In this document: positions 1-64,000 of the stretch, piece after piece
Position numbering within the stretch: position 1 is the first letter of the stretch
How the letters are laid out: each line of letters opens with the position of its first letter
IMG/VR virus record: IMGVR_UViG_3300023047_000002
DNA from: a virus
Lineage: Duplodnaviria > Caudoviricetes
DNA: 64,000 bases
Direction: 5' to 3' (one strand)
Program-made: the position numbers and the translations under genes
Notes under the pieces: generated by a model
Told to the model about the DNA's origin: nothing
The model's database searches: none
The model's input: the letters and a program-made list of their open reading frames with translations, nothing else

Positions 1-302
1 CCAACACCATGTGTGTAAATCGTTATCATTCCGTTAGATACAAACACATCAGGTTTCATCAGACATCTTGAGTCTGAAAAAAGTTTCTGAATAAGCTCCT
101 CGGTATAAATGTCTGCCATAACAACAGAATCATCCGAGCGATAATTCTCATAACGTTCAAGACAGTCACATAAACCGTAGAAGTCTAATACGGAAAGACA
201 CTCAAACAGCTTGATGATGTGAAACAAACACACATGCAAACTTGCATAAGAAAACATGCTGTAAACGGCACCGACAGTGACTTGTTTTTCCTTAGAACTC
301 AT
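1..302 (-). CDS. Hypothetical protein, runs off window (partial)
   Basis: ATG at 302 just after the stop of 305..1534; frame open to the window edge (MSSKEKQVTVGAVYS...). Confidence 0.6.
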   Translation of the reverse strand, partial: MSSKEKQVTVGAVYSMFSYASLHVCLFHIIKLFECLSVLDFYGLCDCLERYENYRSDDSVVMADIYTEELIQKLFSDSRCLMKPDVFVSNGMITIYTHGV

Positions 303-304
303 GC

Positions 305-1534
305 TTATATCTCAGGAATTTCAAAGATTGACAACGCAATTGTACCAATGTCTGCAACCAAATCACAAGAAACAACATCGCCATCAGACTCAATAACGCA
401 AGCTGCCGTCGAACGCACAGAAAAAGGAATAACACCAGTAGGCACATCTTCAAACGTACCAACATCAACAACATCCGTAGGAGAAACGGGAACCGTAATG
501 TCAACATGGATTCGTGATATGTCATCGTGAACTGGTATCTTAACAGCTTCATGGAGAATGTCGAACTCCTGACGTTCAGAAACAATCATCTCCTTGTGAT
601 ACTGCATAGAGTCGGTAATCACAAGTCCATCCTCACGAACACGCTGAACACCGGTTACAAGTCCTGCATGAACGTAATGCTGCCCTTCATTGATAAGCCC
701 TATACCTGAATGGTTAAGAGTCTCAACCCATGTTTTGTTCTTCGGTTGTGTACGTACATCACGCTCACGGAACAAATCTCCAAAAGTTTTCGAGCGAACA
801 GATAGACCCCCAAAAGACCATCCCATGTCATGTTGTGGCATGATTCCCTTTACGTTTGACAACCTAATAGCTTCGTGAAGAACGTAATCGAATACAAGGT
901 CACACTCATTCACAGCATCATCAGGAAAATCTGAAATGTACACACGGTCATTGTCCAGATGTTTTGTATACGGGTCTTTACAAAGCGGATCATTTGTAAT
1001 TATCGTATCGTACTGGAGAAGATCAGAGTCTTCGTGACCGTAAAACTGCGTGACAAAGAACAGAGAATATCCTGCTGGCAAAGCGTTACGGATAAGAGCG
1101 TTAGAGGATACCGGATACTTCGGGTCATAAACGGTATAAAAGTATCCGTCTTTACCAAAGACCGTTGGGTTCTGATAGTCCCTGTACACATTGAGATTCT
1201 TGTAAGAGTTCATCTCCTCCATTGTACGGTAACTGGCCTCAAGCTGTCCACCTGTACGAACAAGAGTCTGAACAGAACCGCTCGTAGAACGATTCCTGAT
1301 AATCCTTCTGTATAACTTGTAGAACTGAGGGGACGGAACCCATGTCTCTTCGAGTTCACCAACATCCATGCCGAGCATGTCCAATTTTGAACGGACAGTA
1401 TCTGCATCCATACCATAAAGCTGCAATGAATCAGTCAGTTCACGAGCATGGTCTTTTATGGACAGTCTAAACTCTTCAAGTAGAAACTCTATGATAGGCA
1501 GATGCTCTGCCAGGTATTCCGTCATTGCTCTCAT
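305..1534 (-). CDS. Probable baseplate/virion structural protein
   Basis: 409-aa ORF co-transcribed directly downstream of the gp6-like wedge gene; no diagnostic motif. Confidence 0.5.
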   Translation of the reverse strand: MRAMTEYLAEHLPIIEFLLEEFRLSIKDHARELTDSLQLYGMDADTVRSKLDMLGMDVGELEETWVPSPQFYKLYRRIIRNRSTSGSVQTLVRTGGQLEASYRTMEEMNSYKNLNVYRDYQNPTVFGKDGYFYTVYDPKYPVSSNALIRNALPAGYSLFFVTQFYGHEDSDLLQYDTIITNDPLCKDPYTKHLDNDRVYISDFPDDAVNECDLVFDYVLHEAIRLSNVKGIMPQHDMGWSFGGLSVRSKTFGDLFRERDVRTQPKNKTWVETLNHSGIGLINEGQHYVHAGLVTGVQRVREDGLVITDSMQYHKEMIVSERQEFDILHEAVKIPVHDDISRIHVDITVPVSPTDVVDVGTFEDVPTGVIPFSVRSTAACVIESDGDVVSCDLVADIGTIALSIFEIPEI

Positions 1535-1550
1535 AAATAAGCCACCGATT

Positions 1551-3254
1551 CTAAATGGAATATACCCACACAGTCACCTTCTGACAGAAAGGAATCAAGA
1601 AATGAGTGTCTTCATACTCCTGAGTTCCTTCCTCATATGTGTCTATCTCTTCTGAATCATAACCAAGTGTCCAATGGAGAACCGCATCGTTATAGTCAGA
1701 AAATCCGCTAACATGCTTAGGCATACAGTTCTTGACTTTGTATGCATAATCGCTTGTAAACCCGTTTAACGTCTTCTGCAGTTCCTGATTCTTTGCAGAA
1801 GGTTTATTCATCGACATTATACCCTGAAATTGAGAACCATGATACTTAAACAGCATAGCCTGGACATTCTCGATATATCCACTCACACCATGAACTGTCG
1901 ATAAAATAACCGACTGTGTTGGACCCTTGATTTCATCAGTTCCATTGTACAGATTCAATAAGGCACGCTCCGTAAGGGTTGAAATTTCATCCTCAGAAAC
2001 CTTTGCCAAATCCACATTAACCACAACAAGGATACCATAAGAATAATACCCGAAAGGAACCATCCATATCATGTCTGAGCGAGAAGATCGAGAAGCCAAA
2101 TCATGTTTAGCAAGTTCCCTAGATTTGTAAGGAAGCTCGCTAATCACGTACATACTTCGTTCAAACAAACCAAACACGCCATGATCATAATCCTGACTGT
2201 CGTATTCGTCCTGCTTGTCGTACACAAGAATACGACCACCATAACGATAGGATAAGTACAGTCGATAATCCTTCTTAGTAAGCAACGCTGTGAAATCACG
2301 TGTGTACAACGGGTAATTTCTTCGTACTGCATCAGCAGTTTCATATCCATAATAACCGCCTAGCTCATCAAGACCTGAAATCTCAACCAGATCCGAAGAA
2401 ATCACCGATGTTGTCAATGTAATCGGAAGTGGATGAGTAATGTTAGACACAGAGACAAAACGGAACGTAAACAGGACACGTGAAGACGTAATAAGATTCC
2501 TGTAATTCAAAGGAAACTCAATGTAAAGTCTCGTTGCCCCTGAAACAAAAGTCGGAACTAAAGAATAAACATTTCCCTGCAATCCCTTTGTAACAACATC
2601 AGAGACACACTCCCAGACTACCGTACCGCCAGTAGGTGTTGTACTTGTTAGTTCAACAAGCTCTCCGTCAATGTAAGGATCAGGCAGCTCAATGCGTGAA
2701 TACGCATCAATATCCGAATAACGGAATGTTACGGAACTTAGCTCGCCGCACACTAAATCAATACACTGCTCTGAAACAACCGTATTGCCGTAATAAGAAA
2801 CGACCTTTGTAAAATCTTTAACTGCAAACAAAGGCTTTGAAATACCAGGTGCGGTGAACCGGGTAAACCTTGGAAGGTCAACAGGAACAGGAACATGCTC
2901 CTGACCATCAACTATATCGCCACGTTCGTCACGCTCAGGAGTAGGCTGTATAAAAGCACGTACACGACTACCACGAGGTAGAACCATACTGTATCCCTCA
3001 CGAAGTGCATACGAATAAATACTAGACTGAAGTGTTGCCGTTGCCATATCGCATTCACGACGCCACGAATCTATGTAGTAATGCAGATGATCACCAGCCA
3101 AAGCAATGGCTTCGATGACGGCTATCAACGGATCTGCTATGTTATTAGGATTCCAATCAACAGGCACACGCTGACGAACCATCTCAATAAGTTCGCGGCG
3201 CAAAGTTGTGTAATCTCTACCCTTTAATCTGCTTGCCATAATAAGAGCCCACAC
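1551..3254 (-). CDS. Baseplate wedge subunit (T4 gp6/baseplate-J-like)
   Basis: N-terminal RDYTTLRRELIE...W...D...IEAIALAGDHLHYYID and ET.DAVRR...LLTKKDY motifs typical of wedge proteins. Confidence 0.75.
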   Translation of the reverse strand: MWALIMASRLKGRDYTTLRRELIEMVRQRVPVDWNPNNIADPLIAVIEAIALAGDHLHYYIDSWRRECDMATATLQSSIYSYALREGYSMVLPRGSRVRAFIQPTPERDERGDIVDGQEHVPVPVDLPRFTRFTAPGISKPLFAVKDFTKVVSYYGNTVVSEQCIDLVCGELSSVTFRYSDIDAYSRIELPDPYIDGELVELTSTTPTGGTVVWECVSDVVTKGLQGNVYSLVPTFVSGATRLYIEFPLNYRNLITSSRVLFTFRFVSVSNITHPLPITLTTSVISSDLVEISGLDELGGYYGYETADAVRRNYPLYTRDFTALLTKKDYRLYLSYRYGGRILVYDKQDEYDSQDYDHGVFGLFERSMYVISELPYKSRELAKHDLASRSSRSDMIWMVPFGYYSYGILVVVNVDLAKVSEDEISTLTERALLNLYNGTDEIKGPTQSVILSTVHGVSGYIENVQAMLFKYHGSQFQGIMSMNKPSAKNQELQKTLNGFTSDYAYKVKNCMPKHVSGFSDYNDAVLHWTLGYDSEEIDTYEEGTQEYEDTHFLIPFCQKVTVWVYSI

Positions 3255-4646
3255 TTAAAGAACGTGATGTTCGATTTCCATAACAATGTCACCATTCTTA
3301 TCTACTGACACATCGCTGTTTTCGAAATCGAAGAGAGAAAATAAGGCATCATCCACTTTATCTGATAAACTTGAAGCCGAGGATTCACACAACTTACGAC
3401 GATACTTCTCTTCAAACGGATGCTTAAGAGCTGAGAATGAAACACGCCCCTCTTCGGGCTGATTCAGACATCGTCCATAATATGAAACACTATCCATATC
3501 GGTTATAGCAAACATGGACTCAAAGGATTCAGGATAAATACGAACGTACTGTTCAGAAATACCGTTTCGTTCAATAATGTGGCTGATACGTCTGAATAAG
3601 CTCTGTGCACCGGAAGAAACAACACCGTTTAAAAGGTCATCCAAGTCACCATAATTCGCTGTGACACCGAATAACGAACAATCAACAACATAGTTATAAC
3701 CTATGAACTGACTCATGTCTGTACGGTCATTCTCAGTAAGAACGAAACGGTCCCATCCCCAATACTCATTCACGGCGTACAAAAATAAATCACCATTCAC
3801 AATAGCGTCCTCCATATCACGAACATATCTGTTAGTGAGTTTGAACTGTGAACGACGGGTCACTTTGAACTTAGCCTTAACATCTCCATCTCTGAAACCG
3901 AACATGTATGACGCACCTGACATGTCAACAACAGCTTGATTTGCGGACTTTGAACTGACGAAAGACACTTCAATCGCCTGATTGGCAAGACACCTTACAT
4001 AAAGATAACCATCCGCTTTCTTATATGCTTTTCTAGACATCTCTTCTGACGATCCGTACTGCGTTATCTTAAAACCTTCTACATTATCACGACTGCTGTT
4101 TACCAAGTCAGCGGCTTCGAAAAATTTAGGACCGTGACCAGCACTTCCCTTACCTAGCTTGCAGTCCTTTGAATACAAGATAAGGTCACTCTTACAAAGC
4201 ACCTCAATCTGATAGGCATGACACATCTCATGCAATAGAGTCCCTTCCAGGAAAAAACGGTTTGTCCATTTACCATCAGTTATATGGATTTCCTCTACAT
4301 GAACGCTTTGTGGATGTTCACTGTAATACTGCTCCAAAGCACCCTTAATGGAGTTCACATCATCCATAATTTTCTTGTCCATCAGCTGTTTCAGAACAAA
4401 TTCTCTTGCGTCTTCTGCTGTTGCTCCACTTGTCCGAGTGACGCACTTTCCCAAGACACTCTTGGCCACGCGACCGATTTTAACTGGAACGTCAGGAATC
4501 TTACCGCCGAAAAACCGAGTATTATACTCTGAAAACCTACGCTTCAAAAACTCCGTAGTAAACCATGAAGACGCATCCGTGTCTGTAACACCATCATACA
4601 CGGAATCGTCACTTTCATACCTGTAATGCTTTTCAAATCGTATCAT
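3255..4646 (-). CDS. SprT-like zinc metalloprotease domain protein
   Basis: YNTRFFGG...TLLHEMCH...GHGPKF SprT signature. Confidence 0.75.
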   Translation of the reverse strand: MIRFEKHYRYESDDSVYDGVTDTDASSWFTTEFLKRRFSEYNTRFFGGKIPDVPVKIGRVAKSVLGKCVTRTSGATAEDAREFVLKQLMDKKIMDDVNSIKGALEQYYSEHPQSVHVEEIHITDGKWTNRFFLEGTLLHEMCHAYQIEVLCKSDLILYSKDCKLGKGSAGHGPKFFEAADLVNSSRDNVEGFKITQYGSSEEMSRKAYKKADGYLYVRCLANQAIEVSFVSSKSANQAVVDMSGASYMFGFRDGDVKAKFKVTRRSQFKLTNRYVRDMEDAIVNGDLFLYAVNEYWGWDRFVLTENDRTDMSQFIGYNYVVDCSLFGVTANYGDLDDLLNGVVSSGAQSLFRRISHIIERNGISEQYVRIYPESFESMFAITDMDSVSYYGRCLNQPEEGRVSFSALKHPFEEKYRRKLCESSASSLSDKVDDALFSLFDFENSDVSVDKNGDIVMEIEHHVL

Positions 4647-4715
4647 CGCAACCCACCAATGGCAAAAGTCAGCATGACCATGTTAAACACTCTATTTTAG
4701 ATTGTCAGGTATATG

Positions 4716-4756
4716 TGGTGCTGTAACGGGAAGACGAAGTGAACTTATGATAAAGA
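4716..4756 (+). promoter_or_regulatory. Phage promoter TGGTGCTG-N24-TGaTAAAGA
   Basis: Member of the 13-copy bipartite motif family. Confidence 0.6.
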
Positions 4757-4827
4757 CACCGTAAGCAACGGATGGCTAACAACACTAAGAGGACTTGAGA
4801 GACATCTAAAACATAAAGGTAATTGAC

Positions 4828-6048
4828 ATGAAGAACAACGAAAAAACATTGATGACGTTTAAGACAACAGACATGATGCATGTTGCCGAACAAATATCCT
4901 TTGCTGAAGAAAAGAAGACAACCATCTACTTCATAAACGATGCAATTATTGAGGGAAAACCCGTCAAGTACGGTCTCGAAACAAAAACCATCTACAGATA
5001 CCTCAGAAAAAACGAAGCCCAAAAATTAGACAAAGACCTATGTTTTAGCATTAAAGCAGAAGACTTTATGTCGTTTTTTTCAGACACAAAAGATGCTTTC
5101 AGTGTATCCATAAGACACAAAGCACAAAACACTTACATGACAATGGAAAAAGAGTCCGGTGAAGTGCTGAGAAAAACACCGATTGTGTTAATAAACGACA
5201 CATACGAAATATCAGAAGCCTATGACATCATGTACGGTGAGAATAAAACCGTAGCAAGATCCCTTATGTTCAATAACAGTGTGAAACAACGTATCATCGA
5301 TACGATGAAACTAGCCCCAAAAGCATCCAGAGCAGACTCAGCCTCAGAAGCAGAAATCATTTACTGCCCATCAACAGGGTTCCTCCTGTGGACAAACAAT
5401 CACGTATGCGTGACTTCACAGAAAAAAGAACACGAATCAGGAAAAGACCTCTTCTCCGGAGATCTGTACGTCATACCGGCACGATGCCTTGAACACGTAT
5501 TGTCACATGAAGCATCCATGATAAACTTCACAAGAGAGAACGTATCGTCAATCAACTGCCTGTACACAGTAGGTGATGGATGGTTCGAGTTTGGCAAATT
5601 TTACGAAGACGCTATGAAAACGAACTACGCAAAGTGCTTTACAGAATGGGATAAGACACAAACCAACAAACTCACCCTAGACAGTAAAAGCAAAGCGAAA
5701 TTCCTGTCTTTCCTGAAATGCGTAAAAGAAACCTACACAAAAGGCTCAAACACAATAAAGCCCGTTCATTTCAGCATTGGAAACAGTCTGAAAGTGAGAG
5801 GCGGACAATCAAAGACGATTGAAGAATCCATAGAAACATCGAATACAGAACTCCTGAATAAGGAGGATACAGAATCAAAAGCAGACGCCTTTGATGAAAA
5901 ATACCTGACCAAAATCATCAAAGCACTCACGTCAAAAATTTCTCTGGAATTCCCAGAGAAAGGAATGTACGAACCTATGACATTCCGATCTGACAAACAG
6001 ACCAATGGATACACAACAATTTACCGTTTGTCACCTCTTCAAATCTAA
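4828..6048 (+). CDS. Divergent beta sliding-clamp (DnaN)-like protein
   Basis: 406 aa; WTNNH (cf. ATDGH), YVIPARCL (cf. VIIPxKAL), AFDEKYLTKIIKAL...ISLEF...PM...YRLSPLQI (cf. GFNxxYLxDAL...YLIMPVRL). Confidence 0.55.
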   Translation: MKNNEKTLMTFKTTDMMHVAEQISFAEEKKTTIYFINDAIIEGKPVKYGLETKTIYRYLRKNEAQKLDKDLCFSIKAEDFMSFFSDTKDAFSVSIRHKAQNTYMTMEKESGEVLRKTPIVLINDTYEISEAYDIMYGENKTVARSLMFNNSVKQRIIDTMKLAPKASRADSASEAEIIYCPSTGFLLWTNNHVCVTSQKKEHESGKDLFSGDLYVIPARCLEHVLSHEASMINFTRENVSSINCLYTVGDGWFEFGKFYEDAMKTNYAKCFTEWDKTQTNKLTLDSKSKAKFLSFLKCVKETYTKGSNTIKPVHFSIGNSLKVRGGQSKTIEESIETSNTELLNKEDTESKADAFDEKYLTKIIKALTSKISLEFPEKGMYEPMTFRSDKQTNGYTTIYRLSPLQI

Positions 6049-6067
6049 GCCAATAGGCACAGGCATC

Positions 6068-6478
6068 ATGGTTGTCAAAAATATACGATACCTCGCATAC
6101 GAGATCGACAAATGGCTCGAACAAAACTTCTGGTACGTGACCTCTGTGTACTCGTCACGAAACAGAAGGTTCGAGCTGTTTTGTGGCATGTTCGGTAGGA
6201 AATGCGATATACCTGTGTACATACTGATTGAACATGCTATGGACACATGGAGAAATAGCCGCCTGACATTACGTATTGTCCTTGTGGGTCATGACAAGAA
6301 CACAGAATATGAGCTATGCCTCTATGAAAAAGAATTTGGTATCGGAGACTGCGTTGAAAATTACGTACTCGAAAGTGTGTTGAAACTGCTAAGCATCATT
6401 CGTGACAACCCATATGATACCGAACGTACAACAAAAGAGAAAGACATCTCAGTCTTATTGGAGGACGTGTGTAAATGA
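6068..6478 (+). CDS. Hypothetical protein
   Basis: ORF track 6005..6478, likely ATG at 6068; tightly packed operon. Confidence 0.55.
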   Translation: MVVKNIRYLAYEIDKWLEQNFWYVTSVYSSRNRRFELFCGMFGRKCDIPVYILIEHAMDTWRNSRLTLRIVLVGHDKNTEYELCLYEKEFGIGDCVENYVLESVLKLLSIIRDNPYDTERTTKEKDISVLLEDVCK

Positions 6479-7116
6479 ACGACATCAAAACACAAATACC
6501 TTACCCAAGACTGTATCTCGGAGACGCCGTAAGAGGATTTCTCACTGTACTAAGAGAGAAACACCCGGAACTCATAAACAAAGTGAACAACATAGGACTT
6601 CGTGTGGAAACAGATAACGAAAATGATGATGAAACCTATGAAGACACAAAAGACCAAACTTACTGTGAAACAACCCTAAATGAGCTACAAAACATCATCA
6701 GCAGATATGATGACATTGATTTTGAACTGCGTTACCCAGTCATATTCAACTTATCGTTTATCGACAACGCAGACACAGCAGTACAGGTACAAACAAAGAT
6801 GCTTAAATTCCTTGAGGATACACACCACAAAGTCATTGTCCTGTCTTCGCAGGACATCAGAATGAGTACGTTCCTGTCGAGATTTCCTTACATTAAAAAA
6901 CATCCACGTGCTTTAAAACTTGGCAGTGCAGACCCACAAGAAGTGCGAAAAGAATTGGCAGAAGAAACTGTCGGTATGATGAAGAACTCTGACGCATACA
7001 GGACAGAAGTTTTGAAACATTCATGGAACTTGTGCAGGGTCAACACGTTATGCAATCGTGCAGATATGGGGACAGGGATGACCGACAGAATTGCGTACAT
7101 TCTTGAACATAAATAG
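6475..7116 (+). CDS. Clamp-loader delta-prime (HolB)-like subunit
   Basis: MLKFLED...VIVLSS...STFLSRF resembles LLKTLEEP...TIxSRC; no Walker A. Confidence 0.5.
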   Translation: MNDIKTQIPYPRLYLGDAVRGFLTVLREKHPELINKVNNIGLRVETDNENDDETYEDTKDQTYCETTLNELQNIISRYDDIDFELRYPVIFNLSFIDNADTAVQVQTKMLKFLEDTHHKVIVLSSQDIRMSTFLSRFPYIKKHPRALKLGSADPQEVRKELAEETVGMMKNSDAYRTEVLKHSWNLCRVNTLCNRADMGTGMTDRIAYILEHK

Positions 7117-7127
7117 GAGAACCATCG

Positions 7128-8056
7128 TGGGTCTTAAAATACGCCTTTACAAGCAGGACACAGAATTACTTAAACGAATAACCCAACAAAGACTTCTCAG
7201 TGACAAACTTAAAACATTGTCGAAAGAACGGTCTGTAACCTCTCAACAAAGACGTATAGAGCTGATTCAGAAAGCAAGCACAAGAACAAGAACTCGCGGA
7301 CTTCTTGATGAAACTTCCCTGGTCCGTAGAATCGTGGTTGCTCCGAAATCTCAATGGAATTTCTTCAACTTGCTGTACCCAAACTTTATCCTGACAGATG
7401 ACATAAAAAAGTACCGCCCATCTTTCAGCGGAATCATCTACACAGGAATCGTTACAGAGACAGTGATTGAAAGACTTGAGTTCATAAAAAATTACATTGT
7501 ACTCACTGAAATGTTCGACATTGAAGACAAAGAAAACTTCGTTCTGAAAAGTCATATGGGTGAAGAGAAAGTCGTTAAATTCTTCAAAATAAGAGATTAC
7601 ATCACGTGGTTCTACCCAAAAGAAAATGAAAAGAAACGAAGCAGAATCGGATACTTCCAAAAAGAGTTCTCAGAACGGATGCCTGAATTTCTTAATCTAA
7701 TGCTGAAAAGTCTTTTGCTCAAAAAAGGGCTGCCTACAAAGAAACAGATGAAAGACGTTAGTGTTTACCCACTATTCGTAAGAATCGGAGACCGTGACAC
7801 AGAAGAATTCACAAAAACACTGTTTGAGGTGATGGACTCCATGGAAGCATGGAAAGTAGAGTCATCAATAATGACATTTCTAGGACGTGTTATGGACGGA
7901 GACGTTATGGGAAATTCAGGTGGATACGGGAAGCTCGTCAGACAAGCACAAACAACGTATGGTCACAGAGTAAAGAAAGCAGTTCTCAAATACGTACAAT
8001 CAAAACAAGATGTCTTCTGGAAGCTATTGGAGCTTCACCGGTCACTGACAGAGTAG
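7128..8056 (+). CDS. Hypothetical protein, possibly clamp-loader delta-like
   Basis: GGAG RBS then GTG at 7128; the function guess rests only on size and position after the HolB-like gene. Confidence 0.4.
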
Positions 8057-8063
8057 AAATCTT

Positions 8064-8423
8064 ATGCTGCGTACATTCTCTGAAAAATACAACAACAGAA
8101 ACTTTGTATGGGATACAGGTTCTGATGCCGTCCGTGAATACCTTGCGTATATATTGAACACACCAAAAGGTACAAGACCCTACTACCCGAATTTCGGAAG
8201 CAACCTGCACAAATTCAAATATGCACCGTTAAATCAGGTCACACTTCGAGAAATCCATGCTGAAATACGTAACTGCATTAACGCCATAGACGGCATGATT
8301 TTGCAAACGAGCGAATACACGGTTGACGTAAAGTCTCGCTCCATCTACTTCAAGTTTTACATGCTTGTTGATAAAGACATGATGACGGTATCGCTTCAAT
8401 ATGCAGGTGGTGTTGCTTCGTAA
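8064..8423 (+). CDS. Baseplate wedge protein, gp25/GPW family
   Basis: ILNTPKGTRPYYPNFGSNL motif; 119 aa. Confidence 0.85.
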   Translation: MLRTFSEKYNNRNFVWDTGSDAVREYLAYILNTPKGTRPYYPNFGSNLHKFKYAPLNQVTLREIHAEIRNCINAIDGMILQTSEYTVDVKSRSIYFKFYMLVDKDMMTVSLQYAGGVAS

Positions 8424-8432
8424 ACATCATCA

Positions 8433-8530
8433 CTAGAGAAGCGAAATTTGACTTGTACGAAAAAGTTACTGTATCACCCTAGTAAGTACACCTCTGAAAC
8501 AAAAAATCGCGTAGAGAGCAAATTAAGCCC
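8433..8530 (-). repeat. ~100-bp dispersed element, copy A (strong-gyrase-site-like)
   Basis: Reverse complement CGCGATTTTTT...TACTTACTAGGGT...GTAACTTTTT.GTACA...CAAAT matches 28508-28627. Confidence 0.6.
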
Positions 8531-8591
8531 AACTTCTGAACAAGTTTCCTATTTGGTACTGACAACAAACCAAACAAACAATGAAAGATTT

Positions 8592-9227
8592 TTACGGACG
8601 AAGGTAATCATAAACTTTATAAATAGCATCAAGTACAGCCGTCTTATAAAGTTCGTAGTACAAATCTTTACCAACACGACCACGTGAATCATCACAAATG
8701 TCATCATAGGACGGCATGAGGTTATGCCTGACGTAATTACACATAATCCTCTTTTCAAACTCGGCATTCAGCTTTGAGTTTTCATCCACAGGTTCCCACT
8801 CGAAGTCGTCAAACATGGCAGCACAATGACCATGAAACTTGTTATAAGACTTAATTGCCAGATGCCTCAACTCTGTGTAAGAAAGTTCTTTTGGCGGTCG
8901 AATGCGGTTAATTCGTTCCATAACGGCATCTACTGTCTTCGCAACCTTTGTACCAACTGCCTTTTTTGCAGATCCCCTCCGTCTTTGTGCTTTCTCGAAA
9001 GCCTCTTTAAATTCACAGGTGTTTGACGCTCTTTCAACATCTTCAACATCATAAAGAGCCATCGGTGCGGCACATCTGTAATGAGGATTCTCTACCGTCT
9101 TTGCAGGAACGAGAAAACGCTTAATCAACGTATCTGTCCACCCATCTTTACGCAAAGTCACACGCGTTACATACTTCTTTTTTTGTTCAGTTACTTCTAT
9201 TTCATTGGATGTTAGACGATTCATCAC
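8592..9227 (-). CDS. Hypothetical protein
   Basis: 211-aa ORF with GGAG RBS. Confidence 0.7.
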   Translation of the reverse strand: MMNRLTSNEIEVTEQKKKYVTRVTLRKDGWTDTLIKRFLVPAKTVENPHYRCAAPMALYDVEDVERASNTCEFKEAFEKAQRRRGSAKKAVGTKVAKTVDAVMERINRIRPPKELSYTELRHLAIKSYNKFHGHCAAMFDDFEWEPVDENSKLNAEFEKRIMCNYVRHNLMPSYDDICDDSRGRVGKDLYYELYKTAVLDAIYKVYDYLRP

Positions 9228-9244
9228 AGTTCTCCATATTTAAT

Positions 9245-10963
9245 TCACAGGAACAAAAACCATCGGGTCAGACCGCACCGAAACACCCTATAATACCCCA
9301 AGGAACTTAAAAGAAAAGACTCAAGAGACTGTCCATTCGACGGATCATATCTTTCGACAATTTCAGGATTGTCTTTCAACAGAGTATCCATTGGAACATG
9401 TCCCATAGGAAAGTACCGCCTAACGGTCGGCTTGTACCAATAATAATTCTTTATAGTCTCGCCATCACGAATGAATCCAAGCTCTTTAAGACACTCCTCT
9501 GATTCAAAATCATTATCTGTGTGTGAAATCACATGTTTCGGAGAGTATTCAGAACAGAATGCGGAAAACAGTGCAGACGCACCACCATCAATACGATGTC
9601 TTGGAAGCGTGGCGAAACGGGAAAGAATCCAATGCTCAGTATCTTTGTCAGGAATAAATGACATGACGCTGAGAAGAACGCCTCCACGCTGCCTAAGACC
9701 GTAATACACAGAACCATGACCTTCCTGCTGTAAGTCTCCGGTCATGTAATTCTTCTCAACAAACGTGTGCCCCTCATCTGTACTCAATTTCTCAAGAGTC
9801 AGTTCAGAAACACCAAAGTGGTACAAAGAATCTGAAAACACATCCATGAGCATGTTTTTGGTACGTTCCTCATTGAACCACCAATCCACGTCATACAAGG
9901 AAATCAGACGTATACCCTGCTCTGCACACAAAGAGAACTTCTTGTAGTGATGCGTGTCGGAAACAGGAGAGCGTAGGTTTCCTTCTGAAGCGTGCCAGTA
10001 AGTTCCGTTGACTTCAACAGCAGTCTTTTTCTCTGGGCAGTAAATGTCAAGTTCCAGTTTGTATGTCGTCTCATATACAGTACTCTTTAAAGAAATAACA
10101 GATCTGTCATTGCGAAGTACATGGGTTCCAGAACATAACTTACCGATAAAGCTGAAAATGGAATCCTCCATTGGCGAGACAACTTTAGGAACACAGTCAG
10201 GGCAGTAGATACCTCCACTCCTGAACTCATGGTTTTCCATGTGGTACACCGTTGAAACCTGACGTTCGACAGGATTCCCACAGACTGAGCAAATGAAGAC
10301 GGCACGGTCATTGGTTGACAATTCACGCTTTCTTGCTCGTTCGCGATCAGCCTCATAATAGAGAGATGCGATAAATTCTTCAGAATAAGCCTTCCGGTTG
10401 CGTGCAAAGTTCTGTCTTGCCCTGTCAGAGACATCTGCGGACAAACATCTAGGACACAAATTCCTGTACTGCACGGAGTAATCAGACTTCCATCTCAAGT
10501 TAAAAACACAGGAATACACCTCACCACAGAACTCACATACAAAATCTGCCTCGTGGTGTCTTAAAAGGGTGCCATCCAGTAAAGCTCTCCGAGACCCCTC
10601 TGTAAGAGATGTCAAAACAGCGTCAGGAATATCGGAAACACGATCAGATTTCAGCCTATCGCTGACATTTTTATGCATGACTTTCAAATGTTCAGTTTCC
10701 CATTTTGCGTAACACTCCTTGCACAGGCAAGGACGGACAGGTTCTCCGGTTTTCTTTGAGACGACATTGTAAACATTGCGCTCAAGAACGTTGTCGCAGT
10801 ACTGACAACGGATTTTAACTTTGTGTTTGGACGACAAACGATTACTCTCAGCCAATTTCTTGTCCTGATCATCAACAAGACGGTCAACAAACCACTTCGG
10901 ATAAGAAGTTCCTTTACGTGCCCATTTAGTTTCCATAAAATACTCCATGTAAAAGATAGCCAC
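9245..10963 (-). CDS. Free-standing homing-endonuclease-like protein (Zn-ribbon repeats + PD-(D/E)xK nuclease + GNAT-like C-terminus)
   Basis: Repeated CxxC...CxxC; ELDIY...AVEVNGTYWH...HHYKK...GIRLI; LSRFAT...GGASALF. Confidence 0.7.
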   Translation of the reverse strand: MAIFYMEYFMETKWARKGTSYPKWFVDRLVDDQDKKLAESNRLSSKHKVKIRCQYCDNVLERNVYNVVSKKTGEPVRPCLCKECYAKWETEHLKVMHKNVSDRLKSDRVSDIPDAVLTSLTEGSRRALLDGTLLRHHEADFVCEFCGEVYSCVFNLRWKSDYSVQYRNLCPRCLSADVSDRARQNFARNRKAYSEEFIASLYYEADRERARKRELSTNDRAVFICSVCGNPVERQVSTVYHMENHEFRSGGIYCPDCVPKVVSPMEDSIFSFIGKLCSGTHVLRNDRSVISLKSTVYETTYKLELDIYCPEKKTAVEVNGTYWHASEGNLRSPVSDTHHYKKFSLCAEQGIRLISLYDVDWWFNEERTKNMLMDVFSDSLYHFGVSELTLEKLSTDEGHTFVEKNYMTGDLQQEGHGSVYYGLRQRGGVLLSVMSFIPDKDTEHWILSRFATLPRHRIDGGASALFSAFCSEYSPKHVISHTDNDFESEECLKELGFIRDGETIKNYYWYKPTVRRYFPMGHVPMDTLLKDNPEIVERYDPSNGQSLESFLLSSLGYYRVFRCGLTRWFLFL

Positions 10964-10976
10964 ACCAGGTATCTAT

Positions 10977-13034
10977 GTGGCTATCAACATAGATGAAAGT
11001 GACCACAATGTAAAGGGACAGTTTATGGCAAATATGAGAGCAATCAAAAATGTACTTGAACAGCTTAAAACGAAAAAACCAGAATTGCGGGAACCATTAG
11101 TGCCTATACGAGAATGGGTACAAGACCCTTACTATGTAGGAAAAGGTGGCGTGTTTACATGGAATGACGGGATTCCTACTGGTATATATCCGTACTACCA
11201 GGAATTGCTATGTGATCTGTTTGAGTATGAGAATAAATATGACATGGTGGTTATTTCTGGAGGTATCGGCGGTGGAAAAACGAGCTTCGGTCTGTATTGT
11301 TTCATCAGAAAACTTTACGAGCAGAGTGTTTACAACAACATACAGGGTCGCTATGGTCTCATGCCAACATCACCAATCGTGTTCCTCTATTTTTGTGCTG
11401 TGTCAAAGTTTATGGCAGTACGCCTTGGAACACAGCTTCGTGAAATTATCGACACCATACCATACTTCAAGGAAAAGTTCCCAAGAGATGAGCACATTAA
11501 CTCAGAGCTGCGCTTCCCTAACAACGTGTCCGTAATTTTCGGGACTGGTGAAGGAGATATGATTGGGAACAATGTAATATCCAGTATCATCGACGAGGCT
11601 AACTTTAAGGGTGATGCCACAGGTGATGCAGGCTCACTTACAGAAATCCAGAAGATGCATCACTCAGTATTGTCACGACAGGCTTCACGTTTCTCGTTCA
11701 ACGGAGTCAACTATGGAATGAATATCGTCATATCATCAGCCACAACAAGCAACTCTTATACGGAGCATCTATTTAAGGAGGCACAGACGAACCCTCGTGC
11801 TAAAGCTGTGAATGTGAGGACATGGGACGTGAAACCTTGGGCGCATAAGAAAGAGCGTTTCTATGTGTTCAGTGGAAGCGAGAAGTATGACCCGTTTATT
11901 ATGGACAGCCCTGAAAAAATCGAAAGCCAGCTTAACATTCCTGTAAGTCACGGAAAGCCAATGGAAGAAATTGTAACCGAACTGCCACAAGAGATTCGTA
12001 GACTGGTTGATGCAGTTCCTATTGATCGTAAAGAGGAGTATGAACGGGATATCTACCTAGCTTTAAGAGATATATCAGGTATATCGGTTTATGCACAAGG
12101 CAAACTGTTCCAGGACAAACACGTGTTCAGCCAATGTATCGACAGTTCGTTACCGAAAATTTTCTCAAGAAACGAGTTCACAGTTGAAACGAACAACAAC
12201 TCACCTACGAACTGCATTCAATACTATCTGGACAGACCTTTCCTCGACCCACAAAAACCACGCTACATCCACATCGACTTAGGCCTTACGAACGATGCCA
12301 CAGGTATTTCGTGCTGTTACAAAGCAGGGGAAACCATAGCAGACGGTGTGCGTACACCAGTATTCGTCTATGACTTCTCTCTACGACTTGTACCGCCGCC
12401 ACTACCAAGACGAATAAGCATTGCACGTGTCAATGAATTTATCCTCTATCTTTCACGCAAACTACACCTAGGCATGGTTTCGATGGACCAATTTCAAAGC
12501 TCGGCGAGCTTACAATTCTTTGAAGAGAACGGAATACCATGCAGATACCAATCAGTTGACAGAACGGACAAGGCGTACCTGTTCTTTGTGGACTGCATGT
12601 ACCGCCAGATAGTCAAATTTCCTACGGACTTTGCAGAAGCAATCCAGCCTGAACTGTTCAATCTTGAATGGAATCGTTCAAAACACAAAGTTGACCATCC
12701 TGGAACGACACAGACAGGAGGTATGAAAGACAGGATGGATGCCGTTGTCGGTTCACTCTATAACGCATACGAATGTGGAGTAACAGAGTACAATCCTCAG
12801 GACATTCTGTCTTTGTCAATGCACAACCCGACAGAGACGATTACCTACCGTGACAACAGAACAAGTCAAAGTAATGGAGCTACGACTCCTGCAGAAGGAT
12901 TTGTATCCGGATATGATGAACAGGATATTTTGAATATGCCACTCATGTATAAGCACACATCAGAAGACGAAATGGATGCTCTCTACGGAAGCACGATTGA
13001 TTGGGATAGCGTGATTAACCGCGAAGACAATTAG
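10977..13034 (+). CDS. terL: Terminase large subunit
   Basis: Walker A GGIGGGKTS, Walker B IIDEAN, nuclease YIHIDLG...DQFQS...KVDHP...KDRMDAV. Confidence 0.9.
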   Translation: MAINIDESDHNVKGQFMANMRAIKNVLEQLKTKKPELREPLVPIREWVQDPYYVGKGGVFTWNDGIPTGIYPYYQELLCDLFEYENKYDMVVISGGIGGGKTSFGLYCFIRKLYEQSVYNNIQGRYGLMPTSPIVFLYFCAVSKFMAVRLGTQLREIIDTIPYFKEKFPRDEHINSELRFPNNVSVIFGTGEGDMIGNNVISSIIDEANFKGDATGDAGSLTEIQKMHHSVLSRQASRFSFNGVNYGMNIVISSATTSNSYTEHLFKEAQTNPRAKAVNVRTWDVKPWAHKKERFYVFSGSEKYDPFIMDSPEKIESQLNIPVSHGKPMEEIVTELPQEIRRLVDAVPIDRKEEYERDIYLALRDISGISVYAQGKLFQDKHVFSQCIDSSLPKIFSRNEFTVETNNNSPTNCIQYYLDRPFLDPQKPRYIHIDLGLTNDATGISCCYKAGETIADGVRTPVFVYDFSLRLVPPPLPRRISIARVNEFILYLSRKLHLGMVSMDQFQSSASLQFFEENGIPCRYQSVDRTDKAYLFFVDCMYRQIVKFPTDFAEAIQPELFNLEWNRSKHKVDHPGTTQTGGMKDRMDAVVGSLYNAYECGVTEYNPQDILSLSMHNPTETITYRDNRTSQSNGATTPAEGFVSGYDEQDILNMPLMYKHTSEDEMDALYGSTIDWDSVINREDN

Positions 13035-13125
13035 TAACTAAAAGTCATTTAAAGTTTCGTGTGAAGCTGCACATCAAACCAAACGTATCGAAATTAAGAT
13101 GCTTAGGTAAGTATCCAGAGAGGAA

Positions 13126-16100
13126 GTGAAAATGCCAGAAACCACACAAAAACCATTATCGTTCGAGGATGCAATTTTATCCAGTCCATTATCTGTTTAC
13201 ATAGGGCGCATAGTTTACATGCCTTCGTCATGGAAAGAAAACGGACTCGTGTACGTAGACATCAATGCAATCGATGGCGACGTAAAACAGCCAAAGTCAA
13301 GCGAATATAATGGCAAAGACATGGAACACGAACTGGAAAGCTATGGTTACAGACGAGCCATGCTTCCACGTGGACTCGTCATGGCAGCCAACCTATGGGA
13401 AAATCCACAAACGATTTACTACAAAGGATCATTCGCAGGGAACGGAAGCATCAGCATCTCAAACTATATGTTCGATCCACTGACAATGACGTGGATTACA
13501 ACAGTATCCACAGCCTTGAATGCAATAGGTATTATCAATGTTCCGCCCATGTTCGTGTCCTTATCTGAAACTGGAATACCTGCGCCGGCAACATCAGTAG
13601 ATGTCGGGCAAATCGTCGAAGAAGCGTTCTCGAATGCACTGTCAAGCATGACGAATCCACTTGAACCAGGAAGCAGTGACTCATTAATCCCATCACTGGA
13701 CGCATCAGACATAATCGATAAAGTAAAGGATTCACTCCTAGGATCCCTTGCGATACCAGGAAGCAATGTTAAAACTCTTCTTTCTGAGGGTGTGAAGCTC
13801 GTATCTGGACTTCTTCCAAAACTAAAAGAAGCCTATGGGTTCGATGAGCTGATAAACAAACGAGATGTACTCCACGAAGCATTGACAGATGCAGAAGAAC
13901 AAATCGTTCAGAAAATAACTGCTCTTCAAAAGACAGCAGAAGATCATTTAAAAAACCTTGCTACATCAGCAATAAGTGCTGCACAGAGCCAACTAAAAGA
14001 AATCATTATGAGCGTTGCATCGCCTATAGTAAACAAGGTAACAGCACTCTATAACGAAGTCTTAGGTAAAATACGTGACAAAATACGCAACGTAGTAGAC
14101 AAAAAGATAAAGCCGCCACTAAAAAAGGTAAAGAAAAAACTGGAAAAGATAGTGTCACAGTCAATTTCACCAATCATCGCAAGACTTCCAATGCCAGCAC
14201 GCTTCATGGCGTCAATAGTCGTGAAAAAAGTTCTGGAAAAGGTATGTGAGAAGGTTGTCGGTTTCGTAGTAAAAGCCGTAAAAGATGCACTAAAAAAATC
14301 ATTCGATTATGGAAAAGACAAAATCATCGAATTACTGATGAAAGCATTTGAGCCACTGAAAGAAAAAATAATGCAGAGCTTTATAGGACAAACCGCTTAC
14401 CAACTGACAAGCAAGACACAATGGTTTATGAACACTGATGCCGGTGATGTCGTAAAAGCACTTCCTGAAATGATTGTAGAACAATTCAAACAGATGGATG
14501 ACGTGTACGAAACGATTGAAGAACGTATAACACCATCGACATCTGAGATGACAAACGTAAATTCACTCCTAAGCGAATTTCTAAAATCGGTATACGAAGG
14601 ATGTGTGGAACGCGATAACCCATCAAGCGGTATAGAACTATGGGATGGAATACGAGGTAGACGTGTCAGCTTCTACGACATAAAAGATTCACCATATTTG
14701 AAAATGTCATCACCTGTGACCATACTCACTGAGAAAGCATATAATATAATACAGGAAAAATATGCGGCATTGATTCAGGAAAAACTGATCCCAATAATGT
14801 CTTATGCTGAGGCACTGAACAATCCAACATCAAAGCCATCGGAACTCATTTCCAAGACACTTGAAAAACTACCTAAAACACTGGTAATACAAAGTTCTGA
14901 CAGAGATGAAATTTTAGGACGAATCCACGGAGCAACACTACAAGGTATCGAAGATTACACGAAGTACGCACGTTTCGTAGATGATGGTATCCTAAACTAC
15001 ATCTGTTCCCTTATCGGAATACAACCAGACAGCATAAAATATACGTACATAGACAAGTACAACATGATACTGCCGGAGATAGACATCTACAATGATTTCT
15101 TTCCTACCTACCCAACTGACGGATACACCGACCTTGACCTAGCAATTATGGGTCCTCTGATTGCCTACGTAAGATGTGGCTTCTGTGCATACATAAATGA
15201 AATGCTTGCGTCTCTGCATGTCCTCATTACAGGTGGCGTGTTATACGATCAACAAACAAACGGGTCATACATACCAAGGTCACTCACAGACATGTATGGA
15301 AATGATGTGTATTGCTATAAGCACACTAACTCAGGATATATCAGAATTGACAGCCAGACAGGTATAATATTCCAAGTGTGCCCGGCATTCGTTATTGACA
15401 TACGTGAAATACAGGCTGAAAAGAAAAAGAACTCCGTAAAGACTACCCAAGAAACCGAACTTAAAGAAGTCTCTGTATTCAATGCACAAAATCTGGTGAG
15501 TGAAGAATACCTTGAGAAACATCCTGAAATGAAAGGAAATGTCATAACACTAAATGCAGAACAAGCAGAACTTCTTACAAATTGGTTTGTCTTCATATTT
15601 GACACGTCTAAGTACCCATACAAGAAACCGGCTGGAATACCATCAGGACGTTCGCAAGTAACGGTAAGCATCGGAGATGTGGATAAAGACCCAAACGGGC
15701 TAAAGTTCTCTTACGGTGGAACAGAGTTCACTATAAACATGCGGAAGTACGTTGAAATGGTGAATCCAATAATCATTCAGAAAAACAGCTTCTTCACAGT
15801 AAATGGATTACGGTACATATACCCTATGACAACGGGATATATGGACTTACCTATTGTGCTGTATGAAGTGAGCAGAGGTGACATTACCGATAAAAACGGT
15901 AATGTGGAAGAATTCACATTCTGGACTACCGTATATGAACCTGAACTTGACGATGACAACAATCCTGTCGTTGACGACTCTGGAAATCAAGTCTTCATTG
16001 AAAGAGATCAGCTAAACACTGTGACAAGCAAAGACGTAACTGTCACATGCGACCAAATACTCTGGTACGAAGACGAAAGTGCTTCTCCTATTGATGTATC

Positions 16101-17112
16101 AACATTCTTCTTCCTCACACAACCTATAAAGACAGAAGGAACAGATACAGGCATAGGAATCTTCACACGGACAACTGAATACGGAAGCCAGTTAGAAATA
16201 AGGTACAACAAAAAGAAAGACGGCAATGTAACATCCTACACTAAAGGCTTCAACAGAGAAGTACATACCATGGCCTGTAAGGAATTGATGTTTATTAGCA
16301 TAAACCCGAAAAATGATAAAATACAAGATAGAGCACGGCTAAATAAAAACGCAGTGCCGAATAGCATACTTCCTATGCATGTCTATCGTGACAATATTTC
16401 AGCGATTGTCAAAAAAGAGAATGACGCAAATACAGAAACGGAATCAAACTCTTCAGACAGCTTTGAACAAACAATAGAGAATATGATAGAGGTAGCACAG
16501 GCAGTTTCGGAAACCACTAAAAATGTCATTTACAAGGCTTTTGATGTTGTTGACTTTGACGCCCTAAAGAATATAGAACCACTACTATCTGACGTAGAAC
16601 AAAAAGTAATGGATAAGATGACATCGTTTATGGAAGATGCCAAAGCAGAGGTATCAGAGTTCGCATCAGAGTTCAACGATATCGTAAAAAACACAATGAG
16701 CGGTCTAGGAGAACTCGCAGGTGAAACAATCGACCTAAAATCATTAACAGAAAAGATAACGACGATGCTCGGTGCTGAGAAAGGTGTAAGGGAGGTAATA
16801 TCAACACTGAACAAGCTCGGCGATGTAGCAACTAAAGTTAATGACAACTTTGAAGCTGCAAGTGGAACTTTAGATACATCACTTATAAGTGAACTTGGAG
16901 CAATGGTAGGACCATCTATGTCACTATCCAACAGCATCGGAGATTACGACATGTCTCTTACCGAAAAACCAAAGAGCCTAAAACCATACTGCCATGACAC
17001 CGAGGATGATGTTCTTCTAAAAGTCGGCGACTTGGTATTACTAATGGCCATTGGAAATTCAACAGAACATCTTTACGTATTAGACATACCGTACAACAAC
17101 CAAATCGTGTGA
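13126..17112 (+). CDS. 1328-aa virion protein, possibly baseplate hub/spike-related
   Basis: Long ORF; termini resemble halves of a gp5/gpV OB-fold; amphipathic helical middle. Confidence 0.5.
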   Translation: MKMPETTQKPLSFEDAILSSPLSVYIGRIVYMPSSWKENGLVYVDINAIDGDVKQPKSSEYNGKDMEHELESYGYRRAMLPRGLVMAANLWENPQTIYYKGSFAGNGSISISNYMFDPLTMTWITTVSTALNAIGIINVPPMFVSLSETGIPAPATSVDVGQIVEEAFSNALSSMTNPLEPGSSDSLIPSLDASDIIDKVKDSLLGSLAIPGSNVKTLLSEGVKLVSGLLPKLKEAYGFDELINKRDVLHEALTDAEEQIVQKITALQKTAEDHLKNLATSAISAAQSQLKEIIMSVASPIVNKVTALYNEVLGKIRDKIRNVVDKKIKPPLKKVKKKLEKIVSQSISPIIARLPMPARFMASIVVKKVLEKVCEKVVGFVVKAVKDALKKSFDYGKDKIIELLMKAFEPLKEKIMQSFIGQTAYQLTSKTQWFMNTDAGDVVKALPEMIVEQFKQMDDVYETIEERITPSTSEMTNVNSLLSEFLKSVYEGCVERDNPSSGIELWDGIRGRRVSFYDIKDSPYLKMSSPVTILTEKAYNIIQEKYAALIQEKLIPIMSYAEALNNPTSKPSELISKTLEKLPKTLVIQSSDRDEILGRIHGATLQGIEDYTKYARFVDDGILNYICSLIGIQPDSIKYTYIDKYNMILPEIDIYNDFFPTYPTDGYTDLDLAIMGPLIAYVRCGFCAYINEMLASLHVLITGGVLYDQQTNGSYIPRSLTDMYGNDVYCYKHTNSGYIRIDSQTGIIFQVCPAFVIDIREIQAEKKKNSVKTTQETELKEVSVFNAQNLVSEEYLEKHPEMKGNVITLNAEQAELLTNWFVFIFDTSKYPYKKPAGIPSGRSQVTVSIGDVDKDPNGLKFSYGGTEFTINMRKYVEMVNPIIIQKNSFFTVNGLRYIYPMTTGYMDLPIVLYEVSRGDITDKNGNVEEFTFWTTVYEPELDDDNNPVVDDSGNQVFIERDQLNTVTSKDVTVTCDQILWYEDESASPIDVSTFFFLTQPIKTEGTDTGIGIFTRTTEYGSQLEIRYNKKKDGNVTSYTKGFNREVHTMACKELMFISINPKNDKIQDRARLNKNAVPNSILPMHVYRDNISAIVKKENDANTETESNSSDSFEQTIENMIEVAQAVSETTKNVIYKAFDVVDFDALKNIEPLLSDVEQKVMDKMTSFMEDAKAEVSEFASEFNDIVKNTMSGLGELAGETIDLKSLTEKITTMLGAEKGVREVISTLNKLGDVATKVNDNFEAASGTLDTSLISELGAMVGPSMSLSNSIGDYDMSLTEKPKSLKPYCHDTEDDVLLKVGDLVLLMAIGNSTEHLYVLDIPYNNQIV

Positions 17113-17117
17113 CGATA

Positions 17118-17149
17118 AAAAGAGCGATGGATTTTATCCATCGCTCTTT
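17118..17149. terminator. Bidirectional intrinsic terminator
   Basis: AAAAGAGCGATGGAT...ATCCATCGCTCTTT between convergent genes. Confidence 0.75.
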
Positions 17150-17188
17150 AGACACGAACAACACAACCAGACATGTGAACTACCAACC

Positions 17189-17340
17189 TCTTTCTGTGCC
17201 TCGGTTTCAATTTTAGCGAGTTTCTACTCGATCACTTCACCGCTGCGCGAGGAGGCAAGTGCCTCAGCATAAAGACGGTCTTTCTCGGTGTTATAGGTGT
17301 TGTTGTAGATTTCTCTGCACGATTCTTTAACGGTTGGCAT
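17189..17340 (-). pseudogene. Truncated gene downstream of the MTase (possible restriction endonuclease stump)
   Basis: ATG at 17340 overlaps the MTase end; 38 codons, TAG at 17226-17224, then KLAKIETEAQKE up to the element junction. Confidence 0.5.
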
Positions 17341-18505
17341 CTATGTTCGCCTCCAATATCTCTGCGATTTTTTTGCCCCAAGCATAAGCAAGCAGAGGAG
17401 GAACAGCATCGCCTATCTGCTCGTATTTGTCTTGTGTAGTGCGGTCAATGTGTGGAACAAGATAAGGACCACCACAAAAGTCATAAGAGTCTGGGAATGA
17501 TTGCAATCTTGCACATTCACGAACCGTGAGAGCACGATTATGGTTCGGATGCACAAATTCATCCAGACAGTGACTTGTTACGGTCGGAGAAGGTTCTCCG
17601 CTAATCAAGCGGTAATTTCGCTTGATAAACATCTTCTTGGGCAAGATTCTCTCTGCCTGTAATGCCTCTCGCTCCTCGCCTGTGTATCGGTCGAAAAGGT
17701 CTTTCAAACTTTCGCCCTGTTTCAGCAGTTCGAATCGTTGCAAGGTACAGGCACGATGTTTCATAGGTTTGTGGTAAGTGATTTCTTTTACTTCGCCACG
17801 ATTCCAGAAAGATGCATTTTTCATCAGCAAGGAGAAAGCGCTCTCTGTTCCAGTGTAGGTGGTGCCTTCTTCCTCTGTGTTTGGAATGACATTCGGCAAA
17901 CCTGCAAATGCCTCTGCGACAGTTACCTCTTTGTTGCAAGTCGGAACAGGTGCAGACAGCAACCATTTCGGGTCTTTGCTTGCGAGGATAAAATATCTCT
18001 TTCTCCGTTGGGGAACACCGAACTGTGTGGCAGAGAGAACGACCTCAATGTAATTGCCGTAACCTGCCTCGGTCAATTCTCGTTTCAGTACATCAACAAT
18101 CAATTCCTTAGAGGTTTTCTCCACGGTCTTGGTTGTGATGGCTGGCACATTCTCGAATAGAATCATTTTCGCATTTGCGATTTGAGCAATGCGAATTCCC
18201 TCACGGAATAAAAACTGTCTGTCATCGTAGAAAGAACGAGAGGTATTGCCCGCAGTAGAAAAGGTTTCGCACGGCATACCAGATGTAACAAGGTCAATCC
18301 CTTCTTTAGGAATAAAGGGCAGAATCTGCTCTGCAGTGACCTTGCGAATATCGGAATGAATGACATAAACTTCTGGATGGTTCGCAGAATAAGTCTCGCA
18401 ACAACTCTTTATGTATTCAATGGCAACCTTGGTGTCAAATCCTGCGGCGTGCAAACCTGTGCAGATGCCACCTGGGCCAGCAAAGCAATCTATATGTGTT
18501 AGCAT
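17327..18505 (-). CDS. dcm: C5 cytosine DNA methyltransferase
   Basis: FAGPGG, GMPCETFS, ENV, QRRKR, RECARLQSFP, QIGDAVPP; ATG at 18505 with GGAGGTG RBS and an upstream TGcTATAAT. Confidence 0.92.
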   Translation of the reverse strand: MLTHIDCFAGPGGICTGLHAAGFDTKVAIEYIKSCCETYSANHPEVYVIHSDIRKVTAEQILPFIPKEGIDLVTSGMPCETFSTAGNTSRSFYDDRQFLFREGIRIAQIANAKMILFENVPAITTKTVEKTSKELIVDVLKRELTEAGYGNYIEVVLSATQFGVPQRRKRYFILASKDPKWLLSAPVPTCNKEVTVAEAFAGLPNVIPNTEEEGTTYTGTESAFSLLMKNASFWNRGEVKEITYHKPMKHRACTLQRFELLKQGESLKDLFDRYTGEEREALQAERILPKKMFIKRNYRLISGEPSPTVTSHCLDEFVHPNHNRALTVRECARLQSFPDSYDFCGGPYLVPHIDRTTQDKYEQIGDAVPPLLAYAWGKKIAEILEANIDANR

Positions 18506-18668
18506 TGTGGCACACCTCCGTAGGTGTAGATACAAAAATTCATCATATATTATAGCATAAAGGGTCGAAAAAGCCATAGGATTTTGTAAAAAAGATATGA
18601 CGAAATTTCGACATATCAAAAAAGCAGAGGCAACCCACTAAAGCAGGTTGGCTTGCGGCTCGCCTCTG

Positions 18669-18905
18669 TTAAATGCCTGAATTGCCATTATCGGAAATGT
18701 CCCGAAGACGGTCAAAATGTTCATTAAGAATTGACATGATTGCCAAGTCTTTCTTTGCAAGGTAATCCATGAGTTCAATCAACACCTTGGACAAGTACTT
18801 GATGTTCTCATCAGCCATAATCTCTTCATCTGTTCTCATAACGACATACTCCACAAATAGTTCTAAAACGACAAGATACCCTGTCGTTTTAGAAATATAA
18901 CACAA
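18669..18905 (-). CDS. Small hypothetical protein
   Basis: ORF downstream of a TGGTGCTG promoter; real start probably a downstream ATG (MRTDEE). Confidence 0.5.
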   Translation of the reverse strand: MCYISKTTGYLVVLELFVEYVVMRTDEEIMADENIKYLSKVLIELMDYLAKKDLAIMSILNEHFDRLRDISDNGNSGI

Positions 18906-18933
18906 AATATATTAAATACCTTTATCAGCACCA
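18894..18933 (-). promoter_or_regulatory. Phage promoter TGGTGCTG-N23-TGtTATATT
   Basis: Motif family. Confidence 0.65.
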
Positions 18934-18950
18934 TAGAACCGACACAGGAC

Positions 18951-19679
18951 TTACTGAGGCGGATTCCAGTTTCCAGAACGTGTCGAAGAAAATCCCTGAC
19001 TTGAGGACATTCTATGGATACCTGTGTTTCCATCTCTGTGAACACGTCTGTCAGTTATCACATACGGTGATAGTTCTTCTTGGTCAACAGTGTCGTTCAC
19101 AGAAGATACAGGTCGTAATGAACGATTCGATTGAGCGCAAGTCTGAGGAACAGGATTCCTTATGGAATACGGACTTTCCTGTGCGTTAAAACGCTCCTGC
19201 GTACTTCGCATCTGATTCTGAACAACAGAAGTGTTATCATGCGGCACAGAGAAATCCGCGTCGAATTCTTCCTCGTTGTTGTTATACGGAAGCGTTGAAA
19301 GATCATTCAAATCCAAATTATCATCCTCATCAGATACAATCTTCTTAGCATCAGAGAACTTTACATTAACACGAGTATTCCCTTTCTTCAGATTCATCTC
19401 TGGCAGACGTAACTGTTCCCCACGTGCCCGAGCTTTCTCAGACACATGTGAAAGGATGTAAGCTACAGAGACGAGAACTGAACCTACTGCAAGAATCATG
19501 CGGACTTCGTTCGTAAGATGCGAGAAATCAAGTATAACACCGAATAGGATTCCCAGATAAACGATTACCAAAGTCCATGTAAAAGAAATTTTCGTAAAAC
19601 GTGCCACCAACGGCATCACCACACTGAAAAGCACAAGGAAACCGATGATGAAAAAAAGCGTATGCGTTGCGTTCAACAT
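18951..19679 (-). CDS. Membrane protein with three N-terminal TM segments (holin-like candidate)
   Basis: Three hydrophobic stretches followed by a polar low-complexity tail. Confidence 0.55.
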   Translation of the reverse strand: MLNATHTLFFIIGFLVLFSVVMPLVARFTKISFTWTLVIVYLGILFGVILDFSHLTNEVRMILAVGSVLVSVAYILSHVSEKARARGEQLRLPEMNLKKGNTRVNVKFSDAKKIVSDEDDNLDLNDLSTLPYNNNEEEFDADFSVPHDNTSVVQNQMRSTQERFNAQESPYSIRNPVPQTCAQSNRSLRPVSSVNDTVDQEELSPYVITDRRVHRDGNTGIHRMSSSQGFSSTRSGNWNPPQ

Positions 19680-19736
19680 GACACAATCCTCACAAAGGCC
19701 CCTAACTCATCTGACAGTGCTTAGATAGATTTTAAG

Positions 19737-21341
19737 TTACACAGGGACGAAACCATCCTCATCATTTTCGCCACCACCCTCTTCGTTTTCCTGTGTTTCA
19801 GGTTGAGGATTGTTGTAACCCAGGGCGTCAAGCAGGTCATCATTCTTGAACACCTTATGAAGAATGAAGTAAATCAGTTCACGTTTATTAACGCCATTCA
19901 TGTATTCAGGGTCAATCTTTGCAACGATATCAAGTGCGGAATTCATACGTTCAACTTCCGCAGTAATCGCAGTCGCACGCTTTTCGTCCTCACCTGTAAG
20001 AATTGTAGGCATCTGAATTGAAAACTCAGGCGGCATAATGTCGTCAATAAGACATTTCCAGATAACGAGCTTCTTGATACCTTCACGCAGAATACGCTGC
20101 ACACGTTTGACTTTTCGTGCATAACGAATATCAAGCTGCGTAAGTGTTGAATCATTCAGCCCACCGCCTGTTTCGTCGGCGAAGCCAAGAAATTGCGGAG
20201 GAACGCCTAAAGCTCCCATAAATGATTTCAAGATATTGTTCACATCCGTAAGCTGTCCAATCTCGGTTGGAGCAGAAACCTCGTTTACATTTACATTACC
20301 AACACCGTTTCTGACGGGAATATATACGTTTCCACCTGTTATCATCGGAGCATTTACAGAACTGAAAACACCCTGCGCGACATTAAGAGATTGTTTTGAG
20401 TTGATGGCCGTGCGTACCTCACGCATCATCCGGGCTGTATCCTGACTTGTTGCGTTACCGACCTCAACACTGAAAATACGATAAAAAGCACTTCTAGTAA
20501 GACGTGCAAGAATCAATAAGTCATCCAATAATTTCTTCTGTCTGAAAAGGTACTTTGCGGCCTCAAGGAAACTCGTACCATAACGGATGACAACACCGTC
20601 ATCAGGGTCTCCTACTGACTGGTCTTGCCCACGGTCAGAAATGAAATGTATGTAAGATTTCTCTGGAAGAATCGCATCACTTTCTCCATACGTGTATACA
20701 CCATCACCTTCTCGTATGGCATACCCAAGAGGTGCACCAAAACGAAACAGGTGAATACACTCAAGAGGATCAGCAATTGAAAAGAAATCACCAAGAGTAA
20801 AATTATCACGATACACGTCGTTCGTAAAATTCGTATTCAGAAAGCACTCTCCGAAAGCAACAATATTGAAAGCTATCGGGTAAATAAGGTCATTGATATT
20901 CACAGTATCTGCAAGCCACTGGGTCATCATGTCACCAAAATCAGGGTCATCCTGACATGTAACCCATGCCGCAAGATTCGTGTCATTATCGATGATACTT
21001 GAATCCTCTGCGATTAGCTCAACAGCTGCAATAACTGTTGCATCTGTAAGCATCTCCTTATAATCAGCAATCATTCCCTCTCTGTCAGTTGCATACGTGT
21101 GTATGTCACCTAGGATGGAACAATCTGTTCTTGAAATAAGGTCTTTCAGGAAATCGTCACGAGAATCTTGCGGGTCATCGACAACACGAACACGCCCACC
21201 AAACAGACTCTTCACCCACTGAATGAGACCACCGCTCTTTTTATCTACTACACCACCAGAGGACACAGATGGATGGACGCCCTGAGGATTCTCGTTGTCC
21301 GAATTAACTCTAGTTGTCTTTGGAACTGTGCGTCCTGCCAT
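19737..21341 (-). CDS. Portal protein (T4 gp20-like)
   Basis: YKEMLTD...AAVELIAED, YGTSFLE, LDDLLILARLTRS..YRIFSVEVGN, ALGVPPQFLG, DIRYARKVKRVQ. Confidence 0.88.
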   Translation of the reverse strand: MAGRTVPKTTRVNSDNENPQGVHPSVSSGGVVDKKSGGLIQWVKSLFGGRVRVVDDPQDSRDDFLKDLISRTDCSILGDIHTYATDREGMIADYKEMLTDATVIAAVELIAEDSSIIDNDTNLAAWVTCQDDPDFGDMMTQWLADTVNINDLIYPIAFNIVAFGECFLNTNFTNDVYRDNFTLGDFFSIADPLECIHLFRFGAPLGYAIREGDGVYTYGESDAILPEKSYIHFISDRGQDQSVGDPDDGVVIRYGTSFLEAAKYLFRQKKLLDDLLILARLTRSAFYRIFSVEVGNATSQDTARMMREVRTAINSKQSLNVAQGVFSSVNAPMITGGNVYIPVRNGVGNVNVNEVSAPTEIGQLTDVNNILKSFMGALGVPPQFLGFADETGGGLNDSTLTQLDIRYARKVKRVQRILREGIKKLVIWKCLIDDIMPPEFSIQMPTILTGEDEKRATAITAEVERMNSALDIVAKIDPEYMNGVNKRELIYFILHKVFKNDDLLDALGYNNPQPETQENEEGGGENDEDGFVPV

Positions 21342-21401
21342 GAAAACCTCCAATGTTACGAAACGCAAACAAGATCATAGGTTTAGATTAAACGCACCAT
21401 G

Positions 21402-22475
21402 TCACGGAAGATAGGGGTCGAGTATCTTTGGATTGCTTCTATACATAGAGACAAATTCATCAGTTACCCATGAGGGAAACACCCGTATCCCGTTAAACCC
21501 GCGACTGTATGTCTCACGCTCATGATGTTGATCACAAATATTCTTCATGTAAGACGACACAATAAACTTGAACGTCGTATCAACAACATCAAGACCAAGT
21601 TCTTCACAAACATCACGTGCAGTTCTAAACGATATCTTCTGATTCTGAACAGGTAGTGCATCACGAAGTTCAAGAACCATCTGTTCAAGCACAGATATCC
21701 TATCCATAACATGCTGCGGAACGTACATGCCGGTCTTACGTATGGCAGGAAGAACTTCAGAAGTCACCCACTTACGAAATGACTTTGCCTCTGGTTTATT
21801 TGAACGCATTATCAACGCGTACAAACCAGACTCTGAAATCATTGTCATGTCCTGACTGCCTCCAAGGGTGTCGGCTTTTCCTACACCCTTTTCATCAGCA
21901 TCCAATCTCGACACAGCATCACGAGAGTTGGCAATACATAAACAATCACACACATCCTTAGCGACGAACCACGGAGCATCGTCTTTTACAATAACTCGAA
22001 CCTTAAACGCATTGCTGTTGAAGTGTTTAACAAGACTGTTAGGTCTGTCCGTGTCTTGAAGATGAACACTTGACGACACACAAGAATCACTTTCGTCCTC
22101 ATAATCAACGTGTTCACATTTCGGACTATTACATAACGACCCGTCAATAAACGAGGGTTCTGAACTTTCAATGTCTTCTTTAGAGTAAAGGCTACTCACA
22201 ACTACGGTTTCAAACCAATCACGAAACAAACGACTTTGCTTAGATTTTGACTTCCTGCATAAAGTCCTGACACCATTAAGAGTCAAATAACTTCGACCAC
22301 AAGGATGACCTGACAGAACTTTATCACACATAGGAACATGAGCAAGTGCCAAATCAAGCATCTTACGGCCTATACTGAAAACAACGCAAGCCGCATCGAA
22401 TAAAGGACACTCGCCGTCAAAATCGACCGCAACATAAAACTCTTCATTCTCAAACTGCTGCACAATGAACCCCAT
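21402..22475 (-). CDS. BRO-N domain (antirepressor-like) protein
   Basis: PWFVAKDVC...ISESGLYALIMRSNKPEAKSFRKWVTSEVLPAIRKTG; second degenerate BRO-N at the N-terminus. Confidence 0.88.
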   Translation of the reverse strand: MGFIVQQFENEEFYVAVDFDGECPLFDAACVVFSIGRKMLDLALAHVPMCDKVLSGHPCGRSYLTLNGVRTLCRKSKSKQSRLFRDWFETVVVSSLYSKEDIESSEPSFIDGSLCNSPKCEHVDYEDESDSCVSSSVHLQDTDRPNSLVKHFNSNAFKVRVIVKDDAPWFVAKDVCDCLCIANSRDAVSRLDADEKGVGKADTLGGSQDMTMISESGLYALIMRSNKPEAKSFRKWVTSEVLPAIRKTGMYVPQHVMDRISVLEQMVLELRDALPVQNQKISFRTARDVCEELGLDVVDTTFKFIVSSYMKNICDQHHERETYSRGFNGIRVFPSWVTDEFVSMYRSNPKILDPYLP

Positions 22476-22478
22476 GAA

Positions 22479-23141
22479 TTACTTTATAACGAGACTGCAT
22501 AAAGATTGATTGACACCCTTTCTAGTTTCACGCTTTTCGACATTTAACGTCAACACATCCGCTTCAAGAAAGTCATCAATCCATTCATCCGACCGTACCA
22601 CGTAAAGTACATTTGCGTCTTCATCAGTAACAGAATACAGTCTAAAGTACTTACCATAAACATCTACGCCATCAGCCATGAATGAAACATGATAAGGAAC
22701 AATCGTTACCTTTCCGCAAGGAGCAAACTCATAACGCTGATTTTTTGATTTCCTGTCTTTTTTCCGGCAACCAAAATGCTGACGAAACATAAAAGCAAGA
22801 ACACACAAATCAGACTCTCGTACTGCGTGTTCGGTTCCAATGAACTTAGCCATCTCAACTAAGCGTGTCAGCAAGCGTTCCGCATTTCCATCTTTCGACA
22901 GACGTGAAATTAACGCATCGATTTCATTCAGGCATAACCTGGCTTTCTCCATACACACCTCTGATATCTCTGTGTCGATACTAACAGATCCTGTCTCTAT
23001 CGCATTTTTCACATAAGAAACAGGGTGTGGCTTCCACGACATAAAAGCATAAGCCATGTAAAGGCATGTTTTTGAAAGCGGTAAAGAAACAGACGAAGAC
23101 ACAACAGAAGCAGACAAATTCTCGACCATCGACCAACTCAA
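22479..23141 (-). CDS. Hypothetical protein
   Basis: 220-aa ORF; start uncertain, abuts the IS end at 23151. Confidence 0.55.
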   Translation of the reverse strand: MSWSMVENLSASVVSSSVSLPLSKTCLYMAYAFMSWKPHPVSYVKNAIETGSVSIDTEISEVCMEKARLCLNEIDALISRLSKDGNAERLLTRLVEMAKFIGTEHAVRESDLCVLAFMFRQHFGCRKKDRKSKNQRYEFAPCGKVTIVPYHVSFMADGVDVYGKYFRLYSVTDEDANVLYVVRSDEWIDDFLEADVLTLNVEKRETRKGVNQSLCSLVIK

Positions 23142-23150
23142 TGCACAAAG

Positions 23151-23297
23151 GTGAACTACCCACCGCCTAAAGGCAATGGACTCAAATCGAATATCTCACA
23201 AGGATTATGCCTGAATTCAACGAACAGTCCACATCGCTAGAAAAACCTAGTTTTGTTTCAATGACATCCACAGGCATAGGTTTCGATAGTTCCACGC
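23151..23297 (-). mobile_element. Degenerate IS605-family right end with omega-RNA-like scaffold
   Basis: Minus strand GTGGAACTATCGAAACCTATGCCTGTGGA...GTTCGTTGAA...CCTTTAGGCGGTGGGTAGTTCAC. Confidence 0.65.
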
Positions 23298-23346
23298 AAA
23301 TTAAAAAGCACGAACAGGCATTATCTGTTCGTGCTTTTTAATTTGC
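23296..23346. terminator. Long hairpin terminator
   Basis: GCAAATTAAAAAGCACGAACAG / CTGTTCGTGCTTTTTAATTTGC perfect inverted repeat. Confidence 0.75.
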
Positions 23347-23391
23347 ACTGTAAAGCGAAGCTAGAAATAGCTTCGCTTTGTGTTCTAAAGA

Positions 23392-25425
23392 TTAATAAAC
23401 CTTGACGATGGCAAACAAACGAGCACCGTTTTCGTTAAGGTTTACTGAATTTGCCCAATCAATGATTTGCGGGCAAGTACAGGTAAGCCGTTTACGGTCA
23501 TTTTCTGAAATCGTCGCAACGGTGTTCACCGGATTAAGTGCAGGAAGCATTTCAGGGGCAGTTTCGCCAGAAATGTAAACAGGCGAGATTTCCACGATAC
23601 AATCATCACTGAAACCCTTTGTGTTCAAACGATTGTCTGTAATTGTGATGTTTATGATTCCCATGTCTGCATCTTCTGACATTTCACAGTCAAAACATGC
23701 GGTACGACGTTTCGTTTCACCGTTAAGACCATCAGCATCAAGTATTTCAAGCATAGCCATGCAGATAGGAGCGCCTGAAATGTAGCTCGAATCACTGATG
23801 GTAAGAACGTTACGAGGATTACCATAAGAGGCATCCACAACGCTAAGAGCCAAGCCTGTATCTTTAGAATCACCCCATTCATAGAAATTCGTTGAAAGTT
23901 CATAACGTTTAACGCCATCATCAGGTTCCAAACCGGCACCGTCGCCGATGCTAAGTTTACCGTCACGGATGTCAACGCCATCAGAGCTGATACGTGTACC
24001 AGCTTTTGAATTATGAGTCAGTGTAGGATGCTGTGCGTTCCATGCGACAAGTTCTTCTTTGGCAAGATTGCGTTGTTCTGCAATTTCTGCCTCACGTTCT
24101 GCAAGGTTTTCTTCACTATGCATGTATTCTTCGGGGTCAACAAGTTTACCACCCTCTCCAATCATGCTGTCGGCGAGAGTTTGAATGTTTGTACCCAAAG
24201 CAATGTCATCGCCTTCATGGAAACCTAAAGACAGCAATGAAGCATTCAATGCGGCAAAGAATGTGTCATGGATTTCCGTTTCTGCGTCTTTCACTGTCCA
24301 CACAAAGGCATCCAAACCATAACGTAAAGAATAACCCGTTTCGGGAAGCGGCATCTGAGCAAGCCAAGAAACAGCATCACCAGAGACGCTAGGTACGATG
24401 GTTTCTTCGTCAATGGCATACATCATTTCGCCATCAATGGTGATACCTACGACGTTACCCTTTGAAGAACCACCAGCGGTTTTAATCGTACCAAACAGGA
24501 CATCACCCTCGCCATTACGCGGCAAAGCTCTCCATGTGGCGGCTTCTTCATCAAAAGTGACATCATAAAGATTGTCGTAAACGTAAATAACGTCTTCGCC
24601 GCCTTCACCCATTTCAATGGGATAAGATTCGCCAACTTCCGTGACGAACGTTCTAGTAACATCGCCGTCATCTTCTTTACCAGACTCAACAACCAGAGCG
24701 GCGTGTTGCATTTCGTATTCAACGGCTTCTACATCATCCCATGCTGTTTCACCTTCGGGCATCCATGCTTTTGTAGCATGAATATCCTGCTGAATATCAG
24801 TCTTGACGTATTTATAACCTTCTTCTCCGTCCGCAATGATAACGTCTGCTTTAATCGGAAGATTAGCTTGATCGATAACATTGCCGTCTTTGTCCAGAAG
24901 TTTAATATCACCCGTTGCTTGGTCAAACGCAATATGGAGACCGTCAAGACCGTTGATGTTTTTAAGGTCTTCAACTGTTGCGAAAGCATTGGGGTTGAAG
25001 GCAACGCTCTGGTAATTATTCACCGTAGTAATCGTGAACGAAGGATAGCAACCGTTGCCGATTTCAAAACCTTCTTTAAGGCTTGCAACAGCGATAACTT
25101 CTTCGACTTCTTCATCAAGGCGATACAGGACAAATGTTCTTGCTTCCGTTACTTCGGCTTCGTCTCCTGCTTCAAGATGACCGACAAGGCGACAATACCC
25201 AGAAGATTTGTGTTGGACAGTAACGTTAGAAGAAACCTTGTCACCGTTCTTAGCAAGAGGAAGGAATACGTTACCCTCTTCTAATGCTAAACCAGTGCCT
25301 TTGATGGCGTCAGCCATACTGACCGTACCATTCAAAGGAACGATACGCAAGGAATCAGAGTCAAGCATATCCTGACGGAAGTTACGAACAAGAACAGCGA
25401 AATCATCATAAGAAAAGTTACTCAT
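23392..25425 (-). CDS. Tail-fibre-like acidic structural protein
   Basis: ATG 25425 with AGGAG RBS; YVKTDIQQDIHATK fibre-type motif shared with the 40549-42727 gene. Confidence 0.55.
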   Translation of the reverse strand: MSNFSYDDFAVLVRNFRQDMLDSDSLRIVPLNGTVSMADAIKGTGLALEEGNVFLPLAKNGDKVSSNVTVQHKSSGYCRLVGHLEAGDEAEVTEARTFVLYRLDEEVEEVIAVASLKEGFEIGNGCYPSFTITTVNNYQSVAFNPNAFATVEDLKNINGLDGLHIAFDQATGDIKLLDKDGNVIDQANLPIKADVIIADGEEGYKYVKTDIQQDIHATKAWMPEGETAWDDVEAVEYEMQHAALVVESGKEDDGDVTRTFVTEVGESYPIEMGEGGEDVIYVYDNLYDVTFDEEAATWRALPRNGEGDVLFGTIKTAGGSSKGNVVGITIDGEMMYAIDEETIVPSVSGDAVSWLAQMPLPETGYSLRYGLDAFVWTVKDAETEIHDTFFAALNASLLSLGFHEGDDIALGTNIQTLADSMIGEGGKLVDPEEYMHSEENLAEREAEIAEQRNLAKEELVAWNAQHPTLTHNSKAGTRISSDGVDIRDGKLSIGDGAGLEPDDGVKRYELSTNFYEWGDSKDTGLALSVVDASYGNPRNVLTISDSSYISGAPICMAMLEILDADGLNGETKRRTACFDCEMSEDADMGIINITITDNRLNTKGFSDDCIVEISPVYISGETAPEMLPALNPVNTVATISENDRKRLTCTCPQIIDWANSVNLNENGARLFAIVKVY

Positions 25426-25508
25426 AAAAAAGCTCCTAAACGCCCCTGAAAATACACAAGGTAAAGACAAAAACACCCTGTGCGAAACTCTGTGAATCTA
25501 AAACATAT

Positions 25509-25716
25509 GTGAACTACCCACAGCCTAAAGGCGGTGGGCTTCAAGTTTCAACGAACAAGACTTAGCTTTCTTCTTAGTTGAATACTTGCCAGAGGTCTTA
25601 TTCTCAGTTCGCATTGTATTCCTACGTTCCATAGGAATTGAAAACCTTGTACCACAACAACAAAATTACTCGCCTTACCAACGGGCTAAAGCCCTTGGGC
25701 TTTCGGCTCGCTTTTG
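25509..25716 (-). mobile_element. Complete non-autonomous IS200/IS605 element (208 bp) with omega-RNA-like interior
   Basis: TTAC|CAAAAGCGAGCCG-AAAG-hairpin left end; GAAG-hairpin-TAGTTCAC right end; guide/cleavage pairs AAAG/TTAC and GAAG/TCAC. Confidence 0.8.
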
Positions 25717-26138
25717 GTAAAAACCACACCAACCCTAATGAAATCATGTACATGAAGCACACTACCGGAAAGAGTCAATGCTGAAATACGAAGCATGAAA
25801 CGTAAATCAGATTAAATTGAACACCAAACCACAAACCCGCATAAGGTACGTGTTGAAACGCAAGACATGTCAGGAAGTGGATTAAGTCATTACGAATGAT
25901 AATGACTGATGGAAGAGTAACCATCAAAGCACAGTCTAGTCGGGGGTATGCGTTCGATTATGTGAACTTGCCACGAATGAAACACCGTGGGTACTTTTTG
26001 AGAAAATTTCTCAAAAAGCAGGAGACAACCTCTATTAGTTATCTCTCACTATATTAGATAGAACGACCACTAAATTTTTACTGACCCACCAGGAAGTTTG
26101 GAATAAGGCACATGACACGGACGTTCTAAACATCTCCA

Positions 26139-26234
26139 CAAAAAAGTCGATCAGTAATCCCACCGACTTTAGGTTATGGGAGTACTGCTCGCGTCATGTT
26201 GAACCCTACCGACTTTAGTCTATGGGTATCTGAC
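26139..26234 (+). mobile_element. Degenerate two-hairpin IS200/IS605-type miniature element
   Basis: AATCCCACCGACTTTAGGTTATGGGAG and GAACCCTACCGACTTTAGTCTATGGGTATCTGAC. Confidence 0.55.
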
Positions 26235-26958
26235 AAGATTCATCATCCGAAATATAGCCCATGAAATGTTCGGACAACTCTTCAAGGTCATCAGCAAATG
26301 AACGCAGCTCAGAAATAAAATCCTGAATGCACTCCAAATCACAGTACTCAGGAGTATTTCCTCTCGCAAACTGAGACAAGGCTAAAAAAGTTCCGTTCTC
26401 CCCTTCCATCCTGTGCATGTTATTTAACAACGGAATGTCGCTCACGCGTTTTGAATAACGATTGTAAACGTCAAAAAGAAGTTTCAAATCATCTACATCC
26501 ACGACAACCGAATGACGCTTATAACCACACAAAGCATGTTCCATCTTGGTTATGGAACCTATCGGACGTAATACGCGTCCATCGACAGCAAGAACGTCCA
26601 ATGTGTTCGTAGCTTCGTTGAAAGACATAATCACAGGATAATCAATATCATCGAAAATGTCCAAACGGAGTCGTCCTCCACGAACATTAGACGCACTCCG
26701 TTTAAGGTTTTCAATAACGGACACATTCTCAGTCTTACGGATATAAACGCAACAAGAAAACGATGAGACACATCCATCAATGATTGCGGAGAATGTGTCT
26801 ATATACTCCAAGTCGGAGTTCTTAAGTTCGTGATTGAACACGTACTCTTGTTTTGCATTATGTACGGTTGGAAAGTCATCAATAAGATGACTTTTGCGAA
26901 GTGAATCATTATGGTTTTTGGTGTAGGACTTGATGATGTTTTCAAATCTGTAGTTCAT
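26215..26958 (-). CDS. Hypothetical protein
   Basis: 247 aa, GGAGG RBS, TGGTGCTG promoter upstream. Confidence 0.7.
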   Translation of the reverse strand: MNYRFENIIKSYTKNHNDSLRKSHLIDDFPTVHNAKQEYVFNHELKNSDLEYIDTFSAIIDGCVSSFSCCVYIRKTENVSVIENLKRSASNVRGGRLRLDIFDDIDYPVIMSFNEATNTLDVLAVDGRVLRPIGSITKMEHALCGYKRHSVVVDVDDLKLLFDVYNRYSKRVSDIPLLNNMHRMEGENGTFLALSQFARGNTPEYCDLECIQDFISELRSFADDLEELSEHFMGYISDDESCQIPID

Positions 26959-27013
26959 GTTTGCCTCCTTATGGCCTCATGTACGACGGACACCCTATCC
27001 GTCATACAAGTCA

Positions 27014-27053
27014 TTTATACCACAAGAGACAGAACACAATCGAAGCAGCACCA
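27014..27053 (-). promoter_or_regulatory. Phage promoter TGGTGCTG-N23-TGgTATAAA
   Basis: Motif family. Confidence 0.7.
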
Positions 27054-27056
27054 CAA

Positions 27057-27088
27057 AAAAAAAGGGATGCAGAACTGCATCCCTTTTT
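27057..27088 (-). terminator. Intrinsic terminator
   Basis: AAAGGGATGCAG-AA-CTGCATCCCTTTTT. Confidence 0.75.
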
Positions 27089-27108
27089 ACCATAAACGTC
27101 AACTACGA

Positions 27109-27843
27109 CTACATAACGAAATTTCCTTCAAGTGCTTTTGTGTCAATAGGTGCAGAAGGAATTGCGGGAGCTGAGGCCTGTACGTTCGACACCGTTCCAC
27201 CGTTTAGGAACGAACGGTACTTGTCAATGTTAAACCTCACACCGACAGCATCAAACAACTCATTGACATGAGCCTTCAGCGTCTCAGACACCCATTTTTT
27301 AAATTCAGGAATCTGTTGATAGAGACATGCAGAAGAACCTGCCATGGATTCAAGACCGCCAGCGAATTGTCCCGTGGTCGGCGTAAGGATCCAATCACGC
27401 GTCATGATATCGCCATTCGCAAAACTGTCTGCCATGCGTTTGTTGTATGTCTGGAAGTGAACACTCCAAACGCAGATACGAAGATTTTTCAGGCCAATAT
27501 CACTCACGATGGCACGGACAGGATCAGCAAGACCTTCATACGCCAAAACAGGGAACAGAATACGACGCGTCGTGTCCACATCAGGATTGCTTGCCATGTG
27601 TTTACAACACTCACCCTGGTCGCATAAAATCGTACCGAATCCTTTGAGATAGTGCTGCTGATATCCAAAACCACCGTCAGTCAGGAAAGCAATGCGTGTC
27701 TTACGTTGAGGATCAAGTTTGAGCTTGTTAATGGAAAATTCGTCAATGACAGAACCTGCGGGGATGTACGATGCAATCCCACCAAAGCCAATGCTGTCTG
27801 AACTGAGAAGTGATTTGACGTCGATCATAGTGTTTTCTGACAT
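27109..27843 (-). CDS. Putative ssDNA-binding protein (gp32-like, Zn-binding)
   Basis: HY...C...CC cluster, RIAFL, flexible C-terminal tail; GGAG RBS before ATG 27843. Confidence 0.45.
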   Translation of the reverse strand: MSENTMIDVKSLLSSDSIGFGGIASYIPAGSVIDEFSINKLKLDPQRKTRIAFLTDGGFGYQQHYLKGFGTILCDQGECCKHMASNPDVDTTRRILFPVLAYEGLADPVRAIVSDIGLKNLRICVWSVHFQTYNKRMADSFANGDIMTRDWILTPTTGQFAGGLESMAGSSACLYQQIPEFKKWVSETLKAHVNELFDAVGVRFNIDKYRSFLNGGTVSNVQASAPAIPSAPIDTKALEGNFVM

Positions 27844-28007
27844 TTCTTTTCTCCAAACGAAAATTAAGTTTTGTGTACTTATACGTGAGTAACCAAAATC
27901 ACGTACCCTGTCCAGAATACTGGAACTCGGACGACACTGTAACAAAAACCCGTGTGCCTCGATGTTTCTATGCGCATTCTCGAAACATCTCAGCGAACAC
28001 AAGAGGG

Positions 28008-28047
28008 GTTATAGCATAAATTTAAATCTTTTGGAACAACAGCACCA
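28008..28047 (-). promoter_or_regulatory. Phage promoter TGGTGCTG-N23-TGcTATAAC
   Basis: Motif family. Confidence 0.7.
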
Positions 28048-28066
28048 CGACGGTTGCGCTTTTTCT

Positions 28067-28498
28067 TTAAACACCCGTATGACCGAAACCTCCGGCTCCA
28101 CGTTCAGTCTCTTTTTCCACATGACCCACATGAGAAAACTTAACGGTTTCATGTTTAATGACGACCATCTGTGCGATACGATCACCGATAGCAATGATAA
28201 ACGGCGTTTGGCTCACATTGCACAGAATGACGCCGACCTCACCCGTGTAATCCGAGTCTACCGTTCCTGGGCTGTTCAGAACAAACACACCGTGCTTTGC
28301 TGCAAGACCACTGCGAGAACGAATTTCAACATGATAACCTTTCGGAATATCCATGCGTAATCCCGTCCGAATTACACGGTACTCACCAGGTAAAATCATC
28401 ACGGCTTCAGCAGAACACAAATCAGCTCCTGCGGCTTCCTCTGTAGAATAAACAGGCAGCTTGGCTGTCTCAGTCATCAACTCGATTCCAATATCCAT
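28067..28498 (-). CDS. dut: Trimeric dUTPase
   Basis: AAGADL, RSRSGLA, GTVDSDYTGE, GDRIAQ, RGAGGFGHTG. Confidence 0.95.
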   Translation of the reverse strand: MDIGIELMTETAKLPVYSTEEAAGADLCSAEAVMILPGEYRVIRTGLRMDIPKGYHVEIRSRSGLAAKHGVFVLNSPGTVDSDYTGEVGVILCNVSQTPFIIAIGDRIAQMVVIKHETVKFSHVGHVEKETERGAGGFGHTGV

Positions 28499-28507
28499 AC
28501 AATCTCC

Positions 28508-28627
28508 GAAAAAGTAACACGTCCATAAAGTGGTCTAGAATGCGTTTCTCGCGATTTTTTATTTTACCCTCATACTTACTAGGGTAAGGTCGTAACTTTT
28601 TAGTACAGGGCAAATGTTGAGGCTCTG
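28508..28627 (+). repeat. ~100-bp dispersed element, copy B
   Basis: Shares ACACGT.CATAAAG.GGTCTAGAATGCGTT and TACTTACTAGG with copy C, and the right arm with copy A. Confidence 0.65.
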
Positions 28628-28638
28628 TGTTTAAAATA

Positions 28639-29379
28639 TCACAGGGTTATTTGACATGGGATGGTCATCGTATCCCGGATACGTTTTATCTGTGTCCACA
28701 AGTTGCGTGCTTCCTGTTCGATTTCGTCTTTTGTTCTGTCCTTGTTCCAATCAAGTGTAATCACATGAGAGAACCGTGACAGGTTTGAAGTCAGCTCTCG
28801 GTACTCTGCTATAAGCCCTTCCATGTACTCACGTGGTATGCTGCTCTCGCACTTCCGTTTCTCTTTCTCACTGATACGTTGTGCAAGGCGACGCATCGAA
28901 GTGTCAGGTGATACATCCAGGTAAACAAAACATTGCGGGTACATAATCTCCCGAGACATGTTATGAAACAGCTCAAAGTAGCAGTCTGCTTCATCGTGCG
29001 TCATATCGCCGGACTTTTCGAGCTTACACACAAAAATCGAATCAGACCAGATAGAGCTGTCTGCAACAGAGTTTTCTCCATTCATTGACATCGCCTGAGC
29101 AAGACGTGTCTGCTCCAATCGTTTGTTCAAAAGGTAAATCTGAATCGTGAACGCCCATCTCGGAACGTCCTTGTAGTACGAGGCAAGAAATGGATTCTTT
29201 GAACCCTCATCGTCTTCGGTAGCAGGTTCGAACATTGTCCTGCATGGTTTACCAGTGTCTTCTTCAATCGCTTTGGATAAGGAACGACAGAAGGAAGTCT
29301 TTCCAGATGCGATGCATCCGATAACAGGAATATGAACTCCGGATGGATAAACGGCGCAGCGAAAATTTGAAATGGTCAT
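28639..29379 (-). CDS. Deoxynucleoside kinase (dNK family)
   Basis: GCIASGKTS P-loop, FEP, YYKDVPRWAF.IQIY.L..R, YLDVSP. Confidence 0.88.
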   Translation of the reverse strand: MTISNFRCAVYPSGVHIPVIGCIASGKTSFCRSLSKAIEEDTGKPCRTMFEPATEDDEGSKNPFLASYYKDVPRWAFTIQIYLLNKRLEQTRLAQAMSMNGENSVADSSIWSDSIFVCKLEKSGDMTHDEADCYFELFHNMSREIMYPQCFVYLDVSPDTSMRRLAQRISEKEKRKCESSIPREYMEGLIAEYRELTSNLSRFSHVITLDWNKDRTKDEIEQEARNLWTQIKRIRDTMTIPCQITL

Positions 29380-29402
29380 TTTGAAAATCCTCTTGCTTTG
29401 CA

Positions 29403-29449
29403 GTGAACTACCAACCGCCTAAAGGCGGTGGGCTTTCGGCTCTCTTTTG
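29403..29449 (-). mobile_element. 47-bp single-hairpin IS200/IS605 element with both left and right cleavage sites
   Basis: Minus strand TTAC|CAAAAGAGAGCCGAAAGCCCACCGCCTTTAGGCGGTTGGTAGTTCAC. Confidence 0.7.
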
Positions 29450-29590
29450 GTAAAAACTCACGGACAACGTGTACGAAACACTATGCAGTTCTGATACGAA
29501 CAATGTGGTTTTAGCAGGAACCGTAACCGGTGCACTCATGATACAGAACACGAATAAGCCAGAAAGACATTTTCGTCAACAGAGAACAGC

Positions 29591-29705
29591 GAAAAATGAA
29601 ACACGTTCATAAAGGGGTCTAGAATGCGTTCTACGAGATTTTATGGCTTAGGCATGTACTTACTAGGTCATGTTCAAAAAGTCGCGAGAACTGCATCCTA
29701 GGGCA
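29591..29705 (+). repeat. ~100-bp dispersed element, copy C (imperfect palindrome)
   Basis: CTAGAATGCGTTCTACGAGATTTT ... AAAAGTCGCGAGAACTGCATCCTAG arms around TACTTACTAGG. Confidence 0.65.
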
Positions 29706-29809
29706 CTGTATGTACGTGTTTACAGTTGAGTGATGACATATGGCTAAACTTCACCAAAGAATTCGAGATGCCTATCCACAGGTTCGCGGGAAGAGGTTAA
29801 AACCGGAGA

Positions 29810-31080
29810 CATGACCATAACCAGGTACGAAACCAATGTCACGACTAGAATTTTAACGACAGGATGCTTACGCACATGACTATAATCTTGATTTCAGGAT
29901 GATTTCATGAGCTAGAGCGCTCTTTGACACGACTAGGATTTTTAACAACATGATGCTTTCAGAACGTAGTAGAACGCTAAAGCATGACACGACTATGACT
30001 TTAACGACAGCACTGTTCAAAGTACGATACGACCATAACTTGATCACAGGTAGAGCGAAAACGCTCTTAGACAGGACTATGTTTTCACAGGAGAATTTTA
30101 ACAACAGGATGCTAAAGCATGACTATGTTATTTACTACAGGTGAAGACTTTACAGGAATTCGAGCTAGAACGCTCTTTGACTTGACTTCGATTTTTAACG
30201 ACAGGATGTGATGCTGAAAGCATGACTTGACTATAACTTGATCACATGATCTTTTACAGGATGCTAATGCTGAAAGCATGACATGACTTCGATTTTTAAC
30301 GACAGGGAGAATTTCAGGATGCTAAAGCACATGACTAGGATTTCATTGTCACATTAAGCAAAAATCATGCCAGCACATTCAAATCTTGCCATTTTTGACA
30401 TGACTATTATTTTCCCAGCCCATATAAGTTAATAATTAATGAACCCCACATAACTCTTTGATTTTATTGACATTTTTCAAACAACAAGGTTTACATCTCA
30501 AATCAGCGTTCATATAAGTTATAGGATCTACCTTATAAAAATTTATTCTTTGGGAAAATAAAATATTTTTATAAGATAGAGATATAACTTATATGAACGT
30601 GTCTTAGTAAGTTAAAGTGTGCGAAATAAAAAAGACAATAAAATCAATGGGTTACACGAGCTCCAATAATTATTAACTTATATGGGTAAAAAATAATCGG
30701 CATCCTGTGGTTAAGATCAAAGTCATGTCTAAGTGCAAGCATCCTGAAATCTTGTTAAGATCATGGTCGAGTCTTAAGGTAGTCCCCTCTACACAAAAAT
30801 CCTGTGGTTAAGATTAAAGTCATGTCTTGAGCATGAGCGCTCCATCCTGAAAGCATCATGTGGTTAAAATCAAAGTCATGTCTTGCTGTTTCAGCATCCT
30901 GAAATCTGTGAAGATCTTAGTCATGACCCTGTCGTAAGATTCTGAGAGCGTTCTTAGTCGAGTCTTGAGCATGAGCGTTCCATCCTGAAATTTCCTGAAA
31001 GCCTCCTGTGGTTAAGATCAAAGCCATGTCTTGCTGTTTCGGTCATGTCTGCATTGCGGTCAAAGTCATGTCTTGCTGAT
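29810..31080. other. Candidate bidirectional replication origin: inverted iteron arrays around an AT-rich palindrome
   Basis: Left TTTTAAC(G/A)ACAGGATGCT/CATGAC repeats; right CATCCTGTGGTTAAGAT/GTCATG repeats; nested IRs centred at 30553; strand-composition switch. Confidence 0.75.
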
Positions 31081-31184
31081 GACTTGTTCCTGATCGTCTT
31101 GCCTAATTTATCTTCTGACGACGATGCAGAACTCTTGATCATGATCGTCATACTACTGTCAGTTTATACGCATGTAATTGCTAC

Positions 31185-31306
31185 TTGCATCGGTTGGTTA
31201 TCTATGATATCAAGGTCTTGCGGCTAGGTTAGCTCCCGAAAAGGCGAAAGTCCAACGCGCTCTGCCGCTTTCTCACATCGTTGGACGTTGCGCAGTTGGA
31301 GGCAAC
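31185..31306 (+). promoter_or_regulatory. Sigma70-type promoter plus structured leader
   Basis: TTGCAT-N17-TATCAA; GTCCAACG (31250-57) is complementary to 31279-86 and to GTTGGA overlapping the RBS. Confidence 0.5.
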
Positions 31307-31307
31307 C

Positions 31308-32216
31308 ATGTCAGATATCACAAAAACAGAGTCACGTAAGCATTTCTGTCAGATCATAGATTTGTATCTGCCAAGCCTAGAAAAGGTAAAGGTCATCTTC
31401 GACGAGCTCTGTACGCTCATGTGTGTCGAGGACATAGAGAACTTGGTGGATGTACCAGAAGATTCGGTCTTATCTGATCTCTCAGACGAGATCATGCATT
31501 ATCTGTATGGTGTCAGCGGTGCACCTGTAAGTCAGTCCTTAAAAGATAAGTTGCGGGAACGCTGTAGTTGGTGTCCGCTGAGACATGTAGCGTCTGCACT
31601 CAATTTAGACGACTATCAAGCCATCGTTCACGCACGTAACGCCTACTCTGCTCAACTGTCCACTTGGGATGGATCTTCCATTGTTCAAGTCCCTAAATCA
31701 AAATTTGCCTTAAAACTTTACGACGACTTTGGCGTTTCAATAAGGAACTGCACGGATTATGGTCTGGATATCTCATCTCGTCTCTATCTCGGTCTTCAAC
31801 ACATTATGAAGTATTGGAGCATTGACATACTGACCAGAGAGCTGAAAATCAAGGCTACTGACGTGGATAGTGGAAAGAAATGGAAGCAATATGCAGGATG
31901 GACAGGAGACGGGAGATCCCAGGCAGTATCTTTCGCTCTTGCACCACGTATCCGAGATTATATAGATGAATTAAAAAAGGAACTTCGTGACAGCAGAAGG
32001 GATGTGTCAACCATAAAGTGTACTCTCGCAGAGACTTGTTTTGTTATGGTTCCTCGTAATGATCCACATATGCCTGAGAGCTGGAAATCGATTATATACC
32101 CTAAGACACCAAACGTTACGTTTTTCCCATATCACACATTGAAAGCAATCGGGCTTCCTGCAATACCTAAACTAGAAGACACAATAAACAACCTCACTTG
32201 TGGTATTCAGCAATAA
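31308..32216 (+). CDS. Hypothetical protein adjacent to the origin
   Basis: GGAGG RBS, ATG 31308. Confidence 0.7.
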   Translation: MSDITKTESRKHFCQIIDLYLPSLEKVKVIFDELCTLMCVEDIENLVDVPEDSVLSDLSDEIMHYLYGVSGAPVSQSLKDKLRERCSWCPLRHVASALNLDDYQAIVHARNAYSAQLSTWDGSSIVQVPKSKFALKLYDDFGVSIRNCTDYGLDISSRLYLGLQHIMKYWSIDILTRELKIKATDVDSGKKWKQYAGWTGDGRSQAVSFALAPRIRDYIDELKKELRDSRRDVSTIKCTLAETCFVMVPRNDPHMPESWKSIIYPKTPNVTFFPYHTLKAIGLPAIPKLEDTINNLTCGIQQ

Positions 32217-32339
32217 CCTCTAGGATAGTGATAAGTATTTTGTTTGCCCTGTAGCACTTGCTTTTATCAGATCCCTTGTATTGGTTTTTGCCCAATCAAA
32301 GTTGTGAGCATAAAACCACCACGTTTGGAGAATTTGAGT

Positions 32340-33800
32340 ATGGCAAAACGTAAAACGAAGAGCGATGAAATTGTGAGTACGGTTTCGTTGGAAACCCCTG
32401 TAGAGAACATGGAAACACTGGTTGATCCACCTGTAAGGAAATCAAGAAGGGTTAAGACCGAGAAAATGGAAACGGAGAAGACTGCATGTTCGTCCTCTGA
32501 TGAGGAGTCTTTACTTCTTGTTGCTGATTCAGAAGTAAAGGAATCTGAACCTCAGGAGTATTCGCATGAGGTTACGGAAACAGAAACAGAGGAACCTGAA
32601 CCTTTCCGTATTGCTTCTGTTCCTTGTAAGCCGAAAGAGTCTGACGGTGATGATTCTGTGATACAGCTTGTGCCAGATACTGATGTGCCGGCACAAGCAG
32701 ATGCGTATGATGAGCCTGAACCTTTTCGTGTGGTTGATGTTCCGCCAAACAGCATAGCGTCTGATGATTACGATGCATGTCAGAGCATTAGCGTTCCTGT
32801 TACGGAGAAACGTAAGGATGAGGGTTACCTTCGGTTAAACAGACCTAAACTCGGTATGCTTATGGTTAAACAAGAACTTGAGGACTCAGTCGAAAGTGAT
32901 GATATTTCTTTAGTCAGTGAATCTGATGAGAATGATTCCGATGAAACTCATCCTGATACTGGTGATGCTTCACAGCAGGATATGGATGATTTCTTTGTCG
33001 TTCACAGGCGTGTGTCTTCTGATGATGTTCCTCAGGATTACGATGAACCTGATGAAACGATTCCAGATGATTTCGCTGATGAACCGAGTGATTATTTGGA
33101 TGACGGTGATGTCGAAGAACCTTGTGACCCGGATAGTTCATCTTATCCACCGTGTCTTGGAGCACCTGTTTATCCTGTGTCTATTTGTAAGGGTGTTTCT
33201 GATTTACCGTTCGTCAAAAAGTCTTCGTCAGACAAGTGCTATCTTGTACCTGGTGGAAAGAATGAAAAGTTGCGTTTCGAACACTCTTATACGGTGAAGA
33301 AATCACGTCCTTACAGACGCGATGTGAACTCTGAGCTTGAGGATACGTGCATTGCTGATATGCCTTATTACTGCTTCGATGGTCACGTTGTAGGCATGGC
33401 CAATGAGTTCGATCCGCTGTCTGGTATGTACGCGAATGAGGTCTACACGACACGCGGTGTGTATTTTTTCAGAACTTGTTCCGAATTGCCTGATCGTTCA
33501 TGTTCGTATGATGACTTTTTCCAGGCGATTTTGAATTCCGTCATTCTCTACGATGCAGAGTTTACTCCGTTATGTGATTTGCCTGGATATGACTGTGATT
33601 CTGTGGACAGCGAATGCGATGACATTTCCGTTGTGTGTATGGGTGTTCTTGAGGTGTGTGGTGTTCGCTATGGTATGCGTTCAGATTGCACGGTTGATTT
33701 TGAAAGCGTGATTAGAGCTTTGTGGGAAATCATAAACACAGATGACTCTGATGAAGATCTTGGATTTTATCGTGCGTACTTTAAACTTTTAGGAGACTGA
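32340..33800 (+). CDS. Acidic low-complexity protein
   Basis: D/E-rich, two EPEPFR repeats; probable ATG 32340. Confidence 0.65.
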   Translation: MAKRKTKSDEIVSTVSLETPVENMETLVDPPVRKSRRVKTEKMETEKTACSSSDEESLLLVADSEVKESEPQEYSHEVTETETEEPEPFRIASVPCKPKESDGDDSVIQLVPDTDVPAQADAYDEPEPFRVVDVPPNSIASDDYDACQSISVPVTEKRKDEGYLRLNRPKLGMLMVKQELEDSVESDDISLVSESDENDSDETHPDTGDASQQDMDDFFVVHRRVSSDDVPQDYDEPDETIPDDFADEPSDYLDDGDVEEPCDPDSSSYPPCLGAPVYPVSICKGVSDLPFVKKSSSDKCYLVPGGKNEKLRFEHSYTVKKSRPYRRDVNSELEDTCIADMPYYCFDGHVVGMANEFDPLSGMYANEVYTTRGVYFFRTCSELPDRSCSYDDFFQAILNSVILYDAEFTPLCDLPGYDCDSVDSECDDISVVCMGVLEVCGVRYGMRSDCTVDFESVIRALWEIINTDDSDEDLGFYRAYFKLLGD

Positions 33801-33801
33801 G

Positions 33802-34035
33802 ATGAAAAAAGATAACGTGTTTTCTTATGTGTATGAGAATACAGACTTGTCTGTATTCCATGAGTATCCGAATAATGTGTCCATTGTGTGTTCTGACGGT
33901 AGTGTTCAGAACATCGTGAACATGCACTCAAAGTCTCTTGGCGATGTGATTACTCGTGTGAACGCTCAGGACATTACGTCTTTTGAGTTTGACCGAGAGG
34001 GTGTTCAGACGGTAGTTGTGCTTCCGGATGAGTGA
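33802..34035 (+). CDS. Hypothetical protein
   Basis: AGGAG RBS, 77 aa. Confidence 0.6.
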   Translation: MKKDNVFSYVYENTDLSVFHEYPNNVSIVCSDGSVQNIVNMHSKSLGDVITRVNAQDITSFEFDREGVQTVVVLPDE

Positions 34036-34041
34036 CTTTCG

Positions 34042-34081
34042 TGGTGCTGTGTGCTCTGTTACTTTAGTTTTGTGTTAAAAG
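34042..34081 (+). promoter_or_regulatory. Phage promoter TGGTGCTG-N23-TGtTAAAAG
   Basis: Motif family. Confidence 0.65.
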
Positions 34082-34146
34082 GCATGATGAGGTAAAGGCG
34101 TCATGCCTTTGTTTTCACTGTCACATTTATTTTGTTCGGAGAAGTT

Positions 34147-35457
34147 ATGCCAAGAGTGTCTGCAAAAAGTACGGTAAAGAAGAGTTCATCACGTGGTGCG
34201 AAGAAGGAAACGTCAGATGCTGCGATTGAAAAGAAAACACGGAAATCCAGTAAATCAAGTAAACAAGACGAGCCCGTCGCAAATGAAGTTGTAAACGACA
34301 CTGAAGAAATCATTGAGGAGACTATTACAGAAGTAACAGAAGACGGTGAGCAGGTTTCTGTTCGTGTTACGAATGATTCCAATGCAGGTAAGGATGTTCA
34401 GATTGAGGATTCTGAGTGGGATGATGATAATCAGAAAGACTTGGATGCGTTTAATGCAATGCCGGAGGCACGTAGGAAGTACTATGACAATCTGACTGCT
34501 GCTGTTCTTCGAGAACGTAAGTATATAAAGTCTGGAAGTTTTGTACTCGACGCAATACTGTCTGATGGTCAAGGAATTCCTACAGGAACGTTCATTGAGC
34601 TGACTGCACCGTATGCTGTAGGTAAATCAAGTCTCCTCTTATTCATGTGTAAGAATCTTTGTGATCAAGGATATCGTTGTGCTTACATCGACACTGAGCG
34701 TGGATTGAACGACAGACAGCTTGCGAGTTTTGGCCTTACAAACCATACCAAGTCTCGAATGTTCTTACCGATGACTATCGACACGTTTGAAGAAATTGAT
34801 GAATTCTTATGCAATGCTTTGACTGATGATACGTTGAAATTTATCGTTGTCGATTCTTTGACGGCTGCTTCTGCGTCAGACATGATTGAGAAGGAAACTG
34901 GTCAGAGTCAGACATTGGCTATCCATGCACGTACAATTTCTTCGTTTTTACGACGGTTTAGGTCTAAATTCGGAACATCCGACAAGACTATATTTTTTGT
35001 GGCACAAAACCGAAAACAGTTTACTCAGTTCGGGGCACAGGACGGTGCAGCCGGTGGTGAGGCACAGAAGCACTACATGGATATCACTATCAGAATGAAG
35101 TTGAAAGACAAGCTGTCACGCAATATAAAAGGCTCTTCTGAGAAAATACAGTATGGGACAGTATGTTCGATTGTGTGCGACCCAAAGAATCGTTTTTGCA
35201 ATCCACGCATTCCTATGAATATTACGATTATTTGGGGAAAAGGTGTCTCAAATGCAGCCGCACTTTATGATGCTTTGGTAAGTCAGGGTAAAGTTGTTCA
35301 GAAAGGTTCATTTTACATGGTTGAGGGTGTCGATGGACGTGAAGAGCAGTTTCGTGGTAAGGAGGCAGCTGTGTTCTATATCTCACAGCATTCAGATTAT
35401 TACATAAGACTTGTTGAACGTCTTGGTGGTATCAGGCTTCCTAAAGTTTCAGGATAA
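34147..35457 (+). CDS. recA: RecA/UvsX-like recombinase with long charged N-terminal extension
   Basis: SGSFVLDAIL..G.GIP.G, APYAVGKSS, YIDTE, VVDSL, GGEAQKHY. Confidence 0.9.
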   Translation: MPRVSAKSTVKKSSSRGAKKETSDAAIEKKTRKSSKSSKQDEPVANEVVNDTEEIIEETITEVTEDGEQVSVRVTNDSNAGKDVQIEDSEWDDDNQKDLDAFNAMPEARRKYYDNLTAAVLRERKYIKSGSFVLDAILSDGQGIPTGTFIELTAPYAVGKSSLLLFMCKNLCDQGYRCAYIDTERGLNDRQLASFGLTNHTKSRMFLPMTIDTFEEIDEFLCNALTDDTLKFIVVDSLTAASASDMIEKETGQSQTLAIHARTISSFLRRFRSKFGTSDKTIFFVAQNRKQFTQFGAQDGAAGGEAQKHYMDITIRMKLKDKLSRNIKGSSEKIQYGTVCSIVCDPKNRFCNPRIPMNITIIWGKGVSNAAALYDALVSQGKVVQKGSFYMVEGVDGREEQFRGKEAAVFYISQHSDYYIRLVERLGGIRLPKVSG

Positions 35458-35458
35458 G

Positions 35459-36151
35459 ATGTCCACAATAAGGCGAGATGAAGCCCACCCGATAAAGTGG
35501 GTGGGTAATTCACTCTTTATAAAAATCGAGCATGAATCCGATTCGAGTGTTGTACATGCGTTTTCAGTGATTGAGATTGCTGCTATGCTTCCTTACAGTA
35601 TCGTTGGTATTGACCCGTCATTCTCCCGAACGGGTCTTTGTTGTGTTATGCAGGATGGATCTAAAAGAGTACTGTTCCATAATATCTCTCATCCGATAAC
35701 AGGAAAAGCATCTGTTGACGGCACTGTAAAACGTGGGTTTCATTCCGTGTTTGAGTCTGCTTTTGCGTTGGCGAACGATGTCACATCTTGGGTTATGTCT
35801 TTTGAGCCTGTACGTGTCGTAATGGAAGAACCTCTACCTGCAAGTTCTATGTCACCTGCGTTGTACTGCTTGGATTCGTTGATTTTTGAGCGTATTAAAG
35901 ACCATGTGTTACAGACGTACAATCCGTCAACTCTGAGGACTATCCATTCAAAACGCGATTACACAAAAACGGACTCTGTGAACAGGGCAACAAAGTTGCT
36001 TGAACGGTTCCATGCTGCCGGTTGGAGTGTTCCGATAGTTTCAAAGACAGGGAAGATCCGTCCGCCATGTCACGATTGCTGTGAAGCATTCTTGTACATC
36101 TGTCATTACCTGAATACACATGAAATGGACTTAAAAACTTTGACTTTCTGA
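35459..36151 (+). CDS. ruvC: RuvC-like Holliday junction resolvase
   Basis: IVGIDPSFSRTG, VVMEE, HDCCEA. Confidence 0.7.
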   Translation: MSTIRRDEAHPIKWVGNSLFIKIEHESDSSVVHAFSVIEIAAMLPYSIVGIDPSFSRTGLCCVMQDGSKRVLFHNISHPITGKASVDGTVKRGFHSVFESAFALANDVTSWVMSFEPVRVVMEEPLPASSMSPALYCLDSLIFERIKDHVLQTYNPSTLRTIHSKRDYTKTDSVNRATKLLERFHAAGWSVPIVSKTGKIRPPCHDCCEAFLYICHYLNTHEMDLKTLTF

Positions 36152-36162
36152 TTTGAGGATCT

Positions 36163-36579
36163 ATGAGTGCTACGTTATACGTCAAGTTTCCTGAAAGTCA
36201 TTACGGCGGTTTTCCATGCTACGTGATGCCAAAACACATTCTGGATTCTGGGTACTGTTCCTGCATTTCTGACGGATGTGTTGAGTTAGGCAACATCACA
36301 GGCAATCTAGTCACGATGTGTCAGCATGTTCCTGTAAGCGAAACGGAATCGTTGTACGATGCGATTTGGCATACTGGCGAACATGGTTACACGACACAAG
36401 ATTTGTTGCGTATGTACACTGAAGCAGATACATTTGTGCTTCTACATAAGGAAATTCTGTCTGAGTATGATGCTGATAATGGATGGGGCACAGTGAGTTC
36501 ACTGCGTAATTTTCTTGGACAATCCATAGAAATCCTAAAGATTTTCGATGGGTTCCCGTGTTGTGTAATTCGTAATTGA
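36163..36579 (+). CDS. Hypothetical protein
   Basis: NITGNL...NGWG; GAGG RBS. Confidence 0.65.
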   Translation: MSATLYVKFPESHYGGFPCYVMPKHILDSGYCSCISDGCVELGNITGNLVTMCQHVPVSETESLYDAIWHTGEHGYTTQDLLRMYTEADTFVLLHKEILSEYDADNGWGTVSSLRNFLGQSIEILKIFDGFPCCVIRN

Positions 36580-36592
36580 AGAGGAGGTTTTA

Positions 36593-36805
36593 ATGAAAAA
36601 TCCGTATTACTGCAAGCAAGGGTATGAGGCGATAGACATTATTGAAGCGTATGGCTTGAACTTTTCTTTGGGCAATACGTTGAAATACCTGCTACGAGCC
36701 GGTGTTAAAACCGATGACCCATTGCCAGATCTGCGAAAGGCACTTGACTATCTTCAACACGAAATCCGTCGTATTGAGCAGAGCAAAGAAACGGGCAAAC
36801 CGTGA
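36593..36805 (+). CDS. DUF3310-like protein
   Basis: P.YY..G.EAIDII...F.LGN.LKYL.RAG.K...DL.KA..YL. Confidence 0.8.
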   Translation: MKNPYYCKQGYEAIDIIEAYGLNFSLGNTLKYLLRAGVKTDDPLPDLRKALDYLQHEIRRIEQSKETGKP

Positions 36806-36943
36806 AATCGAAATTTCGTTGTGTTGCTTACTAATTTTTCTTGCGTGTTTACGAAACACGGAGTATCAAAGCATTCGAACAAGGACGATTGGTTTAGTCC
36901 TTGATTTAACACGTCCGATAGGATATATTATAGGGGCATGGTT

Positions 36944-37291
36944 ATGAAAAAATCAGACATTATTGGAACTGTTTCTGAGTTCTTAAAAGTTAATGGTGAA
37001 GACCTTTCCAAGAAGAAAATCGAACTCGTTTACGATGCAATCATCAATGAGTTCGCAAGACTTCTTAAGTCAGGTGAAGACGTTGCGTTGAACGGGATCG
37101 GCATTCTCAAAGTTCGTGAACGAGCTGCCCGTGAAGCACGTAACCCGAGAACTGGCGAAGCTCTTCACATTCCTGCTCAGAAAGCAGTTGTGTTCAAGCA
37201 GTCTGCCGTCATTAAGAATGCGTTAAATTGTGAAGTCAAATGCGAGAAAAAAGCAGATAAGAAACCTTCCAAGAAAGCCGCAAAGAAGTAA
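36944..37291 (+). CDS. hup: HU/IHF-family DNA-binding protein with Lys-rich tail
   Basis: GEDVAL.GIG.L...ERAAREARNPRTGE...IPA...V.FK. Confidence 0.92.
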   Translation: MKKSDIIGTVSEFLKVNGEDLSKKKIELVYDAIINEFARLLKSGEDVALNGIGILKVRERAAREARNPRTGEALHIPAQKAVVFKQSAVIKNALNCEVKCEKKADKKPSKKAAKK

Positions 37292-37316
37292 TGTCGGTGA
37301 CTATTAGGTCTGACGT

Positions 37317-37350
37317 TAAAGGGGCAAACCAAATGGTTTGCCCCTTTTTT
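37317..37350 (+). terminator. Intrinsic terminator
   Basis: AAAGGGGCAAACC-AAAT-GGTTTGCCCCTTTTTT. Confidence 0.8.
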
Positions 37351-37352
37351 CG

Positions 37353-37392
37353 TGGTGCTGTTTGCTTCCGTCGTGTGTGTTTGTAGTATCTT
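37353..37392 (+). promoter_or_regulatory. Phage promoter TGGTGCTG-N23-TAgTATCTT
   Basis: Motif family. Confidence 0.6.
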
Positions 37393-37457
37393 CACAATGA
37401 TTCGAGTCTCTTGTTTAGAATCCTTAATGCTTCATATCTTTCTTTCAGGAGCTGGTT

Positions 37458-37835
37458 ATGAATATTGTCCTTTCTTTTTCTGAAAAACAAATGGCTGACT
37501 TGTGTAAAGCTGCTTCTGACCGTAATGTTACACTTGAAGAACTTGTTTTGTCTTGCTGTCTAAACGTAACTTTACCAGCCACATCAAATGAAGGTAACTC
37601 ACGTATTCCATCTCAGATAGGTGAACGTGTTTCTTCGCTTGGTGGCCTGTTTTCTTTCACAATACCTGTAAGAGCTCCTGTTTCATCCAATGCTCAAGAT
37701 CATCAGGAATCTTTAGACAAGAAGGTTCAAGACTTTCATGATAACGAAGATGATGTGAATGAAATTGTTGTCGAATATGAAAGTGAGGAAGAGCTTAACG
37801 AACACCTTGCAGCAATGGATAACGGGTTTTTCTAA
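37458..37835 (+). CDS. Hypothetical protein (possible ribbon-helix-helix N-terminus)
   Basis: AGGAG RBS; MNIVLSFSEKQMADL... Confidence 0.55.
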   Translation: MNIVLSFSEKQMADLCKAASDRNVTLEELVLSCCLNVTLPATSNEGNSRIPSQIGERVSSLGGLFSFTIPVRAPVSSNAQDHQESLDKKVQDFHDNEDDVNEIVVEYESEEELNEHLAAMDNGFF

Positions 37836-37853
37836 TTTTGGAGTTTATCTAAC

Positions 37854-39011
37854 ATGACCACATACATCTCACGTTCACTTGTGGAACATGCACGTGACTT
37901 TGACGTTTCACTTTCCAAGGCACCTACCGATTTTTACCGATACTCAAGCACACCAACACCTTATTACCTATTCACGTTTCAGAAACCAGGAATCGGCTCT
38001 GTTCTGATGAAATCCCGTGTTCCATGTACGTACTTTAAATACAGTGGAATTGTACCGTATCTTGATGTTATGGACGGGTGCGATAATTTGTCGTACACTG
38101 AGCGTGTCTACCTCACATGCGAACACACTGCGTTTTGCAATGATACTGACCGTTTCGGTCTTAGCCTTGACGAACTTAAGAAGCACTCATTGAAAAACCC
38201 AGTCACCGTTTTCGACAAAATACAAAGTGTTTATCCTGTGTACCACAATATCCCTCTCGTTGGATTTATGTACAGCTTTTTGTCGTCGTTGTCGAAGTCT
38301 ACAGAACGGAACATTGTGTGGTTATCTGAACATGGCGTCCGTTATTACGATACGTATTATGGTCTTGAAGTGTCCTATGTTCAGGGCGATGTCGAAGTTT
38401 ATACTCCTTTTCCAAAAGTTAGTGTGTCTTCTGTTTGCCGTGATTACGGGCTCTATGTGTATCTGGAAGATAACTGGTTCATTGCTTGCGATAAAAGTGA
38501 AACACCAATGTCTATTTACACTGACAGGCGCGGGTTGCTTTCTGACAAACTTGGATCGCCGCGTAAAGAGTTCTTCGGCACGGATCTGTCTCTCATGTGT
38601 GGGTTTACGATTCATGTGCCGAAAGCCAAGAATGAATCAGCCAATGGAAGTTTCGTTCCGTTCCCAAAGACCATGAAACTGATTCATGGTCTTGTCGATG
38701 GAAAACTTAAACTGTGTTATTACGACGAAAACAATAATGTGATTGAAACTGTTATGTGTGATGCACCGTTCGCAGACAACCTGTTGTTTGACGTGGTACC
38801 TATGGGATCATACCACAACTCTGTAATTGACTTTTTTAGAAACGGGTTCGATGGTCTGGTCTATCTGTACCGTGATATGTGTGATGGGAAACGGTACATG
38901 TGCGTATGCCTTGATGCGGTTTACACTCAAGACTTGGGTAATGGTTTTCGACGTATGTCTCCTGATAATAACAAACCTGTTTGTGTTCGATTCTTTTCAC
39001 GAATCGACTAA
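37854..39011 (+). CDS. Hypothetical protein
   Basis: 385-aa ORF with GGAG RBS. Confidence 0.7.
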   Translation: MTTYISRSLVEHARDFDVSLSKAPTDFYRYSSTPTPYYLFTFQKPGIGSVLMKSRVPCTYFKYSGIVPYLDVMDGCDNLSYTERVYLTCEHTAFCNDTDRFGLSLDELKKHSLKNPVTVFDKIQSVYPVYHNIPLVGFMYSFLSSLSKSTERNIVWLSEHGVRYYDTYYGLEVSYVQGDVEVYTPFPKVSVSSVCRDYGLYVYLEDNWFIACDKSETPMSIYTDRRGLLSDKLGSPRKEFFGTDLSLMCGFTIHVPKAKNESANGSFVPFPKTMKLIHGLVDGKLKLCYYDENNNVIETVMCDAPFADNLLFDVVPMGSYHNSVIDFFRNGFDGLVYLYRDMCDGKRYMCVCLDAVYTQDLGNGFRRMSPDNNKPVCVRFFSRID

Positions 39012-39016
39012 CCGGT

Positions 39017-39592
39017 TCACACGGTCTCGTCCCAGAAAGCCGCCTCTGTGTCTGCCTGTTGAAGCATGATTAGCAAGCGGCTTTTTCGCATTGCATTGTT
39101 CAAAGCAATCATTTCATTTGAACCAATCATCAGGCCGAAGTTGCCCATGTGCCATCTAACGGCCAGTGCTTCATCGTTCGTAAGATTAATGTGCCGCTGT
39201 ATCAGAAACAGACTTTTTTCACCATGTCCCAATGGGAATTGGTCGTCAAACGTGTAATAAGGCACTTTTACCCACTTGCCGTTTTCGTCTTTAGTGTTTC
39301 GTAAGTCTTGCTTGTAAAAGTTTGCTTTGCATAAGTCATGGAACAGGGATACGATTGCCAGACTTTCTCGGCTTATGCCATCACATGCTGATACTTTTGT
39401 CATAATCCGTTTGTGTACGTTTAGACTGTGTAAGCACAGTCCGCCCTTGAAACAGCTGTGGTACTTTGCGGATGCAGGTGCCGTATAGAAGTCCGTAGTT
39501 TCAAGCCAGGAAAGCAAGTTTTCGACACCATCTCTGTGGATTTCGTTCTGGACAGTATTAACAAATTGATCATGGAGTATGTTCAAGTTCAT
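39017..39592 (-). CDS. HD-domain phosphohydrolase
   Basis: FYTAPASAKYH...GGLCLHSLNV...FHDLCK...GHGEKS...RWHMG...AD. Confidence 0.88.
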   Translation of the reverse strand: MNLNILHDQFVNTVQNEIHRDGVENLLSWLETTDFYTAPASAKYHSCFKGGLCLHSLNVHKRIMTKVSACDGISRESLAIVSLFHDLCKANFYKQDLRNTKDENGKWVKVPYYTFDDQFPLGHGEKSLFLIQRHINLTNDEALAVRWHMGNFGLMIGSNEMIALNNAMRKSRLLIMLQQADTEAAFWDETV

Positions 39593-39846
39593 CTGATTCG
39601 ATTCTCCTTTGTTTGTCTTCTATCAGTTTTTAACATCGTTCTAGTCGGATGTGGTTAAACACACAGTAGTCTAAGGATCTTAAGTACTTTCCGCATAACT
39701 CATCTCTATGATCATGGCAAGCATAAATATCAGGACAATATCTAACTTGTGACGCACACCGCGTCTGCTGGACAGAATAGTAGATGCCTTTAATAATGCT
39801 CGTCGTATACGTAAAGACGAATGCCGTTGTGGTTGGTGTACTTGTG

Positions 39847-40329
39847 ATGAGACAGATGATGACATGGTATGAAGAAGAGGTTTTAAGGCTTAATAGAAGA
39901 GCAATCGCTTTTGTCACTGATCGTGGAGGACGTAAATATGAATGCCGTTGCGGTTGGTGTACTGGTGGAGAGACTGATGATGAATTGCTTCACGGTATAT
40001 GCTATGATGCAGGAACATTCGATGACATTGCTTGCCGCGTTTTTCATTATGAGCAAGATGTTTCATCGTTGAAAGGGTATTTCCGAATCATCGCATCGTT
40101 CCCTTGTCAAACTTGTGAGCTTGTCTTCGCAAGCATTCTTGGAGACCATGGAGAGTTAGTAACTTACGATGATGCACTGTCCTGTATGAAGTATCTGATG
40201 CAGGATTTACAGTCTGATGTTCATCAGTACATGATAACGTATCGCAAGGAAATTGATGGCGATGTGTTTGACGATTACGGGATGACACTTTATTCAAATG
40301 ACGGTTTGGGATGGGGTGAAGTTTTTTAA
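39847..40329 (+). CDS. Hypothetical protein
   Basis: ORF track 39784..40329; start uncertain. Confidence 0.5.
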   Translation: MRQMMTWYEEEVLRLNRRAIAFVTDRGGRKYECRCGWCTGGETDDELLHGICYDAGTFDDIACRVFHYEQDVSSLKGYFRIIASFPCQTCELVFASILGDHGELVTYDDALSCMKYLMQDLQSDVHQYMITYRKEIDGDVFDDYGMTLYSNDGLGWGEVF

Positions 40330-40548
40330 CATTGGCGAACTTAAAATCCAACGTGACTTTCTCCAGATCTTTCTTTAGTTCTTTATGGGTACACTCCTTT
40401 TCATTGGTACGTTTTGTTTTAGACGCTTCAAAGAAAGTGTAGTCGGCTTGTGATAATAAAAATTCGAATCACATGGTTCCTCGTTATTCCAGTCCATATT
40501 CCATTTCACATTTCACGAAAACAGCAGAATACCTACAGGTGAAAAGTC

Positions 40549-42727
40549 ATGTTCGATCGTGTTATTCTTTGTTCACAAGGCAACACAGGTGTGTTTGCAA
40601 ATAGTCAATCGTTACACGCGTTGTTACGTGCTAAGAAATTGATTTTGAATGAAGGTGATGTTCGTGTTTACTTTGTTCCAGGTGCACATCCACTCACTTC
40701 AAAACAGGTTACTGGACTCCGTAATTGGACAATTGATCAAAACAATCTCGACAATGTGGTTGTAGTCAACGAATCTGCTCAGTTTTCAGACGGAAAGAGC
40801 AGCCATATGGCATACGAGATAAAAGCTACTGTCTTTATGCTGTCAGAGCTTCATGTCGTGGCATGGGGTGATTTGAAAAGATTCTAATGCCAAGCCCATT
40901 GATGGTGCTTACTTTACTGGCTATTTAATCATTGTCACGGTATGTAATCGTGTGTTTCTTGCCGCGTATTCTGATGAAAAGTTAGAATGTTCACCTGACT
41001 TGAAGATGACTTTCGACGTTGAGGAAACAAATGGTGTTCTTCAAGCAACGGCAGACTTTGACGGAAAGATTACACAGGGCATTTTCGACAAACTGCATGA
41101 CAACTATTACACGAAAGAGGAAGTCGATACTCTTGTTGAGAATAGCATTTCTGGTTCTTCTTCTGGAAGTTATGTGACTCTGAACACAGATCAGACGATC
41201 AATTCACGAAAGACCTTTGAAGCATCGGGTCAAACCATATCGACAGAGATTTCATCCAACGGTGTTCTAATTAGCCGACCTGGCACTTACAGTGATGGCG
41301 ATTACGTCATGTCACAATGGACTTGTGATGGGATGTTTTTAGGGACTACGTCTGTTTCGATACGAAATGAATTGAATAGAAATGGTTCGTCATCAAATCT
41401 GTTATCCCTTGTTGTTTCCGATAAGAGTGATAGTAGCATTGATGCAGAATGCACACATGTGGACATAGAAAAAAGTGGTCTGTCTGTTTTTCATCGGAGA
41501 TCCAATGCATTTGATGATGTTCGTGTTCTTCAACTGGAAGAGTCTTACGGCAAATTTAGTAGAGATATGAATCTTTATCTGCCTAGGGATACTCAGATTC
41601 TAATCGGGGTGTCTTCCTTTGAGACCATTGGAGGTCTTTATTTTTACAGTGATTCCTCGGATGGTGAGACTGTCTATACGTTAATGTCAGGTGAAAAGAG
41701 TTACCAGCTTTCTTCTGAGCATCTCAGTGTTAGAGAATTTGACCCTGAGACACAGGAAGGTAGCACAGATTTGACTGCAGCAGTTCTTAGTGATGTGTTA
41801 ATGCAAGCATCTTCTCCGCGTGTGTTTATTTTCCTTGATAACATAGAGAGCATTGTATCTGGTAATGCTTTGACGCAAAGTGTTATGTCTCATATGGGTA
41901 TAGCGTTTGTGTTTATGTCGGAAACAGATTCTGTAACGGATTATACTAATGCCAGGATGTTTGTCATTCGTGATGTTTCCCTTCTGTCGTATTTCATTCC
42001 TGTGGGAGCTGTGTTTGACTTTTCCTATGGTTATGGCTATGTCAGGGTTATTCAACGTTATCCTTCTGATAAAATCGGAACAACTGACACAACAAGCGGT
42101 GATACAATCACGAAAGTTCATGATTATTCTGTTCAAATTGAAAATGCAGACAATTATATGTCGCTTTATTCGTATGTGCAGTCTTATGCACCCTCTGGCG
42201 GTTCTGGTTCAACGTCTTCATCGGTTGATTTTACATCGGTTTCGTCCGATATCATCAGCACTAATGACTTCTATAACTTAGGTTCACCTGAATTCAAATG
42301 GGGAACCGCATATGTCACTTCATTAAACGTAGATGGTCTCCCTCTTAGCAACTATAATCAGGGTCTTGACTGTTCATGTCATTTAACACCGTATAGTACG
42401 GATATATACAATCTTGGGTCTGCACTTTATAAGTGGGATAACGTTTATGCAAATACGTTGTACGGCATCAACGCCAATCTTTACAGTGATGGCATTGGAG
42501 GCATTTACTTTTTCTGTTTTGAATTTTCAAGGACAAATGGAACCTTACCTCGTGGAACTCGTGTAAGTGAGTTCTCCTCGCTTGGATTTGTTGTTGATAG
42601 CGTATTTGAGATGATTGATAATAAGGGTGGTTACGTCCAAACCACTTTGAACGGCGATTACATCACATTGATGTCTTGTGTTGCAAGTTCTTCACGTAAT
42701 TTCATACCTTGTCTTCGTATAAGTTAG
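40549..42727 (+). CDS. Tail-fibre-like gene split by a +1 frameshift at ~40876-40879
   Basis: ORFs 40549..40887 and 40952..42727 fuse if one A of TTGAAAAGA is removed; YVTLNTDQTINSRKTF and two YNLGS...KW repeats. Confidence 0.6.
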
Positions 42728-42751
42728 GTTCACACAGATTGGAGTTGTTTT

Positions 42752-43201
42752 ATGGTTGTTTCTAAGAATCGTTCGGAACCGGTTCAACCCCTCGAAATAG
42801 TTATTCATTCTGTAAAGTATTTCGGCGTGAATCCCAATCAGGTGCTTGCACGTGTTACTGTTCAAGGTATGAATGGTAATCAGCCTTTTGGTTATTTTGT
42901 TGCGTTGGACAAAGAATGTGGTACTGATATTGCTCGATTTGTTATTGACTCTATAAACACTAAACAGATAACGGTTTTACCTACGGATTCAGACATATCT
43001 GCATATCTTGCAAAACAGGCTAGAGAACAAAGAGACCATCTTTTGCAAGAGAGTGATTACTTGGTCAATTCCGATTACCCCATATCTCAAGAAGACCGCT
43101 CCCTTGTCATTGCGTATCGTCAGGCATTGCGTGACATTCCAGAGCAGCCTGGTTTCCCTGAAACAATCGTATGGCCAATGAAACCGACATTTCTTTTGTA
43201 A
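42752..43201 (+). CDS. Tail fibre assembly chaperone
   Basis: AREQRDHLLQESDY...YRQALRDIPEQPGFP..IVWP. Confidence 0.85.
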   Translation: MVVSKNRSEPVQPLEIVIHSVKYFGVNPNQVLARVTVQGMNGNQPFGYFVALDKECGTDIARFVIDSINTKQITVLPTDSDISAYLAKQAREQRDHLLQESDYLVNSDYPISQEDRSLVIAYRQALRDIPEQPGFPETIVWPMKPTFLL

Positions 43202-43230
43202 GACGGTGATCGGTAAAATCCGCAGGATAA

Positions 43231-43270
43231 TGGTGCTGTTTTTTATCCGGTGGGAATAGTTTGTTAAGAT
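43231..43270 (+). promoter_or_regulatory. Phage promoter TGGTGCTG-N23-TGtTAAGAT
   Basis: Motif family. Confidence 0.7.
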
Positions 43271-43322
43271 GCTTCTTGTTCCATCTTGGAACAACTTCCC
43301 CCTTTCTTTTGGAGAAACGAAC

Positions 43323-43568
43323 ATGCACGAAGACACGAGTAAGAAACAGAGTACAAACCAGACTAGCGATGGTAGAATGATATACATCGAATGTCACTAT
43401 AACGAGCGTTGTAAAATCACATCAGCACAATCTCTTGAAGAGATGTATGACATCCGTAACGAATGCTTGCGCATCTGGAATGAAGAGGGTCGCGTTCGTT
43501 GGCATTTTCTTGCAAAATACGCTGACACAGGCGAACACATCAAAATCGCAAACGAGTTCAGTCGCTGA
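43323..43568 (+). CDS. Hypothetical protein
   Basis: GGAG RBS, ATG 43323. Confidence 0.55.
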   Translation: MHEDTSKKQSTNQTSDGRMIYIECHYNERCKITSAQSLEEMYDIRNECLRIWNEEGRVRWHFLAKYADTGEHIKIANEFSR

Positions 43569-43586
43569 TTAAGAAATAGAACAACT

Positions 43587-43628
43587 TTGTGAACTACCTA
43601 TTCGATTTAGCTGATGGGTAGTTCACAA
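43587..43628. repeat. Head-to-head pair of IS605 right-end tips forming a hairpin
   Basis: TTGTGAACTACC-N18-GGTAGTTCACAA. Confidence 0.55.
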
Positions 43629-43649
43629 GAACTTTAGTGAGTCACTGCA

Positions 43650-44045
43650 ATGATTCAATGTCTATCAGAACTAGAATCTGAATATATTAGTTACCGTTCC
43701 AGACGTTTTCCTGATGAATACACATGGCTTACAGGCAACTGTTTTCAGTACGCTTGTATCCTTCGTGAGTGGTTGCTGCTTCATTGTGTTGCATCACGTA
43801 TAGTTTATGATGTGATTGACGGACATTTCCTCGTTATTTCTGAACTGCCTATGAACCGTAATGATACGGTTTTGTTTTCGTTTGTCTTGGACTATACCGG
43901 CGTTGTAGTTATCCATCCTGGGTTCATAAATGTTTTAGGTGAGATTTTTTATCATGATGGCAAACATTTCCTTGTGGATTGGGATTATTATGCCGAGATT
44001 GAGCCTCTTAATTGGAGTAGGATTTGTTCTTATTGCTGTTGCTGA
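43650..44045 (+). CDS. Hypothetical protein
   Basis: GNCFQYA...GHF...DYTG. Confidence 0.6.
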   Translation: MIQCLSELESEYISYRSRRFPDEYTWLTGNCFQYACILREWLLLHCVASRIVYDVIDGHFLVISELPMNRNDTVLFSFVLDYTGVVVIHPGFINVLGEIFYHDGKHFLVDWDYYAEIEPLNWSRICSYCCC

Positions 44046-44100
44046 ATTATTTTGTTTTCGTCTTTGTTGCGTGATTCAGATTATTGTGTTATCTAAACAG

Positions 44101-44713
44101 TAAGATTGCGGCACATTAGACCTGTCGCAGTTCTTTGAAAGGTGAAGAATGGTTTGGTACATGGCTTTCCAACGTACAGGATCTTATACAAGCTGAGTTT
44201 GTGGGTTGTTTCCGAGCAAGAAAAAGCAAAGATTGGCTTCGCGGCTGTCTTAACTTGACTTACGTTTCCTATACACTTCTTCAGAAAGGTTATCACTCTT
44301 GTGGTAGGTTTTCTGAAGAAGTGTGGCGGGTGAGATGACTAACACGGATTGATCGTGGCGTGCACCTTCGTTTTGACGCTTGACTGTGACGAGGTTTTAC
44401 GGGTCTTCGGGCTTGCTTGCACAGTTCACCACCGGTATCGTGACGGTGGTGAGATGATGGCTAGGTGTGGGATGATCGTTGCACACAATTCCCGTAAAGG
44501 GCTGTACGTTGGAAAGCCATGTAACTTGCTTGGATGGTCACACTTTGTGGCTTACGGCAGAATCGCCAGGGCGCACGTTTTCGTGTGGGAATACTCCTGC
44601 CCTTAAAGTCTTTGGTTTATGATGTTGCTTGCATCATTGATTGTAAGGGCTTTGTGCCCTCCGTGTCGAATTGCATGAAAGAGCGTTCTGTTATCAGCAG
44701 AACGCTCTTTTTT
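44101..44713 (+). ncRNA. Candidate large structured non-coding RNA (~610 nt)
   Basis: TTGCGT-N17-TATCTA promoter, leader hairpin plus AGTTCTTTGAAA boxA, 22-bp long-range stem, many hairpins, intrinsic terminator, no credible ORF. Confidence 0.7.
44678..44713 (+). terminator. Intrinsic terminator
   Basis: AAAGAGCGTTCTG...CAGAACGCTCTTTTTT. Confidence 0.8.
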
Positions 44714-44728
44714 GTGTCTCGTTTACCG

Positions 44729-44768
44729 TGGTGCTGTACTCTTTTCTATATCGACTTTGTGGTAGAGT
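44729..44768 (+). promoter_or_regulatory. Phage promoter TGGTGCTG-N23-TGgTAGAGT
   Basis: Motif family. Confidence 0.7.
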
Positions 44769-44807
44769 TTATCTGTATCTGGTTCGTGTGAACCTTATGT
44801 CGCGTTT

Positions 44808-46118
44808 TTGGAGAGTACAGTGTTTAAAGTTGAATTGACAAATGTAGGTATTATTCGAGAGGCGAGCTTGTCTTTCGTACCTGGTGTAAACTTAATTCTC
44901 GGTGCAAGCTCTTCCGGTAAGTCTACGCTGTTGCGTGCTTTAAGAGGTCTTGCAGACAACAGCTTTACGGATGCTATGGTTACGCATGGTTCTGGTATGA
45001 TGCAGATTGATGTGGATACGGGTGACTCTCACGTTACCTATACCCGTGATACCAAAGCCCGTGATAGAAAAGCATGTTATGTTGTGAATGGTGAGGAGTA
45101 CACGAAACTCGGTAGGCAGCAGCTTGATGTTGTTGCTGACACCTTGCGTGTGTCTTCAGTTAAAATTGACTCAGAGTCAGTGAACTTTAACTTTTCCAGT
45201 CAGTTTGCAGGACCGTTCCTTCTCCTCGGTTCTCCTTCTACGTTGTATTCGGTTTTGACTTATCATGAGAGTTTCGATGTCTCAAGGCTTGATGACCTGT
45301 ATAAAGCTGACGTTAAAGATACTTCAGACAAGATAAAGTTGAGTACTGAATTGGTTTCACAGTTTGAGATTGAGCTAGAAAAGTCTGATGCACGTGTAAA
45401 AGAGTTGTCTGCAATCCCTGATTTATATGCACGTGTGATGCAGGTCAAAATGAAACGTGAACGAGTTGAAAGTCTTCGTTCTATTTTAACTCGGATTTCT
45501 ACGTTGCAGGCTGAACGTGTTCGATGTGTAGCCATGCTTCATAAGCATTCAGACATGCATAGTTCTATCGTCACGTGTATGCTTAAGATGCGTAAGCGTC
45601 ATCTGTTGTCTTCTCTTGTGATTCGCTATGAAGAACAACGTAAAGCACGTGAGATTCTTAGTCTGTGTAATGAAGTGTCTTCATTTCCCATTACCCGTGT
45701 TGAATCCGCACTGTCACATTACTTGACCGTTGTGAAATGGGTTGAAATGAATGATGCTTACAATAAGCAACTGTCTCGTTATCGCATGTCAGACAGTGTT
45801 GCTTCTGTGTCGGTAAACAAGTTCTTGGAAATCTTGTCAAGATTTGAGAAAATTTCACGCCTTGTAAATCTTTATCGTGATATCCGAAATTCAGCTGTCC
45901 GCCTTGGAAATTCTCCTGACTTAAAGTCACGGTACGAAATTATTGAGAAATGTATCTCCGCCATCTCTCTGTTTCGTGAAGTTGATGTTTCGTCACGGAA
46001 GATGCTTGGGTTCGATGTGGATTGCGATTTCGTTGATAGTCAACTGGCTGAGTTTAAGGTTTGCCCTTTATGCGGCAACCCTTTGTGTACTCACGATGAA
46101 GCGTCTGTGGTGCTGTAA
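44808..46118 (+). CDS. sbcC: SbcC/Rad50 N-terminal half (Walker A, coiled coil, Zn hook)
   Basis: GVNLILGASSSGKSTLLRAL; ends in CPLCG. Confidence 0.8.
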   Translation: MESTVFKVELTNVGIIREASLSFVPGVNLILGASSSGKSTLLRALRGLADNSFTDAMVTHGSGMMQIDVDTGDSHVTYTRDTKARDRKACYVVNGEEYTKLGRQQLDVVADTLRVSSVKIDSESVNFNFSSQFAGPFLLLGSPSTLYSVLTYHESFDVSRLDDLYKADVKDTSDKIKLSTELVSQFEIELEKSDARVKELSAIPDLYARVMQVKMKRERVESLRSILTRISTLQAERVRCVAMLHKHSDMHSSIVTCMLKMRKRHLLSSLVIRYEEQRKAREILSLCNEVSSFPITRVESALSHYLTVVKWVEMNDAYNKQLSRYRMSDSVASVSVNKFLEILSRFEKISRLVNLYRDIRNSAVRLGNSPDLKSRYEIIEKCISAISLFREVDVSSRKMLGFDVDCDFVDSQLAEFKVCPLCGNPLCTHDEASVVL

Positions 46119-46196
46119 GTTCATCTATGACGTCTTTATGATACATAAGCATTGTTTTCCTTCTGTTTTTGTTTCAACTTTATAGGAGATTTAACA

Positions 46197-46471
46197 TGGA
46201 TATTAAAACACAGGACATGGTTACGAAATTTGAGGAACTTAAAAAGCGACGTGACAATATTATGCTTGAACGTGCAAAAGAAGAAGCACGTCTTGAGACG
46301 TTGACAAAAGAACTTGATGCCTTGAAAGAGTCATTGAGTGAATATGGTGTTGTAGATGAACTGTCTGCACGTGAGTTGCTTGAACGTACCTCAAGTGAAT
46401 TAGCGGTTGAACTGCATAACCTTGAACAGGCGTTACAGTCTTACGACAATGTACAAATTGCAGAGGCTTGA
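46197..46471 (+). CDS. Small coiled-coil protein (middle piece of the split SbcC)
   Basis: AGGAG RBS, ATG 46197; heptad-rich; own TGGTGCTG promoter at 46108. Confidence 0.6.
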
Positions 46472-47115
46472 AATACATGACTTTTGACGAAATTGAACAG
46501 CGGACAAGTGAGCTTTTTGTTGCATACAAGGCAGCTGTAGCTCAGGCTAAACAGAATGAAGAGATCCTGGAAGGTCATAGAGCACAACTAGAGTACTTGA
46601 AGGAACGCGGTCGTGTGTTTGATTCAGCTAAGCCTGTTATTGATGACATCGTTCACAAATTCTCAAGACGTGCCCTTGATCATCTTGAAAAGCTGCTGAC
46701 TTTCGGTTTGCGGAAAATTTTCACAGACCATGAGTATTCTCTTACCATTGTAACAACGGACAAGCGTGGCAACAAATGTGCTGAGTTGATTCTTGAGGAA
46801 GGTGGGTATCAGTATCCTTTGAAAGACTCTTCTGTTGCTGGTGGCATTCTTGTTACAGTCGGATTCCTAATCCAGTGCTTTTATGTGTCTAATCTACCAG
46901 TACGTAAAATCGTTTTTCTTGATGAGGCTTTCACGCAAATTTCCACTGCGTATCTTGAGAATTTCATGGCTTTTGTCTCGGAGCTGACAAAGCAAATTGG
47001 GCTCATAGTGGTCTTAATCACACATGACAAACGTTTCATTCCATACGGAAATCGTGTGTACAATGTCGTCAATGGAGTGTACACCCTTGAGCAGAATAAA
47101 GTCTCGGAGGCATGA
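46468..47115 (+). CDS. SbcC/Rad50 C-terminal half
   Basis: Signature-like SVAGG, Walker B FLDEAF, H-loop LITHD. Confidence 0.8.
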   Translation: MKYMTFDEIEQRTSELFVAYKAAVAQAKQNEEILEGHRAQLEYLKERGRVFDSAKPVIDDIVHKFSRRALDHLEKLLTFGLRKIFTDHEYSLTIVTTDKRGNKCAELILEEGGYQYPLKDSSVAGGILVTVGFLIQCFYVSNLPVRKIVFLDEAFTQISTAYLENFMAFVSELTKQIGLIVVLITHDKRFIPYGNRVYNVVNGVYTLEQNKVSEA

Positions 47116-48056
47116 TGTCGGTATCACATGAAGAAAGTTTGGAACACATTGGCAAGGTGATGTTTGTCGGAGATGTTCATCTTAAGGCACAGAATCCTGC
47201 TTGCCGAAAGGATAACTACGCTGATGCTGTATTGCGTAAGCTGACATGGATAAAGACTTACTGTAATGACAAACACATAAATGTTGTTGTTTTCCTTGGT
47301 GATTTCTTTGACACTCCAACAGTCGCCTGGTCGTTGTTTACACAGGTTATGCAGATTCTTCAGACCTTCAAAGATTCAGGCATACGTTGTTATGCTATCG
47401 TTGGAAATCACGATATCCGTTATGACAGACTTGAAACTTTGAACGAGACTTCGCTTGGTGTTCTCTTTCTTTCCGGTCTTCTTATCCGATTGTCTGAGAA
47501 TCCAATCTTGTTACGTAGTGACGGTTCAAAGATTGTTGGGTTTGACTTCACCCAGAAAATTACTCCACCTTGCGAAGAGTGCGGAGAAGGTGCACAGGTC
47601 ATTTGTGTAGCCCATGAATATTTCCAGTGTGGTTTCTCAGACACGTCTTTGCAGTGTGAAGATTTGGACACCGCAGGTTATTCTTCGTATGTGTTTGGAC
47701 ATGACCATGCACCATACATGCCTCTTAAACAAGTGTCTTGGACGTTGTACCGTCCCGGAAGTCTTTCACGAAATTCGTCTGATGCACATAATCTGATGCG
47801 TATCCCTCGTGTCTTAGTGTATGATGTTTCAACGGATGTATTTACATTCGCTGAGGTGTCTGTCGCCAAGAAGCCTGAAGAGGTCATTATGCGTAATCAG
47901 GAAGAGGTATCATTGAGTATGTTCGATTTGGTTGAGACTTTGTGCAGTTCGTATGACGGAGGACAGACTTCTGTACGTGCATACGTTTCTGAAATGGGAC
48001 TGCCAAACGAAATTCATAACATCGTAACCCAGTATCTGGACAAACTTGGAGTGTAA
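47112..48056 (+). CDS. sbcD: SbcD/Mre11 metallophosphoesterase nuclease
   Basis: GDVH, LGDFFD, GNHD, AH, GHDH, PGSL. Confidence 0.88.
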   Translation: MMSVSHEESLEHIGKVMFVGDVHLKAQNPACRKDNYADAVLRKLTWIKTYCNDKHINVVVFLGDFFDTPTVAWSLFTQVMQILQTFKDSGIRCYAIVGNHDIRYDRLETLNETSLGVLFLSGLLIRLSENPILLRSDGSKIVGFDFTQKITPPCEECGEGAQVICVAHEYFQCGFSDTSLQCEDLDTAGYSSYVFGHDHAPYMPLKQVSWTLYRPGSLSRNSSDAHNLMRIPRVLVYDVSTDVFTFAEVSVAKKPEEVIMRNQEEVSLSMFDLVETLCSSYDGGQTSVRAYVSEMGLPNEIHNIVTQYLDKLGV

Positions 48057-48060
48057 ACTT

Positions 48061-49296
48061 ATGGCAGAGTTAGAAAATGTGTGCAGTGAAGACCAGTTAT
48101 TTGTGAACGAAGACTTGTCTGACGAAGAAGTCAACATATCTGAGCCGCACGTGACTATACGACGGAAAGCACTTAAAACGTTCTTGGATATAGTTCAGAG
48201 GTTGCCTGACCGTGTGAATGATTCCCATTGTGTTTTCTTTATGCTTGACGTTGACGCGTTTGAAACTGACAACGGTACTATGGAGAATCGTCTTACAGTA
48301 AGTGCGACGGATAATCCGTCTGCAACGATGATTAAGATGTCGATTCCTGTGCTGAATAAAACCGCTGTCTACGAAGGCAAGCCTGTTATTCTGAAACAGT
48401 CTATGCTTCAAAAACTTGACAACCTGTTACTTGGCGATAACCTCACTCTGAAATTTATTGAGGATGGTGATCATGTTCATGTAAGAGCTCTTGTGCTTGG
48501 TGGATGGCTTGATGTACCGACTGGTAATTTCTCAGAGAGCGTGTTCGATATTCCGTTGAACTCTCCTACTTGGGAGAAAGAATTGTCTGTGTCAGAAATG
48601 CAAGAAGTTCTTTCAAGTCTTTTGGTTGTCGCAAAAGCACAGAAGAATACACCTAATCCAAATCTTGTTTTTAAAGATGGATATGCTTTTGTTGATGACC
48701 CTGGCGGTTATGTCCGATATGATTGTGATTTGTTTGTTCACAGACTTCCTTTGTGGTCGGCTGAAATTCTTGCATCGTTTTTGTCTAAAACTCAGTCAAA
48801 GTCTCTTAGGGCTTTTATTCAGACAGAATCTAAGAACCACTATCCTTATGTTCGATTTGTAGGTGACCAGTTCGAGTTCGCTTTGGCGAGATTCGGAACT
48901 GTGTCCGTCGTACATGACAAAGTTCAAGTATCTTCTGGTCTTAGAACATCTTTGGATTCTCTCAGACGTATTGCGAGTATCCCTGCAGTTATGCAGGATG
49001 ACATGCGTGATTTCTTTAACGGTAACATTATTGTCAGCTTTGTTCAAGAGGGTGATGACGAAGAATTGTCGGTTACGTTATGTGGTAAGAATAATGGTAC
49101 AAAGCATGTAATTTATCACGATGTTTTTGGAGAGGTTCGTAATTACTTTACCGTGTGTGTGAATGCCGCTCAGTTGAGTATGTTACTTAAATCCTGCCCA
49201 TCATCATGTTGTGATGTTGTCGTGACAGCTGATGTTTCTGAATTACACATTTCATCAGGCGCTTGGTCTTGTCATTTGGACTTGATTAAGGAATAA
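48061..49296 (+). CDS. Beta sliding-clamp (DnaN)-like protein
   Basis: NRLTVSATD (cf. LTLTATD), ~410 aa, VNAAQL near C-terminus; replication operon context. Confidence 0.55.
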   Translation: MAELENVCSEDQLFVNEDLSDEEVNISEPHVTIRRKALKTFLDIVQRLPDRVNDSHCVFFMLDVDAFETDNGTMENRLTVSATDNPSATMIKMSIPVLNKTAVYEGKPVILKQSMLQKLDNLLLGDNLTLKFIEDGDHVHVRALVLGGWLDVPTGNFSESVFDIPLNSPTWEKELSVSEMQEVLSSLLVVAKAQKNTPNPNLVFKDGYAFVDDPGGYVRYDCDLFVHRLPLWSAEILASFLSKTQSKSLRAFIQTESKNHYPYVRFVGDQFEFALARFGTVSVVHDKVQVSSGLRTSLDSLRRIASIPAVMQDDMRDFFNGNIIVSFVQEGDDEELSVTLCGKNNGTKHVIYHDVFGEVRNYFTVCVNAAQLSMLLKSCPSSCCDVVVTADVSELHISSGAWSCHLDLIKE

Positions 49297-49304
49297 GGTT
49301 TCTA

Positions 49305-49337
49305 CCCAACACTGTTTGTTAGACAGTGTTGGGTTTT
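49305..49337 (+). terminator. Intrinsic terminator
   Basis: CCCAACACTGT...ACAGTGTTGGGTTTT. Confidence 0.65.
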
Positions 49338-49352
49338 GCTTTTGGTAGAGTG

Positions 49353-49922
49353 ATGGCTAAGAAATTATTTTACGGGAAACGTGAAGTGCAAAAACGTAAG
49401 AAACTAAAGGTTGTGAAACCAAACTACCATGAATGTTCCGGATACATTACAGATGGTGTTGTCGCTACAGGTGAGTTTTTCAGCATTCCTTACGAAATAA
49501 CAGAGAGCCCTATCAAGAACGGGTTCACGTATAAGCTGTCTTCGCCAATCGTGACAATCTCACGTGCAGTTGACAGGTTATCGGATGAAAAGCGTTCGAT
49601 CATTATACGCTACATTTGCAAGGTTCGTGAATGTTATGAAGAGTACCATGCGACGTTCGATAGCGAGAAGTTCAATTCATCCCAAGGTCGTAAAGTTGCG
49701 TTAGATAACGCTTTACAATGGCTTAAATCAGAAATCGGTGACAAAAAAGCCCCCGCACTTTTGCACAGTTTCCAGGTGCAGTGCGATGCGTATGCACACG
49801 AAGTTTCAAAGAACAATGCTGCTTATGACCGTATGATGACAGAGCAATTTGGGTTACACCAGACGCTTCTTGATTCAGACGAACTTGACCCAAATGACCC
49901 TATGTGGTCTCTTGATATTTAA
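49353..49922 (+). CDS. Hypothetical protein
   Basis: ORF track 49326..49922. Confidence 0.6.
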   Translation: MAKKLFYGKREVQKRKKLKVVKPNYHECSGYITDGVVATGEFFSIPYEITESPIKNGFTYKLSSPIVTISRAVDRLSDEKRSIIIRYICKVRECYEEYHATFDSEKFNSSQGRKVALDNALQWLKSEIGDKKAPALLHSFQVQCDAYAHEVSKNNAAYDRMMTEQFGLHQTLLDSDELDPNDPMWSLDI

Positions 49923-50723
49923 GTGTTTCGTATGGAATCCACAGACGTAAACTCATACATTCCTTACACAAAAGCTGACGCATGTGACCTTGTGAAGCGT
50001 ATGACGGATTTGTTCTCATCATTACCGACAGTTCCGTCAAAGGATGATTTGTGTATCCGTTACAGGAATCTTGAAGGTCGCTTAAGGATTCTTAACTCAG
50101 GATGTGCTGACAAGTATTTGTATTGGGCTTCACATCTTGGTTATAGGATGCTTGACGGACAAACTGCGTACTCGTGTGATTTTTTACCTGATTGGTTTCG
50201 CAAATTTGTTTGCTCTGAGGAACTCGTAATTGTTATGCCGTCACGTGATATGGAAGATAAAATTTATGGCGTGACGGTGCGCTCAGTTTTTTCTAAAAGT
50301 TTCCGCTCGTTTACGCCGTTTCCATATGTACCATATGGATTTTTAACTTCGAATAAACCGTATCACAAGCCTTGGTTATTGGTTGAAAGTGCTTTTGATT
50401 CTGACTGGTTGCGGTGTTTTTATCCGTATACGATTGCATCGGGAGGTGTGTCCGGTATGAATTTAGAGATGCTTACTCTTGTTTCACAGACAGCACCTAG
50501 GTGCGTTGTCGCATTCGATAACGACGATGCCGGAGACACGGGGTATTCCAGAGTGAATACCAAGATGAAGTTTTCACGAAAACCTCCGACTGTGGAGAGA
50601 GTTTACTCTCCGTATAAGAAAGACTTCGGAGATATTGCGCAGCTTGCTATGAATAATGACAGTATGTACAAGGTTTACAAGAACGTGGTGCTGGACTTGC
50701 TTCATGTGTCTGGTTTAGTTTAG
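49923..50723 (+). CDS. TOPRIM-domain DNA primase (no Zn finger)
   Basis: LLVESAFD, AFDNDDAG, KKDFGD. Confidence 0.75.
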   Translation: MFRMESTDVNSYIPYTKADACDLVKRMTDLFSSLPTVPSKDDLCIRYRNLEGRLRILNSGCADKYLYWASHLGYRMLDGQTAYSCDFLPDWFRKFVCSEELVIVMPSRDMEDKIYGVTVRSVFSKSFRSFTPFPYVPYGFLTSNKPYHKPWLLVESAFDSDWLRCFYPYTIASGGVSGMNLEMLTLVSQTAPRCVVAFDNDDAGDTGYSRVNTKMKFSRKPPTVERVYSPYKKDFGDIAQLAMNNDSMYKVYKNVVLDLLHVSGLV

Positions 50724-50737
50724 AATATAAAATTGAC

Positions 50738-50786
50738 CAAAAAGCGAGCTTCAAGCACACATCCTTTAGGCAGTGGGCAGTTGTTC
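50738..50786 (+). mobile_element. Degenerate single-hairpin IS200/IS605 element
   Basis: TGAC|CAAAAAGCGAGCTTCAAGCACACATCCTTTAGGCAGTGGGCAGTT, similar to 29403 in opposite orientation. Confidence 0.5.
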
Positions 50787-50817
50787 GCTGTTAATTCACG
50801 CATTGGAGTACAGTTAC

Positions 50818-51915
50818 GTGTTAGCTCAGGAAGAGAGACCATCAAAGTTTTCTGAAGTTGTCGGCGAAGATGAAAATAGTCGAATTCTTCTTAATATCGC
50901 TAAAGACCCTTCAAATACACCAAACACCATAATTCTGTCAGGTTCGTATGGCGGCGGCAAGACGAGTTCTGCACGTCTGTTTTATAAGGCATTATGTTGT
51001 GACCGACTTCGTTCTGGGCAGTCCAAGGATATCTGTGGTTTATGTGCTGCGTGTATGCGTAATAATGCACCTATCGGTGAGTGGAAGTTTTACCATGAGT
51101 ACGATTCGAGTACTGTGAACAGAAAGGACGCAATCCGTGGTATCATCGATTCGTTTTCTTATGGAACAGGTGGCAGGTGGAGTGTTGTAGTTCTGGATGA
51201 GTGTCACCAGCTTACTCGTGACGTGCAGACATTGCTTCTGAAGGACTTTGAAGAAGGGCATCCTTTCCGTAAGTTTTTGTTATGCACAACAGATCCAGAT
51301 AATCTGTTACCTACTATACGTTCTCGTGCTGTTGAACTTCACTACACGACGAAGTCTGTAGTTCTTATCGAAAAGACGTTACGTAAATGTGCTGACAAGC
51401 GAAATATTAACGTTCCTGACGAGGTGTGTCGTATTCTCGCACAGCGTAGTCGTGGTTCGATGCGTAATGCGTATATGCTTATGGACCGTTATCTTTTGTC
51501 CGGTCGTGACGTTTTCATGCAGGATACCGAACGGTTTTATCGCGGAATTATTGCCTTTGTTCGGCTTTTACTTCAACGGAATCTTAATTCAGGTTCCGTA
51601 CAGATAAAAACGGAATACATTGAGAAAGTATTTGAGAGTCTTTTATCGTTACCCATCGCGATGTTTGTTGAGGAATACAAACGTTTCTTTAGCGAGATGC
51701 TTCGTGTGTCATTGTTCCCTGACAGCCCCGATGTTTCGGATGCAGTTAGGCGATTTGTTTGTGATAAGCCTTTGAGCGACCGGCACATTAACTGGAACGG
51801 ACTTGTTCGATACTGTATGCAGTCTTGGGTTCTTGAAGGATTTACAGATGATCTTGGTGTTCAAACGATGCTCTTATCTTTACTGTCAGGGTCTGATTCG
51901 TTCGAGATTGGGTAA
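50818..51915 (+). CDS. dnaX: Clamp loader ATPase, DnaX (gamma/tau)-like
   Basis: VLAQEERPSKFSEVVG, GSYGGGKTS, C...CGLCAAC, LDECHQL, TIRSRA, GSMRNA. Confidence 0.88.
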   Translation: MLAQEERPSKFSEVVGEDENSRILLNIAKDPSNTPNTIILSGSYGGGKTSSARLFYKALCCDRLRSGQSKDICGLCAACMRNNAPIGEWKFYHEYDSSTVNRKDAIRGIIDSFSYGTGGRWSVVVLDECHQLTRDVQTLLLKDFEEGHPFRKFLLCTTDPDNLLPTIRSRAVELHYTTKSVVLIEKTLRKCADKRNINVPDEVCRILAQRSRGSMRNAYMLMDRYLLSGRDVFMQDTERFYRGIIAFVRLLLQRNLNSGSVQIKTEYIEKVFESLLSLPIAMFVEEYKRFFSEMLRVSLFPDSPDVSDAVRRFVCDKPLSDRHINWNGLVRYCMQSWVLEGFTDDLGVQTMLLSLLSGSDSFEIG

Positions 51916-52011
51916 GTGAAAGCAGCACAAATTTTCTGTCAATTTCTTGTCGTAAGTTTGGTGTTGTGTTAAACATAGGAAAGTCGGACTTTTGGTTCAC
52001 GGGGTGTGTCC

Positions 52012-52701
52012 ATGTACGAGTTAAATGGTGAGTTGTCGTGGGAAACTGCGGAGTACGTTGGTGATGATACGGGTGAGGAGCTTGAGCTTTTTTCCGAAAA
52101 TGCTGACGATTCGGATGATACGCAAGATGGGTCTATTCCAAACGAGGAAGCCCTTGATTTAGCAGCGGTTTTCTCAGCACGAAAAGCAACACAGCTTTTA
52201 CTTAAGAAGTATCCTGATGCATTCAAATACGATCCAAAGTCCATGACTTTGGATAAGTTTCTTGACGATAAGGGTTTGACTGAGTTCGGATGGCTTTACA
52301 TTCAAATGCTTGCATATTCTGTGTCTGGAAAGTATTACAGAAATGAGGACCAGAACAGTTTAAACACACTCGCTGTCTCTGACTGTGCATCTTGGTTAAA
52401 TCACAAGGTACGATTTTTCACAGGTAAGATATTGAACCTTCGAGCAATTCTGTACACACGTATTCGCAACACGATGTCTAACAGTCTGTACAAGGATAAT
52501 AAATACCTTCCGACTGAGGATACTGTGCTTGATCTTAATGCTTATAACGACAAGTCAATACACACGTATGGGGTTTCTGATGAAGTTTTGGATTACGTGT
52601 TCAGTAACAAAGAAGAAGCTCATGCCATGACGTTAAAGATTTTTGACTTGTCAAGAGGTATTACGAAGCAACCCAATAAAACTCTGTTTCGTCTGTCTTA
52701 A
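52012..52701 (+). CDS. Possible sigma-factor-like protein
   Basis: LRAILYTRIRNTMSN resembles sigma region 2.3-2.4. Confidence 0.35.
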   Translation: MYELNGELSWETAEYVGDDTGEELELFSENADDSDDTQDGSIPNEEALDLAAVFSARKATQLLLKKYPDAFKYDPKSMTLDKFLDDKGLTEFGWLYIQMLAYSVSGKYYRNEDQNSLNTLAVSDCASWLNHKVRFFTGKILNLRAILYTRIRNTMSNSLYKDNKYLPTEDTVLDLNAYNDKSIHTYGVSDEVLDYVFSNKEEAHAMTLKIFDLSRGITKQPNKTLFRLS

Positions 52702-52793
52702 CATGAATTGTAGGCGGTAATGGATAGTGGTGAAGATAACCAAGACTGATAAGCTGTTAATCTGTCAGTTCGTTTGCATACAGGAGTTTTACG

Positions 52794-53150
52794 ATGCCAA
52801 GAAAGCCTGGCGGTTTAGTTGTTTACACAGAAATGCCTGTGTCGCACAGGGAAGTTTTATCTGAGTTGCTTGATAGCATGAGTGACGGCAATATCTTTCG
52901 ATCATTAGAGTATGCACTCGGTGATAAGTTCATTGAGATACTTGATTTGTGTCAAGGCGACAAGATAGAATTTCCTACATTTGAAGAGATTGAACGTCGC
53001 ATTCTATGCGTACAGATTTACATGCATTACAGGCAGACAAAAGACTATAAAGCTACGGCGGTTAAGTTTAAGAAGACTGCTGCATTCGTTGAAAAAGTTG
53101 TGAAGACAGTTCGGGCAGAACTGGAAGAAATGGATTCAGAATACGTTTAA
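52794..53150 (+). CDS. Mor/C-family transcription activator-like protein
   Basis: L...GDKIEFP followed by RI...IY...YKATAVKFKKT...V.KVV HTH; 118 aa. Confidence 0.5.
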   Translation: MPRKPGGLVVYTEMPVSHREVLSELLDSMSDGNIFRSLEYALGDKFIEILDLCQGDKIEFPTFEEIERRILCVQIYMHYRQTKDYKATAVKFKKTAAFVEKVVKTVRAELEEMDSEYV

Positions 53151-53166
53151 CTTTAAGGAGAAAATC

Positions 53167-53970
53167 ATGGCTGTCGAAGAAAGACTTGTTTTACCTTCAC
53201 GTGGACTCATTTATCCTGAAATGAATGGTTTAGAGTATGTAACCATTACGCCTTACAAGTCAAAAGCATTTCGCGATCATATTCTGAGTGGTTCATCGGA
53301 AGCATCCATTGGTCGGTTAATTGACACGTGTCTTGTTGATTGTCCACTCAAGTCTTCTGACTTTCATGCTTCTGACTGGACGGCTATTATTTTCAAAGTG
53401 CGTGCGATGTCGCTTGGAAACCTACTTAAAATGAAAGCCACATGTCCGTACTGCAATGATGTGCATGATATTGAATGGGATTTGTCTTCAATTCCAGTAA
53501 ATTACTTTACACCTGACCAATACCCGTTTGAAGTCGAACTTCCTGAATCACATGACCATGTTACTGTTATGGTAACAACACCGGCAATGATCGAGAGAGC
53601 ACAAAACCTTGCTAAAGAGCGTGCAAATAAAATGAGGTGGGATGCTAAAACTCTCAAATCTGTAACCTCTGCGTACACATACGTGTGTAATCTGTTCCGT
53701 GCTGGTTCTGATATAGTTGCCATAGCTGACTGGTATGACAACCTTCCTGTACGTGATGCTGTCTACCTTACTCATATAAATAAATCTATTGGAGAGTTTG
53801 GTCCCGACATTGAAAAGCATATTGAATGTGCATCATGTGGTCAGACTTATTCTGTGATGTTGAGGGTAGATGAGAGCTTTTTTCTGCCCAACGTCGGAGA
53901 GTTTGGAGGGGTTAAAACAACGACAGGAACTCTGGAAGGGGGTTTTCAGGCTCCAAGTAATGCTGAGTAA
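53167..53970 (+). CDS. Baseplate hub assembly protein (T4 gp26-like)
   Basis: LPSRGLIYP, D...IIF.VRAMSLG, CPYC, LPES, CASCG...FF. Confidence 0.75.
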   Translation: MAVEERLVLPSRGLIYPEMNGLEYVTITPYKSKAFRDHILSGSSEASIGRLIDTCLVDCPLKSSDFHASDWTAIIFKVRAMSLGNLLKMKATCPYCNDVHDIEWDLSSIPVNYFTPDQYPFEVELPESHDHVTVMVTTPAMIERAQNLAKERANKMRWDAKTLKSVTSAYTYVCNLFRAGSDIVAIADWYDNLPVRDAVYLTHINKSIGEFGPDIEKHIECASCGQTYSVMLRVDESFFLPNVGEFGGVKTTTGTLEGGFQAPSNAE

Positions 53971-54160
53971 ACATGCAAACATCGGGTTCGATGTGACTGA
54001 CAACATGACAATATTTGAGATAAACAGTGCTACGGAAGTCCTTGACGAGTATTACAAGGAGCTTCGTAAACAGGCTAAAGAAGTGCAAAAGACCGCTGAG
54101 GGTTCGGTCTCTACTACACGAAATGTCTCTGACGGTGACTTGATGGATTTCCTTCCATGA
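53870..54160 (+). CDS. gp51-like baseplate hub assembly catalyst
   Basis: L.KH.NI....DNMTIFE...L..Y.KE, following the gp26-like gene. Confidence 0.55.
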   Translation: MRAFFCPTSESLEGLKQRQELWKGVFRLQVMLSKHANIGFDVTDNMTIFEINSATEVLDEYYKELRKQAKEVQKTAEGSVSTTRNVSDGDLMDFLP

Positions 54161-54783
54161 AAATTAGACTTCATATCGATAACCAAATGTGCATTGGTTC
54201 TGGACTCCATCATACCGACACGGTTGTGATGGAAGTCTCTTTCTTTATGTGGTTAAAGGCTTTCTTTTTTGGATTGGACTTGTGTTGTACTTCGATGATG
54301 TTTCCAAAACTCGAAGCAGACAAAGATGAACACACAAACGAGATTAATCCTTCCTTGATACAGACTTCAACGTCTACTCCGTCTCGTTATGAACGACGTA
54401 AATCTGAAACCAAACGTGTTGTGCATAAAAAGACAAAACCAAAGAAGATTGACAAAGTCGTGCATAACGATGTTGATGTGTTTGGTATTCAGTTTGATGA
54501 CAGTACGGTTATCTTCCCAGACGGTCGAAAGGAATTTGTTACGTCTTCGTCTGTTCCAGAGTATGAATCAAAAGAGAATCATGTAACAGATGAAGACGTT
54601 ATAAAGGAGCTTCCAATTCAGCCATCTTCTGTACAGTCATCGACACCGCTTAACCTTGTGCAGCACGTTCAGTCAGAGGATAAGGTTGAGGTTGATTTCA
54701 GAAATCCTCCACATTCGCCGAGATGGAAGCCTCGTAATCTTCCACCTGGGCCAGTTCGTAAACCAAGAACGGAGAGTTTGTAA
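54157..54783 (+). CDS. Hypothetical protein
   Basis: 208-aa ORF with overlapping start and stop. Confidence 0.6.
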   Translation: MKIRLHIDNQMCIGSGLHHTDTVVMEVSFFMWLKAFFFGLDLCCTSMMFPKLEADKDEHTNEINPSLIQTSTSTPSRYERRKSETKRVVHKKTKPKKIDKVVHNDVDVFGIQFDDSTVIFPDGRKEFVTSSSVPEYESKENHVTDEDVIKELPIQPSSVQSSTPLNLVQHVQSEDKVEVDFRNPPHSPRWKPRNLPPGPVRKPRTESL

Positions 54784-55334
54784 TGGCATTGAAATTCTTT
54801 TACGGTACTGTAAACAGTGCAAAGTCAATGACTCTTTTGGCACGTGCACACGCATGGAAAAAAACCGGAAAGCGCGTGTGCATTATAAAACCTTCTGTTG
54901 ACACGCGATGTGATGGCGTACAATCCCGAATTGGAATATCAGAACATGCAGACATAATACTCAATACAGATGATTCTCTAGCTTTATATTCTTCAATGTT
55001 GCGAAACTTTGACCTTGTTCTTGTTGATGAGGTTCAGTTTCTTACTTCATCACAAGTACATGAACTTCGATTGATGTCTGCAGGGTTGTTGTGTGACGGT
55101 GTACTTCCGGTTGACGTTCAATGCTTCGGTTTAAGAACTGTTTCTGATGGGCATCTGTGGGATAGTATTAAAGTGCTTATGGCTGAAGCTGATGAGCTGA
55201 TTGAAGTGTCAACGGTTTGTGCTTTCTGTCACGAAAAGGCTGTTTTCTCCAAGGCTTTGGAAGAAACAGATGAAGACATAAACGTGTCTTGGGGAGCTTT
55301 CATCCCTGTTTGTGCCTACCATTTCTACAAATAG
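54783..55334 (+). CDS. tdk: Thymidine kinase
   Basis: YGTVNSAKS, KP.VDTR, VDEVQF, FGLRT, CAFC...C..H. Confidence 0.92.
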   Translation: MALKFFYGTVNSAKSMTLLARAHAWKKTGKRVCIIKPSVDTRCDGVQSRIGISEHADIILNTDDSLALYSSMLRNFDLVLVDEVQFLTSSQVHELRLMSAGLLCDGVLPVDVQCFGLRTVSDGHLWDSIKVLMAEADELIEVSTVCAFCHEKAVFSKALEETDEDINVSWGAFIPVCAYHFYK

Positions 55335-55365
55335 GTTAAAATTCTTTGTCGCCATGTCTCGTCAG

Positions 55366-55405
55366 TGGTGCTGTCACATTCCTATTGGGTATTGTGTGGT
55401 ATTCT
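55366..55405 (+). promoter_or_regulatory. Phage promoter TGGTGCTG-N23-TGgTATTCT
   Basis: Motif family. Confidence 0.7.
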
Positions 55406-55457
55406 GCGTGACATGGCGATTTTCGTTTAACGCCATATTGACCATAGGAGAATCATA

Positions 55458-58400
55458 ATGGCTGATGATAAGAAGAATTTGCATAAGGGTTATGTTCATT
55501 ACATTCCTGCCGTTGAAGAGAAAGATGATTGGGACAAAGATTTGACCTTTGTGCTTATTCGCACTCTTGATGAGCTTCGCGTTCACGATGTCGAACATGA
55601 CTTTACTGCATGGGATACTGAAACAAGCGGACTCGACCCGGACATGGATTATCTTGTTGGGTTTTCTTTTTCCTTTGACGGTAAGACAGGGTACTATGTT
55701 CCTGTCGCCCATGATGACATGGCTCTTGGTACTGAAGCTGTTGAAATTTTCTATTCCATTCTTAAAAAGACACGTAAAACACAGTTCCTTTTTAACTGTC
55801 GATTTGACCAGCGATTCCTTGAGGCTGCACTAAAGCATAAAGGTTGGACGCTTGATGGGATGTCGTACTACGATGTTCAAAATGCAATATGGCTTGCTGA
55901 TACTAATGTGGTTATGCCTTCACTCAAAGCGTCCGCTCGCCACTTTCTTGGGTGGAAGCCGAAGACGTTCGATGAGACATTGGGCGATGCAGTCACATTC
56001 CAACACGTTCCCGCCGAAGACGCTTATTTTTATGCTTGCACTGATGCGTTAATGACATATCAGTTGGCTCTTGTATCGAATAAATTCTACCGTGAAAATC
56101 TCCCGGCAAGTCGGTTCGATAACAATATGCTTTATCCACTGATGCGGCTTGAGAATACACCTCAGCGTCTTGATACGGAGTATTTAAAGAGCCTTGTTCC
56201 TCAAGTCGAAGCTATAATCGAACGCACACGTGAAGAAGTTTACCGTTTAGCCGGAACACAATTCAATCTGAATGCTCCGCAGCAGTTCGGAAAAATTCTT
56301 GTTGAACGCTTTGGTGTTGATACAGGTGCACGTACAGCAACCGGAGCCATGAAAGCTGACCTGAAAACCATTGATGCATGGATGGTGAAACACAATGCAG
56401 TAATCGGACAGGACATTAAGGATTTCATTAAGGCTTACAAGGAATACAAGAAGACAGTCAAGTTCAAGTCATCGTACCTTGACAAGTACATTAAGGCAGC
56501 AAGTGAGCAGGATATTTACCCAGTTCGTTTTTCTTACAAGACTAACAGTGTTCCCACTGGGAGGCTAAGTTGTGGCACCTCTGCAAAGAATAAATTTTTC
56601 ACGAATAATAACGTCCAGTGCCTTGAAGAGAATACGTCTGTTATCACATCAGAAGGAATAAAGCCTATAAAACATGTAAATACTGGTGACTTAGTTTGGA
56701 CAGGTTCTGCTTTCGTTCCGTGTGTGCAGCTCGGTTCAAAGCAGAAGAGATGTGAAACAGTGTGGACGTATTTCGGAAAGATTACTGCATCTCTTGAGCA
56801 TAAGTTCTATACGCTTAACTTGTATACTTTCGAGCTTGAATGGGATGCACTTGCTTCTGCTATTGCACAAGGAAAACCCATCGTAAGAAATACCGAAGAC
56901 GGTGGATTTACATTACGTGAATTGCTTGAGAATGAGACGTTTAAGAAATCTATGCTTCTTAAACCTGAACTTTCAGGTGAGCGTATTAAAGAACTTGAAA
57001 ACCTTTACGCTGATATCCGTTTCGATATGATACGTAAAACTGATAATTTCTGGTACCCGAACATCATTCCTCCAAAAGTTACCGTATACGATTTAGAAGT
57101 GCCTACGTATGAACGGTTTACGGCAAATGGGTTTATCGTTCATAACAGCACACCAAAGCCTCATGCTGTCCTGCTTAAAGGGCGTAAGGCTACTGAGCAG
57201 GAAATAGCTGAGAAGAAAGACATTCTTGGATGGTATTTCTCTAACGACATTCCAGACGAAGAAGCAAAGGGGCTTGTAGAGGGGATGGACCCTGACAATC
57301 TCAATATCCGACGTGCTTTCTTGTCTGAAAATGACCAGTGTTATGTGGTTTCAATCGACATGTGCCTTGAGGGTGGTTCGCCTGTTCAGACGAAACACGG
57401 GTATATGGGAATATGCGAGATAAAGCCAGGCGATGAAGTATTGTCGCCGCAAGGATGGGTTACCGTGAGCCGCGTGATGCGTACAGGCGTGGAAAAAGTA
57501 ATCAAAGTTTTCCCTGATAATGGTGGTCAGGCAATCTACTGTACTGAGAATCATCCGTTTGTCATCAATGGGGAAAAGGTAAAAGCAAAAGATATTAAGG
57601 GTAAAGTTCCTAGCGTTCCGTTTCATGCTTATGTAAAGGAAAGCGTTGAGCGTAATAAAGTGATTGAATGTTTGTCTTATTTGAAACAGTGCAAAACAAT
57701 AAAAGAGGCTTCACATTATGTTCTCGAACATGACTTGAAACTCCTTATTGAGGATGCCTTGGAAACTTACACACGTGCAGAGGTCTCTAAATGGTGCGGC
57801 ATACGTGTGTCGTCTTTCGGTCATTTTATGAATGATCTTGGAATTCAACCTACTGGAAAGGAATTTTGTTATCGTCAGAGCAAATTTTACAATAATGTGT
57901 TTGAAGGCGAAAGCACTCCCACGTCAGCATATCTTTTCGGGTTCATTCTGGGCGATGGGAACATCAGTCGGCGGCGAGGTGATTATCTCACGTTGAACAT
58001 ATCGTCAAAAGACGAAGCACATCTGCGTCAGATATGCAACATCTTTGGCGAGGATTTGAACATTCGCCATAATGAAAAGAAAGGTTGTGAATGGTGGTGC
58101 TTGAACATACCTAGTCGCGACATCTGCAATCGTTTGCTTGAGTTGGGTATTAGCGAGCGTAAATCAACAGAACCTAGTCATGTAAACTTTGAATGGTTAG
58201 GTGATAACTTCCGTCATTTCATTCGCGGACTTTTCGATGCGGATGGTTATGTGAGAATTACGTCCGTGCTCGACGTTAGTTTTGTTGGGCATGATTCCTA
58301 TATCACGGAAATAAAGAAACGCATTGAGGGTCAGTGGAGTTATAAATACACGTCGTCCTTGTCTCATCTGTCGTTGCTTGGAACTGTTGAACAGCGAAAG

Positions 58401-60818
58401 TTTATCTACGAATACTTGTATCAGGAAGCGACTATCTGGTTACAACGTAAACGTGACATCATTGAATCGTGGTATCAGGACAAGTTCGGCGATTTGGTAT
58501 TTCCTGTATGGAATTGTACAGTTGACACTACTGAACACCAGTTGTATGTTCAGTGTACAAATGTGCACCAGTGCGCAGAGGAACTCCGGATAGTAGCCAA
58601 CCTTTATCACGAGGATACATGGATAAATGCATTCAACAGCGGTGCAGACGTTCACAAGGCATGTTATTCGCCTGACACAGAGTTCTATGTCAAATCACAC
58701 GGTTGGATGTATGCTGAGAACATAACACCTGAGATGGAGATTGCCTATTATGACGTAAGATCTGATTCGTTCAAGTTTACGAAAGCAGATAAGCGGGCTA
58801 CACAGAAAGGTCGAGATGTATATGTACGTAGTGGTGTTTTCAATGTCACTGGTAATCATCGTATGTACGTAAATTTCGATACTCAGGGATATCACATCGA
58901 ACGTGCAGATAACCTGAAAAATTGCGGCAATGCAAAGCAGCGTTTCCACATGAAGACCGCAGTAGGAACACGTGTTGAGTTCTCAAAAGAACGTAATAAG
59001 GATAACGCTACTGCCTTCGCTCTTGGGTTCTTGTCTTCTATTGATAAGGAATTTGATGGTACACGAATGATCGTGAAATGTTCAACATTGTACCCTGAGG
59101 TCTTTCAAATCCTAAAGGACTACGCATGTAATTCTACGAACAAAACGTTGTTTGCGTTTAGTGATAAAGGTGTCTCTTATTTGACCAGTCTTGGTTTCTC
59201 TACGTCTCTTGGTCGTGTTGTCGATGACGCTCAAATCTTAACGTCACGTAATCGTTATAGAGGATTCATTTGCGGGTTATTGCACGGGTTATCATGTCGA
59301 AAAGACAGCGAGATTTATCTTGGAGACGGTTCCGATTTACATGGTCGAACTTATGTCAAAGACAAAGCTCTAGCTGACTGGATTCAATGGCATCTCACAT
59401 GTAACGGATACTCGTGCAGGGTAACGCATAATGTTCTCTCTGACAGGTATGCGTTATACATTGAGTCACGACAAGACAAAGATGTCTGTATGACGTTCCA
59501 TTCTGTGAAGGGTCATAGTTTGACAAATGGAGGAATATACTCGTGCTTCGAGGTTCCTAGTGGTCTTCTCGTTACACGGTATGATGGACGTATTACAGTT
59601 AATGGTAATACGGCTATTAAGTTATTTGGTGAGGAGAATTACACTAAAGACGCACGTAAGAAAGCAAAGTGCCTGTCAGGCGATACAATGGTTCACACAG
59701 TTGACGGACGTTCTATTCAGATACGCAATCTTGTTTCTGAAGAAACGCATATGAATGCAGTTGAAGGTAATCCGGTTGATATACGGTACAAAGATATTAA
59801 GATTTCTACACCTGATGGGTGGAGTGATGTCACACACTGGATTTATAATGGATTCCGTGAAACGTTGAAGATCACTATTGATCGGCGTCTGATGCTTGAA
59901 GTAACTCCTGATCATTTGGTTGGTAAGTATGAACCTGATGCACATGAAGATGACTCAAAGAAATATACACTTGTTCGTGCTGACTCCTTGTCAGTAGGAG
60001 ACATGGTCTTATGGGATTATTGTCCTATGCGTATAACAAGCATCCAAAAAGGGTACAGTGATGTTTACGACATTACGGTTGACAATGTGTCTCACACGTT
60101 CCATGCAAACGGAGTAGTCGTCCATAACTGTGCGAGCTTCGGGATTCTTTATGGTTCTGGTGCACAAGGTTTTAACAACTCTTTCCCAGACATGACATTG
60201 GATGAGTGTCGTGACTTTATGAAAAAGTTCAAAGATGCACTCCCTGCAATCAGTCAAGGTCAAGCAGAGAATATAGCGTATGCTAGACAGTATGGTGATA
60301 TTAACACAGGGTTCGGTCGTCATCGCCGTGTGAAGTTTTGGCTTTCAAGTCCTGACCGTGCAAAACAGGCATTTGGTGAGAGAACTACTAAAAATACTGC
60401 AGTTCAAGGGACCGCTGCTGATGTATTGAAAATCATATTCTGTCGTTTGTGGGAGAAAGTTTTCAAGCCGTATCCGCAGGTGAAATTCATGTCAACCATT
60501 CACGATGAGGTCAATTTTTCGATTCCTATTGAATTGGCACGTGAAGTTATTCCTTTGTGTGTCGAATGTATGACCATCGAACGTGAAGACTGGCCAGTAC
60601 CTCTAAAGTGTTCATTATCGTTGAGTCGTACTGATTTGGGTAGTCTTATTCCATTTACGTATGATGCTGCTACGGACACGTATGAGCCTGAATGGGATAC
60701 ACTTGAAGTGAAGCCAAAAGTCACGCATACTGTAGAAGCTAATGTCGTTGCTACAGAAGACGAAAACAACTTTGACGATTGTGTGTATGGCGTATCTTTA
60801 GATGAAATAGACTTTTAG
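55458..60818 (+). CDS. polA: Family A DNA polymerase with 3'-5' exonuclease and four inteins
   Basis: DTETSG ExoI, YACTDA ExoIII, TGRLS, spliced motif A DM-CAEELR, motif B RKKAK-CASFGILYG, motif C IHDE. Confidence 0.95.
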   Translation: MADDKKNLHKGYVHYIPAVEEKDDWDKDLTFVLIRTLDELRVHDVEHDFTAWDTETSGLDPDMDYLVGFSFSFDGKTGYYVPVAHDDMALGTEAVEIFYSILKKTRKTQFLFNCRFDQRFLEAALKHKGWTLDGMSYYDVQNAIWLADTNVVMPSLKASARHFLGWKPKTFDETLGDAVTFQHVPAEDAYFYACTDALMTYQLALVSNKFYRENLPASRFDNNMLYPLMRLENTPQRLDTEYLKSLVPQVEAIIERTREEVYRLAGTQFNLNAPQQFGKILVERFGVDTGARTATGAMKADLKTIDAWMVKHNAVIGQDIKDFIKAYKEYKKTVKFKSSYLDKYIKAASEQDIYPVRFSYKTNSVPTGRLSCGTSAKNKFFTNNNVQCLEENTSVITSEGIKPIKHVNTGDLVWTGSAFVPCVQLGSKQKRCETVWTYFGKITASLEHKFYTLNLYTFELEWDALASAIAQGKPIVRNTEDGGFTLRELLENETFKKSMLLKPELSGERIKELENLYADIRFDMIRKTDNFWYPNIIPPKVTVYDLEVPTYERFTANGFIVHNSTPKPHAVLLKGRKATEQEIAEKKDILGWYFSNDIPDEEAKGLVEGMDPDNLNIRRAFLSENDQCYVVSIDMCLEGGSPVQTKHGYMGICEIKPGDEVLSPQGWVTVSRVMRTGVEKVIKVFPDNGGQAIYCTENHPFVINGEKVKAKDIKGKVPSVPFHAYVKESVERNKVIECLSYLKQCKTIKEASHYVLEHDLKLLIEDALETYTRAEVSKWCGIRVSSFGHFMNDLGIQPTGKEFCYRQSKFYNNVFEGESTPTSAYLFGFILGDGNISRRRGDYLTLNISSKDEAHLRQICNIFGEDLNIRHNEKKGCEWWCLNIPSRDICNRLLELGISERKSTEPSHVNFEWLGDNFRHFIRGLFDADGYVRITSVLDVSFVGHDSYITEIKKRIEGQWSYKYTSSLSHLSLLGTVEQRKFIYEYLYQEATIWLQRKRDIIESWYQDKFGDLVFPVWNCTVDTTEHQLYVQCTNVHQCAEELRIVANLYHEDTWINAFNSGADVHKACYSPDTEFYVKSHGWMYAENITPEMEIAYYDVRSDSFKFTKADKRATQKGRDVYVRSGVFNVTGNHRMYVNFDTQGYHIERADNLKNCGNAKQRFHMKTAVGTRVEFSKERNKDNATAFALGFLSSIDKEFDGTRMIVKCSTLYPEVFQILKDYACNSTNKTLFAFSDKGVSYLTSLGFSTSLGRVVDDAQILTSRNRYRGFICGLLHGLSCRKDSEIYLGDGSDLHGRTYVKDKALADWIQWHLTCNGYSCRVTHNVLSDRYALYIESRQDKDVCMTFHSVKGHSLTNGGIYSCFEVPSGLLVTRYDGRITVNGNTAIKLFGEENYTKDARKKAKCLSGDTMVHTVDGRSIQIRNLVSEETHMNAVEGNPVDIRYKDIKISTPDGWSDVTHWIYNGFRETLKITIDRRLMLEVTPDHLVGKYEPDAHEDDSKKYTLVRADSLSVGDMVLWDYCPMRITSIQKGYSDVYDITVDNVSHTFHANGVVVHNCASFGILYGSGAQGFNNSFPDMTLDECRDFMKKFKDALPAISQGQAENIAYARQYGDINTGFGRHRRVKFWLSSPDRAKQAFGERTTKNTAVQGTAADVLKIIFCRLWEKVFKPYPQVKFMSTIHDEVNFSIPIELAREVIPLCVECMTIEREDWPVPLKCSLSLSRTDLGSLIPFTYDAATDTYEPEWDTLEVKPKVTHTVEANVVATEDENNFDDCVYGVSLDEIDF
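56619..57146 (+). mobile_element. Intein 1 (mini-intein, 176 aa)
   Basis: Q|CLEENT...VYDLEV...FTANGFIVHN|S. Confidence 0.9.
57363..58571 (+). mobile_element. Intein 2 (403 aa, LAGLIDADG, Gln-terminal)
   Basis: M|CLEGGS...TENHPF...LFGFILGDG...FIRGLFDADG...NVHQ|C. Confidence 0.9.
58662..59609 (+). mobile_element. Intein 3 (316 aa, degenerate endonuclease)
   Basis: A|CYSPDT...VTGNHRM...CFEVPSGLLVTR...VNGN|T. Confidence 0.88.
59670..60128 (+). mobile_element. Intein 4 (mini-intein, 153 aa)
   Basis: K|CLSGDT...VTPDH...VYDITV...FHANGVVVHN|C. Confidence 0.9.
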
Positions 60819-60923
60819 TCCTTTAGTGTGCAGACGCAGTATCTAAAAAGTGTATTGCGTCTGCGTCTTCGTTATGCCTGTAGTGCATTACAGTTAAAAG
60901 AAAACCTGTTTGGAGGGTTTGCC

Positions 60924-61994
60924 ATGTTGATTAAGAAAAAAAAGCAAGAAGCTCGTCGTTCATGGACAGGTGAAGACATTGCACGTCTTCACAAAGAAAG
61001 TTCCTATGGTCGAAATCGTCGTGTTCGTCGTTATGAAGCTGACGATGATAACGATAAACCTATTGAGACTCCGTCTGAGTTCTCAAACAAGCAGTCTTAC
61101 ACAAATTTCGTCAAGCACCTGTTGGATGGTGTAAATGACGACAAAGCAAAAGCGTGGATTGATTATGCTTTTGGTGGAAAGAATGGCGATATAACCTTTA
61201 CCGCAGAAGCTGAGAAAGGTTATGATGTTCATTCATTGTACCCGACACAGAATTTCATCGGTCTTGAAAATTCCATTGGTTTTACTGTGAACAATCCTGA
61301 TAAAGCCAAAGACAGCTTCCGTAAGATGCTCATGGAAGACCGTCCTGAGATTAAGGCAGGTTCTGCCATTTGGATTTTTGAGGGTAAGTACATCATTGAT
61401 GGACATCACCGTTGGTCTCAGGTTTATGCTTTCAATCCGAATGCAAAAGTCGTTGCGGTCAATTTCAAGTGTTCTGAGAAACTTCAACCTAAACAAGCAC
61501 TGGCTGCTGTCCAGGGTGTCATTGCTTCAGTTACAGGTAAAGTACCTATCGCAACAAGCAAGGTTGATGGAAAGGATAATGTAACTGCATCGAACGTTCT
61601 GAAAGACAGCGATACCACAATGTTAAAAGCCGCACAGGTTTGTTTGGAGTCTTCACCTGCTCACGACGAGTTTAACAAACTTTGTGATGAAGTGCTTGAA
61701 ACTGGAGAAGGTGCGTCAACTCGCATTTCACGTATTGACGCAAAGTTCGATGACAATTCAAGCGGATCTAAAGTTCTAACTTATGCAGTGAACAATTGCC
61801 TTGCTCTTAAATCAGGCAACAATGCTGTCGAGGGTGCACCTGATCGTGAGTATATGCCTCAGACGGATGGTGGAAAGGGTGCTCCTGCCGATATTCCTGA
61901 CCAAGTAAAGAAGACACTTGGCTCTGGTGTTGATGACGTCGTTAAAAATGTTGAACACCGTATCCCGAAAGCCATTCGTAAGCGTTACATGTGA
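60924..61994 (+). CDS. ParB/Srx-fold domain protein
   Basis: LYPTQ...YIIDGHHRW; GGAGG RBS before ATG 60924. Confidence 0.65.
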   Translation: MLIKKKKQEARRSWTGEDIARLHKESSYGRNRRVRRYEADDDNDKPIETPSEFSNKQSYTNFVKHLLDGVNDDKAKAWIDYAFGGKNGDITFTAEAEKGYDVHSLYPTQNFIGLENSIGFTVNNPDKAKDSFRKMLMEDRPEIKAGSAIWIFEGKYIIDGHHRWSQVYAFNPNAKVVAVNFKCSEKLQPKQALAAVQGVIASVTGKVPIATSKVDGKDNVTASNVLKDSDTTMLKAAQVCLESSPAHDEFNKLCDEVLETGEGASTRISRIDAKFDDNSSGSKVLTYAVNNCLALKSGNNAVEGAPDREYMPQTDGGKGAPADIPDQVKKTLGSGVDDVVKNVEHRIPKAIRKRYM

Positions 61995-62035
61995 GCAATC
62001 AATTTAAAGAAAAGTTCTTTTGTTGCTTGACGTTT

Positions 62036-62069
62036 AAAGGCTCATGTACTCAAATACATGAGCCTTTTT
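62036..62069 (+). terminator. Intrinsic terminator
   Basis: AAAGGCTCATGTA...TACATGAGCCTTTTT. Confidence 0.75.
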
Positions 62070-62166
62070 GTCTTAATGGTGCTGTTGTGAGTAAATCGTT
62101 TATTTTGTTGTAAGTTCTTCTTGATTTTTTAGTACTGTTTCTCTTGTCATAGAAGGACGTTAAAAT

Positions 62167-62430
62167 ATGTTGAACTCGCCAGCAGCTGTTGCACATAAAT
62201 TGAATGAACTAGCACCCAACATAGGTATTGGTTATCAGGAACGTAAACGTATGGTGGACACACGTCTTTTCCTTTTCGGTATGTTTGTACTTGACATCAC
62301 TGCATTGGGAGAATGGATGGAAGCGAATTACCCTGAATACCGTGATAAATCTCTTGAGCATTTTTTGTTGGATAAAGATGCCGAACACATCAACGAGTGG
62401 AAAGAACTTCTTGGTATCAGTGAAAATTAG
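62167..62430 (+). CDS. Hypothetical protein
   Basis: 87 aa; TGGTGCTG promoter at 62077. Confidence 0.6.
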   Translation: MLNSPAAVAHKLNELAPNIGIGYQERKRMVDTRLFLFGMFVLDITALGEWMEANYPEYRDKSLEHFLLDKDAEHINEWKELLGISEN

Positions 62431-62508
62431 TGTGGTGCTGATACTCAAGTTCTACATAAATTGTGGTAGAGTCATACTTGCGTTTTTCTTTTTGTTTGGT
62501 GGTGTATT

Positions 62509-63375
62509 ATGGCAAAAAGCACAAAGTCAACGGAATCCAATCGTGACGTTCTTGAGAAAATCGACCAAGTGACACGGATAAAGTTCAGAAAGGCAGCTCT
62601 TCATAGTATGGGCGGTATCCCTGAACACAACAGACCTACACATGACGAACTGAATAGAATGCTTGTCATTGAGAGAGAGCGGTTTTTATCTATGCTGTCA
62701 AGGGATACTGTTACGGTATGGCTCTATAACAAGCCGGTACTGAGAGGTCTTATTTATGCTCTTCTTATGATGTACACTGATAATGATGGTGATTGCTTTC
62801 CTCCTGCTATGGATGGATTCTCTTATGTCGATGATGCACAAATACTTGACCACTCGTTTTCTTCCGGAGACTTTTGGTTTCCGTCAGAGTGTATGTGTGT
62901 TGTCATGTTGGGCGTTGCGAAACGCAATAGTTATCTGACAGAGATAATCAATTCTTTTGTTCGCAGAAGGATGGTTGTTAAAAAGCAGCGAACGATTTTT
63001 TTGTTTGAGGGTACACGGAACGATTTTGCACGTCTTTATGGCGAAGTTTCGTCTTTTGAACTCAACAGAGATTCTTATATCATCGACTGGAACGAACGTG
63101 CTTCTGAAAACAGTAACTCGGCACGTCATATAGAAGAAGGTCAGAGGTCGTTTACAGAGAAGTCCGCTTCTGTTGCGTCAAAAGAATTTAATGGTGATTC
63201 TGAGATTCATTTACGTTCCGATACCTCAACGAAGAAATCAGCACTCAAATCTGGAAACACTAAATCTAAAGGTCGTACTAAAAAAGACACATCGTCTCGT
63301 ATTGAACTTGATGACTACAAGCCACAGGAATCTGAGATTCCTGAGCGTAAGTCAAAGACATCCACAATTTTTTAA
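62509..63375 (+). CDS. Hypothetical protein, weak DnaC/IstB helicase-loader-like core
   Basis: EIINSFVRRR...KQRTIF; no Walker A; TGGTGCTG promoter at 62433. Confidence 0.4.
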   Translation: MAKSTKSTESNRDVLEKIDQVTRIKFRKAALHSMGGIPEHNRPTHDELNRMLVIERERFLSMLSRDTVTVWLYNKPVLRGLIYALLMMYTDNDGDCFPPAMDGFSYVDDAQILDHSFSSGDFWFPSECMCVVMLGVAKRNSYLTEIINSFVRRRMVVKKQRTIFLFEGTRNDFARLYGEVSSFELNRDSYIIDWNERASENSNSARHIEEGQRSFTEKSASVASKEFNGDSEIHLRSDTSTKKSALKSGNTKSKGRTKKDTSSRIELDDYKPQESEIPERKSKTSTIF

Positions 63376-63396
63376 CACGGAACACAGGAGTTTAAA

Positions 63397-64000
63397 ATGC
63401 AGGGGTTCTCGCTTAAAAGCAACATGGAATTTGTCAAAAAGTCATTACCTATCCCTTTCGGGTTTTTACGCGGCGGCATAAAGAAGATTTCATTCATCAA
63501 TGAAGCACTTGAAGTAACGTTGGTCGAAAAAATCCACGATGGAACATGTGACGGATTCCTCATACCGGGTAGCCTAGTTCGGAAGAAAATTCTACCTGTC
63601 ATTGGTTTGACCGGACTTCTTTTGAAAGACTACCTTAATGACAATATTGGCACTTATTCAGATGCTATACAGAGTGTCGTTATTGAAAGTATTATGTTTA
63701 ACATCAATCATTTCATCTTTTACATTCCTGCACATTCTGTTGAAGCTGTTGACGTTCTCCCCATGTTCAATAAAGACTTGTCTCCGATGGGTGAGGATTT
63801 CACTGATTTGCAGTCAAATTATGAGAAGTATACACCATTGTCGTATATTACTGGATTGTTTGCACCTAAAGACGATGAGAATGCACTTAAATTCGTTCCG
63901 TCAGGTGTCAACGTGACGTATTACAACTGTTCTGATGACAAATTCGAGATGGATTTTTCAGCCGATGACCCTGACACTGATGAGGATTGGTCAAGATGTT
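63397..64000 (+). CDS. Hypothetical protein, partial
   Basis: AGGAG RBS, ATG 63397, frame open to the window end. Confidence 0.7.
   Translation, partial: MQGFSLKSNMEFVKKSLPIPFGFLRGGIKKISFINEALEVTLVEKIHDGTCDGFLIPGSLVRKKILPVIGLTGLLLKDYLNDNIGTYSDAIQSVVIESIMFNINHFIFYIPAHSVEAVDVLPMFNKDLSPMGEDFTDLQSNYEKYTPLSYITGLFAPKDDENALKFVPSGVNVTYYNCSDDKFEMDFSADDPDTDEDWSRC

Follow-up and report, generated by a model that had tools for sequence, protein, structure and literature searches.

In the IS200/IS605 family, the two TnpA cuts fall after the left target and the right tetranucleotide, and passenger-carrying derivatives are known. In the geometry of IS608, the guide lies 5′ of the hairpin foot and the cleavage tetranucleotide 3′ of it (PMC3201880), and the family as a whole prefers the lagging strand (PMC5027513). 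Subterminal hairpins with a 4-nt loop and a 4-nt guide at the foot are common to IS608, the IS200/IS605 elements, their transposase-less derivatives (PATEs) and the repeats described here (PMC3201880, PMC5027513). A second system, the PeSL cassettes of T4-like phages, likewise consists of short conserved stem-loop repeats edging variable cassettes; PeSLs, however, are regulatory motifs without a transposon origin that act via homologous recombination, whereas the present repeats are transposon ends (PMC2839356, PMC4122927). The locus analysed below probably arose when about 1.45 kb of bacterial DNA was joined into an IS remnant by microhomology-guided illegitimate recombination, an account held here with good, though not full, confidence.

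The DNA under study is a stretch of 64,000 nucleotides, called the window, from a phage with T4-like structural and replication genes (Pfam matches include portal PF07230, gp25, a RecA-like protein and a family A polymerase). Contigs identical to the window reach 243 kb; no DNA match was found among INPHARED phages, and no Rfam family within the window. Pfam domains for intein splicing, Hint and LAGLIDADG occur among the open reading frames (ORFs) at 35411-63481, pointing to a putative intein with a homing endonuclease in one of them. Read on the minus strand, a 242-aa gene is followed by a 56-aa ORF (18839-18669), after which come a left half (38 nt, 18668-18631), the cassette (1442 bp, 18630-17189) and a right half (14 nt, 17188-17175); a terminator hairpin (17150-17118) then precedes the stop of a convergent 1328-aa gene, which is tape-measure-like (phrog_167 tape measure match). 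The features of this locus are as follows.

18669-18839, minus strand: 56-aa ORF, function not assigned, no Pfam or PHROG match
18631-18668, minus strand: left-end half of the element, made of 13 nt, the 4-nt guide CAAG and a hairpin with 8 of 9 pairs kept
18618-18635, minus strand: upstream joint, with GGTTG (18631-18635) common to the phage hairpin arm and the donor terminator loop
17187-18635, minus strand: segment copied from a bacterial restriction-modification (R-M) operon, 99.8% identical over 1450 nt to L008:5214-6663
18515-18557, minus strand: donor-derived expression signals, namely the extended -10 TGCTATAAT (18549-18557) and the ribosome-binding site GGAGG (18515-18519)
17327-18505, minus strand: dcm, intact gene of a 392-aa C5 cytosine DNA methyltransferase (PF00145, E 3e-58; phrog_116)
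17224-17340, minus strand: stub of a BsaWI-type restriction endonuclease gene, 38 codons and then TAG
17175-17188, minus strand: right-end tail of an IS200/IS605-derived element, comprising GGTTGG (the 6 closing nt of the hairpin's 3′ arm), TAGT as linker and a cleavage-type TCAC
17118-17150, no strand assigned: terminator-like hairpin, flanked by the right-end tail of the IS and by the stop (17110-17112) of the convergent 1328-aa gene

The preliminary description of this DNA had placed a dcm cassette of about 1.44 kb, with a promoter and ribosome-binding site of its own, between GTGAACTACCAACC at 17175-17188 and a second half at 18631-18668. Both statements hold, the cassette being 17189-18630 (1442 bp) and the two signals being readable in the sequence; moreover, both signals lie inside the donor-homologous segment. 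The PF00145 model covers residues 3-381 of the dcm product (198 bits) and the FAGPGG, PC, ENV and QRR motifs can be read, so that dcm is, by model match and catalytic motifs, a full-length member of the C5 cytosine DNA methyltransferase family.

The origin of the cassette is a host R-M operon, as had been proposed, and its homology to the donor stops at the CAACC junctions. L008 is a bacterial contig carrying a tRNA-U5 methyltransferase, dcm, a full 292-aa RE_BsaWI gene (PF18643) and a phosphoglucomutase; its similarity to the window covers only 18635-17187, ending inside the CAACC repeats. The copied segment takes in the 3′ half of the terminator upstream in the donor, then the promoter and dcm, and closes with 51 codons' worth of sequence from the start of the endonuclease gene. 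The phage and donor dcm genes are 100% identical in nucleotides, as are the proteins, and the whole 1450 nt contains three differences: one indel of 1 nt in a T-run (18573) and two substitutions (17231 and 17226), both G-to-T and both in the endonuclease stub. A G-to-T change turns codon 39 of the stub into TAG; the 14-nt overlap with the end of dcm is kept as in the donor. The segment is 92% identical to further contigs with dcm and RE_BsaWI (L011-L013), and the operon recurs in numerous bacteria of the gut and rumen. For a gene flanking it in the donor, the nearest named homologues belong to 'Proteobacteria bacterium' MAGs (66-71% identical).

Near-identity by itself gives no direction, and a passage of dcm from phage to bacterium has to be considered on that ground. 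This reverse reading deserves next to no credence: the endonuclease gene and the upstream terminator are complete in bacteria and truncated in the phage, which retains 38 codons and a new stop, and the operon is widespread in bacteria while it is absent from close phage relatives. On the strength of these sequence comparisons the transfer went from bacterium to phage; it was also recent, given the near-identity together with this distribution of the operon.

The two halves flanking the cassette were next compared with mobile elements of related phages. The sister phage G002, about 88% identical to the window, has three extra blocks of 1.5-2.0 kb, each holding a TnpB gene (PF07282, E 1e-20 to 1e-27) and ending with the hairpin unit. 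These elements are absent from the matching window sites, where homology resumes right after TCAC or TGAC; the empty sites at 13034-13144, 52701-52746 and 61993-62150 correspond to TnpB-only IS copies of 1.66, 1.55 and 2.03 kb in G002, which is evidence for recent movement of the IS family in this phage clade. The hairpin followed by TAGTTCAC is the right end both of the G002 TnpB elements and of a complete tnpA and tnpB element in G004, an unrelated jumbo phage that shares only a few genes with the window, at about 70% identity. In that element tnpA (PF01797, E 3e-34) and tnpB are divergent, the left hairpin lies 19 nt from the boundary, and the right end is composed of a guide, a 9-bp hairpin with a TTTA loop, TAGT and TGAC. 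A Y1 HUH TnpA thus stands by the same ends in G004, with the HUH motif and the tyrosine visible in translation, and TnpA is also present in G006; tnpA was not found in G001-G003, and neither tnpA nor tnpB occurs in the 64-kb window.

A hairpin model (R1), built from these hairpins, matches directly 3′ of all three G002 TnpB genes and of the G004 tnpB, on the same strand. The stem shows compensatory changes at 4 of its 9 pairs, a score that none of 500 shuffles reached. Subterminal hairpins at both left and right ends are seen in the G004 element and in a 208-bp element of the window (25509-25716). For three TnpB insertions and one block of 3.3 kb, the end falls exactly behind TCAC or TGAC. On the left side, TTAC precedes two of the three window elements that bear a left end (25509-25716 and 29403-29449) and the G002 mini-element, whereas the copy at the dcm locus follows TTAA; the TnpB copies have differing left targets (CTAT, TCAT), which are not derivable from their guides. 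Since the hairpin unit ends TnpB genes and a tnpA and tnpB element in the IS608 layout, the naming of the halves as genuine IS200/IS605-type ends, made in the preliminary description, is supported by sequence. As in known IS200/IS605 elements, the right end appears to close with a tetranucleotide lying a few nt beyond the 3′ side of the hairpin, the left ends lie 17-19 nt from the boundary, the autonomous relatives carry Y1 TnpA and TnpB, and the window copies are co-oriented with the presumed lagging-strand template. The copies point away from about 30 kb, where the sign of the GC skew switches; this orientation fits the lagging-strand preference and is confounded with gene orientation.

The initial reading of the repeats was that of PeSL-like regulatory motifs, and it was dropped once TnpB and TnpA were found at the same ends. 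Under that reading the repeats would be phage promoter or terminator cassettes, and the dcm cassette would have arrived by recombination between them. Every one of the six strong hairpin copies in the window lies between genes, runs in the direction of the genes and precedes a start codon by 9-32 nt, and copies border indels and an inversion relative to G002; the hairpin unit is, however, the 3′ end of TnpB genes and of a tnpA and tnpB element, the copies come and go between phages as precise units of 44-47 nt or 1.5-2 kb, and no sigma-70-type promoter, such as PeSL membership calls for, was found within the unit. The PeSL explanation is therefore extremely unlikely, even if a regulatory side-role of the repeats is possible. 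The transposon reading is retained in what follows, and the window holds several further remnants for comparison.

29403-29449, minus strand: intact 47-nt single-hairpin mini-element used as comparison copy (54.7 bits), preceded by TTAC
25509-25716, minus strand: 208-bp mini-element with two ends, the left one after TTAC and the right one closing in TCAC, and free of protein genes
23148-23293, minus strand: solo right end that retains about 145 nt from a decayed tnpB 3′ region, 71% identical to a G002 TnpB element
43589-43626: palindromic IS end, 38-nt palindromic forms being known in the window

The mini-element at 29403-29449 is absent from the matching G002 site, as an indel, and the region 23148-23293 gives weak tblastn matches to TnpB residues 416-448. 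Larger rearrangements were also observed. The segment 26233-35447 is inverted relative to G002 82700-91329, and its breakpoints adjoin IS right ends of opposite orientation (23151 and 35504), as would follow from recombination between such ends. At 40329-43622, a 3.3-kb block of four ORFs, including a tail assembly chaperone, stands in place of 306 bp of G002 and ends exactly at the palindromic IS end 43589-43626. Another repeat, about 100 nt long and not related to the IS ends, is found at 8422-8531 and 28507-28620 and in four places of G002 (76-85% identity).

With these copies at hand, the two halves at the dcm locus can be read precisely. The sequence GTGAACTACCAACC is exact both at 17175-17188 and at 29403-29416; with up to 3 mismatches it has 11 matches against 5.0 expected, a count reached in none of 100 shuffles. 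The right-end tail lacks the 5′ arm and loop of the hairpin and gives a weak hairpin-model match at 17171-17226. The left-end half begins right after the TAA stop of the 56-aa ORF, has the layout of the left ends at 25698-25711, at 29431-29444 and in the sister phage L131, and gives a weak model match at 18626-18673. Joined at the shared CAACC, the halves form a unit of 47 nt, as long as 29403-29449, which aligns with it without gaps, is identical at 38 of 47 positions and folds as one hairpin; the rebuilding of such a unit by excision, announced in the preliminary description, is thus borne out.

The joints themselves bear on the mechanism. The upstream joint has a 5-nt microhomology, GGTTG, followed by the 3′ arm and T-run of the donor terminator, so that the donor break falls in the loop of a rho-independent terminator. 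The downstream joint has a 2-nt microhomology, GG, and its donor break is inside the endonuclease gene. Both joints map to one 6-nt sequence in the 3′ arm of the element hairpin, not after the left target or after TCAC. These positions, together with the donor lacking IS ends, the break inside the restriction gene and the 5-nt and 2-nt microhomologies, point to a capture by illegitimate recombination (template switch or end-joining) and not by transposition. The preliminary description had instead invoked capture or mobilisation by TnpA, with the element as the vehicle that moved dcm from host to phage as an IS200/IS605 passenger. The cargo does lie between a left-end half and a right-end tail, and TnpA-bearing copies of this IS exist in other phages. 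The joint positions nevertheless contradict this proposal already, and the window holds no transposase gene of its own. Furthermore, model R1 finds no IS200/IS605 ends in the donor contigs L008 and L011, where the homology is continuous chromosome on both sides; the hairpin of the right end is lost in the window (fold of 17165-17215, z +0.4), so that the present unit should not be excisable. A pair of functional ends, as a TnpA passenger would have, is thus lacking in both donor and recipient, and transport by TnpA is very unlikely. A break made by TnpB-guided cutting was rejected as well, since the joint, about 38 nt from the left target, is too far for the TnpB cut distance of 15-21 nt.

A consequence of the joining is visible on the upstream side. 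The phage left half begins with 8 nt that match the 5′ arm of the donor terminator exactly; L131, which has no dcm, carries nearly the same 8 nt, so this block belongs to the phage. Phage left end and donor terminator arm thereby form a composite, terminator-like hairpin at 18621-18672 (-13.4 kcal/mol, z -3.9). This hairpin and its T-run stand directly after the 56-aa ORF, and the hybrid may now be the terminator of that ORF.

The same locus was then followed in related phages, in which at least six alleles were seen.

L137: plain terminator
L001, L003, L134: 38-nt palindromic end
L132: reversed right end
L136: 56-aa ORF and reversed right end
L131: 56-aa ORF, left end, 535-bp cargo with a 131-aa ORF, right tail, terminator
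window: 56-aa ORF, left end, dcm cassette, right tail, terminator

The 56-aa ORF occurs only in L136, L131 and the window, and is absent from L001, L003, L132 and L134; no relatives of it were found in the viral contigs searched. L131 has the same terminator-like hairpin as the window at 17118-17150 and, as the preliminary description had suggested might be seen elsewhere, a different cargo between the same two halves. Its homology to the window breaks off in the left hairpin and starts again at exactly 17188, so the interior of the element appears to be a variable slot that has been exchanged at least once. The L131 cargo (L131:3211-3745) has its 131-aa ORF bracketed by a 13-bp inverted repeat, which, with an adjacent TTGAC motif, is found once in G002 (12671-12705); the ORF has no Pfam or PHROG family, and the Atlas gives a weak DUF4160 lead.

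An empty form of the locus was also sought. Close relatives without dcm carry other hairpin-family forms at this place, but none has the exact empty 47-nt allele: neither that allele nor the right half was found in viral contigs or JGI metagenomes, and exact-protein look-ups returned filled alleles only. For this reason we infer the pre-capture state from the alleles at hand. L131 keeps GAAG and a 5-nt 5′ arm before its right tail, which suggests that the ancestor had two ends and that its cargo was exchanged in the lineage of the window. Alternatively, the cassette was inserted into a 47-nt single-hairpin element, with two independent insertions in the window and in L131. The splitting of a single hairpin, which was the original idea, is possible and fits the data, and replacement of the interior of a two-ended element fits them too; the two histories are about equally probable.

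Two facts count against chance joining: both joints fall in the same 6-nt arm, and L131 has a different cargo bounded at the same place. This clustering hints at something more site-specific than random illegitimate recombination. The foot of the hairpin could be a hot spot, whose 3′ arm is repeatedly broken by a specific nuclease (TnpA acting off-site, a phage Mre11/Rad50-type hairpin nuclease or a homing enzyme) and there captures available DNA, the mini-elements being landing pads. The unrelated cargoes of the window and L131 are bounded at the same nucleotides, and a third right-end tail, at 158508 in G004, likewise retains exactly the 6 outer nt of the arm. At least six alleles exist at the locus, and proteins of the gp46/47 kind (Metallophos and AAA_23) are encoded in the window. 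The tails of the window and L131 share their flanks by descent, however, and are not independent events; the GAAG and 5-nt 5′ arm of L131 fit an ordinary two-ended element with cargo, not an insertion; and no nuclease is tied to the site. The hot spot is thus a rather unlikely explanation. Of the earlier view that mini-elements serve as landing pads or vehicles, the TnpA vehicle is contradicted by the joints, and the landing pad survives with a low probability. An equally tentative extension is that decayed IS200/IS605 ends form an integron-style slot in this jumbo phage clade, in which genes are captured and then swapped between phages. If true, the hairpin foot would be a preferred point of breakage or strand switching, the conserved ends would act as portable homology, and accessory genes, including freshly stolen host anti-restriction genes, would be captured there.

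The preferred account, microhomology-guided illegitimate recombination, can be described in a few steps. The phage carries many decayed, transposase-less IS200/IS605-family derivatives, one of them at the convergent junction of the 56-aa ORF and the tape-measure-like gene. During an infection, about 1.45 kb of bacterial chromosome would have been joined into the interior of this element. We infer the pathway from the joints, and the favoured route would be a polymerase template switch at the folded hairpins or the end-joining of a break. The upstream joint would have used the GGTTG common to the hairpin 3′ arm and the donor terminator loop, and the downstream joint the GG in the endonuclease gene. 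The captured piece would have supplied its own promoter, ribosome-binding site and intact methylase, the endonuclease being brought in as a dead stub only. The predicted function is that the phage pre-methylates its own DNA against host BsaWI-type restriction. A methylase matching such a host enzyme would benefit the phage, given that WCCGGW sites are present in the 64-kb window (32) and not depleted. Over the whole window, GGCC is observed 21 times against 69 expected and GCGC 26 times against 65, and CCGG-type sites are not under-represented; the scarcity of GGCC and GCGC suggests avoidance of other restriction systems.

The capture of this cassette offers a well-resolved view of known processes at work in an unusual setting. 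It allows a host-to-phage capture to be seen almost as it happened, with donor operon, breakpoints, microhomologies, endonuclease stub and three changes, and it ties an uncultured 243-kb phage to a bacterial host lineage. By its predicted activity, the methylase of a host restriction system would have been turned into phage protection. IS200/IS605 elements and their miniature remnants appear active and abundant in this jumbo phage group, where they border variable gene blocks, and the question is raised whether single-strand hairpin ends promote gene capture in phage genomes.

Compared with IS608, the linker is here 4 nt and not 6, and TCAC ends 8 nt and not 10 nt from the hairpin foot. In contrast to known IS200/IS605 elements, those described here reside in virulent-type jumbo phage genomes, the window holds remnants only, and the dcm cargo would have entered by microhomology joints inside the hairpin and not by TnpA chemistry. 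The donor resembles the BsaWI-type type II R-M systems (Pfam RE_BsaWI, PF18643) in its pair of dcm and RE_BsaWI genes with a 14-nt overlap; the phage copy differs in having no working endonuclease, and a BsaWI-type recognition site of this particular pair is putative. The phage orphan DNA methyltransferases derived from host R-M systems likewise consist of a methylase without its endonuclease, presumably for self-protection. What sets the present case apart from these is the nucleotide-level view of the donor operon, of the two breakpoints and of the endonuclease stub, only three changes having accumulated since capture.

Follow-up and report, generated by a model that had tools for sequence, protein, structure and literature searches.

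The 1.9-kb gap without open reading frames at positions 29380 to 31307 of the 64,000-nucleotide viral DNA analysed here (IMG/VR record IMGVR_UViG_3300023047_000002; the whole stretch is called the window) is probably the primary bidirectional (theta-type) replication origin of its source, an uncultured jumbo myophage, that is, a large tailed phage with a genome of ~230-240 kb. Features by which theta origins are recognised were found together at this site: a repeat cluster, an adjacent A+T-rich segment and a strand-composition switch with origin polarity. A bidirectional theta origin had been put forward here in the original prediction, and this reading was supported computationally by the skew switch at the gap, by its polarity and by the conserved anatomy of the locus.

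The window encoded a T4-like portal (19737-21368) and further structural proteins (a tape-measure-like protein, baseplate proteins and fibre genes), together with genes for nucleotide metabolism and DNA modification (C5 cytosine methylase, dUTPase, deoxynucleoside kinase or dNK, thymidine kinase), recombination (RecA/UvsX-like, RuvC-like and SbcCD-like proteins) and replication (primase, clamp-loader subunit and an intein-containing family-A DNA polymerase). A Bro-N protein was also encoded in the window. In a protein search among isolate phages, the nearest isolate by portal protein was Bacillus phage SP-15, with 29% identity only. Genes were on the minus strand throughout from 17327 to 29379 and on the plus strand from 31281 to 63916, save two short minus ORFs (39017-39592 and 63372-63602), in agreement with the earlier remark that most genes point away from the site. 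The gap and its neighbours were as follows:

28639..29379, minus strand: dNK gene, which bounds the gap on the left and served as synteny anchor in the search for relatives
29380..31307, no strand: ORF-free gap (ORF lists), the whole candidate origin region, between divergent gene blocks
31308..32216, plus strand: ORF302, candidate origin-core binding protein, adjoining the gap in all relatives
32244..33800, plus strand: very acidic 518-aa protein (pI 4.2) whose C-terminal part is conserved; its gene accompanies the gap in every relative

No credible ORF was listed between 29380 and 31307, and blastn returned no nucleotide match to the gap from a set of 50,697 phage records. The tRNA scan detected no tRNA in the gap, the Rfam scan returned no family at or above the gathering score (a hairpin artefact and a weak int-alpA match only), and sigma-70-like promoters were not in excess (7 vs. 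5.3 +/- 1.9); the gap was thus left unexplained by the Rfam, tRNA and promoter/terminator scans alike.

The core of the gap was the AT-rich imperfect palindrome that had been described as centred on 30553, with nested perfect inverted repeats; both were present at these positions. The four CATATAAGTTA boxes read there by eye were recovered as two inverted pairs, and these were the only copies in the 64 kb (exactly 4, every one inside the core):

30419..30686, no strand: A+T-rich imperfect palindrome, the presumed unwinding element, ~270 bp, 70-80% A+T, centre 30553/4
30421..30431, plus strand: outer-left CATATAAGTTA box, in the context CCCATATAAGTTAATAATTA
30511..30521, plus strand: inner-left CATATAAGTTA box, in the context CGTTCATATAAGTTATA
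30585..30595, minus strand: inner-right CATATAAGTTA box
30674..30684, minus strand: outer-right CATATAAGTTA box

The outer arms of the palindrome (30419-30477 / 30628-30686) were 59 nt long and 81% complementary, with the first 20 nt perfect; the inner inverted repeat (30507-30523 / 30583-30599) was perfect over 17 nt, the perfect repeats of the core thus being separated by 59 and 228 nt; and the innermost arms (30527-30551 / 30556-30580) were 84% complementary around a 4-nt spacer. A hairpin-telomere resolution site was considered for this palindrome but carries little weight, since such a site needs a perfect one. Measured over 80 bp at a time, A+T content was highest (0.78-0.80) in the segments that begin at 30520 and 30560 (~30520-30640), against ~0.58 for the whole window. 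Folded as single-stranded DNA, the 306-nt core reached -56.4 kcal/mol (z = -11), and the left half aligned to the reverse complement of the right half with a score of 93, compared with 23.6 +/- 2.5 for shuffled sequences and 24 for the direct orientation. A pair of IHF-consensus motifs (30451-30463 and 30642-30654) was placed symmetrically in the core, but the motif was not enriched in the window (8 vs. 5.2 expected) and the pair was dropped as an explanatory feature.

Two repeat arrays flanked the core:

29807..30413, minus strand: left array, ~11 C-boxes ([AG]GTC[AG]NG[TA]C), about six of them in full ~30-bp composite units
30700..31078, plus strand: right array, 7-8 C-boxes, mirroring the left array

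Their opposite orientation around the core was as originally described, at the coordinates given. The repeats were, however, not simple 15-mers, the real units being ~30-bp composites mixed with partial units. Anchored on the C-box, the order within a unit was CATCCTG, GTTAAGAT and AGTCATGTC, over ~30 bp, and the CATCCTG end faced the core. About six full or near-full copies were present per side, with partial units interspersed. In the left array the full unit had the form CATCCTGT[CG]GTTAA[AG]A...AGTC[AG]TGTC; in the right array four full composite units were found at about 30701, 30799, 30854 and 31003, and two more, at 30740 and 30895, carried a 6-nt insertion. The units also held a -10-like TAAGAT.

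With up to one mismatch, AGTCATGTC occurred 10 times on the minus strand at 29808-30405 and 7 times on the plus strand at 30721-31072; its total of 41 matches (22.8 +/- 4.5 in shuffled sequence) was reached in 0 of 100 shuffles. GCATCCTG occurred 4 times on the minus strand to the left and 3 times on the plus strand to the right, and nowhere else in the window (7 observed vs. 1.06 expected, again reached in 0 of 100 shuffles). The 17 C-boxes and 7 GCATCCTG copies thus form a repeat cluster at 29807-31078 far beyond chance. The arrays were of unequal length (about 600 and 380 bp), and their spacing was irregular (39-108 bp), unlike the regular phasing of classical iterons. Two classes of site are real, the core boxes and the composite units of the arrays, which bears out the two binding-site classes claimed earlier.

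No cluster of DnaA boxes (TTATNCACA) was present in the gap: the right array held four TTAACCACA, each mismatched at box position 4, and a single CTATCCACA was located at 29772. The left array and the relatives deviated further from the DnaA box than the right array did, and DnaA boxes were consequently rejected as a conserved feature. As regards a phage-encoded dnaA gene, there was no Bac_DnaA match in either of two related IMG/VR genomes, G001 (138 kb, which includes L001) and G002 (227.6 kb, 96% complete, which includes L002). The DnaA of the host might still act at the site.

The strand bias that had been seen by eye (A/C-rich to the left, G/T-rich to the right) corresponded to a computed strand-composition switch at the gap. 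Cumulative skew is an established means of locating an origin; in the window, it was lowest at 29,161 for GC and at 30,802 for keto bases. An inflection elsewhere had been named in the original prediction as evidence against an origin; since the switch sits at the gap, the origin reading is favoured. Because the gap also divides divergent transcription, third-codon-position skew was measured separately for plus and minus genes. Third-position GC skew (plus strand) was -0.163 for plus genes and -0.061 for minus genes left of the gap, and +0.108 for plus genes and +0.155 for minus genes (a single 192-codon gene) right of it. Third-position AT skew flipped at the gap likewise, in the reverse sense. 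As the flip was seen for genes of either strand, the switch is not only a by-product of divergent transcription. G exceeded C and T exceeded A on the strand running 5' to 3' outward from the site, a polarity which is that of an origin and not of a terminus.

The skew of the two related genomes was similar. At or near the homologous gap of G001 (~85,984-87,187) lay both its GC-skew minimum (85,750) and its AT-skew maximum (86,278). The 1.4-kb repeat-rich gap of G002 (48,120-49,550) contained the minima of GC skew (48,571) and of keto skew (49,350), and a single maximum at ~145-149 kb completed the V and inverted V of two replication arms. Third-position GC skew in both genomes tracked the replication arm and not the gene strand. 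Skew is itself indirect, and the window, G001 and G002 are related, so their three profiles are not independent tests. According to one study, ~30% of huge phage genomes have a GC skew indicating bidirectional replication (PMC7162821).

Relatives from ENA, the scaffolds L025 (238.7 kb) and L034 (234.5 kb) plus several short Logan/ENA contigs, extended the comparison. The order dUTPase, dNK, gap, ORF302, acidic protein, 77-aa ORF and RecA-like gene was kept in L025 and L034, and in L030, L031 and L028 as far as these contigs reach. An A+T-rich inverted repeat with repeat arrays was present in six related contigs: L030, L031, L025 and L034 had mirrored arrays around an A+T-rich palindrome, while in L001 and L002 the array was one-sided. 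The second array being missing in these two, mirror symmetry is common but not essential. The A+T maximum (0.75-0.80) fell on the inverted repeat in every relative, and five relatives shared the A+T-rich centre next to the repeats. Array motifs drifted with the overall divergence between relatives: the window had AGTCATGTC as its C-box, L025 and L034 had AGTCGAGTC or AGTCGTGTC, and the repeat of L002 was unrelated. The distance from CATCCTG to the C-box varied among relatives from 11 to 25 nt, which points to separate protein sites rather than to a promoter. A scan of IMG/VR with the composite-unit pattern gave three single chance matches (L003-L005) and no arrays.

The family of ORF302, the protein encoded next to the gap, was clade-specific and very small: a set of 1.84 billion proteins contained 13 representatives, and a protein-pattern search of IMG/VR gave no match. 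The protein diverged far more between relatives than its neighbours did. Compared with the window, L001 was 97% identical for dNK, 89% for dUTPase, 91% for the RecA-like protein, 96% for the 77-aa ORF and 79% for the acidic protein, but 27% for ORF302; the values for L034 were 96%, 90%, 74%, 75% and 53%, against 28% for ORF302. Identities of 27-28% were thus found where neighbouring proteins had 53-97%, mostly 74-97%. The core palindrome differed in each ORF302 allele group, and the box types CGTTCATATA[AT] and CCCATATAA were kept in every relative whose ORF302 was at least 62% identical. Such co-variation of protein and core is what a cognate protein-site pair would show if it were swapped as one cassette.

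An AlphaFold model of ORF302 built from a 19-sequence alignment (pLDDT 84, pTM 0.69; an 8-sequence alignment gave an unusable pLDDT of 58) showed two alpha/beta domains and a long helix. The best structural match was the N-domain of CpGV Orf22 (4ye7_B, Z 7.2); matches to the APSES domains of Mbp1, Swi6 and Bqt4 and to Dachshund/Ski domains had Z 2.9-3.9 and spanned both ORF302 domains, and Bro-N clusters (Atlas) reached TM 0.53 normalised by target. These best matches agree in being alpha/beta domains of DNA-binding type, but they are weak and fall in a range in which arrangements also arise by chance. Foldseek against PDB and BFVD returned nothing at E <= 1e-3, the Bro-like rows present in the BFVD comparison included. 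None of the 19 family members (0/19) matched Bro-N or KilA-N in the Pfam scan, hhalign of ORF302 against the Bro-N protein of the window gave a probability of 0.15%, and ORF302 could be linked to no DNA-binding family at Pfam/HMM level; an AAA+/Orc1 domain (Pfam) and an NTPase motif were likewise absent. The resemblance of its predicted domains to the Bro-N/KilA-N/APSES group of DNA-binding domains is thus weak; within this group, the viral KilA-N domain is a homologue of APSES domains (PMC4862756). Given the lack of profile similarity and of a significant Foldseek match, and a pI of 6.2, by which the protein is not basic, ORF302 is a putative DNA-binding protein only, and a candidate core-binding initiator that always adjoins the gap and co-varies with the core. 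The acidic 518-aa protein, for which neither Pfam nor PHROG gave a match, may act as a partner or bind the arrays. Atlas feature searches gave no usable match for either protein.

The following sequence of events may be proposed for the candidate origin. A phage-encoded sequence-specific protein, most likely the adjacent ORF302, would bind the four boxes as two head-to-head pairs. The 80% A+T centre would then melt, possibly helped by cruciform extrusion or DNA bending, and two copies of the phage DnaB-like helicase, which is encoded in relatives, would be loaded in opposite directions, after which the phage primase, clamp loader and family-A polymerase would take over. A second, more conserved factor might bind the arrays, or the core-binding protein might do so through another of its domains, giving a symmetric nucleoprotein complex that would assist opening or control firing. 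Later replication is probably recombination-driven, because the RecA/UvsX-like, RuvC-like and SbcCD-like genes directly follow.

A more far-reaching version of this scheme, which we hold only tentatively and regard as possible rather than probable, takes ORF302 as a new initiator family whose two Bro-N/KilA-N-like domains would read the four-box core. ORF302 and core would then be a swappable specificity cassette with at least four allele groups among jumbo phages that are nearly identical otherwise, and the conserved mirrored arrays would recruit a second factor, making a two-tier origin whose logic would be nearer that of archaeal and eukaryotic-virus origins than that of the iteron origins of lambda and plasmids.

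As the gap separates divergent transcription units, regulatory functions are to be expected there too, and the site might be a control region for divergent transcription and not an origin. The palindrome would then hold operators for a Bro-N/KilA-N-like regulator, ORF302, and the arrays would be tandem outward-firing promoters or regulator sites governing the nucleotide-metabolism/structural genes to the left and the recombination/replication genes to the right. The composite units do point outward and contain the -10-like element, the domains that ORF302 weakly matches in fold are those usual in transcription regulators and anti-repressors, and a DNA-binding protein swapped together with its sites is also typical of immunity/regulatory modules. 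Nevertheless, this reading is unlikely: besides the lack of an excess of sigma-70-type promoters, 0 predicted promoters coincided with the units, the motifs were found nowhere else in the 64 kb and hardly elsewhere in G001 or G002, the variable distance between CATCCTG and the C-box is unlike a promoter, and the strand-composition switch, which is independent of gene orientation, would be left unexplained. A control region would in any case not exclude origin function; transcription-activated origins are known from T7, T4 and lambda. A pac site or another cis-acting site (for partition, or a nucleoid-anchoring array), with repeats binding the terminase small subunit or a segregation protein and a secondary coincidence with the skew, is highly improbable. 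Multiple repeated protein-binding sites in non-coding DNA are typical of pac and par sites, but no terminase or ParB-type gene lay beside the gap, where the neighbours were dNK, dUTPase, ORF302, the acidic protein and the RecA-like gene, and for such sites one would not predict that an A+T-rich palindrome coincides exactly with the skew minimum of three genomes.

A mirror-symmetric, palindromic site could also mark a genome end: an uncut telomere-resolvase target, or the fused inverted terminal repeats of an end-replicating linear genome, joined in replicative forms or by the assembler. End-initiated replication would likewise give origin-like skew polarity at the joined end, and four short contigs from other samples (L026-L029) terminate inside the palindrome. 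We consider a junction of this kind extremely improbable. Seven independent assemblies (the window, G001, G002, L025, L030, L031 and L034) cross the site with different genes on either side; the arms, 81-84% complementary only, and the unequal arrays speak against fused ends, as does the missing second array in L001 and L002. No protelomerase (ResT/TelK catalytic domain) was found in G001 or in the 96% complete G002, and the replication genes include a family-A polymerase, primase, clamp loader and DnaB-like helicase, not a protein-priming family-B polymerase. A hairpin telomere combined with an internal origin would be expected to give terminus polarity. The contig ends are most simply explained by the assembly graph breaking at inverted repeats: with the short k-mers used to build Logan contigs, breaks at inverted repeats of 30-76 nt are expected.

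The reading of the gap as a replication origin would have consequences beyond this phage. To our knowledge, the origins and initiators of huge or jumbo phages have hardly been described so far. The locus gives a precisely bounded origin candidate with two site classes, natural variants (mirrored vs. one-sided arrays, and four different cores) and a candidate initiator whose specificity is testable through allele/core swaps. Its confirmation would bring a new initiator family and a modular exchange of replicon specificity in jumbo phages, and the origin would be usable for engineering or for coverage-based measurement of phage activity in metagenomes.

Among known systems, the archaeal oriC has inverted ORB or mini-ORB elements flanking a duplex-unwinding element, beside orc1/cdc6. 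The gap shares with it the inverted sites around an A+T-rich unwinding region, the adjacent (candidate) initiator gene and the position at a skew minimum, but ORF302 lacks an AAA+/Orc1 domain, the repeats are unrelated, and there are two site classes here instead of one. The SV40 core origin has four GAGGC boxes as inverted pairs, HSV-1 oriS and oriL have an A+T centre between inverted UL9 boxes, and this geometry assembles two head-to-head helicase/initiator complexes for two-way unwinding. The palindrome, the A+T-rich centre and the two inverted pairs of a short box are alike; the SV40 and HSV-1 initiators, however, are SF3 or SF2 helicases, whereas ORF302 has no NTPase motif, and the core here is ~270 bp with additional arrays of 400-600 bp. 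As far as we know, the members of the Bro-N/KilA-N/APSES group are regulators or anti-repressors and not replication initiators. The predicted alpha/beta domains of ORF302 match best, though weakly, to this group (PMC4862756), but without sequence or profile similarity.

Lambda (O protein and ori-lambda) and iteron plasmids also have repeats beside an A+T-rich region (PMC4980987, PMC7466680), and initiator and origin are there a specificity module exchanged between related phages. The lambda iterons, however, are four regular direct copies on one side, inside the O gene, whereas the sites described here are intergenic, mirrored and irregular. Early theta-type bidirectional replication from one site is indicated by skew in huge phages (PMC7162821) and by read coverage in ICP1 (PMC7145576). 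As far as we know, these two papers place origins by skew or coverage and give neither site anatomy nor a candidate initiator, both of which the present locus offers. Skew-defined two-way replication in huge phages and iteron or A+T-rich origins are thus already known; new are, for a phage, the mirrored arrangement with its two site classes, whose logic comes nearest to that of the archaeal ORB and the SV40/HSV palindromic origins, then the natural variant series, and a candidate initiator family that has no known relatives and is exchanged along with its core.

Four independent short contigs of relatives, drawn from Logan and MEGAHIT assemblies, had one end (L026:1, L027:1, L028:1 and L029:1) within the central palindrome. 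These ends lay 565-719 bp ahead of ORF302, the gene beside the candidate origin gap. An inner box, one of the 11-bp core repeats, formed the exact start of L026. The four ends probably result from assembly breaks at inverted repeats; real DNA ends are a less likely reading.

The leader upstream of ORF302 (31034-31307) was 79% identical to that of L025, a 238.7-kb scaffold of a relative, unlike the adjoining arrays, which had diverged between the two; it is possibly a promoter or 5' UTR that has been conserved. Rfam gave a weak int-alpA RNA match at 31217-31284 (E 0.16, under the gathering score). Within the right-array units, TTAACCACA occurred four times on the minus strand (30706-31015), each copy with one mismatch to the DnaA-box consensus; the motif was kept neither in the left array nor in the relatives, and was rejected as a conserved DnaA-box feature.

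An extremely acidic 518-aa protein, with a pI of 4.2 and a net charge of -32 across residues 201-300, was encoded at 32244-33800; it showed conservation in its C-terminal ~200 aa and had no family or fold assignment. Its gene adjoined the gap in every relative; in L002, the locus of the 227.6-kb contig G002, it lay on the opposite side. The contig L030, from a 99% relative of the window, carried an IS605-type TnpB/OrfB gene (433 aa, L030:3684-4985) directly after ORF302, at the place that the acidic protein gene takes in the window; the outer-left box was absent from L030 owing to a ~70-bp deletion.

The window also encoded a family-A DNA polymerase (55458-60818, 1786 aa) with intein-splicing, Hint and LAGLIDADG matches, and the ORF probably carries two inteins. 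The two longest ORF-free gaps of G002 (G002:C1:1709-2921, 1.2 kb, and 161748-162715, 1.0 kb), as ranked by a rough ORF caller that placed a short spurious ORF within the 1.43-kb candidate origin gap and thereby divided it, could contain RNA genes or secondary origins.

Short sequences of ~80 nt were repeated at several intergenic sites in the window and its relatives:

window 29590-29667, intergenic, ~80-nt recurrent sequence
window 8444-8525, intergenic, ~80-nt recurrent sequence
L001:6763-6872 (locus of the 138-kb contig G001), intergenic, short recurrent sequence
L025:2625-2702, intergenic, short recurrent sequence

These ~80-nt sequences look like small mobile hairpin elements.

What the first reader, a model, noticed from the sequence alone, without database searches (positions are those of the whole stretch)
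44067..44713. ~610-nt stand-alone structured RNA with an rRNA-operon-like boxB/boxA leader and a processing-type stem
Seen: a promoter (TTGCGT-N17-TATCTA with extended TG, 44067-44095) and a leader hairpin (44104-44132) running into AGTTCTTTGAAA (44129-44140). A perfect 22-bp inverted repeat (44158-44179 / 44502-44523) encloses a ~320-nt multibranch domain: a 15-bp stem at 44273-44324, a UUCG hairpin near 44401, a 9-bp stem at 44426-44452, and GGTGAGATGA twice (44329, 44448), each at the 3' side of a hairpin. A second nested domain lies at ~44568-44660, then a terminator. There is no RBS-supported ORF. Known: hairpin plus GTTCTTTGAAA is the rrn boxB/boxA Nus-antitermination signal, and long stems flanking an RNA are RNase III processing stalks. 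Inference: the phage makes a stable RNA using host rRNA transcription and processing logic. I see no tRNA, tmRNA, RNase P or SRP hallmarks, so it may be a new class or a relative of the large phage RNAs (ROOL/GOLLD).
Basis: partly seen in the sequence, partly recalled or inferred. Interest (0 to 1): 0.85.

Follow-up and report, generated by a model that had tools for sequence, protein, structure and literature searches.

The report
New large structured RNA in jumbo phages
The 0.75-kb gene-free gap between the tail-fibre genes and the recombination genes of this large uncultivated phage is a stand-alone gene for an elaborately folded non-coding RNA of about 615 bases. Compensatory mutations preserve its fold in five related phage lineages, it matches no catalogued RNA family, and its job is unknown.

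Summary
Observation confirmed. The + strand folds far better than shuffles (z = -8.3).

I found the same RNA in 10 distinct sequences from 5 lineages of related phages, about 230-240 kb where near complete. It is always single-copy and always lies between a small conserved ORF and the SbcC-like gene.

- **Covariation:** 73 core pairs are 95.6% paired. 35 pairs show double changes, against 17 in shuffles and 4-12 in slid controls.
- **Closing helix:** uninterrupted for 20-24 bp in all ten sequences.
- **Strand:** G·U outnumbers A·C 121 to 9, so the + strand is the functional RNA.
- **Not coding:** no conserved ORF, no codon periodicity, and indels are mostly not multiples of three.
- **Not catalogued:** Rfam 15 gives no match in the window or in relatives.

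It is therefore a real, uncatalogued large phage ncRNA. The rRNA-operon-like reading (boxA antitermination plus RNase III stalk) fits the anatomy. It remains unproven because the host is unknown, the 11-mer is only partly conserved, and no transcript data could be obtained. The scan has reported other boxA-led large phage RNAs on other DNA, but none resembling this one in sequence.

The parts
44067..44095 (+). Host-type sigma70 promoter: -35 at 44067-44072, 17-nt spacer with extended TG at 44087-44088, -10 at 44090-44095. Predicted start near 44101-44103.
   Evidence: Read directly. The -10 block with TG is conserved in 4 of 5 lineages, and relatives have -35 TTGCA.. It is unique in the window and differs from the phage-specific promoter class.
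44101..44137 (+). 5' leader hairpin (inner stem 44107-44115 / 44122-44129, outer 4 bp 44101-44104 / 44134-44137), in the position of boxB in rrn leaders.
   Evidence: Alifold on 10 sequences: 7 of 9 inner pairs covary and the sequence differs in each lineage.
44130..44140 (+). boxA-like 11-mer directly after the leader hairpin, 18 nt before the 5' arm of P1.
   Evidence: Matches the consensus GYTCTTTAANA of PMC5725501 at 10 of 11 positions. The 3' part (C-Y-U-U-G-A-A-A) is kept in 9 of 10 sequences. Function inferred, not shown.
44158..44179 (+). P1, 5' arm of the closing long-range helix.
   Evidence: Perfect 22-bp complement of 44502-44523. 20 aligned pairs are 100% paired in 10 sequences and 11 covary. 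Uninterrupted for 20-24 bp in every sequence.
44182..44335 (+). 5' subdomain of the core: candidate P2 (44182-44187 / 44330-44335, invariant), P3 (44192-44199 / 44252-44259), P3a (44202-44205 / 44211-44214), P4 (44230-44238 / 44243-44250) and the long hairpin P5 (44269-44295 / 44300-44329).
   Evidence: P3 has 3, P3a 2, P4 3 and P5 16 covarying pairs. On alignment A6, P5 has 12 of 20. P2 has an alternative local pairing (44183-44188 / 44200-44205); the two cannot be told apart because both partners are invariant.
44328..44363 (+). Most conserved strand of the RNA, including hairpin P6 (44343-44348 / 44352-44357) and the start of P7.
   Evidence: Nearly invariant across all 10 sequences. P6 has one A-U to G-C double change.
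44358..44486 (+). 3' subdomain of the core: P7 (44358-44365 / 44478-44486), P8 (44369-44375 / 44468-44474), P9 (44378-44380 / 44459-44461), variable arm P10 with a UUCG/UACG tetraloop hairpin (44383-44425), and hairpin P11 (44426-44434 / 44444-44452).
   Evidence: P7 has 4, P8 3, P9 2, P10 3 and P11 6 covarying pairs. P10 is shortened in the L003/L021 lineage while P11 is replaced by an unrelated hairpin at the same place.
44487..44523 (+). Invariant junction, hairpin P12 (44491-44493 / 44499-44501 with a 5-nt GUAAA loop) and the 3' arm of P1 (44502-44523).
   Evidence: This block served as the search pattern that recovered relatives.
44524..44676 (+). 3' domain outside P1: several hairpins and the conserved hairpin 44646-44660. 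Variable in length among lineages.
   Evidence: The hairpin at 44646-44660 recurs in all five lineages. L006 and L007 carry about 150-280 extra nt here.
44677..44716 (+). Intrinsic terminator (16-bp stem, 3-nt loop, U run) that ends the RNA.
   Evidence: A terminator is detected in the L003 and L007 lineages; in L006 a likely one, with a 12-nt loop the scan cannot see, is read from the sequence and fold. The stem has 4 covarying pairs.
44730..44764 (+). Boundary marker, not part of the RNA: phage-specific promoter motif that starts the SbcC-like operon (gene from 44820).
   Evidence: Six equally spaced copies in the window against 0.07 expected. Conserved downstream of the RNA in all five lineages, directly after the terminator where one was detected.

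Best explanation
This is an independent gene for a large structured non-coding RNA. It is about 615 nt here (roughly 44101 to 44716, + strand) and defines a new family confined to a clade of large phages (about 230-240 kb where near complete) from metagenomes.

Shown:
- The locus is non-coding.
- It folds on the + strand into a 5' leader hairpin, a 305-335-nt multi-branched core closed by an uninterrupted 20-24-bp helix (P1), a variable 3' domain and a terminator.
- The fold is maintained by compensatory substitutions.

Inferred:
- Host RNA polymerase transcribes it from a canonical sigma70 promoter.
- The hairpin plus boxA-like element in the leader recruits the host Nus (rrn-type) antitermination complex. 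This shields a long untranslated transcript from Rho. As proposed for the rRNA leader-trailer helix, it also helps the 5' arm of P1 find its 3' arm about 340 nt later.
- P1, two helical turns long, is cut by RNase III. This would release a core RNA of about 345 nt that acts in trans as a compact folded particle, in the manner of the other large ornate phage RNAs.

My odds: real trans-acting ncRNA gene 0.9; novel family 0.85; P1 is an RNase III site 0.5; the 11-mer is a working boxA 0.4.
For: Fold:
- z = -8.3 on the + strand, and 57 kcal/mol better than the minus strand.
- In paired cells G·U occurs 121 times and A·C 9 times, so selection acts on the + strand RNA.

Conservation:
- 10 distinct sequences in 5 lineages, all between the same two genes.
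- One copy per genome, including a record judged 96% complete.

Covariation:
- 73 core pairs are 95.6% paired.
- 35 pairs have double changes, against 17.1 +/- 2.4 in shuffles (0 of 500 reach it) and 4-12 with slid partners.
- P1 is 100% paired with 11 covarying pairs. The long hairpin P5 has 12-16 and the leader hairpin 7.

Non-coding:
- ORFs differ between lineages, substitutions are spread evenly over the three phases, and most indels are not multiples of three, for example 0 of 10 between L005 and L024.

Own transcription unit:
- The promoter is conserved in 4 of 5 lineages. A terminator was detected in four lineages and is likely in the fifth (L006), and a separate phage promoter motif follows the RNA in all five.

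rrn-like logic:
- Hairpin, then an 11-mer matching the boxA consensus at 10 of 11 positions, 18 nt before P1.
- P1 length is held at 20-24 uninterrupted bp.
- The role of boxA and the leader-trailer helix in rRNA is taken from PMC10250234.
Against:
- The boxA-like element is only partly conserved. Positions 3 and 5 of the consensus vary, one close relative (L002) has A where the consensus has C4, and the L007 lineage lacks it at the aligned place.
- The host and its rrn boxA are unknown.
- Another match to the same consensus in the window, at 29919, is just part of a repeated promoter-like unit, so a chance resemblance is possible.
- A long perfect helix need not be a cleavage site.
- Only 5 independent lineages, so covariation statistics carry phylogenetic inflation.
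- Nothing found here points to a specific molecular function.
Confidence: 0.6

Rival explanations
1. It is the same structured RNA gene, but the rrn resemblance is coincidental. The RNA works as the full-length ~615-nt molecule, P1 is purely architectural, and the leader motif is conserved for another reason such as folding, stability or protein binding.
For: - The leader 11-mer keeps only 7-8 of 11 consensus positions in relatives.
- A consensus match elsewhere in the window is a promoter repeat.
- The 3' domain outside P1 also carries a hairpin conserved in all lineages (44646-44660), which argues that the part outside P1 matters too.
Against: - The order hairpin, boxA-like element, then the 5' arm of a long helix is kept at nearly constant spacing in four lineages.
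- P1 length stays at the 20-24 bp that RNase III needs although its sequence changes.
- Long untranslated transcripts generally need protection from Rho (general knowledge; reviewed in PMC12360218, which I did not read in detail).
Confidence: 0.25
2. It is a cis-acting leader or attenuator that controls read-through into the SbcC/SbcD-like recombination operon downstream.
For: It always lies directly upstream of the SbcC-like gene and in the same orientation. It ends in a terminator that could be regulated.
Against: - In this window a complete copy of the phage's own promoter motif sits between the terminator and the gene. It has the same spacing as five other copies in the window, and the motif recurs downstream of the RNA in relatives.
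- No alternative pairing competing with the terminator stem was seen.
- A 600-nt multi-domain fold far exceeds known attenuators.
- In L003 an extra ORF sits between the RNA and the gene.
Confidence: 0.07
3. It is a very divergent member of a known RNA class that the covariance models miss: ROOL, GOLLD, HEARO/IscB or TnpB guide-RNA scaffolds, group I/II introns, or a retron or DGR template RNA.
For: - Phage-encoded, large and ornate, like ROOL and GOLLD (PMC12286853).
- According to first-reader notes on this genome, which I did not check, it is littered with IS605-type remnants.
- One relative has a TnpB-like zinc-ribbon ORF two genes upstream.
Against: - No Rfam hit at E <= 10 in a 1-kb search of this window, and none at E <= 1 in four relatives' loci.
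- No tRNA genes in 64 kb.
- Single-copy and syntenic rather than mobile.
- Among the ten flanking proteins scanned, no reverse transcriptase, IscB or TnpB.
- No template/variable repeat pair in the window.
- It does not interrupt a gene.
Confidence: 0.04
4. It is a replication-primer transcript or origin element, or a DNA-level inverted repeat such as a recombination or SbcCD-targeted site, rather than a functional folded RNA.
For: It sits at the head of the replication/recombination module, contains a long inverted repeat, and lies next to a palindrome-nuclease homologue.
Against: - Strand-asymmetric wobble pairs (121 G·U against 9 A·C) and covariation in 20 or more helices fit an RNA, not DNA.
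- The arms are 322 nt apart, which is unfavourable for cruciform extrusion.
- A far better origin candidate, with iterons and nested palindromes, lies at about 29.4-31.3 kb (note e1-5665148).
- The unit ends in a terminator.
Confidence: 0.03
5. One of the short ORFs in the region (for example 44349-44606 or 44135-44338) encodes a small protein.
For: ORFs of 67-85 codons exist. A purine-rich string precedes the ATG at 44454.
Against: - No ORF is conserved in position or frame across lineages.
- The conserved nucleotide blocks fall in different frames in different phages.
- No third-position bias.
- Frame-breaking indels between close relatives.
Confidence: 0.01

Closest known systems
ROOL RNA (Rfam RF03087) and GOLLD RNA (RF02032), large ornate RNAs of phages and prophages
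   Same: Phage-encoded, several hundred nucleotides long, multi-branched with many covarying helices and highly conserved junction strands. Stand-alone genes with no known protein partner and unknown function (PMC12286853, PMC5737381).
   Different: No sequence or structure match to either model. Not next to tRNA genes, whereas ROOL and GOLLD are often near tRNA islands. Far narrower distribution: one phage clade and 10 sequences. Closed by a 22-bp terminal helix and preceded by a boxA-like leader. Multimer formation is untested.
Bacterial rRNA operon leader: boxB-boxA-boxC antitermination site plus the RNase III-cleaved leader-trailer helix (PMC10250234, PMC5725501)
   Same: Strong sigma70 promoter, then a hairpin, then a boxA-like 11-mer, then the 5' strand of a long helix whose 3' strand lies hundreds of nucleotides downstream and encloses a structured RNA.
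   Different: The enclosed RNA is not rRNA. boxA identity is partial in relatives and no boxC was identified. Neither Nus binding nor RNase III cleavage is shown. The element is phage-encoded and single-copy.
Phage T4 stable RNAs C and D (species 1 and 2)
   Same: Phage-encoded stable non-coding RNAs of unknown function, made by the host transcription and processing machinery (from my own knowledge).
   Different: The T4 RNAs are about 120-140 nt and are co-transcribed and processed with the tRNA cluster. This RNA is four to five times larger, has its own promoter and terminator, and has no tRNA neighbours.
Other boxA-led large phage RNAs noted earlier in this scan (e1-5595844, e1-5355224, e1-1920462)
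   Same: Gene-free gaps in uncultivated or phiEco32-like phages that encode large covarying RNAs preceded by a boxA-like signal and have no Rfam match, according to those notes.
   Different: No sequence likeness to this RNA was found in the scan index. Those loci sit at the heads of early operons. The notes are unchecked by me.

Membership tests
ROOL (RF03087) / GOLLD (RF02032) | Significant match to the family covariance model (shared consensus sequence and structure) | tested here: not met
   No hit at gathering score in 64 kb. None at E <= 10 in a 1-kb search with permissive filters. None at E <= 1 in four relatives' loci.
ROOL (RF03087) / GOLLD (RF02032) | Frequent location next to tRNA genes or tRNA islands in phages and prophages | tested here: not met
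   ARAGORN finds no tRNA or tmRNA in the window. The neighbours are a small ORF and an SbcC-like gene.
ROOL (RF03087) / GOLLD (RF02032) | Homo-oligomeric RNA-only cage | not testable with these tools
   Needs in vitro transcription with native gel, SEC-MALS or cryo-EM.
rrn-type Nus antitermination site | boxA matching the host consensus (gamma-proteobacteria: GYTCTTTAANA, PMC5725501) | tested here: inconclusive
   The window matches at 10 of 11 positions (G for A at position 8), and relatives at 7-8 of 11. The host is unknown, so its own boxA could not be compared.
rrn-type Nus antitermination site | Hairpin (boxB position) directly 5' of boxA, near the transcript start | tested here: met
   The leader hairpin at 44107-44129 is present in all lineages, with 7 covarying pairs.
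rrn-type Nus antitermination site | NusB-NusE binding and Rho resistance | not testable with these tools
   Requires EMSA or in vivo assays.
RNase III processing stalk (leader-trailer helix) | Uninterrupted duplex of about two helical turns (20 bp or more) formed by sequences flanking the mature RNA | tested here: met
   20-24 contiguous pairs in each of 10 sequences, perfect 22 bp here.
RNase III processing stalk (leader-trailer helix) | Cleavage by RNase III giving staggered ends | not testable with these tools
   No read data were available.
IscB/TnpB guide RNAs (HEARO, omega RNA) | Adjacent IscB, IsrB or TnpB gene and an IS end; match to the HEARO model | tested here: not met
   Flanking proteins are tail-fibre assembly, unknown small ORFs, an SbcC-like ATPase and SbcD. 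No Rfam match. Only one relative has a TnpB-like ORF, two genes away.
Retron msr-msd / DGR template RNA | Neighbouring reverse transcriptase; for DGR, a template repeat matching a variable repeat in a target gene | tested here: not met
   No RT domain among the ten flanking proteins. No repeat of the region elsewhere in the window beyond chance 11-12-mers.
Group I / group II introns | Match to the intron models and insertion within a host gene | tested here: not met
   No Rfam match. The locus lies between complete genes and has its own promoter and terminator.

The most novel reading that the evidence does not exclude
A phage has copied the whole logic of a ribosomal RNA operon to manufacture a previously unknown, catalytically or architecturally active RNA particle. 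That logic comprises a strong host promoter, Nus-complex loading on a boxA leader, chaperoned closure of a long leader-trailer helix and RNase III excision. The ~345-nt core released from P1 would be a new class of ornate RNA that acts during infection of an uncultured host, for example as an RNA-only assembly or as a decoy or scaffold for a host machine.
Probability: 0.3. Interest if true: 0.85.

Novelty: new variant of a known kind. Interest (0 to 1): 0.66.

Why it matters
Large, intricately folded RNAs without a known function are rare; GOLLD, ROOL, OLE and a few others are known. Each has turned out to be structurally unprecedented once studied, forming RNA-only cages and dimers (PMC12286853).

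This locus adds an independent family that is well supported by covariation. It has a clearly delimited transcription unit, a compact ~330-nt core suitable for in vitro folding and cryo-EM, and a testable biogenesis route through Nus factors and RNase III. If the rrn-like route holds, phages would be using the host rRNA transcription and chaperone complex to fold their own large RNAs. Other notes in this scan suggest that this may be widespread.

The limits are the small number of sequences, the unknown host and the absence of any functional clue.

Tried and rejected
Searches that found nothing or little:
- Rfam at gathering and at permissive thresholds, on the window and on relatives: nothing.
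- tRNA/tmRNA scan: nothing.
- blastn against 50,697 phage records: no match. The SbcC-like protein has only one remote hit there.
- Pattern scans of IMG/VR with three motifs: only two contigs.
- GTDB species genomes: none.
- The one metagenome scan gave one new relative (L017), two contigs already held from IMG/VR (L018, L019) and one chance hit (L016).
- More distant SbcC relatives (about 30% identity) have coding sequence where the RNA would be, and no nhmmer or covariance-model hit in their records. Only one of those records is complete.

Host identification failed:
- The tail-fibre chaperone has no relative in the genome collection.
- Its phage hits point only broadly to Gram-negative hosts.
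- The atlas search was uninformative, and the paper search for sample ids gave nothing useful.

Other negative or inconclusive results:
- boxA enrichment: 5 consensus matches against 1.08 expected, but the one I inspected (29919) is part of a repeated promoter-like unit, so I give the enrichment no weight.
- Search for an antisense target or repeat of the RNA in the window: chance-level only.
- Search for extra tertiary pairings: one candidate (44195-44198 with 44593-44596) is complementary and conserved in 8 sequences. Its apparent covariation comes from poorly aligned rows, so it is not claimed.
- Upstream 131-aa ORF as a possible partner: confident model (pLDDT 90) but no PDB match at E <= 0.001, and only weak papain-like or transglutaminase-like hints. 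There is no sign of an RNA-binding fold.
- mafft-qinsi was not installed. The full core exceeds the 400-column limit for a covariance model, so only its 3' half was modelled.
Full report
**Observation**

The region was read directly. It contains:
- a promoter: -35 at 44067-44072, a 17-nt spacer ending in TG, and -10 at 44090-44095;
- a leader hairpin at 44107-44129;
- an 11-mer at 44130-44140 that resembles boxA;
- a perfect 22-bp inverted repeat at 44158-44179 / 44502-44523 with 322 nt between the arms;
- a long hairpin at 44273-44324;
- a hairpin at 44400-44415 capped by a UUCG tetraloop, and a 9-bp stem at 44426-44434 / 44444-44452;
- a 10-mer repeated at 44329 and 44448;
- a further domain at 44524-44676, and an intrinsic terminator at 44677-44711 followed by a U run.

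As RNA, the + strand folds to -242.5 kcal/mol, against -189 +/- 6 for dinucleotide shuffles (z = -8.3). The minus strand reaches only -185. GC rises to 0.48-0.50 over the region against about 0.40 in the flanks, with G > C and T > A on the + strand.

**Context**

The window is from a phage.
- Upstream lie a 591-aa protein (probably the tail fibre, no family match), a tail-fibre assembly chaperone (PF16778) and two small ORFs.
- Downstream lie an SbcC/Rad50-like ATPase (start 44820), a second ATPase piece and an SbcD-like phosphoesterase.
- No whole genome is held for the window.
- Related records are 138-238 kb, and one of 227.6 kb is rated 96% complete, so this is a phage of roughly 230-240 kb.
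- It has no relative among 50,697 deposited phage genomes at the DNA level.

**Relatives**

I recovered the homologous locus by three routes:
- motif scans;
- protein-guided retrieval with the SbcC-like protein;
- protein-guided retrieval with the small upstream ORF.

This gave 10 distinct sequences falling into 5 lineages:
1. the window and L002;
2. L005, L025, L017 and L024;
3. L006;
4. L007;
5. L003 and L021.

In every case the RNA lies between the homologue of the 131-aa ORF and the SbcC-like gene, on the same strand. The SbcC proteins of these lineages are 48-100% identical. Relatives at about 30% identity have coding sequence in that position and no match to a profile or covariance model of the RNA. 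That negative covers 7 records of such relatives, only one of them complete. The covariance model finds exactly one copy in each of the two whole records that could be searched. The motif is absent from 185,579 species-representative prokaryote genomes.

**It is an RNA fold under selection**

On a MAFFT alignment of the core (A6), RNAalifold predicts 73 pairs.
- 95.6% of cells are standard pairs.
- 35 pairs have changes on both sides, against 17.1 +/- 2.4 when 3' partners are shuffled among sequences (0 of 500 shuffles reach this) and 4-12 when partners are slid by 1-3 columns.
- The closing helix P1 is 100% paired over 20 aligned positions, and 11 of them covary.
- The long hairpin P5 has 12-16 covarying pairs.
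- P7, a long-range helix inside the core, has 3-4.
- The leader hairpin has 7 and the terminator stem has 4.

Variable arms behave as expected for RNA. P11 is replaced by unrelated hairpins at the same position. P10 is long in some lineages and short in another. The tetraloop switches between UUCG and UACG. Among paired cells, G·U occurs 121 times and A·C 9 times, which fixes the + strand as the functional one and argues against a DNA-level element.

One caveat applies. With only five lineages the shuffle test is inflated by shared ancestry, but the slid-partner control, which keeps relatedness, is equally clear.

**It is not coding**

- ORFs of 30 or more codons differ in position and frame from lineage to lineage.
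- Substitutions between lineages are spread evenly over the three phases (for example 103/98/97 for the window against L003).
- Indels are mostly not multiples of three (0 of 10 between L005 and L024; 3 of 22 between the window and L005).

**Architecture, in window coordinates**

- Leader: 44101-44157, with the hairpin and the boxA-like element.
- P1: 44158-44179 / 44502-44523.
- 5' subdomain of the core: 44182-44335, holding P3, P3a, P4 and the long hairpin P5. It is possibly closed by an invariant 6-bp P2, for which an alternative local pairing exists.
- An almost invariant strand with hairpin P6: 44328-44363.
- 3' subdomain of the core: P7-P11 at 44358-44486.
- An invariant junction with the small hairpin P12, abutting the 3' arm of P1.
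- 3' domain outside P1: 44524-44676. Its length varies (about 150 nt here, about 300-430 nt in L006 and L007), but it always contains the hairpin corresponding to 44646-44660.
- The terminator.

Directly after the terminator here and in the L003 and L007 lineages, and downstream of the RNA in all five, comes a phage-specific promoter motif (44730-44764). It has five more equally spaced copies in the window against 0.07 expected. The RNA is therefore an insulated transcription unit and not simply the leader of the next operon. Its own promoter is of a different, canonical sigma70 type and is unique in the window.

**What it is not**

- Rfam 15 gives no match at gathering score in 64 kb.
- Only noise appears at E <= 10 in a focused 1-kb search, and nothing in four relatives' loci.
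- There is no tRNA or tmRNA.
- No reverse transcriptase, IscB or TnpB flanks it. One relative has a TnpB-like ORF two genes upstream, but this is lineage-specific.
- Nothing else in the window repeats or complements the RNA beyond chance 11-12-mers.
- A much better origin-of-replication candidate lies at about 29.4-31.3 kb.

**How it probably works**

The anatomy copies an rRNA operon leader: promoter, hairpin, boxA-like element, then the 5' strand of a long helix whose partner emerges about 340 nt later. In E. coli, boxA loads the Nus/SuhB antitermination complex, and the leader-trailer helix is essential for making active 30S subunits; such long flanking helices are known RNase III substrates (PMC10250234, for the first two points; the last from general knowledge).

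The 11-mer here matches the gamma-proteobacterial consensus of PMC5725501 at 10 of 11 positions. From memory, the one difference (G at position 8) is the form found in Firmicutes-type boxA. P1 is held at 20-24 uninterrupted pairs in all ten sequences while its sequence drifts, which is the minimal size of an RNase III substrate.

I therefore consider the following route most likely. Host RNA polymerase transcribes the gene, the leader protects the untranslated transcript from Rho and helps P1 to close, RNase III trims at P1, and the ~345-nt core acts in trans.

The weak points are these:
- Relatives keep only 7-8 of the 11 positions.
- One close relative has changed the cytosine at consensus position 4. 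A double mutant that included this position abolished function in E. coli (PMC5725501).
- L007 has a different boxA-like string elsewhere in its leader.
- The host is unknown.
- No reads could be examined.

The molecular function of the mature RNA is open. I see no partner gene with an RNA-binding fold. The syntenic 131-aa ORF gives a confident model with no structural match and only weak cysteine-peptidase-like hints.

**Comparison and novelty**

In kind it is closest to ROOL and GOLLD: large ornate phage RNAs, stand-alone, of unknown function (PMC12286853, PMC5737381). It fails their membership tests, having no model match and no tRNA neighbourhood. In biogenesis logic it resembles rrn leaders.

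Earlier notes of this scan describe other boxA-led large phage RNAs on other DNA (e1-5595844, e1-5355224, e1-1920462). None shares sequence with this one, and I did not check them. I rate it a new family within an emerging kind. It is real and uncatalogued, with a plausible but untested biogenesis and an unknown function.

Noticed in passing
window 18898-18932(-), 27018-27052(-), 34043-34077(+), 44730-44764(+), 55367-55401(+), 62434-62468(+): Phage-specific promoter-like motif: GGTGCT(G), a fixed 21-22-nt spacer, then an extended -10-like TGTG.TA. There are six copies against 0.07 expected. The copy after the RNA is conserved in relatives. It probably marks a middle or late promoter class with an upstream activator site.
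   Followed up: partly
window 29380-31300: A 1.9-kb gene-free region packed with repeated units of about 60-70 nt and inverted copies around an AT-rich centre. It is a likely origin or early control region. One unit contains a string that matches the boxA consensus by accident, because it overlaps a TTGACA-like hexamer.
   Followed up: partly
window 43650-44045 (+): A 131-aa ORF, always directly upstream of the RNA and found only in this phage clade (4 clusters). It has invariant G-N-C, D-G-H-F-L and C-terminal C-C motifs. The AlphaFold model is confident (pLDDT 90.1) but has no PDB match at E <= 0.001. Weak recurring hits are to papain-like deubiquitinases, and weak Pfam hits to YunG-like and transglutaminase-like families. 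It may be a minimal cysteine peptidase fold.
   Followed up: partly
L005:1630-2319: One relative (Logan SRR24653746) carries a 229-aa ORF with a Cas12f1-like/TnpB zinc-ribbon domain in the slot that holds an unrelated 99-aa ORF in this window. This fits the IS605-type remnants that other readers noted in this genome.
   Followed up: partly
L006:2332-2810 and L007:2966-3410: In two lineages the part of the RNA 3' of P1 is expanded to about 300-430 nt with extra hairpins; L007 has two tandem terminators. The conserved hairpin equivalent to window 44646-44660 is retained.
   Followed up: partly
window 44669-44640 (-): A sigma70-like promoter match on the minus strand (10 of 12 positions) overlaps the conserved 3'-domain hairpin. 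It could give an antisense transcript, but the conservation is explained by the + strand hairpin.
   Followed up: no
window 44195-44198 and 44593-44596: Conserved complementarity between a single-stranded segment of the core and a hairpin loop of the 3' domain in 8 of 10 sequences. It is a possible pseudoknot linking the two domains. Covariation is not reliable because of the alignment.
   Followed up: partly
window 44820-48056 (+): The Rad50/SbcC-like function appears to be split over separate ORFs: a 432-aa AAA_23 head ending in a CPLCG hook motif, a ~91-100-aa ORF, and a 215-aa ATPase piece. These come before the SbcD-like gene. The same layout occurs in all relatives.
   Followed up: no
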